From NCBI GenBank assembly GCA_963843975.1, contig CAWJMG010000003.1:780001-812000 (forward strand): a stretch of DNA of 32,000 nucleotides, read 5' to 3'. This DNA is from an uncultured Actinomycetes bacterium (lineage in GTDB: Bacteria > Actinomycetota > Actinomycetes > S36-B12 > CAIYMF01). Both the position numbers and the translations under genes were made by a program. The notes under the pieces were generated by a model. It had not been told where the DNA came from and did not search any database. It saw nothing but the letters and a program-made list of their open reading frames with translations. Positions 1 to 32,000 of the stretch are shown here, piece after piece (within the stretch, counting starts at the first letter, position 1; the number at the start of each line of letters is the position of its first letter).

Positions 1-302
1 ATGGGGACGGTGCCGAGGACGATGTACCAGCCCATGCGGGCGTCGAGGGTGCCCCGCAGCTCGGGCGTCCACAGCGACCGCGCCCAGGCCGAGATGATCC
101 GCACGATGTCGCGCCAGAAGAACAGCAGGACGGCGGCCATCGTGCCGAGCTGGATGACGGCCGTGAACGCTGCTCCGGGGTCGTCCCAGCCGAGGAGCGC
201 CGGGACGATGCGCAGGTGCGCGGTGCTGGAGATCGGCAGGAACTCGGTGAGGCCCTGGATGATGCCGAGGACGATCGCCTGGAAGATGTTCACGCCGCTC
301 AC
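1..302 (-). CDS. uppP: undecaprenyl-diphosphate phosphatase (UppP/BacA), N-terminal part; gene continues past the left edge
   Basis: Reverse-strand translation from GTG at 302 (alternative GTG at 293) reads [67 protein letters not shown], the typical UppP N-terminus with the [10 protein letters not shown] motif. It is missing from the ORF track because the window truncates it. The listed 1..309 + ORF is its antisense shadow. GTG 302-300 overlaps TGA 301-299 of the upstream gene (GTGA). Confidence 0.85.
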
Positions 303-1348
303 TCACTGAGGCCGGATGCGTCGAGCACCTCGGCCGTCGTCCGAAGGGTCTCGATCCGCTCGTCGAGCGAACCGGCGTACGTCGCGATCGTCAGCGTGGT
401 GACGCCGGCGTCGGCATATGCGTGCAGCCGCTCCTGCACCCGCTCGCGCGGGCCGATCAGGGAGGTGCGGTCGATGAACTCGAACGGCACCGCGGCACCT
501 GCGCCTGCGTAGTCACGGGCGAGGTACTTCTCCTGCACCTCCGCGGCCTCGGCGTCGTAGCCCATGCGCACCGCGAGCTGGTTGTAGAAGTTCTTATCGC
601 GGCTGCCCATCCCGCCGATGTAGAGCGCGCTGTAGCCGCGCATCGCGTCCGCACACGCCGCCACGTCGTCGCCGTACGCGATCGGGACTGTGGGGACGAC
701 GTCGAAGCCCTCGAGCGTCTTGCCGACCTTGGCGCGGCCGGTGGAGATCGAGGCGAGGTGCTCGGACGCGTGCTCGGGCGAGAAGAAGATGCCGAGCCAG
801 CCGTCGGCGATCTCGCCGGTGAGCTCGAGGTTCTTCGGGCCGATCGCCGCGAGGTAGACCGGGATGTGCTCGCGCACCGGGTGGACGGTGAGTGTCAGCG
901 CCTTGCCCGGGCCGTCGGGAAGAGGCAGCGTGAAGAACTCGCCGTCGAAGCTGACGCGCTCGCGGCGCAGCGCCTTCTCGACGATCGCGACGTACTCACG
1001 GGTGCGGGCCAGCGGCTTGTCGAACCGGACGCCGTGCCAGCCCTCGGACACCTGCGGGCCGGAGACGCCGAGGCCGAGACGGAAGCGTCCGCCCGAGAGC
1101 GTGTCGAGCGTCGCGGCCGTCATGGCGGTCATGGCCGGCGTGCGGGCGGGGATCTGGAAGATCGCCGAGCCGACGTCGATCCGCTCGGTCTGGGCCGCGA
1201 CCCAGGCGAGGACGCTGACGACGTCCGAGCCGTAGGCCTCGGCGGCCCAGGCGACGGCGTAGCCGAGGCGGTCGGCCTCGCGCGCGAGGGCGAGGTTGTC
1301 GGCGTCGTTGCCCGCGCCCCAGTAGCCGAGGTTGATGCCGAGGCGCAT
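299..1348 (-). CDS. LLM-class (luciferase-like) flavin/F420-dependent oxidoreductase
   Basis: 349-aa [16 protein letters not shown]...[70 protein letters not shown] is typical of luciferase-like monooxygenase family proteins. Codons are GC3-rich. Confidence 0.9.
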
Positions 1349-1529
1349 GCACTCGCCCTTCCAGGTCGTCGGCCCACCCCGAGATCGTCCGGAGCAGGTG
1401 GTCGCCCGGAGGCCGTGCGACCGCTCCGAGCGTAGTCGGGCCAGGTAAACGGTCGGTCATCCGACGCACCCGTCCGGCCCCGGCTCGTCGCGCCGGAACT
1501 CGGCGGGCCGGGCACTACTGTCGTGGACC

Positions 1530-2507
1530 ATGGAGCTCCGCCCCCTCGGCCGTTCGGGCCTGCACGTGTCCCGTCTCGCGCTCGGCACGATGACCTGGGG
1601 CCGTGACACCGACGAGCACGAGGCCCGCGACCAATTCCTCGCCTTCGTCGAGCAGGGCGGCACCCTCGTCGACACCGCCGACGTCTACGCCGACGGCCTC
1701 TCCGAGCAGATCGTCGGCCGCCTCGTCGCCGAGGTGGGCCGCGACTCCGTCGTCGTCGCCACCAAGGCGGTCTCGCGCGGCGGCACGGCCCGCCGGTTCG
1801 ACGCGTCGAGGGGCCACCTGCTCCGAGCCCTCGACGGCTCCCTCGCCCGCCTCGGGCTCGACCATGTCGACGTGTGGCAGCTGCACGCCTGGGACCCGCT
1901 CACCCCGCTCGAGGAGACCCTCGCTGCGGTGGACGCGGCGGTGGCCTCGGGCAAGGTGCGGTACGCCGGCATCAGCAACTACAGCGGCTGGCAGACCGCC
2001 AAGGCCGCTGCGCTCCAGGCCGCCAAGGCCGCGGGCTCGACCCTGGTGTCCACCCAGGTCGAGTACTCGCTCCTGCAGCGCGGGATCGAGCGCGAGGTGG
2101 TGCCCGCCGCCGCCGACGCCGGCCTCGGCCTGCTCCCCTGGTCGCCGCTCGGCCGCGGCGTCCTGACGGGCAAGTACCGCCACGGCACGCCTGCGGACTC
2201 GCGCGGCGCCTCCGCCCACTTCGCGGCGTTCGTCGCGCCGTACCTCGACACCTCCGCCCGCTCGGTCGTCGACTCCGTCTGCACCGCCGCCGAGGGGCTC
2301 GGCGTCGCACCGCTCGAGGTCGCGATCGCCTGGGTGCGCGACCGGCCGGGTGTCGTCGCCCCGATCATCGGCGCGCGCAGTGCGGCACAGCTGCGGGGCG
2401 CGCTGACGGTCGAGGACCTCACGCTGCCCGAGGAGATCGTCGCGGCGCTGGACGAGGTGTCGGCGCCGTCGCGGTCCTACCCCGACGACGGCTGGAACGT
2501 CCGCTGA
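1530..2507 (+). CDS. aldo/keto reductase
   Basis: 325 aa. The N-terminus MELRPLGRSGLHVSRLALGTMTWG...GGTLVDTADVYADGLSEQIVGR and the later ISNYSGWQ and LLPWSPLGRGVLTGKY blocks are classic AKR signatures. It is divergent from the LLM gene. Confidence 0.92.
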   Translation: MELRPLGRSGLHVSRLALGTMTWGRDTDEHEARDQFLAFVEQGGTLVDTADVYADGLSEQIVGRLVAEVGRDSVVVATKAVSRGGTARRFDASRGHLLRALDGSLARLGLDHVDVWQLHAWDPLTPLEETLAAVDAAVASGKVRYAGISNYSGWQTAKAAALQAAKAAGSTLVSTQVEYSLLQRGIEREVVPAAADAGLGLLPWSPLGRGVLTGKYRHGTPADSRGASAHFAAFVAPYLDTSARSVVDSVCTAAEGLGVAPLEVAIAWVRDRPGVVAPIIGARSAAQLRGALTVEDLTLPEEIVAALDEVSAPSRSYPDDGWNVR

Positions 2508-2604
2508 CCGCCATGAGCGGTCGGCGGTGTCACGTCGTGCGCTCCGTGCACGCGTGGACGGCGCCCACCTCGATGCCCCGTAGCTCCCCGAACCCCGTGG
2601 ACCG

Positions 2605-3588
2605 GTGAACGCCGTGAGCCCCGTCACCGACCTCCTCACCGCCGCCGCTCGCGCCGGGCACACGGTGCTGCCTGTCGACGTCGTCCGCCGTACCTGCTCC
2701 GACTCCGACATCCGCGCGGCACTCGCCGACCTCTCCGTCGTCGAGGTCGAGTGGTCGGGCTCGGCCGCACTGTCGCTCGTCGACCTCGCGGAGTCCGAGG
2801 AGATGCTCGCGGACGGCCTCGCCGGGCTCGCGGCAGAGAACCGGCTCGCGGTGGTGGTCGGAGCCGTCGCCGCCGGGCGGTCGCAGGCGCTGGCGACCGC
2901 GCTCGGCGGCGTGCCTGCCGTCGTGCTCGACGACGCGCACCTGCTCGGCGTGGACGAGGTGCTGGCCGCCGTCGAGGACCTGCCCGAGCAGGCGGTGCTG
3001 GCGCTGTCGCTCGACCCCGCGCTGCCGCTGGCCGCAGTGCCGGGGGCCGTCGCGCTCGACCTTGCGGCGTCCGGCGTCTGCCCCGTGCTCAAGGCGACCG
3101 CACCGCCGGCGCGGACGGCGCTGGCCCGTGCCCGCGTCGACATCGCGTCAGGGCACTGGTTCGGCACGTCGGCCGAGGACCGCAGCATCGTCGAGGTGCG
3201 CGTCGGCGGGCCGGACGAGGCGCTCGTGCGCGTCGGCCAGCTGGTCGGCACCTCCATCCCGCGCGCGTTCGACGTACCCGCCTCCGAGGTGGCTGTGCTG
3301 CTGGCACCGGGCTCGCTCGACCCGGCCGCTGTCTCGAGCGCGCTCGAGGGCGCGGGCACCGTCGTTCCACTGGTCGGGCCGCTCGACCGGGCGTGGGACG
3401 CCGCGGTGCTCGTGCTCGGCCCGCCCGGGCCGGCCTTCACGCGGGCGCTGGTCTACGCGGGGCTGGTCGCCGGCGAGCGGCACGTGTCGGTCGTGCACGG
3501 CAGCGATCCGGTGGCGCTGACCGCCGCGATCGCCGGCTCCCCCGACCGCCCCCGCCGCACGAGGCTCGCGGCCCTGCTGACCGGCTGA
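2605..3588 (+). CDS. conserved actinobacterial RecD-like protein with degenerate ATPase motifs (pseudo-helicase)
   Basis: 327 aa. The layout parallels the RecD helicase motifs but the catalytic residues are replaced: VVVGAVAAGRSQ at Walker A, VVLDDAHLL at Walker B, LALSLDPALPLAAVPGAVALDL at the LVGDxxQLPSVGxGAV motif, and RALVYAGLVAGERHVSVV at the LLYTAxTRAxxxLxxV motif. Confidence 0.7.
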   Translation: MNAVSPVTDLLTAAARAGHTVLPVDVVRRTCSDSDIRAALADLSVVEVEWSGSAALSLVDLAESEEMLADGLAGLAAENRLAVVVGAVAAGRSQALATALGGVPAVVLDDAHLLGVDEVLAAVEDLPEQAVLALSLDPALPLAAVPGAVALDLAASGVCPVLKATAPPARTALARARVDIASGHWFGTSAEDRSIVEVRVGGPDEALVRVGQLVGTSIPRAFDVPASEVAVLLAPGSLDPAAVSSALEGAGTVVPLVGPLDRAWDAAVLVLGPPGPAFTRALVYAGLVAGERHVSVVHGSDPVALTAAIAGSPDRPRRTRLAALLTG

Positions 3589-3607
3589 CCGGCGCACCTG
3601 TCGCACA

Positions 3608-3817
3608 ATGTGTGCCATGTCCGCGACCAGGGCCTCGACGTGGGAGTACCGCGAGATCACGCTGCCCCGAGGCACCGCGCGTGACGCCGCCCGTGCGGCT
3701 CTGACCGAGCTCGCCGAGCACGGCTCCTGGGAGCTCGCCCGCCTGCGCCTCTACCCCGACGGCCGCCGCAGGGTCTGGCTCCGCCGCCGAGTCCTCCGCG
3801 CCGTCAGAACCGCCTGA
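3608..3817 (+). CDS. DUF5703-like small protein
   Basis: 69 aa (alternative ATG at 3617). WEYREITLPRGTARDAARAALTELAEHGSWELARLRLYPDGRRRVWLRRRV matches my recollection of the DUF5703 family, which commonly follows the RecD-like gene in Actinobacteria. Confidence 0.7.
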   Translation: MCAMSATRASTWEYREITLPRGTARDAARAALTELAEHGSWELARLRLYPDGRRRVWLRRRVLRAVRTA

Positions 3818-3831
3818 CCGACTTCACGTTT

Positions 3832-4012
3832 CTTCCCTTAGGGAAGCAATCGGCAGTTGAACTGCATGATTGCTGCCCAGAATCGTGATCTTGGCGTACG
3901 TGGCTGTCGCGCGGGCCGACGTCGCGGGCAGCAGCCATCGGCGACCAAGATCACGACTTCGGGCGGGATCCGTGCAGTTGAACTGCGTCTTTCGACCCTA
4001 AGGGGCGAAAAG
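3832..4012. repeat. ~180-bp imperfect palindrome (long hairpin/cruciform-capable element) in a convergent intergenic region
   Basis: The arms 3832-3895 and 3945-4012 are reverse complements with a few mismatches or indels. Paired sub-blocks are CTTCCCTTAGGGAAG vs CGACCCTAAGGGGCG, GCAGTTGAACTGC (3853-3865) vs GCAGTTGAACTGC (3974-3986), and TCGTGATCTTGG (3884-3895) vs CCAAGATCACGA (3945-3956). The centre is the palindrome CGACGTCG (~3917-3924). G+C is visibly lower than in the flanks. Confidence 0.8.
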
Positions 4013-4018
4013 TGCAGG

Positions 4019-5389
4019 TCAGGCGGCTCGGAGGAAGCGGCCGAGGACCCTCGTGCCGAAGTGCAGGGCCTCGACGGGCACACGCTCGTCGACGCCGTGG
4101 AAGAGCGCGCCGAAGTCGAGCGACGGCGGCAGCCGCAGCGGTGCGAAGCCGTAGCAGCGGATCCCGAGCGTGCTGAACGCCTTGGCGTCCGTGCCGCCGG
4201 ACAGCATGTACGGCACCGCCACGGCGTGCTCGTCCTCGGCCCGCAACGCCGCGGCCATGAGGTCGATGGACGGCCCGTCGAAGGTCGTCTCGAGGGCGAT
4301 GTCGTGGTTGATGAACTCGCGCGTGATCCGGTCGCCGAGGATCTCGTCGATCCGCGCGAACGCCTCCTCCTCGTACCCCGGCAGGAAGCGCATGTCGACC
4401 GACGCCTCGGCGTGGCCCGGGATCACGTTGGCCTTGTAGCCGGCCGACAGCATGGTCGGGTTCACGGTGTTCTTCAGCGTCGCGCCGACCAGCCGCGCCA
4501 TCGGCCCGAGCTTGGCGAGCGTGCCCTGCATGTCCTCAGGGTCGAGCTCGGTGCCGGTGACGTCGGACAGCACCGCCAGGAAGTCGCGCACCGCAGGCGT
4601 CACATGCACCGGGTAGTCGATGCGACCGATCTGCGCGACCGCCTCGCAGATCGCGGTGACTGCGTTGTCGTCGTTGAGCATCGAGCCGTGGCCCGCACGC
4701 CCCGCGGCCTTCAGCCGCATCCAGCCGATGCCCTTCTCGGCCGTCTGCACGAGGTAGAGCCGGAGGTCGTCCCGCACGGTCATCGAGAAGCCGCCGACCT
4801 CGCCCACGGCCTCGGTCACGCCCTCGAACAGGTCGAGGCGGTGCTCGATCAGCCAGTGCGAGCCGATGTGTCCGCCGGCCTCCTCGTCTGGCAGGAACAT
4901 CAGCACGACGTCCCGCTCGGGCTGCACGCCGCCCCGCGCCCACGACCGCACCGTCGCGAGCGACATCGCGCACATGTCCTTCATGTCGACCGCGCCACGG
5001 CCCCAGATCATGGGTACGCCGAGGTCCTCGTCGATCTCCGCAGCGAACGGCGGGTGCGACCAGTCGTCGGCCGCGGCCGGCACGACGTCGAGGTGGTTGT
5101 GCAGCAGGAGCGCACCGCGGGTGCGGTCGCGGCCCGGGATGCGCACGACGACGCCGTCCCGCCCCGCCTGGCCGCACGTGAACACCTCGGGATCGAGACC
5201 GACCTCGCGCAGGCGCTCGGCGACGTACGACGCAGCCTCTGCCTCGCCGGGGCCGCTGCCGTCGCCGAAGTTGCTGGAGTCGATCCGGATCAGGTCGCGT
5301 GCGAGGTCGACCACCTCCGCCTCGGCGTCGGGCAGGGGCTCGGGCAGCAGGCTCGCGCTGGTCTCCGTCACGGGACCATCGTGGCCCAT
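4019..5389 (-). CDS. M20/M25/M40 family metallopeptidase (dipeptidase-like)
   Basis: 456 aa. The blocks DLIRIDSSNFG...ASYVAERLREVGL, LLLHNHLDVVP, RGAVDMKDM and FLPDEEAGG are the usual M20 metal-binding blocks. Confidence 0.92.
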   Translation of the reverse strand: MGHDGPVTETSASLLPEPLPDAEAEVVDLARDLIRIDSSNFGDGSGPGEAEAASYVAERLREVGLDPEVFTCGQAGRDGVVVRIPGRDRTRGALLLHNHLDVVPAAADDWSHPPFAAEIDEDLGVPMIWGRGAVDMKDMCAMSLATVRSWARGGVQPERDVVLMFLPDEEAGGHIGSHWLIEHRLDLFEGVTEAVGEVGGFSMTVRDDLRLYLVQTAEKGIGWMRLKAAGRAGHGSMLNDDNAVTAICEAVAQIGRIDYPVHVTPAVRDFLAVLSDVTGTELDPEDMQGTLAKLGPMARLVGATLKNTVNPTMLSAGYKANVIPGHAEASVDMRFLPGYEEEAFARIDEILGDRITREFINHDIALETTFDGPSIDLMAAALRAEDEHAVAVPYMLSGGTDAKAFSTLGIRCYGFAPLRLPPSLDFGALFHGVDERVPVEALHFGTRVLGRFLRAA

Positions 5390-5467
5390 GCTCCCGATTT
5401 CGGGGCTGAGCCGGTGCAGTTGTATAGTTCCGAAGTCGCGCCAGCCGGGTAACCGGCGGGCAGACGT

Positions 5468-5554
5468 GTCCGGGTGGCGGAATAGGCAGACGCGCTAGCT
5501 TGAGGTGCTAGTGCCCGAAAGGGCATGGGGGTTCAAGTCCCCCCTCGGACACCA
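5468..5554 (+). tRNA. tRNA-Leu (anticodon GAG), class II with long variable arm, CCA encoded
   Basis: Manual fold: acceptor GTCCGGG/CTCGGAC (one G-U pair); anticodon stem CTAGC/GCTAG with loop TTGAGGT (GAG at positions 34-36); variable arm TGCCCGAAAGGGCAT; T arm GGGGG-TTCAAGT-CCCCC; discriminator A followed by CCA. Confidence 0.93.
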
Positions 5555-5555
5555 C
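5531..5555 (+). repeat. attL core (direct repeat copy inside the tRNA-Leu 3' end)
   Basis: 25/25 identity with 17208-17232. Identity extends imperfectly 3 bp upstream (GGgG vs GGaG). Confidence 0.87.
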
Positions 5556-5564
5556 GCGAGATCA

Positions 5565-5597
5565 AAGAAGCCGCAGGCCAGAGGCCTGCGGCTTCTT
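5565..5597. terminator. 15-bp-stem hairpin just inside the island after the tRNA
   Basis: AAGAAGCCGCAGGCC-AGA-GGCCTGCGGCTTCTT, a perfect stem. It lies 10 nt after the tRNA CCA on the + strand and ~125 nt downstream of the integrase stop on the - strand, where TTTGAT follows it. Confidence 0.6.
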
Positions 5598-5621
5598 GCT
5601 TGCGCGGACTGAGACGGCCGC

Positions 5622-5655
5622 TGGTCACGCTTTTGGTCACGGGCCTCTCGTGACA
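5622..5655 (+). promoter_or_regulatory. putative integrase arm-type / Xis binding repeats (attL side)
   Basis: TGGTCAC (5622-5628), a 5-nt spacer, then TGGTCAC (5634-5640), then an inverted GTGACA (5650-5655). The same 7-N5-7 arrangement recurs at 13455-13473 and 17071-17089. Confidence 0.55.
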
Positions 5656-5721
5656 GCTGCCGGCAACCTGTTTCGACTCATGCTGGCCGTGCTGCCGCTG
5701 GATCGGCGGCTATCGCGGCGT

Positions 5722-6927
5722 TCACCGGCCTCGACGCTCGATCAGAGCAGCCACCGCATCGGCGGCCTCGACCTGGAGCTTCGCAGTCACGTGGCTGTAC
5801 ACGTTCAGCGTGATCGCGACCGTCGAGTGCCCGAGCCGGTCTTGCACGATCTTGGCGGGGATGCCCGCCTGCAGTGCCAACGTGGCCCAGGTGTGACGGA
5901 GGTCGTGCAGGCGGATCGACGGAGAACCCGTGGCGCGGACCGCCGCCTTGAACATCCTTGTGAGGCGCTCGGGGTGGTAGGGGCGACCGTCGGCTCGGGT
6001 GAAGACGAGGTCGTCGACGTCCGCGTTGCCGGTGGTGCCGATCATGAGTCGGTCTTGGGCGCGGAGGGCTTTGTGTGCTCGGAGGACGGCGACGGTTCCG
6101 GGGTCGAGGGCGACGGAGCGTCGGCCTGCAGCGGTCTTGGGGTCGGACCAGACGGGCCGGTCGTCGTCGGTGTCGTGGATGTCGATGAGGGTGCGGACGA
6201 TGGTGATGCGTGCGGCGTCGAGGTCGACGTTGGCCCACGCGAGTCCGAGCGCTTCGCCTCTGCGGAGGCCGGTGGTGGCGAGTAGGTGCCAGAGGGCGTG
6301 CTCTCGGGTGCCGCGGGTGGCGTCGAGGAAGGCCGCGAGCTCGGCGGCGGTCCAGGTCTTCGCTGCGCGGGTGCCGTCGGCTGCGGCGGACAGGCGGGGA
6401 GGTTCGGCCTGGTCGGCGGGGTTGTGGTTGAGGAGTCGGGCTTTGACGGCGGATTTGAGGATGCTGCCAATGATTGTGTGGATGTAGCGGACGGTGCGCA
6501 CGCTGAGCCCGGTGTTGCCGTTGCGGGCTTTGGACCTGTCGGCGAGGCCGTCCTCGAGGAGCCTGGCGTAGAGGCCGGTGAGCTGGCTGCCGGTGATGCG
6601 CTGCAGCGGCGTCCCGCCGAGGGTGGGCAGGACGTGGATGCGGAGGTTCCGCTGGTAGGAGTGCAGCGTGGAGGGCCGCAGCCGCATCCGCGCATTGGGG
6701 AGCCAGTCCCTCTCGACGTAGTCGGCGAGGGTGAGTCGGCTCGGGTCGACGTGGGCGCCGGTGTCCAGCTCGCGCAGCACCTTGGTCAGCGCGGTCTGCG
6801 CGGCGCGTCGGGTCGGGAAGCCGCGTTTGCGCATCTGGCGGCGCTTGTCCCCGGGTGCGGTGATGTCGACGGTGAAGGACCAGGTGCCGTTGGTGTCCTG
6901 GCGGATGCTGCCCCGCCGGCCAGTCAC
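5722..6927 (-). CDS. int: tyrosine-type site-specific integrase with N-terminal arm-binding domain
   Basis: 401 aa with a GTG start. The N-terminus GSIRQDTNGTWSFTVDI...KRRQMRKRGFPTRRAAQTAL looks like an arm DNA-binding domain. The C-terminus has ATTGLRRGEALGLAW, HDLRHTWATLALQAG and LGHSTVAITLNVYSHV (the R..HxxR..Y catalytic signature). Confidence 0.95.
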   Translation of the reverse strand: MTGRRGSIRQDTNGTWSFTVDITAPGDKRRQMRKRGFPTRRAAQTALTKVLRELDTGAHVDPSRLTLADYVERDWLPNARMRLRPSTLHSYQRNLRIHVLPTLGGTPLQRITGSQLTGLYARLLEDGLADRSKARNGNTGLSVRTVRYIHTIIGSILKSAVKARLLNHNPADQAEPPRLSAAADGTRAAKTWTAAELAAFLDATRGTREHALWHLLATTGLRRGEALGLAWANVDLDAARITIVRTLIDIHDTDDDRPVWSDPKTAAGRRSVALDPGTVAVLRAHKALRAQDRLMIGTTGNADVDDLVFTRADGRPYHPERLTRMFKAAVRATGSPSIRLHDLRHTWATLALQAGIPAKIVQDRLGHSTVAITLNVYSHVTAKLQVEAADAVAALIERRGR

Positions 6928-7111
6928 TGGGCACCACCTCGAAGATTGGACGGACGCCCTTCGGGCGTTCCGGGCTGGTCACGGTGTGCCATGGAAGTCT
7001 CCCCTCGCTGCTGACGGCCAGGCATGTCTCACCCGCGGCGCGTGCCGCGACTCTGTGCGCCTGCGCCTGTGGACGACACGCCCAACGGCGCGCCCGTTCC
7101 CCTCAATGCCG

Positions 7112-7330
7112 TCACGCCTCCTTGGCGGCCGACGGGACGGTGTCGGCGTCGAGGAGGCGGCGCAGTCCGGCGGTGGGGATGCGGATGAGCTTGCCGATCC
7201 GCAGCACCGGGGTGGGCCAGCGGTCGGTGCGGATCAGGTCGTAGGCCAGCGTCCGGCCGATCCCGAGCACGGCGGCTGCGGTGGGGACGTCGATGAGGGC
7301 GGGCAGCTGGTCGAGGTTGGTGCGGTCCAT
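7112..7330 (-). CDS. xis: excisionase / MerR-type helix-turn-helix DNA-binding protein
   Basis: 72 aa from ATG at 7330, inside the longer track ORF 7112..7621. MDRTNLDQLPALIDVPTAAAVLGIGRTLAYDLIRTDRWPTPVLRIGKLIRIPTAGLRRLL is the typical excisionase-family HTH. It lies directly upstream of int on the same strand. Confidence 0.8.
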   Translation of the reverse strand: MDRTNLDQLPALIDVPTAAAVLGIGRTLAYDLIRTDRWPTPVLRIGKLIRIPTAGLRRLLDADTVPSAAKEA

Positions 7331-7460
7331 GCGGTACTCCCCGGTGGTGTCGGCGCCCGTCTGGCACGAGCACTCACCGATAGGTGCGCCGCAGACGGCC
7401 CCGACACGAGCGCCCGGTTCCAGCGACGAGGGCGAGGGGCAGCGCGGGCCACCCACGCCG

Positions 7461-10400
7461 TCACCGTCCGAGCGGTTCGGGACCCCTCGGGGGACGCAAC
7501 TGGCGCTGACGATCGCGGGAGTCCGCCTCGCGGTCTCGTCGTGCCGGCAACGGTTCGCGCACGACCACCATCGTGGGGTCATCCGGGTCGCCGGCGAGGT
7601 TGGGGTCGCGGTAGGGCTCATTGGCGCGTCGCTCCCAGCGGCTGCGCCGATCTCGACTCTCGGACAGAGCGGTCGCCTCCTGCTCGCGCGCGCTGCCGTC
7701 GACGACGCCGGCCGCGGTGTCCACGGCGGTTTCGGCGCGGGCCAGCCACTCGCTGGCTGCGCCGACAGTCAGCTGCGCCGTAGCCAGCTCGGTCGCGAGC
7801 TCCCGGCGGCGCCGTCGCGACCACACCGGAAGCCCATCGAGCTCGGCGCTGAGCCGCACGGTCTCCGCGCGCAGCGGGTCGAGCCTGGTCCGCTGCCGGT
7901 CACGCTCGGCGACAGCCTCCTTCAACCGGCTCTCAGCTCGACGGTGCGCGACCGGCGGTTCCGGTGTCAGCCGGGCCGCCTCGGTCGCGTCAAACAGTGC
8001 GGCTCGCGCGTCATCCACGGCGGGAGCGAGCAGGCTATGCGCCGCGCGCTCCCGACCCGTCGTGGTCAAGGCGCGGGCGAGCTGGTCGATCGCCTCTGCA
8101 ATCTCGGGGCTCGCTGGCATTTCCGACCGGACCTGCTGGTCGTCGTGCGGATTTGCGTGGGCGGTCGATAGCGCTGCCCGGTCAGCCGACGGCGCGGGTG
8201 GGTGGTGCGGGCCGGCATCGACCGCTGCGGCCTCGAGGGTGGTGTGGATGTGGTTCTCCAACCGGCCGCGGGTCATGGCGACGTAGAGATGCTCACGATC
8301 CAACCCCGAACGGGCGAGAGTGACGGCGACGTCGGTGGTGGCGCCCTGCGCGGCATCGATGGTCGCCGCCCATCCGTACTCGGTGTGCCGGGCCAGGTAG
8401 GCGGTCGGAATCGTGGTCGTGCCGCGGCCGGCGAGATCCGCCACGACCAGGCCGCTGCCGTCGGCGCTGGTCGCGAGGACCTGGAAGCGGTCGCCGTTGC
8501 GGACGCTGTCTACTCCGAGGTGCAGTGCGGGGGTGTTCTTCTTGGCCATGATCACGTCCCCGGCGCGCCAGTCCCGCAGCTCGGGGCGCCCGCGGGTGCT
8601 GGCCGTGCGCGCCGTCACCATCAGCAAGGCCGGGCCGGTGACCTGACCGGTCGCGATCGCGACGGCACGTGCCCGGGCGTTCAGCGCCGTGACGTCGCTC
8701 CAACCGCGGGCCAGCATCAGCGCATCCCGCCCTCCGGTGACGGCCTGGTGCCAGCGGTCGAACACCGCGTCGGCTGCGTCGTCGCTCGTCGCGGCGGGAT
8801 GGATCCGCCCGTGGGCGGCATACACCTGCAGGATGTCGGGGTCGCCGGCTCGTAGCGCGAGTGTGGCGGCGGCTTCCCACGCGTGCGCGAACCGGTGCAG
8901 CCCTTCGAGTTCGATCACCCGTGCCGGGATAAGCCCGGTGAGGTGCTCGAGCATGCCGCCCGGCGCGCGGATCGCCCCGATCTGGGCGGGGTCGCCCACC
9001 AGCACCAGCCGCGCCCCCACCGCCGCTGCTCGGGTGGTGAGGGCGGCGAGGTCGGCGGTGGCGAGCATCGACGCCTCGTCGACCAGCATCACGTCGCCGC
9101 GCCGCAGACGCCTTTCGTCGAGGCCGCGCACAGGGTTTCTGCTCTGCGGTTCGTCGAGGGCGGCCTGCTGGGTCAGGAACCGCGCCACCGTCGCCCCGGA
9201 CCGCCCGGTCGCTGCGGCGAGCTCGGTCGCGGCCCGCGCCGACGGGCCGAGGGCCAGCACGCGCTCCCCCGCCGCGGACCAGCCCGCCACCGCGGCCCCA
9301 AGCACGGTGGTCTTGCCCGCCCCGGCCGGTGCCACCATCACCGTCACCAGATCCCGGGAGGAAACCAGCCGAACCGCCGCCACCTGCTGCTCCGCCGACA
9401 GCCCGCGCTCCAGAATCGGCTGCAGGACCGTGGGCGGGAGGCGCCGAGGCGGGCGTAGCCCGTCCAGGACCGCCTCGATGATCTTGGCCTCGGTCTCGAC
9501 GACCTCGCGCGAGGCGAACCGGGCGTCCGACGCCCGCGCCGTCGCCCCCGACGGGTCCGCACCCAGACCGACAGCACCCGCAGCGGAATCAGTCAGGGCC
9601 CGCGCGGTCAGGGCCTCGATCATCACGGCAGCCTCGTGCCCGTTGCGCGGCGATCCCGTTCCGATCGCGGGCAGCCGGGCAGCGATGTGCACGGTGAGAT
9701 CGGCCGCCGACCAGATCGCACCGGTTCGCCCGACCGCTGTCACCGCGTCCGTCAGCACCGCGAGCGGGTCCCCGTCCGGTCCCACGCCGGGGCCGCTTGG
9801 GGCATCGGCTCCCGCGCCGAGCTGCTGCCGTCGCGCACTGACAGAGAGTTCGGCTCCCGCAGCGCCCGCGCCCTGGTTGGTGACGGTCTCCGTGACAGTC
9901 GCGACCGCCTCTGTGACGGTGGTGACGGACTCCGTGACGGTCGCGACGGTGCTGGGCTCGCGAGCGTCGGGTGTGGTGACGGCGGTCACGGCCGTCGCGA
10001 CAGTGCCAGTGCCAGCGACGGGCCCGTGAGCGTCGGACGGGGTGACGGATTCGGTGACGGACTCCACGACGGCTGCCAGCGGCGGCCGGCGAAGCGTCGC
10101 TTGCAGCCGGGTGCTGGTCCAACCGAGCGCGGCGGCCTGATCCCGCCACCGCGACCGCAGCACCGTCGCGGGCACGTGGTCGTCCTTGGGCGGGCGCGTG
10201 GCCAGGACCGCGGTCTTGATGATCCGCGCCCGCTCCGCGGCCGTCACCGGCCGCCCCAGCGCCTCCTCCGCGTCCGCGAGTGTCGGGACCGCGTCGGCCA
10301 TCACCGCTGCCGTGCGGGTCGACCACGCCACGAGGAGCTCGTCGGGGACGCCGGCGATCTCGGCCTGCCCGTGCTCGCTGACCGGCCCGAACACCATCCC

Positions 10401-11126
10401 CAGACGTGTGCCGAGCTCGGCGCGCAGCGCGGCCTGGTAGAGCGCGCCGGCGGCCTTCTTGTGATGGAAGACCTCGTAGCCGTCGATGGTGCGCCACACC
10501 CCGTCGCTGCAGCGGACCTTGTTCACCACCAGCGTGTGCGTGTGCAGCTGAGGGTCCCCGGTGCGTGAGGTTGTGTGCTCGAACAGCGCCGCCGCGTACC
10601 CGGCCGTCGCGATCTGCTCCGCGCCGTCGCGGCCCCGCCTTGAGAAGGACGCATGCACCTCCAGGAACCCCAGCGCAGCACTCACAGCCTCGGTGTGCGC
10701 GGCTCGCACCTGCGCAGCAGTCGCGTCATCGGCCAACGCCCACAGCGCCGACACCGACTTGGGGGCCGAGAAGGTCAGGTCGTGCCCTGTCACGGCGTCC
10801 GAACGCCATGCCCGGCCCAGCGCCGCACCTGTGGCCGGGTTCAGGCCTCGCGCGAACAGAGCCTCCAGCTCCCGCTCGTCGACCTCCGCTCCGGCCGTCA
10901 AGCCCAGCTCGGGCAGTCCGGCACCGTGCCAACGGCCGGGCGCGTTGCCACCTTCCGCGTAGTACTCGCACGCACCTCGCGCCACCGAGTCCTGGTAGTA
11001 GCGCCACGACGAGCGGCCGATCTTGGCACTGGACAGCACCAACAACCACCACCCGACAGAATGCACTAGAATCCGGAAACACGTTGCGCTGCAATCGATC
11101 TGGACGGTAACAGGGCTCTCCGACAA
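7461..11126 (-). CDS. MobF-family conjugative relaxase (TrwC/TraA-like) fused to a RecD-like helicase
   Basis: 1221-aa ORF; the more likely start is GTG at 11039 (VLSSAKIGRSSWRYYQDSVA). Relaxase His-triad block: FEHTTSRTGDPQLHTHTLVVNKV. Helicase blocks: Walker A VMVAPAGAGKTTVLG, Walker B DVMLVDEASML, LVLVGDPAQIGAI, and AATIDAAQGATTD...LYVAMTRGR. Confidence 0.92.
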   Translation of the reverse strand: MSESPVTVQIDCSATCFRILVHSVGWWLLVLSSAKIGRSSWRYYQDSVARGACEYYAEGGNAPGRWHGAGLPELGLTAGAEVDERELEALFARGLNPATGAALGRAWRSDAVTGHDLTFSAPKSVSALWALADDATAAQVRAAHTEAVSAALGFLEVHASFSRRGRDGAEQIATAGYAAALFEHTTSRTGDPQLHTHTLVVNKVRCSDGVWRTIDGYEVFHHKKAAGALYQAALRAELGTRLGMVFGPVSEHGQAEIAGVPDELLVAWSTRTAAVMADAVPTLADAEEALGRPVTAAERARIIKTAVLATRPPKDDHVPATVLRSRWRDQAAALGWTSTRLQATLRRPPLAAVVESVTESVTPSDAHGPVAGTGTVATAVTAVTTPDAREPSTVATVTESVTTVTEAVATVTETVTNQGAGAAGAELSVSARRQQLGAGADAPSGPGVGPDGDPLAVLTDAVTAVGRTGAIWSAADLTVHIAARLPAIGTGSPRNGHEAAVMIEALTARALTDSAAGAVGLGADPSGATARASDARFASREVVETEAKIIEAVLDGLRPPRRLPPTVLQPILERGLSAEQQVAAVRLVSSRDLVTVMVAPAGAGKTTVLGAAVAGWSAAGERVLALGPSARAATELAAATGRSGATVARFLTQQAALDEPQSRNPVRGLDERRLRRGDVMLVDEASMLATADLAALTTRAAAVGARLVLVGDPAQIGAIRAPGGMLEHLTGLIPARVIELEGLHRFAHAWEAAATLALRAGDPDILQVYAAHGRIHPAATSDDAADAVFDRWHQAVTGGRDALMLARGWSDVTALNARARAVAIATGQVTGPALLMVTARTASTRGRPELRDWRAGDVIMAKKNTPALHLGVDSVRNGDRFQVLATSADGSGLVVADLAGRGTTTIPTAYLARHTEYGWAATIDAAQGATTDVAVTLARSGLDREHLYVAMTRGRLENHIHTTLEAAAVDAGPHHPPAPSADRAALSTAHANPHDDQQVRSEMPASPEIAEAIDQLARALTTTGRERAAHSLLAPAVDDARAALFDATEAARLTPEPPVAHRRAESRLKEAVAERDRQRTRLDPLRAETVRLSAELDGLPVWSRRRRRELATELATAQLTVGAASEWLARAETAVDTAAGVVDGSAREQEATALSESRDRRSRWERRANEPYRDPNLAGDPDDPTMVVVREPLPARRDREADSRDRQRQLRPPRGPEPLGR

Positions 11127-11389
11127 TGCACATGTCTGCAGCCGATCTCTCGAGGCCTTACGCAGGGAGGTCGACGAGAGACCTAGGCCGGTGGAGTCTT
11201 CGACCCGTTGAGCTTGCCCGGATCTTGCCCCCGTGCGCGAGCTTGCTGGTCAATCGAGGGAGGCGTCATGGGAGCCCGCCACGTCCCGACGCCTGGTGCA
11301 ATTCCGGGCCTGCCTCCTGAACGTTGAGAGGCCATCGTGTGAAGCTTCTTGAGAACCCGACAAGGAACTCGTGAAGGGAACTACACACG

Positions 11390-11999
11390 ATGTCCTTGTC
11401 CCAGAACGCCCTGCTCGAACTGCTCTGCGCTCTGGACGCCGCCAATGGCCCAAAACGGGTCGGCCTGTCGCAGCAGCGGATGGATCAGGAACTGATCGAG
11501 GCCGAAGCAACCGAGTGCATCGGTGCCGGCCCGCACGAGCGCGGGGGATCTGGAGCGGGCGATCCCCAAGCTGCAGGCGGGGTCGTTCTTCCCGTGCCTG
11601 CTCGAGCGGCGCCGCCGGCTCGACCAGGCGTTGTTAGCGGTGGTGATGGAGGCCGTAAGTCACCGAAAGCACCGTCCGCAAGGTCGACGACCTGGTGAGG
11701 GCGGCTGGAGCGGGTGAACAAGGAGATCAAGCCTCGCACCGACCTCGTCGGGGTCTCCCCCAACCCGGCCGCCTTGCTGCGCCTGGCCGGCAGCGTTCTC
11801 ATCAAGACCCACGACGAATGGCCGGTCTTCGACCGCCGCCACATCTCCGGAGGATCCATGGCCCAGATCGGTGCCATCCACCCCGACGCGAGCAAGGAAG
11901 GGCGGTCCCCGACCTCATGGCCTCAAGATCTGAACCATCACCACCGCGAAGCCGATCACGACGGCCTCAACTTGCACCACGCGGCGGGACGTGACCTCT
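11390..11999 (+). pseudogene. IS256-family (Mutator-like) transposase relic, with frameshifts and the DDE core deleted
   Basis: Fragments lie in three frames: QELIEAEATECIGAGPHERG (frame of 11390), DLERAIPKLQAGSFFPCLLERRRRLDQALLAVVMEA (frame of 11523), and STVRKVDDLV (third frame). These join directly to the C-terminal block VNKEIKPRTDLVGVSPNPAALLRLAGSVLIKTHDEWPVFDRRHISGGSMAQI (11714 onward). Roughly 300 central codons of a normal IS256 transposase are absent. Confidence 0.8.
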
Positions 12000-12102
12000 G
12001 CGTGGGCCAACCCCTCAGCAGGACTATTGATCCTTGGGTTGGCGTGGCGCTACCTTCAACAGGGTCCGCGGTGTCGCAACTAGTGGAGCGGGGGAGGGCC
12101 AG

Positions 12103-12573
12103 ATGAGGCGAAGGCTTTCATTATTCGCAGCAATTGTGCTGGTTGTCGGTCTCGTCGGCCTCTCAGGGACGGCTCCTGCCAGTGCGGCGTCATGCTCAGG
12201 TTCTCAGATCGAGCATCTTGCAGAAGTGGACTCCGGGACTAACTACGGCTACCTCGACGTCTATTGGAACTCCAGCACAGGAAAGAACTGCGCGCGCAAC
12301 AACAAGACGCATTTCTACGGCACTCCGTCGTTCACCTACGCGTACATCTCGGTTTGCAGCGAGACGGTGGAGGGCGGGCGTTGCACGCGGACGGCGTATC
12401 AGCAGGATCCTCCGAACGGCAGCACCCCATGGTTCAGCTACTACGCAGGACCCGTCTCTGTCTCCGCAGTGAATCACTGCATCTTCGCCTTCGGTGAGAC
12501 CAGCGTCAGCAGTACGTCGGTTCCTTGGACAGCTTCGGCTGCAACCAGCCCCTTCGCGTCTCACTGCAGTTGA
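12103..12573 (+). CDS. small secreted cysteine-rich protein (possibly SapA-like)
   Basis: 156 aa from ATG 12103, with a GGAGCGGGGGAGGG RBS-like run upstream. Signal peptide MRRRLSLFAAIVLVVGLVGLSGTAPASA. The mature part has six Cys. YWNSSTGKNCA and YYAGPVSVSAVNHC recall Streptomyces spore-associated protein A-like proteins (from memory, unverified). Codon usage is lower in G+C. Confidence 0.7.
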   Translation: MRRRLSLFAAIVLVVGLVGLSGTAPASAASCSGSQIEHLAEVDSGTNYGYLDVYWNSSTGKNCARNNKTHFYGTPSFTYAYISVCSETVEGGRCTRTAYQQDPPNGSTPWFSYYAGPVSVSAVNHCIFAFGETSVSSTSVPWTASAATSPFASHCS

Positions 12574-12587
12574 TTTCGGGGGTACTG

Positions 12588-13202
12588 ATGAAGCGTGTGG
12601 GCAGTGGCAACGCCTCGCTCGTCGTCGTGATCACCGCTAGCGTGCTTGCGGTTGTCGGATTGTGGACCGTTTCCAGTAACTCCCGTCCTCAGGAAGTTCT
12701 TGGAACGTCGGCAAAGCCCGCGGCGGCCAGCGGTGGCTCCCCATCCGGCGAATCACGGACCACGACGCAGGTGGTGGCAGTGGGTGAGGCAGTGCCCATC
12801 GGCACATCCGGCGCGGAACTGGTCTTGACCGCCACGACAGCGTGCATTCGGCCAGCCAAGGCCACGCCACCAATCGTCGCCAAGGACATCCCAGAGGGCT
12901 GCTTCAGCGTCGACGACAAGAACCTAGATCTCGCCGCAAATAGGTTCACGGCCACCTCATACGGGTCGGGCGAGTGGGCCGTTGTTTATGGCATCGCCGG
13001 CCCCGAAGCAGTCAGCCTGAAGGCGTGGAACAGGGCAGGCTCTGCCGACGGATCCATCGTGTCGACTGGGGCAGGAGATTGGGTGGCGTTCTACGCGGTT
13101 CTGCCGTTCGAGGAGTTCGTGGCAGACGCCGAGCACCCCGTGCCTCCGCGCGACAATGTCGAGGTGTACGACTCAGCTGGGCGCGTCCTGACGCGGAACT
13201 GA
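12588..13202 (+). CDS. membrane-anchored/secreted hypothetical protein
   Basis: 204 aa from ATG 12588, 15 nt after the previous stop. An N-terminal hydrophobic segment (ASLVVVITASVLAVVGLWTV) is followed by a Ser/Ala/Gly/Thr-rich linker and a ~130-aa domain. I recognise no family. Confidence 0.65.
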   Translation: MKRVGSGNASLVVVITASVLAVVGLWTVSSNSRPQEVLGTSAKPAAASGGSPSGESRTTTQVVAVGEAVPIGTSGAELVLTATTACIRPAKATPPIVAKDIPEGCFSVDDKNLDLAANRFTATSYGSGEWAVVYGIAGPEAVSLKAWNRAGSADGSIVSTGAGDWVAFYAVLPFEEFVADAEHPVPPRDNVEVYDSAGRVLTRN

Positions 13203-13454
13203 TGTTGGCGTTATAACACCCGACGGCGGCGCGAGGTGGGTCGGCCAAGGGCTCGTGCGCCTGCCCCGCCGGCCCTTTCGGGCCAGAGGACCCGAACTTG
13301 AGGACCCCTGCACGTAGCGCGGAACAGCGGCGTTACTCATCAGCGGTCGCCCCTAGCTGACGAGGCGTTTCGACCGAACTCGGGGTGCCTTAGCAACCGA
13401 TCTGACTCGCGTGCCGACGAGTCGCCGCTCTTGCTCGCGACGGAACGCCGCGCA

Positions 13455-13519
13455 TGGTCACACAACTGGTCACGGTCCGCCGGGCGTCTTCGGACACGTG
13501 CCGACATCAGACCGTGACA
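13455..13519 (+). promoter_or_regulatory. internal third copy of the TGGTCAC-N5-TGGTCAC repeat pair plus inverted GTGACA
   Basis: TGGTCAC (13455-13461), spacer ACAAC, TGGTCAC (13467-13473), and GTGACA at 13514-13519. It lies in a 735-bp non-coding gap in the middle of the island. Confidence 0.5.
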
Positions 13520-13937
13520 GCGGCAACGTTGTGCTGGGCGTTAGCCAGCTCGGCGGGTGCGAGCCCGGTAGTGCATTGGCTTTGCTCCCCGGACAAGTGG
13601 CGCAAGCGGGCAACTGGCGGCGGCCGGTCATCAATCATCGGCCCGATGTGTGAAAGCGCCTCGGCCTTGCCCAAAGCACGAACGGACACCCCGTTCAAGT
13701 GAGTGGTAACAAGCGCCCAACACATGGGCAATGAGCCGGTCTTTCCAGCAAGCACCCCGCAACAGGCACGCGGACGCTCTCGGCGTCATCGTCACTCGCC
13801 CACGCTGGGCGCGGTCCGCTGCTCAATGCTTGACCGCGGACGCGAATCTCCCTAGTTTCGTACCACTACGGGGGGCTCGATTCACTTCAGCAAGAACGGC
13901 TTGCTGGCTCCATCCCCCTGAGATGAGGGGAGAAGCC

Positions 13938-14381
13938 ATGAAGCGCGGCATCGCTGCAATCTTCGCTTCCATGGTGATAGCGCTTGCCCTTGCTCAGCCG
14001 GCTCAAGCGGAGGGCAGTTGGACGAGTTATTGGTCCTATGTCTTGACGGGCAAGGACACTCGAACGTGGACAGATGGCAACACTGATTCGGTGGGCACGA
14101 TCACGTCGTTCCGCGACTGCCACTTCTACAACAACACGCCGAGCACCTTCAGGAACATTCAGGTGCAGCTGACCTATGAGAATACGTTCAGTCCCGACGA
14201 GAACATGGGCCAAGTCGTCTACAACTGCGGCAGCTCAACGGTGTGGCAGGTGTACAACTATGGGCGGGTCAAGGCAGGCAACTACCACGAGACGCTGATC
14301 TTTGTTAACGGCACGCCCACGCCGCCCAACCGCCTCGACGTAGGTACGGCATCGGCACCTGGCATCAAGGTCTCATATTGA
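13938..14381 (+). CDS. secreted hypothetical protein (first gene of the cargo ABC operon)
   Basis: 147 aa from ATG 13938, with GAGGGGAGAAG RBS-like sequence upstream. Signal peptide MKRGIAAIFASMVIALALAQPAQA, then a mature part starting EGSW. The mature domain is rich in W/Y/N/T, has two Cys, and matches no family I recognise. Its stop TGA 14379-14381 overlaps the TTG start of the next gene. Confidence 0.7.
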   Translation: MKRGIAAIFASMVIALALAQPAQAEGSWTSYWSYVLTGKDTRTWTDGNTDSVGTITSFRDCHFYNNTPSTFRNIQVQLTYENTFSPDENMGQVVYNCGSSTVWQVYNYGRVKAGNYHETLIFVNGTPTPPNRLDVGTASAPGIKVSY

Positions 14382-15139
14382 GATCGTCCACCTCATACGA
14401 AGGATCGCCCGGCGCGTCCGATGAGCGCCGGGCGATTCTCTTCCAAGACGTGTCGTTCTCCTACGGACGAACGATCGTATTCCAACAGTTCTCATGCGAG
14501 TTCCCCGTTGGGCGAACCTTGCTGCTGGGCCCAAACGGCGCTGGAAAGTCGACCTTGCTGCGACTCGCGGTGGGCCTTGCACGGTGCAGCGCCGGGACTC
14601 TTGTTCCTTCGCCAGATGCGTCGATCGGATACATGTCGCAACAGATTCGCCCTCTTGGAGGGTTGTCGGTTCGTGAACAGGTCGCTTACTGCGGATGGCT
14701 GAAGGGCCTTGACAAGCGGACAGCGCTTACCGAAGCGGCGCTGGCTCTCGAACGAGTGGACTTGGCTGGCGTGGCCTCCACCCAATCCACACGACTGTCC
14801 GGGGGTCAGATCAGACGCCTGGGCCTGGCTCAGTCGCTCGTAGGTTCACCCGCCTGGCTGCTGTTGGATGAGCCGACTGCCGGTCTCGACCCGGACCAGC
14901 GTGATCGTTTTGCGCGCTTGATCGGCGAACTCGACATCCCCGTTGTTGTTGCGACGCACCAGGTTGAGGGCATCGAATCCCTCTTTGACCACGTCATCGT
15001 GCTGTTGGCCGGTCGTGCGCCCTACGCCGCGGCAGTCACTGACTTTCTGGCCCTTGACAGCAGCCGTCGAGGCGATGCGGTCACGGCCTACCGCGCGGCA
15101 TGCGCGATTGTCGAATCGCGTCCGGGGCTCGTCGCCTGA
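14378..15139 (+). CDS. ABC transporter ATP-binding protein
   Basis: 253 aa. Walker A GPNGAGKST, signature LSGGQIRR, Walker B WLLLDEPTAGLD, H-loop VVATHQ. The TTG start overlaps the upstream stop (TTGA). Confidence 0.9.
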   Translation: MRSSTSYEGSPGASDERRAILFQDVSFSYGRTIVFQQFSCEFPVGRTLLLGPNGAGKSTLLRLAVGLARCSAGTLVPSPDASIGYMSQQIRPLGGLSVREQVAYCGWLKGLDKRTALTEAALALERVDLAGVASTQSTRLSGGQIRRLGLAQSLVGSPAWLLLDEPTAGLDPDQRDRFARLIGELDIPVVVATHQVEGIESLFDHVIVLLAGRAPYAAAVTDFLALDSSRRGDAVTAYRAACAIVESRPGLVA

Positions 15140-16410
15140 TGCGTCTTCGAAGTGCTGCGTGGTTCGCCTTCCTGTGGCTCACGCTTCCCCTCGCGGCCAT
15201 TGGTGGTCAACTCTTTCTCGGGTCAACGTTTCCAACGGGTACCGGCTACGGCATATCCGAGAACATTCGCGCATACGGTGCCCTGGTCCTGATTGCCCCG
15301 GTGGTGGCATTGGGCGGCGCGCTAACCGGCGGCCGACTCCGGCGATCCGGATTGCTGCAGCACTCGGGTCCCCACCGACGTGGGGCGTCGCGCGTCTGGT
15401 TCAACCTTGCAGCGCTCCCTGTTGTGGCGTTCTCTGCGCTCCTCTGGGCCCTGATGGCATCCGCAGCCGCCTCATCCGGCTCGAGCTATCCGCTCCTCGA
15501 CCCGCGGCTGGCTGTCGCTGCGGCGCTGCAGTCGGCCGCCTACGTGCTGCTCGGTTTGGCATTGGGCAGCAATCTTCCGTCAGTCATGGCAGTCCCCGTT
15601 GCACTCGTTTTGCCCTATGTCCTCATCGCCTTTCCCCCCGCGCTGAGCACCTATTGGATCAGGCACGTCACCGGCATATCCAACAACTGCTGCTGGATCT
15701 ACGAGGATTTGCCCAGTCGTGCGCTGGGTGCGCACCTAGCCTTCTCTCTGTCGCTGGCGCTTGCTGCGGCGGCCGCCCTTCCGGCCTGGAACGCGCGCGC
15801 CAACGTCACTCGGGCGCTCCTCCTGACCCTTGCCTCTGTGTCCCTTCTGACTGCCTTCCTCTCAGCTCAGATCTTTGGCCCATCAGCCAGCGAAAGTAGG
15901 GCCGGGGCTCCCGATTGCAGCTCCGCCTCGGGTGTTGAGTTGTGCTTGTGGTCCGAGCACGAGAAGAACCGGAGCGAAGCTGAACAAGTTCTCCAGCGAA
16001 TCCTCAGCCAAGCTGCCGGCGTTGACATCCCCGACAGGTTTACAGAGTTGGATCCGGGTCTAGTCCGTTGGCCATCAAGCTCATGGGACGCGTCGTCCGG
16101 GAGCAGAGAGAAGTTGCTTGCGGGTGCCGTCTCAGCCTTGTTTCCGGCGACACAGTGCACCGAACAGGGAACTAGCGGTTTGGGGACGGCGAGTCCGCAG
16201 CAAGGCCCCGACGATGGGCCAATAGTCAGGGCGTGGTGGAGCGGACGACTCGGTCTTGATGTCGAAGAGGCCCTCACTGCGGGCGGCGCGACCGATGAGC
16301 AGCGCGAAAGCCTTGCGAAGATCGTTGCGCTGACCTTGCCGGAGCAGAAGGACGCCATCAACACCCTGGTGCAGCGGGCCGCTCGAGTCTGTTCAGGTAC
16401 CGTCAATTGA
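15139..16410 (+). CDS. polytopic membrane protein with a C-terminal hydrophilic Cys-containing domain (putative atypical ABC permease partner)
   Basis: 423 aa from ATG 15139, overlapping the ATPase stop by 1 nt (TGATG). The first ~255 aa contain about six hydrophobic segments, followed by ~170 aa of hydrophilic sequence with four Cys. I recognise no family. Confidence 0.7.
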   Translation: MRLRSAAWFAFLWLTLPLAAIGGQLFLGSTFPTGTGYGISENIRAYGALVLIAPVVALGGALTGGRLRRSGLLQHSGPHRRGASRVWFNLAALPVVAFSALLWALMASAAASSGSSYPLLDPRLAVAAALQSAAYVLLGLALGSNLPSVMAVPVALVLPYVLIAFPPALSTYWIRHVTGISNNCCWIYEDLPSRALGAHLAFSLSLALAAAAALPAWNARANVTRALLLTLASVSLLTAFLSAQIFGPSASESRAGAPDCSSASGVELCLWSEHEKNRSEAEQVLQRILSQAAGVDIPDRFTELDPGLVRWPSSSWDASSGSREKLLAGAVSALFPATQCTEQGTSGLGTASPQQGPDDGPIVRAWWSGRLGLDVEEALTAGGATDEQRESLAKIVALTLPEQKDAINTLVQRAARVCSGTVN

Positions 16411-16985
16411 TTCTTTGGCTGAAATCTCATTTCGAACCCGCCGGCTTTGCACTCGTCGTAGTCGCCACGCTTGCCGAGGGCTGGGTCGGAGGTCGACCAA
16501 TGCCGGTTCTCCGGCTTGGTTTGGGCGATGCTCCCTTCTCGGTGCTGCTGCCGGCCCTCATTGCCACCGGAGTGGCCAGCGGTCTGCAGCGGGGCCTACT
16601 CGGGTTTGAGGCAGTAGCGGTTCGGCCGACCCCCTTCGTGTCACGTTCGGCCATCGTTGCCGTGATCTTTGGGATCACGCTCACCGTCTTCGCCACTGGC
16701 GGCACATCGCTTGCGGGCGTCACCGCGCGAAATCTCTGTGGCTACTTGGGCGCCGCACTCCTTTCGTTTCGCCTCTTCGGTGGCCTGGCTGCTTTGATCG
16801 TCGCGCCTGCGTCAGCGGTGGTTGCCTCGGTCTTAGGTTCCGACGGTTCAATTGTGTGGTGGGTGCTGCGCCCTGCTGGTCACTGGCCGTCACTGGTGGC
16901 TGCAGGCGTCCTTTTCCTTGTAGGAGGATGGATAGGGACATCACGGGAAACCATGCGGCGTCGCTCTTCCGTGGATTTCAGCTGA
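16407..16985 (+). CDS. hydrophobic membrane protein, unknown function
   Basis: 192 aa. The TTG start overlaps the previous stop (TTGA); an alternative internal ATG would start at MPVLRLG. It has five to six hydrophobic segments. This is the last gene before attR. Confidence 0.6.
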   Translation: MILWLKSHFEPAGFALVVVATLAEGWVGGRPMPVLRLGLGDAPFSVLLPALIATGVASGLQRGLLGFEAVAVRPTPFVSRSAIVAVIFGITLTVFATGGTSLAGVTARNLCGYLGAALLSFRLFGGLAALIVAPASAVVASVLGSDGSIVWWVLRPAGHWPSLVAAGVLFLVGGWIGTSRETMRRRSSVDFS

Positions 16986-17070
16986 CTCAGCTCCTCGTGT
17001 CGTCAAAGGCGGCGGGAGCAGCGCCCCGTTGCTGCCTGAAAGACGCGGCGGGCTCGTGGTCAGGGCGTCC

Positions 17071-17089
17071 CGGTCACAGAAATGGTCAC
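17071..17089 (+). promoter_or_regulatory. putative integrase arm-type / Xis binding repeats (attR side)
   Basis: cGGTCAC (17071-17077), spacer AGAAA, TGGTCAC (17083-17089), 119 bp before the attR core. A related TGGTCAg lies at 17057-17063. Confidence 0.55.
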
Positions 17090-17207
17090 AGACGCCCCGG
17101 CAGCAACTCGCACAGTGCAGTCCGTCCTGTTCCGCTCCATCCCGCTGACCAGCGCAAACGGCACTGTGGACACCATCGCGGTCGCCTACGACAGGGCCCT
17201 ACTCGGA

Positions 17208-17232
17208 GTTCAAGTCCCCCCTCGGACACCAC
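17208..17232 (+). repeat. attR core (direct repeat copy)
   Basis: GTTCAAGTCCCCCCTCGGACACCAC, identical to 5531-5555. The upstream part of the tRNA is not duplicated here. Confidence 0.87.
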
Positions 17233-17233
17233 C

Positions 17234-17267
17234 ACGAAGGCCCCGACCGCGAGGTCGGGGCCTTCGT
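17234..17267. terminator. 15-bp-stem hairpin immediately outside attR
   Basis: ACGAAGGCCCCGACC-GCGA-GGTCGGGGCCTTCGT. It lies 15 nt downstream of the SGNH gene stop (- strand). Before the insertion it would have directly followed the tRNA-Leu 3' end (+ strand). Confidence 0.6.
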
Positions 17268-17281
17268 CGTACGCCGTGCGA

Positions 17282-17917
17282 TCAGGCAGCCACGGGTGCG
17301 CGGCCCACGGAGTCGATGAGCGTCGCGAACGCGCGGCATCCGGCCGGCTGCAGGTGGATGTGGTCGGACCACGTCCACGTCGCGAGGTTCGGCTCGGACT
17401 TCGCGTTCCAGTCGGCCAGCCGCGTGTTCGGGAATCGCCACGCCGCGTGGCGGATCGCGGTGTTGCTGCGCAGCTCATGGGAGTAGCGGCCGTCGTTCGG
17501 CAGCTGGATGGTGATCCAGACGACGATGCGCTTGGACCCCAGCACCTTCATGATCGCGTCGATCTGCTGGTCGGTGACGCCGCCGTTCGTGCCCACGTGC
17601 ACGGCCACGAGGTGCGGCAGCTTCGTGCCCATCGACGCCAGGACGTCGCGCACCGCGCGAGCCTGCCGGCTGCCCTTCGCGTCGTACGACCAGCCCTTGG
17701 CTGCGACGCACGTCCGAGCGCCCAGGAGCACCGAGTCGCCGATCACGAAGGCCGGGCCGACATACCTGGTCGGCGCAGGCGGAGTCGTAGGAAGCCCGAC
17801 GGGAACCGTGGTCGTACCGCCGTCGGAGACCATCGCCTGGGCAGCCGTGGGCGCCCAAGGCACGACGACCAGCGCAGCGGTCGCGAGGACGAGGGCAGTA
17901 CGTCGTCGGCCCAGCAC
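17282..17917 (-). CDS. secreted SGNH/GDSL-like hydrolase domain protein
   Basis: 211 aa. Signal peptide ending AAQA. Block I VIGDSV, block III HVGTNGG, block V SDHIH (DxxH). Confidence 0.75.
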   Translation of the reverse strand: MLGRRRTALVLATAALVVVPWAPTAAQAMVSDGGTTTVPVGLPTTPPAPTRYVGPAFVIGDSVLLGARTCVAAKGWSYDAKGSRQARAVRDVLASMGTKLPHLVAVHVGTNGGVTDQQIDAIMKVLGSKRIVVWITIQLPNDGRYSHELRSNTAIRHAAWRFPNTRLADWNAKSEPNLATWTWSDHIHLQPAGCRAFATLIDSVGRAPVAA

Positions 17918-18017
17918 CTCGGCCTCCTCGCCTCGGCTGACGCCACCACGCTAGCCAGGGCTGTGCGCGATGTCCCGGTATCCGGTGCCGAGGGCCCCGT
18001 AGGAGGCGTACGCCGGG

Positions 18018-18818
18018 TCAGCGGCCGAGCGTGAAGCGCAGAGCGCCGCCGAGGCCCCCGAGCAGGGCGCGCCGCCGCAGGCCGAACGCGAGGCGCACCG
18101 CGGGCGCCTTCCAGCCGAAGACCCGGTCGAACACCACCGCGCGGGCACGCCGGTCGGCATCGGTCCCCCAGCGCGCGCCTGAGCTGTCGTCCGGATGCAT
18201 CGCGACCACGACCGGCCCGTGCAGTCCGCGCCCGCCGGCGCGCAGGAGGTCGGCGCAGAAGATGTACTCGTCGCCGAGGTAGTTCTCGGCCCCTGCGCCG
18301 AATCGCTCGTCGAAGCGGATCCCTCGTGCGCGCACGGCGGGAACGCGCACGAGCATCTCGTACGTCGCCGCCTTGCCGCTGTTGCGCACGCTCAACGGGA
18401 CGACGGCGGCTGGGTAGTCCTTGCGCATGCGTCCGTGCTCGTCCCGCGCCGCGGCGAGCAGGATGTCCGCGGCCGGATCGGCATCGAGGAGCGCGACGCC
18501 CTCGAGAATCCCGTCCCAGTCGAACTCGACGTCGTCGTCAGCGAACAGCAGGTACTCGGTCGCGGTCGAGTCCAGGACGAGGTTGCGGCTCTTGGCCACG
18601 CCCCACGCCATCTGCTCGAGGATCACGACGTCCGAGCGCGAGGTGAGGGACGCGGGCAACGTGGAGCGCCACTCGACGGAGTCCGGGTTCTGCACGGACA
18701 CGACGACCGCGAGGCGTGGGTCCTGGGGCGGCGGCGCGACGTTGCGGACGCGGTCGGCCGTCGTCGAGTAGCCGAGGGTGATCCGCGCGGTCACGGCGTC
18801 AGTCGTCCTCGTCGTCAT
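18018..18818 (-). CDS. GT-A fold (family 2-like) glycosyltransferase
   Basis: 266 aa. LAVVVSVQN near the N-terminus and LLFADDDVEF (DxD motif). It overlaps the 3' end of the upstream membrane-protein gene by 20 nt. Confidence 0.75.
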   Translation of the reverse strand: MTTRTTDAVTARITLGYSTTADRVRNVAPPPQDPRLAVVVSVQNPDSVEWRSTLPASLTSRSDVVILEQMAWGVAKSRNLVLDSTATEYLLFADDDVEFDWDGILEGVALLDADPAADILLAAARDEHGRMRKDYPAAVVPLSVRNSGKAATYEMLVRVPAVRARGIRFDERFGAGAENYLGDEYIFCADLLRAGGRGLHGPVVVAMHPDDSSGARWGTDADRRARAVVFDRVFGWKAPAVRLAFGLRRRALLGGLGGALRFTLGR

Positions 18819-19693
18819 CGTCGTCGGGCCGCTTGTCCTTGATCTCGGCGTTGGCCACTGCTCGCGCGTAGCGCATGACGGCGCCCGACAGGCTGGCGAA
18901 CGTGCCGTTCTGGAGGCGTGCGCCGAGGAACAGCACCACGGTGGTGGAGATGCTCACGAGGCCGTTCACGCTCATGACGATCAGCCCGCCGAGGAGGATC
19001 ACGACACCGACCGACGAGATCAGGGTGCCGACCTCGGCGCTCATGATGCGCGAGCGGAAGCTTCTGGTAGGCCGACACCTGGTTCTTGGAGAACCGCTGC
19101 TCGTGGTAGCGCTTCTGCTGGACCATCTGCGCCTTGAACAGGCGGGCGACCACCTCGGTGAGCAGGAGGATCAGCAGGATGTTGAAGGCGCCGTAGACCG
19201 GTGCCAGCCAGACGAAGAATGCGGCCATGACCGCGAGCTGCGTGGCGAACGACAGCACGTTCACGAGCTCGAGGCCGAGGGCCCACTCCCAGCTCGCCTT
19301 GCCACCGGTCGCCTGGCGGCCCGTCTTGCGGAAGACCGTGTCGAAGAACTGCACCCGGTAGATGCGCTGCGCGTAGTGGGCCACACGCGTGAGCAGGAAG
19401 AGGAAGAAGAAGATCAGGAGCTCGCCGACGATCAGCTTGAGGCCGGCGCCGTTGCGCTCCTTCGTGATGACGTCCGTGAACAGCTTGGTGACGAACAGCT
19501 CGGTGACGGGGATGAACGCACCGAGCGCGACGAGGAACAGCAACATGCCTCGGTCGCGGCCCTTGGGGATCAGCTGCTCGTACGTGTTGTGCAGCGAGCG
19601 CGCCAGACTCAGGATGGCGATCTGGAAAGGGTCGCGCATGAGCTCGCGGAAGGCTCCACGCGAGGGCAGCAGCGACGGTTTCTTGGCCATCAT
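18799..19693 (-). pseudogene. polytopic membrane protein (ABC-exporter-TMD-like, no ATPase domain), reading frame broken at ~19060
   Basis: Frame A (from ATG 19693/19690) reads a sensible hydrophobic protein up to ...FSKNQVSAYQK (K codon 19063-19061), then Arg/His/Pro-rich nonsense. The +1 frame continues FRSRIMSAEVGTLISSVGVVILLGGLIVMSVNG... to the stop at 18799 (track ORF 18799..19044). One extra base lies near 19060. Confidence 0.6.
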
Positions 19694-19757
19694 CCTTCTT
19701 ATGCGGGGTGGTGCCGACGTCCGGGACGGCGGCACCACGGTGCGGATCGGGCTGTGA

Positions 19758-20636
19758 CTACTTGCGCTTCTTGTTCCCGGCGCTGAGGACCGCGGCGACG
19801 GCGGCCTTCAGATGGGACTCGACCTCGTCCTTCTTCGCCTCGCTCACGCGGATGTCGCGGACGAGGTTGTGCAGATCCTGGTGGCGCAGGTCCAGCGGCA
19901 CGACCTGCGGGTTCATCACCTCGACGTCGGCGCCGAGGGCATAGTCCTCGTACTTGATGCCGAGGCCGTGGACGTTGCCCTCGAAGCCCTCGAAGGTCAC
20001 GAGGCCGCAGGGGATGCCGTAGCTCTGGCAGACGATCATCACGTGCATCGCGCTCGTGACGACGGCGTCGTACTCGTTGAGCGTGGCGCAGAAGGCAGCG
20101 ATGTCCTCGCTGCGGCCCATGAGAACGGGGTACTCGTCGACGTTGTCGGGCAGCTGCATCGGGATGTTCTTGTGCGAGAAGTGCCGGACGAAGGCGATGC
20201 GACCGTTGGTGGCGCCTCGCTCGACCGGGACGAGGCGGTCCATGAGCAGGCCGGGGTCTCCGAAGGCTCCGACGACGGGGCCGCCGGACTCGCGGACGAC
20301 CCGGGCCGTGATCGGGCCGCGGACCGAGACGTAGTGCGCCTTCTTCGCCATCTCGATGTCGTCGCGCGAGATGCCCGTGCCGACGACGATCGAGCTCGGG
20401 CGGATGAAGCGCCCGATGGAGCCCAACGAGACGAGGTGCGGCTTGTTCGTCGCCTTCGTGACGGCCTGCAGGCGGATGTTGGCGTCGGTGTACTGCGCCA
20501 CCGCGAGCGGGCTGAGCCAGTCGCCGAAGTTGCCCGGGAACGGCTTGGACCACCAGGCGAGGCGGATCGTGGAGTCGCTGCCCCGCGCCGAGTACTCCAT
20601 GAACGCCTCGGAGGCGGAGCGGATCACGAGCTGCAC
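19758..20636 (-). CDS. polysaccharide pyruvyl transferase domain protein
   Basis: 292 aa. WWSKPFPGNFGDWLSPL and VVTSAMHVMIVCQSYGIP are the conserved pyruvyl-transferase blocks. The start is uncertain (GTG 20636 or ATG 20600), and it may be the C-terminal half of a fusion with the upstream ORF. Confidence 0.85.
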   Translation of the reverse strand: MQLVIRSASEAFMEYSARGSDSTIRLAWWSKPFPGNFGDWLSPLAVAQYTDANIRLQAVTKATNKPHLVSLGSIGRFIRPSSIVVGTGISRDDIEMAKKAHYVSVRGPITARVVRESGGPVVGAFGDPGLLMDRLVPVERGATNGRIAFVRHFSHKNIPMQLPDNVDEYPVLMGRSEDIAAFCATLNEYDAVVTSAMHVMIVCQSYGIPCGLVTFEGFEGNVHGLGIKYEDYALGADVEVMNPQVVPLDLRHQDLHNLVRDIRVSEAKKDEVESHLKAAVAAVLSAGNKKRK

Positions 20637-20643
20637 CGGGAGC

Positions 20644-21534
20644 GGCGATGTACTTGTTGTCGAAGTCGTGCCGCGCGGACTCGAAGCGCTCCGGGTCGCC
20701 GGACATGCCGGCCGCGAGCATGTCGTTGATGGCCTTGCCGCGCTCCGGGTCCAGCGATTTGGTGGAGTCCGCGGTCAGGACGCCCGTGACGCCGACGGTG
20801 TCGACGATCCGCCGCAGCGGACGACGGGCGCCGTCCGGCAGCGATCGCTCGATCTTCTTGGCCTGGCCCAGCAGCTTCTTGCGCGTGCCGACGTTCTTCT
20901 TGCCGGTGTGCTGGACGACCTTGTCCTTGAACTCCGCGACGTTGCCGCTCGAGCCGAACACGAAGAAGCTCTCGCGGCGCTCGGGCTCGTCGATCTTGCG
21001 CTTCCGGACGATCGCCGTGGACGGGATCATCTGGAAGGTGAGGTTGCGGGCGTTGGCGCGCCACGCCTCCTCGAGGAAGTAGTCGTCGGTCGCCTTGATG
21101 TCGGAGCGCTTCTCCAGCTCGTACGCGTCTGCGACGAGCTTGCGGCCCTGCGCCGTCGGGGCGATCCCCCAGAACGAGGGCTCCCAGAAGCGGGCGCGGT
21201 TGGCGTAGCCGATGTGCAGCGGCGAGCGGAAGCTGCGCTGGAAACCGATGAGGTCGGCCGTCGAGTCACGGACGTAGTCCGGCAGGTGCGTGATGCGGCA
21301 GTCGACGTCGATCCAGAACACCATCGCGTCCGGGTGCTTCTGGCAGACGTCGTGGATGAACCCGATCTTGCGGCGGGTCACGTCGGCCCAGTCCTCGCCC
21401 TCCCGCTTCTCGACCTCGAGGAGCTCGTAGGACAGACCGAGGGAGTCCAGCTGCTCCTTGAGCTCGCGGGCATGGCCCGCGTAGTACTCGTCCGGAGTGT
21501 GGAAGGAGCAGATGACGACGTCGCGATGCGGCAC
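20644..21534 (-). CDS. nucleotide-sugar transferase-like ORF without its own stop (runs out of frame into the pyruvyl transferase gene)
   Basis: The first ~297 aa of track ORF 19699..21534 (MPHRDVVICSFHTPDEYYAGHARELKEQLDSLGLSY...FWIDVDCRI...FDNKYIA) are GC3-rich and protein-like. After codon GCC 20646-20644 the frame becomes nonsense, and the +1 frame carries the pyruvyl transferase. Confidence 0.6.
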
Positions 21535-21620
21535 GGAGTGAATCTACACGGCTGCCCAGGCCGTTCCGTCGCTCCGCGACGCCGTGACCTCGGGTTTCGC
21601 ACCTCCCGACGTGGCGAGGC

Positions 21621-22433
21621 TCACGCCGTGGGCGGCCCGTCGAGGTAGATGTCGACGCCGTCGACGGCGTCGAAGCCGAGCCGGCGGTACACCGCCGAGG
21701 CCCGCTCGGTCTCCGGCTGCAGGGTCGCCAGGAGGGTTCCCTGTGCGAACGCCCCCTCGAGCAGCCAGGAGGTGAGGGCGCCGGCCACTCCCCGTCCCTC
21801 GGCGGGGGGCAGCACGCAGATGCCGCCGAGCAGCGCCGCCGGACCGGCCAGCCCGTGGCTGCGGACCGCGTACCCGGTGGCCACCGCGACGCCGTCCAGC
21901 AGGCCGAGCACGGTGTCCACGTCGGGCGACTGCAGGTGCGGAAGGGTCCACGGCAGCTCGGCGGAGGGGTCCGACCCGAACGCGGCCGAGTCGACGGCCA
22001 GCACGACGTCGACGTCGGAGACCGTCGCGGGCCGCAGCTCGAGCCCGGGAACCGGCGGCGCCGGCCGGTGCCCGGACGACGTCAGCCCCATCAGGCCGCG
22101 CGACAGGATCCGGTGGCCGTGCGCCCAGGTCGCCCCTGCCGGAAGTCGCAGGCCCCACGGGACGCCGAGACCGGCGTACCAGGAGCGCACAGCATCGAGG
22201 TCGACGGCATCGGGGTCGTGGACGTCGCCGCTGTTCCACTGCGGATGGTCGAGGCCGCTCGACATCAGCCGGGCGCCGGCGACCTCGGTCGTCGCGCCAC
22301 CGACGGACTGCCGCAGGCGCCCTTCGGCCTGCCAGCCGTCGGCGTACGCCGTGCGCACGAGGTCAGCGGTGAAGGGCACAGGCTCACCCTGGCAGCGCCG
22401 CGCAGGCGGCGCCGCAGGGTTTCCGCGGCGCAT
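21621..22433 (-). CDS. GNAT family N-acetyltransferase (two-domain)
   Basis: 270 aa. The C-terminal half has the acetyl-CoA-binding block LLGGICVLPPAEGRGVAGALTSWLL and ends AVYRRLGF. Confidence 0.8.
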   Translation of the reverse strand: MRRGNPAAPPARRCQGEPVPFTADLVRTAYADGWQAEGRLRQSVGGATTEVAGARLMSSGLDHPQWNSGDVHDPDAVDLDAVRSWYAGLGVPWGLRLPAGATWAHGHRILSRGLMGLTSSGHRPAPPVPGLELRPATVSDVDVVLAVDSAAFGSDPSAELPWTLPHLQSPDVDTVLGLLDGVAVATGYAVRSHGLAGPAALLGGICVLPPAEGRGVAGALTSWLLEGAFAQGTLLATLQPETERASAVYRRLGFDAVDGVDIYLDGPPTA

Positions 22434-22452
22434 GGTTCAGCCGGTACGTGCT

Positions 22453-22971
22453 TCAGCGGGTGCGTGCGGCAGCGAGCGCCAGTGCCACGGACTCGCCCCA
22501 GTGCTCGGCGCGCTCGAGCTCGCCGGCGTCCAGCGGACCGGTCGTGCCAGCGACCCCGAAGTCCTCCGGCGGGACGATGAGCTCGAAGCCGGCCGCCTTG
22601 AGCGCCTTGCCCGCACCCTTGCCGGCGGAGCCCGTGAACGGCTTCTTCACCTTGGTGTCGAAGACCGCGGCAGGGATCGGACGGCGCTGGTGCGGCACGT
22701 GCTGCAGCCACTCGCGCAGCCCGTCGCCGGTGCTGACGACCGTGCCGTCGGCCGACTTGCCGCGGGCGCCCTCCCGGGACTGCGGACGGCTCATGCCGAA
22801 CGCGTGGGTCGGACCACCGACGACCAGAAGGTCGAGGTCGTGCGGCAGCTCGTGCGCCTCGCCGACCTCGACGACGTCGACCGCACCCGTGGGCGCCAGG
22901 CCGCGCGCCACCGCGAGGGCGACGTCGCGGGTGTGGCCGAACATGGACTCGTACACGACCAGAGTGGCCAT
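22453..22971 (-). CDS. flavodoxin-domain protein
   Basis: 172 aa. MATLVVYESMFGHTRDVALAVARGL and LLVVGGPTHAFG are typical of flavodoxin-like proteins. Confidence 0.85.
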   Translation of the reverse strand: MATLVVYESMFGHTRDVALAVARGLAPTGAVDVVEVGEAHELPHDLDLLVVGGPTHAFGMSRPQSREGARGKSADGTVVSTGDGLREWLQHVPHQRRPIPAAVFDTKVKKPFTGSAGKGAGKALKAAGFELIVPPEDFGVAGTTGPLDAGELERAEHWGESVALALAAARTR

Positions 22972-23115
22972 GGTTGCCTCCCGTTCGTCTCCATCCTCCT
23001 CCCGGATGCGTGCCGGCAGCCCGCAACCGCCTGTCTCCTAGGTCACCCGGCCGCCATCCGGACGCCGGGCACATAGGGGCGCAGCGATCCGGACGACCTC
23101 CGCAGGGGAACTGCC

Positions 23116-24135
23116 GTGTCCGAGTCCGTGGCCGATCACCGCCGGTCCGCAGTCGCACGTCGGCCGTACGCTCGCCCGGTGACCGACTCCCCCAGAACCG
23201 CCGCCGGCCCGGCGCCTGCGCACATGACCCGTCGTGCCTGGGTGCTCTTCGGGGCGATGGCCGTGATCTGGGGTATCCCATATCTCTTCATCAAGATCGC
23301 CGTCGTCGAGGTCTCGCCGGCCGCCCTCGCGGGCATGCGGACGTTGCTGGCGGCCCTCGTGCTGCTGCCCCTGGCCGCCCGCGCGGGCGCACTCAGGCCG
23401 GCCTTGCGCTCGTGGCCGTACGTCCTCGCGTTCGGCGTCCTGGAGATGGCGATCCCCTGGGTGCTGATCGGCCACGCGGAGATCAGGGTCTCGAGCGGGT
23501 TCGCCGGGCTCGTGATCGCAGCCGTGCCGATGTTCGGCACGCTGCTCGCATTCCTGCTGGGCGACCGGCACGCCCTCGCGCGGGTGCGCGTGCTGGGCCT
23601 CGCCACGGGGTTCGTGGGAGTAGGCGCGCTCGTCGGTCTCGACTCGCTCGGCGGCCACGTCGACCTTCTCAGCGTCGCCGAGCTGCTCACGGTCGCGGCG
23701 CTCTACGCGATCGCGCCGGCGATCGCCGACCGCAAGCTGCGCCACGTGCCGTCGATGGGGGTCATCGCCCTCTCGCTGTCGATCGTGGCTGTCCTCTACC
23801 TCCCGTTCACGATCGGCGAGCTCGGGCAGGGCCTGCCCTCCCCCTCGGTCGTCGGCTCGATCCTGGTGCTGGCGCTCGTCTGCACGGCGCTGGCGTTCGT
23901 CCTGTTCTTCGAGCTCATCGCCACGGCCGGGCCGGTGCGCGCCACGGTCATCACCTTCGTCAACCCGGCTGTCGCCGTGCTCCTCGGCCTGGTCGTGCTG
24001 TCCGAGCCGCTCACGTGGGGCACGGTCGTCGGCTTCCCCTTGGTGCTGCTGGGCTCCTACTGGGCCACGCGGCCCACGGGGTCGCCCGCTCAACGCGCGT
24101 CGGCCGACGATGCAGCTGGAGTCGGAACCGCCTGA
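23116..24135 (+). CDS. EamA/DMT family transporter
   Basis: 339 aa (alternative ATG at 23224). WVLFGAMAVIWGIPYLFIKIAV starts about ten hydrophobic segments in two EamA-like halves. Confidence 0.9.
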   Translation: MSESVADHRRSAVARRPYARPVTDSPRTAAGPAPAHMTRRAWVLFGAMAVIWGIPYLFIKIAVVEVSPAALAGMRTLLAALVLLPLAARAGALRPALRSWPYVLAFGVLEMAIPWVLIGHAEIRVSSGFAGLVIAAVPMFGTLLAFLLGDRHALARVRVLGLATGFVGVGALVGLDSLGGHVDLLSVAELLTVAALYAIAPAIADRKLRHVPSMGVIALSLSIVAVLYLPFTIGELGQGLPSPSVVGSILVLALVCTALAFVLFFELIATAGPVRATVITFVNPAVAVLLGLVVLSEPLTWGTVVGFPLVLLGSYWATRPTGSPAQRASADDAAGVGTA

Positions 24136-24175
24136 CGGCAAACCCGTGCGGGGCGCAGCCCCGGGACAGGCGAGG

Positions 24176-25831
24176 ATGTCCCGTGTGAGTGCCACCCTGC
24201 AGACCCGAGGCCTGGCCGCCGCGTTCGGCGACCGCGAGCTCTTCGCCGGCCTCGACCTCGTCGTGGCCCCCGGCGACGTCGTCGGCCTCGTAGGCCCGAA
24301 CGGCGCCGGCAAGAGCACGCTCCTGAGGATCCTGGCCGGCGACCGGCGTCCAGACTCGGGCACCGTCACCCTCTCCCCCACGAACGCCCACATCGGCTAC
24401 CTCGTGCAGGAGGCCGAACGGCCTGAGGGCGAGACCGTGCGTGCGCAGCTCGAGCGGCGCACCGGAGTCGCCGAGGCGCTGGCGCACATGGACGAGCAGG
24501 CGCAGGGGCTCGCCGACGGCGTGGCCGGAGCCGACGACCGCTACTCCGACGCCCTCGACACCTGGCTCGCCCTCGGCGGCGCCGACTTCGACGAGCGGCT
24601 CGCGGTGGTCGTCGCCGACATCGGGCTCGACGTCGACCTCGACCTCGAGATGACGGCGCTCTCGGGCGGCCAGGCCGCACGCGTCGGGCTCGCGGCCCTG
24701 CTGCTCTCGCGGTACGACGTCTACCTGCTCGACGAGCCGACCAACGACCTCGACCCGGACGGCCTCGATCTGCTCGAGGAGTTCGTGCAGGGCCTCGAGG
24801 CACCCGTCGTGGTGGTCAGCCACGACCGCGAGTTCCTCGCACGCACCGTCACGAGTGTCGTCGAGATCGACCGGAGCCTGCAGCGGGTCACGGCGTACGG
24901 CGGCAGCTACGAGTCGTACCTCGAGGAGCGGTCGGTCGCCCGCCGCCGCGCGCGCGAGGCGTTCGAGGACTACGCCGGCCGCAAGGCCGAGCTCGAGGCG
25001 CGCGCCCGCATGCAGCGCGCCTGGATGGAGAAGGGCGTCAAGAACGCGCGGCGCAAGCAGAAGGACAACGACAAGGTCGGCCGCAAGTTCCGCACCGAGC
25101 AGACCGAGAAGCAGGCGTCCAAGGCGCGGCAGACCGAGAAGGCTCTCGAGCGTCTCGCCGTCGTCGACGAGCCGCGCAAGGAGTGGGTGCTGCAGTTCGA
25201 GATCGCGACGGCGCCCCGCTCGGGCGACGTCGTCGCCACGGCCCGCAACGCCATGGTGCAGCGCGGCTCGTTCACCCTCGGCCCGGTCGACCTCCAGCTC
25301 GACGTGCGCGACCGCGTCGCGGTCACGGGCCCCAACGGCGCCGGCAAGTCGACGCTGCTCGCGCTGCTGCTCGGCCGTACGCCGCCCACCTCCGGCATGG
25401 TCGGCCTCGGTTCAGGCGTCGTGGTCGGGGAGGTCGACCAGGCTCGGGCCGCCTTCGAGGGCGACGAGCCGCTCGCCGACGCGTTCGCCCGCGAGGTGCC
25501 GGACTGGCCCACGGCCGAGGTGCGCACGCTGCTGGCGAAGTTCGGCCTCGGGGCGCACCACGTCGGGCGCCCGGCGTCGTCGCTGTCGCCTGGCGAGCGC
25601 ACCCGCGCCGCGCTGGCGCTGCTGCAGGCGAACGGCGTCAACCTGCTGGTGCTCGACGAGCCCACGAACCATCTCGACCTGCCGGCGATCGAGCAGCTCG
25701 AGGACGCGCTCGAGTCGTTCCCGGGCACTGTCCTTCTCGTGACCCACGACCGTCGGATGCTCGACACCGTGCGGCTCACCCGACGCTGGCACGTCGACGG
25801 CGGCCAGGTGACCGAGATCGACCCCGGCTGA
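24176..25831 (+). CDS. ABC-F family ATPase (two ATP-binding cassettes, no membrane domain)
   Basis: Start at ATG 24176 inside track ORF 24110..25831. Two Walker A motifs (GPNGAGKSTLL twice), two signature motifs (LSGGQ, LSPGE), and a charged inter-domain linker (RRAREAFEDYAGRKAELEARARMQRAWMEKGVKNARRKQKD). Confidence 0.92.
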   Translation: MSRVSATLQTRGLAAAFGDRELFAGLDLVVAPGDVVGLVGPNGAGKSTLLRILAGDRRPDSGTVTLSPTNAHIGYLVQEAERPEGETVRAQLERRTGVAEALAHMDEQAQGLADGVAGADDRYSDALDTWLALGGADFDERLAVVVADIGLDVDLDLEMTALSGGQAARVGLAALLLSRYDVYLLDEPTNDLDPDGLDLLEEFVQGLEAPVVVVSHDREFLARTVTSVVEIDRSLQRVTAYGGSYESYLEERSVARRRAREAFEDYAGRKAELEARARMQRAWMEKGVKNARRKQKDNDKVGRKFRTEQTEKQASKARQTEKALERLAVVDEPRKEWVLQFEIATAPRSGDVVATARNAMVQRGSFTLGPVDLQLDVRDRVAVTGPNGAGKSTLLALLLGRTPPTSGMVGLGSGVVVGEVDQARAAFEGDEPLADAFAREVPDWPTAEVRTLLAKFGLGAHHVGRPASSLSPGERTRAALALLQANGVNLLVLDEPTNHLDLPAIEQLEDALESFPGTVLLVTHDRRMLDTVRLTRRWHVDGGQVTEIDPG

Positions 25832-25856
25832 GCGGTCGGCGCCGTACGGTGTCGGG

Positions 25857-26237
25857 ATGCCCACGATCTCGCTGGTCCTCGCCTCGCTCGCGGGGCTGCT
25901 GCACGTGTACTTCTTCCTCCTCGAGAGCGTGCTGTTCCGCAAGCCCTTCGCGCACCGCACGTTCGGGATCACGGACCCTGCCGAGGTAGAGACGCTGGCG
26001 TTCTCGATGCTCAACCAGGGCTTCTACAACCTCTTCCTCGCGGTCGGGACGCTGATCGGCGTCGTCGGCACCGTTCGCGGCTGGGAGCCGCAGGGTCCGA
26101 CGCTGGTCGCCTTCTGCTGCGCGTGCATGGTGGCGGCGGCGCTCGTGCTCGTGGTGGCGCGGCCGCGGATGGCGCGAGCCGCACTCGTGCAGGGCCTGCT
26201 GCCGTTGCTCGCACTGGTCCTCGCATGGCTGCTCTGA
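25857..26237 (+). CDS. DUF1304-like small membrane protein
   Basis: 126 aa. LAGLLHVYFFLLESVLF...NQGFYNLFLAVG matches my recollection of DUF1304. It has four hydrophobic segments. Confidence 0.8.
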   Translation: MPTISLVLASLAGLLHVYFFLLESVLFRKPFAHRTFGITDPAEVETLAFSMLNQGFYNLFLAVGTLIGVVGTVRGWEPQGPTLVAFCCACMVAAALVLVVARPRMARAALVQGLLPLLALVLAWLL

Positions 26238-26255
26238 GGTCGTAGCCTCCGGGGC

Positions 26256-26880
26256 ATGAGCATCCGCCTGTACAGCGAGGTCCCGGAGCAGCGTCGCAAG
26301 CAGATCGCGTCCGACGTGGTCGTCGTCCTGCTGATCGTCTTCTTCATCTGGGTCGGGAAGTTCGTCCACGACACCGTCGGCACCCTCGCCGTCCTCGCCA
26401 CGGGGGTGAAGGAGGCCGGCCTGACAGTGGAAGGCGGCTTCCAGTCCGTGGCCGACGCGGTGTCCGGCGTGCCCGTGGTCGGCGAGTCGATCGGCAACGC
26501 GATCGCCGGTGCCGGCGACGGCACGGGCGGCAACCTCGCCGAGGCTCGGGCAGTCCGGCGAGGACGCAGTGTTCACGGTGGCCCGCATCGTCGGGATCGT
26601 GACCGCGACCCTGCCGATCCTCGTGCTCCTCGCGGTCGTCCTGCCACGTCGGATCCGGCGGGTCCGGCACATGTCGGTGGCGTCGCGCGTGCTGGTCGAC
26701 CTGCACGACCCCGAGCGCCGTCGGCTGCTCGCGATGCGCGCGGCGTTCGGCCTCCCGTACGACGAGCTCCTCGCCTGGACGCCGGACCCGCTCGGCGACC
26801 TCGCGGCCGGGCGTCACGACGCCCTGGTGGCCGCAGCGCTCGCCGACGTCGGGCTCGTCGACCACGCGGTCGCCGCATGA
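26256..26880 (+). pseudogene. membrane protein of unknown function, reading frame broken at ~26544
   Basis: Frame 0 from ATG 26256 reads MSIRLYSEVPEQRRKQIASDVVVVLLIVFFIWVG...GNAIAGAGDGTGGNLAE, then turns into Arg-rich nonsense. The +1 frame (track ORF 26509..26880) continues LGQSGEDAVFTVARIVGIVTATLPILVLLAVVLPRRIRR... with GC3-rich codons. Its stop overlaps the next ATG (ATGA). Confidence 0.55.
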
Positions 26881-27353
26881 GCGCCGTACCCGACCTCGCC
26901 GTGTCGCGCCACGTCGCGGCGCCCCCGGACGCCGTCTGGCGCGCGGTGGCCGATCCGGCGCGCGTCACCGGCTGGTCGCCGGAGTCGGCGGGCGTCACGC
27001 GCGAGGACGGCGGTGACGGGCCGATGGTGGTCGGCACGCGGTTCGCAGGCGCGAACCGCAACGGCCTGTTCCGGTGGTCGACGAAGTGCCGGGTGGTCGA
27101 GTCGGCGGCGCCGTCGGCCTTCGCGTTCGACGTCACGTACGTCGGGCTCGCCGTCGCGCGCTGGCGCTACCTCATCGAGCCCGCCGATGGCGGCAGCCTC
27201 GTTCGCGAGGAGTGGTACGACCACCGGGGCGCGCTCATGAAGCTGCTGGGCACGGTCGGCACGGGTGTCGCAGACCGCGAGACGCACAACCGGGGCACCA
27301 TGGAGGCGACGCTCGACGCCCTCGCGCGCGAGCTCGGACGGACGGAGGCCTGA
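26877..27353 (+). CDS. SRPBCC (polyketide cyclase/dehydrase-like) family protein
   Basis: 158 aa from ATG 26877, the tail of track ORF 26256..27353. RHVAAPPDAVWRAVADPARVTGWSPE...RWRYLIEP is typical SRPBCC. Confidence 0.75.
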   Translation: MSAVPDLAVSRHVAAPPDAVWRAVADPARVTGWSPESAGVTREDGGDGPMVVGTRFAGANRNGLFRWSTKCRVVESAAPSAFAFDVTYVGLAVARWRYLIEPADGGSLVREEWYDHRGALMKLLGTVGTGVADRETHNRGTMEATLDALARELGRTEA

Positions 27354-27354
27354 C

Positions 27355-27579
27355 ATGTGCCGGAGCATCAAGACGCTGCGTCCGCCGTACGCCGACGACG
27401 TCACCGACGACGACGTGCGCGCCGCGGCGCTCCAGTACGTGCGCAAGATCGCCGGCATGCGGGCGCCGTCGGCGGCCAACCGGGAGGCCTTCGACCGCGC
27501 GGTCGACGAGATAGCGCGAGCGACTGCCGAACTGCTCGACGATGTCGTCGTGCGCCCGCGCCCGATCGCGTCCGACTGA
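27355..27579 (+). CDS. DUF2277-like small protein
   Basis: 74 aa from ATG 27355. MCRSIKTLRPPYADDVTDDDVRAAALQYVRKIAGMRAPSAANREAFDRAVDEIA matches the DUF2277 pattern as I recall it. Confidence 0.8.
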   Translation: MCRSIKTLRPPYADDVTDDDVRAAALQYVRKIAGMRAPSAANREAFDRAVDEIARATAELLDDVVVRPRPIASD

Positions 27580-27619
27580 CCGCACGCATCCGGGCGGCGC
27601 GGAGGGCTAGCGTCGGGGT

Positions 27620-28351
27620 GTGACCGACCCAGCGGGCGGCATCGCCGCCGTGCACGTGCAAGGACTCACCGTCGTACGAGGCGGCGTCACGGCGCTGGAC
27701 GACGTCACGCTCACTGTCCCTGCAGGGCAGGTGACCGGGCTGCTCGGCCCCAGCGGCTGCGGCAAGACGACGCTCATGCGCTCGATCGTCGGGGTCCAGG
27801 TGATTGGGTCGGGCAGCGTGACGGTGCTCGGCGAGGAGGCCGGGACGCCGTCCCTGCGTGCACGCGTCGCCTACGTGACCCAGGCGCCCTCGGTCTACTC
27901 CGACCTCACGGTGCGGGGGAACCTGCGCTACTTCGCCACCATCCTCGGAGCACCTGAAGCCGCCGTCGAGCAGGCGATCGACGACGTCGACCTGCGCCCG
28001 GAGGCCGATCGGCTCGTCGGGCGCCTGTCGGGCGGGCAGCGCGGCCGGGTGTCGCTGGCGACGGCGCTGCTCGGCTCCCCCGACCTCCTGGTCCTCGACG
28101 AGCCGACCGTCGGGCTCGACCCCGTCCTGCGACGGGATCTCTGGGCGCTGTTCCACCGACTGGCCGATGCCGGCGCGACCCTGCTGGTGTCGAGCCACGT
28201 CATGGACGAGGCGACGCGCTGCCAGCGACTGGTCCTGATGCGCGCCGGACGGGTGCTCGCCGACGGGACTCCCGCTGCGCTGCTCGAACGCACCGGCGCC
28301 TCCGACATGGAGTCCGCGTTCCTGTCGCTCATCGACGGGAGCGAGGCATGA
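27620..28351 (+). CDS. ABC transporter ATP-binding protein (ABC-2/DrrA-like exporter)
   Basis: 243 aa. Walker A GPSGCGKTT, signature LSGGQRGR, Walker B LLVLDEPTVGLD, H-loop SSHVMDE. Confidence 0.92.
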   Translation: MTDPAGGIAAVHVQGLTVVRGGVTALDDVTLTVPAGQVTGLLGPSGCGKTTLMRSIVGVQVIGSGSVTVLGEEAGTPSLRARVAYVTQAPSVYSDLTVRGNLRYFATILGAPEAAVEQAIDDVDLRPEADRLVGRLSGGQRGRVSLATALLGSPDLLVLDEPTVGLDPVLRRDLWALFHRLADAGATLLVSSHVMDEATRCQRLVLMRAGRVLADGTPAALLERTGASDMESAFLSLIDGSEA

Positions 28352-29079
28352 GCGCCCGGCGCACCATCGCCACTGCACGACGCGTCCTCGGCCAGCTGCG
28401 CCACGACCACCGGACCGTCGCGCTGATCCTCGTCGTCCCCGTCGCCCTGCTGGCGCTGCTCGCGTGGATCCTGCCGGACCCGGCGTTCCAGTCGTGGGCG
28501 CCGCCGCTGCTCGGCGTCTTCCCCATGCTCGTGATGTTCCTGACGACGTCGGTCGCGACGCTCCGCGAGCGCACCGGCGGGACGCTCGAGCGGCTCCTGT
28601 CGATGCCGATCGGCAAGGGCGACTTCGTCTTCGGATACGCGCTCGCCTTCGGGGCGCTCGCCGTCGTCCAGTCGCTGCTCGTCGGCGCGGTCACCTTCGG
28701 CCTCCTGGGGCTCGAGGTGGCGGGCTCCGCCTGGCTCGTGGTGCTCGTCGCGGTGATCGACGGCCTCATCGGCACAGCCCTCGGCCTGTTCGTGAGCGCG
28801 TTCGCGCAGACCGAGTTCCAGGCCGTGCAGTTCATGCCCGTAGTCCTTCTGCCGCAGCTGCTGATCTCCGGCCTGATCGTGCCGACCGACCAGCTGCCGA
28901 CCGTGCTCGAGTGGTTCTCGTGGGTCCTCCCGCTGACGTACGCGATCGACGCCATGAACCACGTGGCCACCGAGGCCTCGCCCGACGCCCGGTTCTGGAT
29001 CGACGTCGCCGTCATCGTCGCGATGGCCCTCGGCCTGCTCGCTGCCGGCGCCGGGACGCTCCGACGCCGGACGCGCTGA
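28348..29079 (+). CDS. ABC-2 type transporter permease
   Basis: 243 aa. ATGA overlap with the ATPase gene. Six hydrophobic segments and the ERTGGTLERLLSMP block common in ABC-2 permeases. Confidence 0.85.
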   Translation: MSARRTIATARRVLGQLRHDHRTVALILVVPVALLALLAWILPDPAFQSWAPPLLGVFPMLVMFLTTSVATLRERTGGTLERLLSMPIGKGDFVFGYALAFGALAVVQSLLVGAVTFGLLGLEVAGSAWLVVLVAVIDGLIGTALGLFVSAFAQTEFQAVQFMPVVLLPQLLISGLIVPTDQLPTVLEWFSWVLPLTYAIDAMNHVATEASPDARFWIDVAVIVAMALGLLAAGAGTLRRRTR

Positions 29080-29092
29080 CGCAGCAGCCTCG

Positions 29093-29596
29093 CTAGCGCA
29101 GCCGTCGGAGCCAGCGCAGCAGCCTGCCCTCCTCCGCCATGACCTCGCCCACCTGGTCGAAGCCGCAGCGCTCGAGCACCCGGTGCGACGCCGTGTTGTC
29201 CGGATCGGTCATGGCCTCGACACCGGCCGCACCGTGCGCCGCAGCCCAGCCGAGCACGGCCGCCAGGGCCTCGGTCGCGAGCCCTTGGTGCTGTGCCGAC
29301 TCAGCCAGCCCATAGCCGACCTCGACGATGCCGTCGCGATCGGGCGCGGACAGGAAGCCGACGCCGCCGACGGCCTCGCCTGTCGATCCGAGCCGGATCT
29401 GCAGCGGCCCGAGCGCCGAGTCGACGTCGTAGTGGTCGCCGGCCTCCCCCACGACGGCGGCGACGACGCGGTCGCCCTCGGTCGGGTAGTCGGCAGCCCA
29501 CGTCCGACCGCTGCGGTCGTCGGCGCGGATGGCCGCGGCCTCCTCGAGGCTGAGGGCCTCGAGGACGAGCCGAGCGGTGACGATCCTCGTCGGCAC
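29093..29596 (-). CDS. GNAT family N-acetyltransferase (RimJ/RimL-like)
   Basis: 167 aa from GTG 29596. Only the C-terminal part of track ORF 29093..30220 is protein-like: TARLVLEALSLEEAAAI...VGYGLAESAQHQGLATEALAAVLGWA...ASHRVLERCGF. Confidence 0.85.
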   Translation of the reverse strand: MPTRIVTARLVLEALSLEEAAAIRADDRSGRTWAADYPTEGDRVVAAVVGEAGDHYDVDSALGPLQIRLGSTGEAVGGVGFLSAPDRDGIVEVGYGLAESAQHQGLATEALAAVLGWAAAHGAAGVEAMTDPDNTASHRVLERCGFDQVGEVMAEEGRLLRWLRRLR

Positions 29597-29598
29597 GG

Positions 29599-30126
29599 CT
29601 AGGGCAGGACGCCGACGTGCGCCAGCGCCAGGCGCAGCAGACGGTCCTGACCGCCCGTCATCTCGACGGCCACGCCCTCGCCCGCGGCCTCCTCGGGCGT
29701 CATCCACTGCAGGTCGAGCGCGGACGCCGACGGCACGCAGTCGCCGCTCACCGGCACGACGAACGCCAGCGAGACCGCGTGCTGCCGCGGGTCGTGGAAG
29801 CCGGTGACGGTCGGGTCGGGGAAGTACTCGGCGATCGTGAACGGCTGCGGGGCGGCGGGCAGCTGTGGCAGCGCCATCGACCCGAGATCCTTCTCGAGGT
29901 GGCGCACGAGCGCGTCGCGGACGCGCTCGCCGTAGTGCACACGGCCCGACACCGGCGCACGGCTGATGGATCCGTCGGGCATCGCCCGGAGCAGCAGCCC
30001 GACGGAGACGACGACCCCGCGGTCGTCGACGCGGACCGGGAAGGCGTCGACGTACACCATCGGGACGCGGTCGCGCGCCTGCTCGAGGTCGTCGTGGGGC
30101 AGCCACCCTGCACGGGCATCGGTCAT
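29599..30126 (-). CDS. NUDIX-fold protein with a degenerate Nudix box
   Basis: 175 aa from ATG 30126, inside track ORF 29599..30510. GRVHYGERVRDALVRHLEKDLG fits Gx5Ex7R.U.E..G only partially. Confidence 0.65.
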   Translation of the reverse strand: MTDARAGWLPHDDLEQARDRVPMVYVDAFPVRVDDRGVVVSVGLLLRAMPDGSISRAPVSGRVHYGERVRDALVRHLEKDLGSMALPQLPAAPQPFTIAEYFPDPTVTGFHDPRQHAVSLAFVVPVSGDCVPSASALDLQWMTPEEAAGEGVAVEMTGGQDRLLRLALAHVGVLP

Positions 30127-30243
30127 CTCGCTCACGGACCCACGGTACGGCGCCCGGGTCGACGTCCCGCAGGTGGACGCCCCGCGGCGCGCCGCGAAAG
30201 CCCCGGATCGCCCGGCGCACCCGGCGCGGGGCAGGATGGGCGC

Positions 30244-30642
30244 ATGCGACTCACGCTTCGTGCCGACGGGGCTGCCGACCTCGACCTGGTCTGGCAGCGC
30301 TACTCCGTCCCGGAGCTGTGGAGCACGTGGGCGCCGCAGATCCGTCGCGTCGAGTGCTCCGCCGAGCGCCTCGCGGTCGGGGTCACCGGCATGGTCTTCG
30401 GCGTCATCCCCAACATCGGCGCCGGCTTCGAGGTCGTCGAGTACGACGAGGAGCACTGGCGCTGGTCGTGGGACGTCGTCGCCGGGCCCGTGCGGATGCA
30501 CCTCGACCACCGCAGCGAGGCGAGGATCGGCGGCGGCACCAGCACGGCGCTCGTCGTCGACGGCCCTGCAGCGGCGGTCATGACCTACGCCCCCGTCGCG
30601 CGCATCTCGCTCGAGAGCCTGGTGCGACCCCCCAAGAAGTGA
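30244..30642 (+). CDS. SRPBCC-like small protein
   Basis: 132 aa from ATG 30244, the tail of track ORF 29617..30642. The assignment rests on size and a weak pattern resemblance only. Confidence 0.55.
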   Translation: MRLTLRADGAADLDLVWQRYSVPELWSTWAPQIRRVECSAERLAVGVTGMVFGVIPNIGAGFEVVEYDEEHWRWSWDVVAGPVRMHLDHRSEARIGGGTSTALVVDGPAAAVMTYAPVARISLESLVRPPKK

Positions 30643-30648
30643 TGCGGC

Positions 30649-31126
30649 TCAGGCGTTCTCGGGCCGCTTGTTCGGCTTGAGGGTCCACAGCACGGTCACG
30701 GCGCCGGTCACGAGCCGCTCGTCCCCCTCGCCCGTCGTGCAGCTCGACCTCGACGTGGAATTCCGGCCTCCCACCAGCCTTCAGCGTGGCCAGCACAGCA
30801 TCGGCCTTCGAGGCCATGTGCGCCGTCGCCGTCACAGGGCCGCGCGCGACCTTGAGGTACTTGATGGTCGCCTCGACGGCGAGCGGGGTGACCTCGCCCA
30901 GCATCTCGCCGTAGTTCGAGAGCACGATCGCCCCGGACGCCGTCTCGGCGAGGGTGAACATCGCGCCGGCGTGCAGGCCACCGATGTGGTTGTGGTACCT
31001 CGCGTCGTCGGGCATGCGGACCACCGCGTGCTGCGGGGTGAGCTCGAGGTACTCCAGGCCGAGGGTGCCGACCATCGGGACGGCGGTGGGCATGGTCGAG
31101 CGGACGGTGTCGAGGTCGAGTGCCAT
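30649..31126 (-). pseudogene. hotdog-fold thioesterase (PaaI/DUF4442-like), reading frame broken at ~30730
   Basis: From ATG 31126: MALDLDTVRSTMP...YHNHIGGLHAGAMFTLAETASGAIVL...EFHVEVELHDG, then nonsense. The +1 frame continues EGDERLVTGAVTVLWTLKPNKRPENA to TGA at 30651-30649. One extra base lies near 30730, between G/C runs. Confidence 0.7.
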
Positions 31127-31157
31127 GCGGACGACCCTACGCGTTAGCGTCGCCTGC

Positions 31158-31703
31158 ATGCCGTCCCAGGAGCAGCCTCTCGAGCCTCCCGAGAGGGAAG
31201 GCCAGCCTGACCGGCCGACGGTGGTCGTCTTCGACGTCGACGGAGTGCTGGCCGACGTACGGCACCGGCTGCACCACGTGGAGACCAAGCCGAAGGACTG
31301 GCCTGCGTTCTTCGGCGCCATGTCTGAGGACGCCGCCCTGCCCGAGGGCGTGGCCCTCGCACGTGAGCACGCGGCAGCCGGCCACGCGATCGTCTACCTG
31401 ACCGGGCGCAACGAGACCTACCGTGGCGTCACCGAGGCATGGTTCGCCGAGCACGGCCTCCCTGCAGGCCGCCTGGTGATGCGCCGGGACGACGACCGCC
31501 GCCCTGCGCGGTTCTTCAAGCCGCAGGCCCTCGCCCGCATCGCGCGCAACGCCACGGTGGTCGCCGTCGTCGACGACGACACCGCGGTGGTCGAGGTGCT
31601 GCGCCGCGACGGCTGGCCCGTCGTGCACGCCACCTGGATGCGAGCCGCGCAGGACCAGCAGCAGACGCTCTTCGACGCACAGGAGACCGACGGCCGCACC
31701 TGA
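31158..31703 (+). CDS. HAD-superfamily phosphatase-like protein
   Basis: 181 aa from ATG 31158. Motif I VVVFDVDGVLAD, motif II YLTGR, and a C-terminal VVDDD. Confidence 0.7.
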   Translation: MPSQEQPLEPPEREGQPDRPTVVVFDVDGVLADVRHRLHHVETKPKDWPAFFGAMSEDAALPEGVALAREHAAAGHAIVYLTGRNETYRGVTEAWFAEHGLPAGRLVMRRDDDRRPARFFKPQALARIARNATVVAVVDDDTAVVEVLRRDGWPVVHATWMRAAQDQQQTLFDAQETDGRT

Positions 31704-31707
31704 CAGC

Positions 31708-31740
31708 GGGCCGGGGCGATCGCGGTGATCGCCCCGGCCC
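31708..31740. terminator. bidirectional 14-bp-stem hairpin between convergent genes
   Basis: GGGCCGGGGCGATC-GCGGT-GATCGCCCCGGCCC, a perfect stem. It lies 5 nt after the HAD stop and 18 nt after the rtcB stop. Confidence 0.65.
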
Positions 31741-31757
31741 TCTCCCTGCCCGGGAGG

Positions 31758-32000
31758 TCAGACGCCCTTGTAGTTGAGGACCTGCGACAGCGTGCGCACG
31801 GGGCGCACGAGGTCGCGCTGGTCCTCCATCACCTGGTCGATGTCCTTGTAGGCGAGCGGGTGCTCGTCGACCAGACGCTCGGCGTCGGCGTCGTTCCAGC
31901 TGCGCCCCTCCATCGCCTCGCGCAGCGAGGCGACCGACAGCGTCTTGTTCGCCGCCGTGCGTGAGAGGCGGCGACCGGCACCGTGCGAGCAGGACTCGTA
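31758..32000 (-). CDS. rtcB: RtcB family RNA ligase, C-terminal 80 codons (gene continues past the right edge)
   Basis: Reverse-strand translation reads YESCSHGAGRRLSRTAANKTLS...LVDEHPLAYKDIDQVMEDQRDLVRPVRTLSQVLNYKGV then stop (TGA at 31760-31758). This is the conserved RtcB C-terminus with the SHGAGR motif. It is not in the ORF track, whose 31725..31964 + ORF is the antisense shadow. Confidence 0.85.
   Translation of the reverse strand, partial: YESCSHGAGRRLSRTAANKTLSVASLREAMEGRSWNDADAERLVDEHPLAYKDIDQVMEDQRDLVRPVRTLSQVLNYKGV

Follow-up and report, generated by a model that had tools for sequence, protein, structure and literature searches.

Mature lactococcin 972 (Lcn972) counts around 66 amino acids and its seven-transmembrane (7-TM) partner around 650, and the bacteriocin-associated 7-TM immunity protein is described by a model that we take to be NCBIfam TIGR01654. 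The Lcn972 locus (lcn972-orf2-orf3) is located on plasmid pBL1 and helps plasmid maintenance (PMC4055356). To go by its title, a work cited there (PMC4055356) ties resistance to Lcn972 to an ECF anti-sigma factor. LanFEG, DrrABC and LnrLMN triads are built from one ATPase and two different six-helix permeases. Triads of this type protect the cell itself from compounds that act on membrane or wall, frequently under the control of envelope-stress systems. NosDFY(L) acts together with a protein partner outside the cytoplasm. Finally, the Pfam family DUF7224 (PF23866) comprises uncharacterised actinobacterial membrane proteins and is mentioned by no paper in the literature that we searched. To our knowledge, few protein bacteriocins have been characterised in Actinobacteria.

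The cassette described here is part of a window of 32,000 nucleotides (the whole stretch of DNA that was analysed). It comprises four plus-strand ORFs, g1 to g4, at 13938-16985, located as in the first-pass annotation (Table 1). We tentatively read it as a Sec-secreted bacteriocin-like protein with an ABC immunity transporter, travelling as cargo of mobile elements; the likeness of the layout to bacteriocin-plus-immunity modules, already pointed out at first pass, is still the best fit. The cassette would be analogous, not homologous, to Lcn972-type loci (pBL1; pneumococcal scbABC), which offer a precedent with the same logic. No homology between both is detectable: g1 and its seven relatives miss the Lactococcin_972 models (Pfam at E ≤ 10, NCBIfam at E ≤ 1), an Lcn972 chain is absent from the PDB profile search with the g1 family and from the top 50 Foldseek matches of a low-confidence g1 model, and the bacteriocin-associated 7-TM model gives no NCBIfam match for g3 (E ≤ 1) or 33 of its relatives. 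The sizes differ as well (123 amino acids for mature g1 and 423 for g3) and, unlike in Lcn972 loci, the ATPase precedes the membrane protein, the latter bears a Cys-rich C-terminal ectodomain, and a third membrane protein, g4, is present. With LanFEG, DrrABC and LnrLMN the cassette shares a single nucleotide-binding domain (NBD), two unlike membrane subunits and overlapping junctions, and its NBD has its relatives in the DrrA, NodI and CcmA group. Nonetheless, neither g3 nor g4 is matched by an ABC2_membrane or lantibiotic-permease model, no relationship between the two can be detected, and g3 differs by its seventh helix and an ectodomain of 175 residues. LanE/LanG-type permease models gave no Pfam or NCBIfam match either, and no lantibiotic or polyketide genes lie nearby. 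The likeness to NosDFY(L) consists of NosY as the best structural match of g3 and NosF among the closer solved NBDs of g2, but the cassette lacks both a beta-helix protein like NosD and a NosL lipoprotein, the match to NosY is weak, its ectodomain is fused to the permease g3, and its context is unrelated to N2O reductase. Overall, no profile in Pfam, NCBIfam or PADLOC assigns the four proteins to a system that has already been characterised.

Table 1. Features of the cassette and of the element that carries it. Positions are those of the window.
Feature	Position	Strand	Description
tRNA-Leu(GAG)	5468..5555	+	attL within, 5528-5555
Tyrosine integrase	5725..6927	-	PF00589 (4e-24); SAM-like and arm-binding domains
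TrwC-type relaxase/helicase	7464..11126	-	PF08751 (1.8e-83); AAA_30
Promoter-like element	13830..13858	+	TTGACC, 17-nt spacer, TAGTTT; kept in L002
g1	13938..14381	+	147-aa Sec-secreted protein; Shine-Dalgarno sequence and ATG
g2	14378..15139	+	ABC ATPase, 253 aa counted from TTG 14378
Hairpin	14401..14439	+	15-bp, GC-rich; just 3' of g1 stop, within annotated 5' end of g2
g3	15139..16410	+	423 aa; seven TM helices and C-terminal four-Cys DUF7224-like ectodomain
g4	16407..16985	+	192 aa, about six hydrophobic segments; conserved third member of the triad
CCGGTCACAGAAATGGTCACAGA repeat element	17070..17092	+	conserved; between cassette and attR
attR	17205..17232	+	copy of tRNA-Leu 3' end; 27/28 identical to 5528-5555

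The four genes occur in the same order in islands of Nanopelagicales MAGs, on two metagenome contigs and on two Streptomyces linear plasmids, so that the gene neighbourhood is indeed conserved across genomes. At least six diverged loci have kept the secreted gene together with the transporter, so that the observation named at first pass as a refutation did not materialise: g1 and the triad of g2, g3 and g4 are found together in the window, the Nanopelagicales MAGs, loci L008 and L011, and both Streptomyces plasmids (L018 and L019). Identity across these cassettes drops to 25-30% (29-34% for g1 and around 25% for g3). The triad itself has a wider distribution. An ATPase, a 7-TM DUF7224 protein and a membrane protein of around 200 amino acids form a widespread actinobacterial triad. 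Its layout, with the ATPase 5', the g4-like gene 3' and overlapping or near-abutting junctions, is shared by the window, L002, L011, L012 (twice), L014, L017, L018, L019 and the P0173 contig. L016 holds one complete triad and a second copy that leaves the locus end after the g3 relative. A g4 homologue lies directly 3' of every g3 relative examined, and the A5 profile matches those of L018 (1e-18) and L019 (8e-22). On Streptomyces chromosomes, the triad is preceded by an ECF sigma and anti-sigma pair and lacks the secreted gene. The linked anti-sigma factor is a multi-TM ZAS protein with no obvious sensor domain, and the linked ECF sigma factors fit no published ECF group in the comparisons made. 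Scanning genome contigs with g3 retrieved two Nanopelagicales MAG loci only, scanning metagenomes with g1 retrieved the known locus only, and a scan of viral contigs retrieved no relative. A tblastn search of g3 against plasmids found none, though g3 homologues exist on plasmids; the plasmid loci were reached via the g1 search and their g3 homologues confirmed with local HMMs.

Compared with L002, dN/dS amounts to 0.086 for g1, 0.150 for g2, 0.144 for g3 and 0.159 for g4 (dS around 1), and the four genes are therefore not chance ORFs. The most conserved of them is g1, which shows no sign of diversification in the one pair compared. All three junctions overlap (TTGA at 14378-14381 for g1/g2, TGATG at 15137-15141 for g2/g3 and TTGA at 16407-16410 for g3/g4). 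The first overlap hinges on the TTG start at 14378, as no other canonical start lies in frame 5' of the first, conserved strand of g2; the relative L002 has an additional ATG 11 nt past the g1 stop. Automatic gene calls truncate g2 and start g4 at ATG 16500. The TTG start of g4 is backed by L002, which retains both the CAATTGA junction and the 31 extra residues at the N-terminus. Upstream of g1, both promoter-like hexamers are also kept in L002 (with an 18-nt spacer), right where the DNA similarity of the two cassettes begins, which suggests that this element may act as the promoter of the cassette. A generic scan detected neither a sigma-70 consensus promoter nor terminators beyond shuffle expectation; the element escaped it because its -10 hexamer fits TATAAT at only 3/6 positions. 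The hairpin just 3' of g1 folds at -36 kcal/mol (z -4.4), with 0/200 shuffles folding as well. Equivalent hairpins follow g1 in L002, L018 and L019 (z -3.0 to -4.05), i.e., in four lineages with the window, and no such hairpin is present 3' of g4. The hairpin may act as an attenuator or coupling structure. The distance between g1 and the ATPase gene varies among loci from -4 to +133 nt, and tight overlaps are conserved within the triad only. Hence, g1 has no stoichiometric lock to the triad, and the fixed stoichiometry of all four products that the overlaps had been taken to imply does not hold up. Binding-protein-dependent systems share the resulting order of a structural gene, a strong hairpin and transporter genes, which speaks against a toxin.

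The g1 protein, which is translated from a GGGGAG Shine-Dalgarno sequence, carries a signal peptide cleaved between AQA and EG and a mature part of 123 residues, rich in W, Y, N and T, with two cysteines, as described at first pass. Both cysteines are invariant across all homologues (seven plus those in L011, L018 and L019), and the protein further has a PD(E) motif, conserved aromatic and His residues, and neither a lipobox nor an anchor. The earlier failure to place it in any family was borne out: it has no Pfam or NCBIfam match and no PDB relative, a g1-family profile retrieves nothing meaningful from the PDB, and we thus regard it as an orphan family. The AF2 model is all-beta at low confidence (pLDDT 49) and retrieves no significant fold. 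Foldseek matches of this model to CBM35/6/32, lambda gpJ and viral jelly rolls (E around 0.1) were discarded as they provide no evidence. Many membrane-active bacteriocins are cationic, while mature g1 is slightly acidic (around 10 D/E versus 8 K/R, counted from the sequence). Both this acidity and the lack of a diversification sign argue against a toxin, as does the fact that, with no family, solved relative or confident model, g1 yields no readable toxic or binding activity. A 140-residue secreted two-Cys protein encoded at 9261-9683 of L016, 5' of the second Streptomyces triad, was not counted as a g1 homologue; its Cys and PD positions align with those of g1 by eye, but the similarity is insignificant (hhalign E 0.34, HMM E 0.35).

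The g2 ATPase is canonical, as noted at first pass, with Walker A (GPNGAGKST), signature (LSGGQ), Walker B (LLLDEP) and H-loop (ATHQ) motifs, and belongs to the ABC ATPases with a PF00005 score of 75.2 bits (cut-off 25). Its nearest NCBIfam and PDB matches are DrrA, NodI, CcmA, ABCA and NosF-type NBDs, those of ABCA and NosF being the closest solved ones. For g3, a confident AF2 model (pLDDT 89.9, pTM 0.87), combined with positive-inside counting by eye, gives seven TM helices rather than the six or so initially proposed. Given this number, the four-Cys domain, which was correctly recognised at first pass, would be located outside the cell. This conserved ectodomain (around residues 250-423) has invariant Cys, Trp, Pro, Glu and His residues, and a CC loop (C184-C185) is also extracytoplasmic. 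Word-indexed protein searches saturated on Ala/Leu-rich membrane proteins (three matches with g3 and 14 with the A3 profile), and a full HMMER profile scan yielded 441 representatives, 251 of them at E ≤ 1e-10 and nearly all 400-450 amino acids long. While g3 itself scores below the gathering threshold of DUF7224 (20.6 bits, E 4.8e-4; cut-off 27 bits), 27/33 aligned relatives match this family (E ≤ 0.01; best 6.7e-35). It aligns end to end with DUF7224 proteins and shares every residue that is invariant in the family (R81, G143, W173, R254, C260, C269, W271, C340 and C418). Judged on sequence, g3 is a member of a large DUF7224-carrying 7-TM family. The first-pass view that nothing is recognisable is thus unsupported, and the triad is a widespread actinobacterial module. 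Pfam and NCBIfam searches with g3 returned only the sub-threshold DUF7224 match, and a PDB profile search with the isolated ectodomain gave nothing meaningful.

The membrane partners had been called not ABC-2-like, but all structural matches of the g3 model, though weak, are to ABC-2/type V permeases. Top Foldseek matches are NosY, ABCH, ABCA, ABCG and PmtCD, of which NosY (7o0y_D) is the best, though weak (E 0.02, probability 0.97, TM-score 0.24-0.35). ABC2_membrane-type models match neither g3 nor g4, and ABC2_membrane_3 is touched by 1/33 g3 relatives (E 0.012). The g2 ATPase and, weakly, the fold of g3 point to the ABC-2/type V class. This class includes known peptide-immunity and extrusion systems. 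The g4 protein has no Pfam or NCBIfam match and conserves R80, R108, G112, G115, W152 and P156. As it shows no profile similarity to the membrane core of g3, its candidacy as second ABC-2 half follows from size, topology and position only.

As a mechanism, we propose that g1 would be transcribed from its own promoter, exported via Sec and released as a disulfide-bonded, beta-rich protein of around 13 kDa, which may attack the envelope of competing actinobacteria. Two g2 ATPases beneath a g3/g4 heterodimer would form one ABC machine, in which g3 presumably provides an ABC-2-like core with a seventh helix that puts the Cys-rich DUF7224 domain outside the cell, and g4 a small six-helix partner. 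Driven by ATP, this machine could keep g1 off the membrane or wall of the cell that makes it, probably recognising it through the ectodomain. An excess of g1 may be permitted by the hairpin that follows its gene, while g2, g3 and g4 would be translationally coupled to each other. The Streptomyces triads that lack g1 and are linked to an ECF sigma/anti-sigma pair would then be inducible resistance versions of the machine; a g1-less triad behind an ECF sigma and a ZAS anti-sigma factor is the pattern expected of orphan resistance modules. In favour of a toxin count the co-inheritance of g1 and the triad across deep divergence, the presence on mobile DNA, a gene order with the structural gene ahead of hairpin and transporter genes, and the ABC-2/type V class to which the ATPase and the g3 fold point. 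Moreover, g1 needs no dedicated exporter because of its Sec signal peptide, and its secretion therefore fails to explain the ABC machine. Against it, Pfam and NCBIfam show no sequence homology to known bacteriocin or immunity families, and the ABC-2 match of the g3 fold is weak, with 1/33 relatives touching an ABC2_membrane model. If toxin and immunity are confirmed, g1 would be the founder of a new actinobacterial family of protein bacteriocins exported via Sec. The cassette also offers a first functional handle on DUF7224, with its hundreds of representatives and conserved ECF-sigma-linked Streptomyces loci. As it spans 3.2 kb and is self-contained with its own promoter, heterologous expression can test it directly.

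The conserved 175-residue ectodomain with its invariant residues also fits a triad that is not a pump but an ATP-driven extracytoplasmic machine, in which a moving DUF7224 domain folds, loads, releases or wall-attaches g1 as client and the ECF-linked versions signal to the membrane anti-sigma factor, by analogy with NosDFY acting on periplasmic NosD, FtsEX and LolCDE-type mechanotransmission. We consider this rather unlikely. The NosY complex serves a periplasmic partner, but the match to NosY is weak (E 0.02). The strict co-conservation of g1 with the triad agrees with a client, as the multi-TM ZAS protein with its lack of an obvious sensor domain does with signalling; however, most triads have no g1-like gene, so g1 cannot be a general client, an anchorless g1 is expected to diffuse off a monoderm cell, and no obvious rationale emerges for the association with mobile elements. 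A related proposal, to which we attach a low probability, also denies a pump and sees a new extracytoplasmic device, powered by the ABC ATPase, with a protein ligand that binds to the Cys-rich ectodomain. On mobile cassettes, this ligand would be g1, as a new actinobacterial toxin or signal family, and the Streptomyces versions would report ligand encounter to the multi-TM zinc anti-sigma factor. This would represent ABC-to-ECF-sigma sensing, analogous to BceAB-BceS flux sensing with unrelated parts, and a mechanotransducing or sensing device would widen the set of ABC systems working outside the membrane.

Equally low is the probability we give to a general envelope-stress efflux or detoxification exporter of small molecules or lipids, with g1 as an accessory lectin-like protein that binds the surface or wall and is neither toxin nor substrate. 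Such an exporter agrees with the closeness of g2 to DrrA, NodI and ABCA-type exporters and with an ECF sigma linkage that is typical of envelope-stress regulons. The W/Y/N/T-rich composition of g1 and the exclusively CBM-like and jelly-roll beta-sandwiches retrieved by its model might suggest a lectin, but these fold matches are insignificant, and the co-conservation of g1 and triad (25-30% identity, six lineages, shared promoter) argues for a specific functional link. A binding-protein gene followed by a hairpin and transporter genes is moreover the classic importer layout, and the conserved aromatic and His residues could belong to a hemophore-like capture protein, secreted in excess and passing its ligand to the DUF7224 ectodomain for import. 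Such scavenging is very unlikely, as the ATPase and the fold of g3 point to the exporter-type ABC-2 class and g1, unlike Gram-positive binding proteins, has no lipobox or anchor and matches no NEAT or SBP family. Anti-phage defence, for which the presence on mobile elements and generic matches of g2 to ABC-type ATPases of defence systems could plead, appears extremely improbable: the PADLOC matches are limited to the generic P-loop/ABC part of g2, with none for g1, g3 or g4, a nuclease or effector domain is missing, the components are secreted or membrane proteins, and the scanned viral contigs hold no relative.

The toxin-immunity cassette we favour is carried by mobile DNA wherever its context is visible, i.e., on a tRNA-Leu element, a tRNA-Arg island and two linear plasmids, and is thus mobile between distant actinobacteria. 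In the window, it is cargo with a low GC3 on an 11.7-kb element that has inserted at tRNA-Leu, with a 28-nt att repeat, tyrosine integrase and TrwC relaxase. The mobile element assumed in the first-pass annotation is thereby confirmed, and the view of one functional unit on it is supported. Its remark on foreign codon usage is likewise supported by a GC3 of 0.64-0.75 in the cassette versus 0.85-0.95 in flanking host genes. Genes near this cassette encode the integrase and relaxase, part of a transposase and secreted proteins without known family, and the tRNA-Arg island of the MAG cassettes contains integrase remnants. The DNA identity of the cassette (73.7%) is confined to 13827-16895, promoter included; promoter and genes thus travel together as one unit. 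Finally, the CCGGTCACAGAAATGGTCACAGA repeat occupies the same relative position in L002 despite diverged flanking DNA, and may be an arm-type site of the integrase.

The cassette at 13938-16985 is not categorically new. Its triad of an ABC ATPase (g2), a 7-TM DUF7224-like protein (g3) and a smaller membrane protein (g4) belongs to a catalogued, unstudied DUF family, probably of ABC-2 type, and the cassette's overall logic agrees with that of bacteriocin-immunity cassettes already known. The new parts are the family of the secreted protein g1, the strict association of g1, on mobile elements, with a DUF7224 triad, and the parallel triads that are linked to ECF sigma factors. The first-pass annotation, which had drawn the bacteriocin-immunity analogy and read fixed stoichiometry from the gene overlaps, was partly right: the analogy remains the best fit and the fixed stoichiometry is unsupported.

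All four ORFs are as initially described and overlap at TTGA 14378-14381, TGATG 15137-15141 and TTGA 16407-16410. They are real genes, since dN/dS against L002, a relative in a Nanopelagicales MAG, indicates purifying selection on each of them (0.086, 0.150, 0.144 and 0.159 for g1 to g4, at a dS of ~1). The upstream ATG 15100 of g3 is discounted in favour of ATG 15139 based on the family alignment, because all relatives begin with MR.R. For g2, the single canonical in-frame start 5' of the conserved first strand is TTG 14378, which L002 shares alongside an additional ATG 11 nt past the g1 stop. This 73%-identical relative also keeps the CAATTGA junction and the 31 extra N-terminal residues that the TTG start gives g4. 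In the identical Logan contig L001, automatic calls begin g2 behind Walker A (window 14633, L001 3052; 168 aa) and g4 at an internal ATG (window 16500, L001 4919; 161 aa), and the ATPase of a further related locus, L011, is likewise mis-started (139 aa). Database entries of this family are therefore often truncated.

The cassette is cargo at the right end of an integrative mobilisable element of 11.7 kb, as the tRNA-Leu repeats enclose the integrase, the TrwC relaxase and the cassette. The GC content is ~72% for the window and only 60-65% at 11-17 kb, while GC3 is 0.64-0.75 in the cassette versus 0.85-0.95 in host genes. Host proteins group at at least 90% identity with those of Longivirga aurantiaca and Nanopelagicales MAGs. 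The Mutator transposase fragment may mark the junction of cargo acquisition, and the 20-nt repeat in the relaxase gene presumably corresponds to a repeated peptide motif. The products of two orphan genes upstream of the cassette have no match in Pfam, NCBIfam or PADLOC; for the first, tblastn finds hypothetical genes that match at 33-37%, located on Streptomyces plasmids and on a Nonomuraea replicon. Both genes are missing from the MAG islands and thus represent cargo separate from the cassette. To the right of attR, the adjoining host region looks like a cell-surface polysaccharide locus beside the integration site.

Features of the window and of related loci (L-numbers)
Feature	Location	Strand	Details
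tRNA-Leu	~5468-5555	+	last 28 nt recur at 17205-17232 (27/28 identical)
Tyrosine integrase, TrwC relaxase/helicase, Mutator transposase fragment	between the two tRNA-Leu 3'-end repeats		
20-nt repeat GGTGACGGACTCCGTGACGG	9879-10072		four copies, within the opposite-strand relaxase gene
Mutator-family transposase, C-terminal fragment	11714-12106		PF00872, E 2.6e-4; between relaxase and cargo genes
Orphan cargo gene	12100-12573		157-aa secreted Cys-rich protein
Orphan cargo gene	12588-13202		204-aa protein, N-terminal TM segment
g1	first gene of 13938-16985	+	147 aa; upstream GAGGGGAGAAGCC-ATG; typical Sec signal peptide ending AQA|EG; mature part 123 aa, two Cys
g2	start TTG 14378	+	canonical ABC ATPase; PF00005, 75 bits
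g3	start ATG 15139	+	423 aa
g4	start TTG 16407	+	192 aa
Host surface genes	17282-20636	-	GT2-like glycosyltransferase, polysaccharide pyruvyl transferase, several unannotated membrane/secreted proteins
Cassette, Nanopelagicales MAGs	L002-L007, L009, L010, L015		g1 84% identity, ATPase, g3 72%, g4 73%
Cassette	L008		g1 47% identity; ATPase begins 4 nt later
Cassette	L011		g1 homologue 30% (HMM E 6e-12), then ATPase, g3 25% identity, g4
Cassette, S. antimycoticus linear plasmid	L018		four of four genes
Cassette, Streptomyces sp. S501 linear plasmid	L019		four of four genes
Sigma/triad loci	L012 3451-7967 and 10172-12998; L016; L017; L014 3886-7892		
HNH genes	L012 8173-8709; L016 7114-7650; L017 7093-7629; L018 9895-10566; L020 3790-4461		
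Truncated g1 homologue, Streptomyces sp. S8 plasmid	L020 5974-6246		90 aa, without triad
Secreted two-Cys protein	L016 9261-9683		140 aa; directly 5' of second Streptomyces triad

Seven relatives of g1 were found among 5.8 billion clusters, and their neighbours are the same wherever the context is visible. The secreted gene is clearly co-conserved with the transporter, a point on which the first-pass annotation had made its reading depend, in the MAGs, L008, L011 and both Streptomyces linear plasmids. On these two plasmids, local HMMs recover g1 at E 1e-20 to 8e-23, g3 at 1e-80 and 4e-62, and g4 at 1e-18 and 8e-22. At the DNA level, the window and L002 resemble each other only over 13827-16895 (73.7% identity), a stretch that starts at a conserved promoter-like TTGACC-17/18 nt-TAGTTT. 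The MAG cassette resides in a 5.8-kb island with a tRNA-Arg on one side, a 26/28 repeat of the tRNA 3' end on the other and integrase remnants within; the GC content of its host (0.60-0.65) matches that of the cassette. At the 3' side of g4, the window (17070-17092) and L002 (~13092-13114) have CCGGTCAC(A/G)..AATGGTCAC(A/G)GA in common, followed ~130 nt further by a common ACTCGGAGTTCAAGTCC (window 17202-17218, L002 ~13245-13262), which in the window is the attR start at the tRNA-Leu 3' end. Because ACTCGGAGTTCAAGTCC is shared with attR, the L002 tRNA-Arg island holds what is left of an att site of the tRNA-Leu type. An origin of the cassette is thereby suggested as right-end cargo of an element that targeted tRNA-Leu and later became nested in another island.

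The g3 family is far larger. With the g3 alignment as query, full HMMER scanning returned 441 representatives, of which 251 have E<=1e-10; with few exceptions the proteins are 400-450 aa long. Thirty-three relatives align end to end and have the motifs AFPPA..P.WLRH..G....CC and C.WPEH in common, with nine invariant residues, four of which are ectodomain cysteines. Pfam DUF7224 is matched by 27 of the 33 (best 6.7e-35); g3 itself falls below the threshold (20.6 versus 27 bits). No paper in the literature searched mentions DUF7224. An ABC ATPase lies directly 5' of the g3 relative in every context examined and a 190-230-aa hydrophobic protein 3' of it wherever the sequence continues, mostly with 4-nt overlaps at the junctions. 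The triad of a Streptomyces chromosomal locus (malQ side) is preceded not by g1 but by a pair of regulators, an ECF sigma factor and a multi-TM anti-sigma factor of the ZAS type (HxxxCxxC); L014 has the identical order and lies beside argS. No group assignment for these ECF sigma factors was found in the literature. The syntenic Streptomyces locus reads malQ, ECF sigma, anti-sigma, ATPase, g3-like, g4-like, HNH endonuclease, MscS, and a second DUF7224 triad is often next.

The AF2 model of g3 is confident (pLDDT 89.9, pTM 0.87) and begins with a short helix. Seven TM helices follow, of which TM5 and TM6 are separated by a short helix plus the CC loop, and the C-terminal domain is of alpha/beta type. 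By a count from the sequence, positive residues (Arg and Lys) are concentrated at the N-terminus and in the loops TM2-3 and TM6-7, giving a predicted N-in, C-out topology. Both the four-Cys domain and the CC loop would thus be extracytoplasmic, which fits the invariant cysteines there. Foldseek matches of g3 in the PDB are weak throughout, yet a single class heads the ranking: NosY (E 0.02, probability 0.97), ABCH, ABCA1/4/7, ABCG and PmtCD. Nearest to g2 are ABCA NBDs, ABC-F proteins and NosF, with DrrA, NodI and CcmA among NCBIfam models. With moderate confidence, these structural likenesses point to a triad of divergent ABC-2/type V kind, in which the ectodomain is fused to the membrane protein; sequence models of g3, g4 and the g3 relatives give no support for this membership. 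As g4 has no detectable relation to g3 or any Pfam family, it is proposed as the second membrane half on the basis of its size, topology and invariable position. The g1 model is of low confidence (pLDDT 49), and neither g1 nor the DUF7224 ectodomain has a solved relative by sequence.

Immediately 3' of the g1 stop lies a 15-bp GC-rich hairpin (14401-14439, z -4.4), with nothing comparable 3' of g4. Inspection of the two folded sequences shows that L002 retains it, with near-identical stem arms and a diverged loop. Even stronger hairpins occupy the 90-133-nt g1-g2 spacers of L018 and L019 (z -3.5 and -4.05); the same folding analysis found none after g1 in L008 and L011. Between g1 and g2 the distance varies from -4 to +133 nt, whereas junctions within the triad overlap or nearly do. 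Given the hairpin and this difference in spacing, g1 is probably made in excess of the triad, via attenuation or transcript stabilisation. Alternatively, in the window and L002 the hairpin may make g2 translation dependent on ribosomes finishing g1. Under either reading, and with such variable spacing, fixed stoichiometry of the four proteins is unsupported.

The simplest model, which we hold tentatively and by analogy, is that g1 would be a secreted protein toxin and the triad its cognate ABC self-protection system, with triads lacking g1 serving as inducible resistance. It is the simplest because an ABC machine with an ectodomain always follows g1, although a Sec-exported protein needs no exporter, because the pair rides plasmids and islands, and because the machine is also widespread by itself, coupled to regulators of the envelope-stress type. 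The nearest precedent for this logic are the lactococcin 972 loci, to which the cassette proteins show no homology by Pfam and NCBIfam models; the title of a reference listed in PMC4055356 ties lactococcin 972 resistance to an ECF anti-sigma factor. The same pairing could reflect mechanotransmission, or g1 as a client of the triad, which we consider unlikely, and somewhat more doubtful still is a general efflux pump with g1 as an accessory surface protein. A scavenging importer is improbable, and phage defence highly so. The toxin-immunity hypothesis is well defined and easy to test, and a large orphan family would gain an annotation from it.

A gene of the HNH endonuclease family is found repeatedly within ~1 kb 3' of DUF7224 triads on Streptomyces chromosomes and plasmid L018; either synteny or a functional link may account for this. 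The plasmid L020 differs, as its HNH gene lies ~1.5 kb 5' of the triad-less g1 fragment; a sigma-70 family gene is likewise found 5' of this fragment, and annotated adenylate/guanylate cyclase and Pycsar effector genes downstream on the same plasmid (9292-10475). Finally, the secreted protein of L016 is not counted as a g1 homologue: on inspection its Cys and PD positions line up with those of g1, but the similarity is not significant (hhalign E 0.34), and it may be a very remote g1 analogue.
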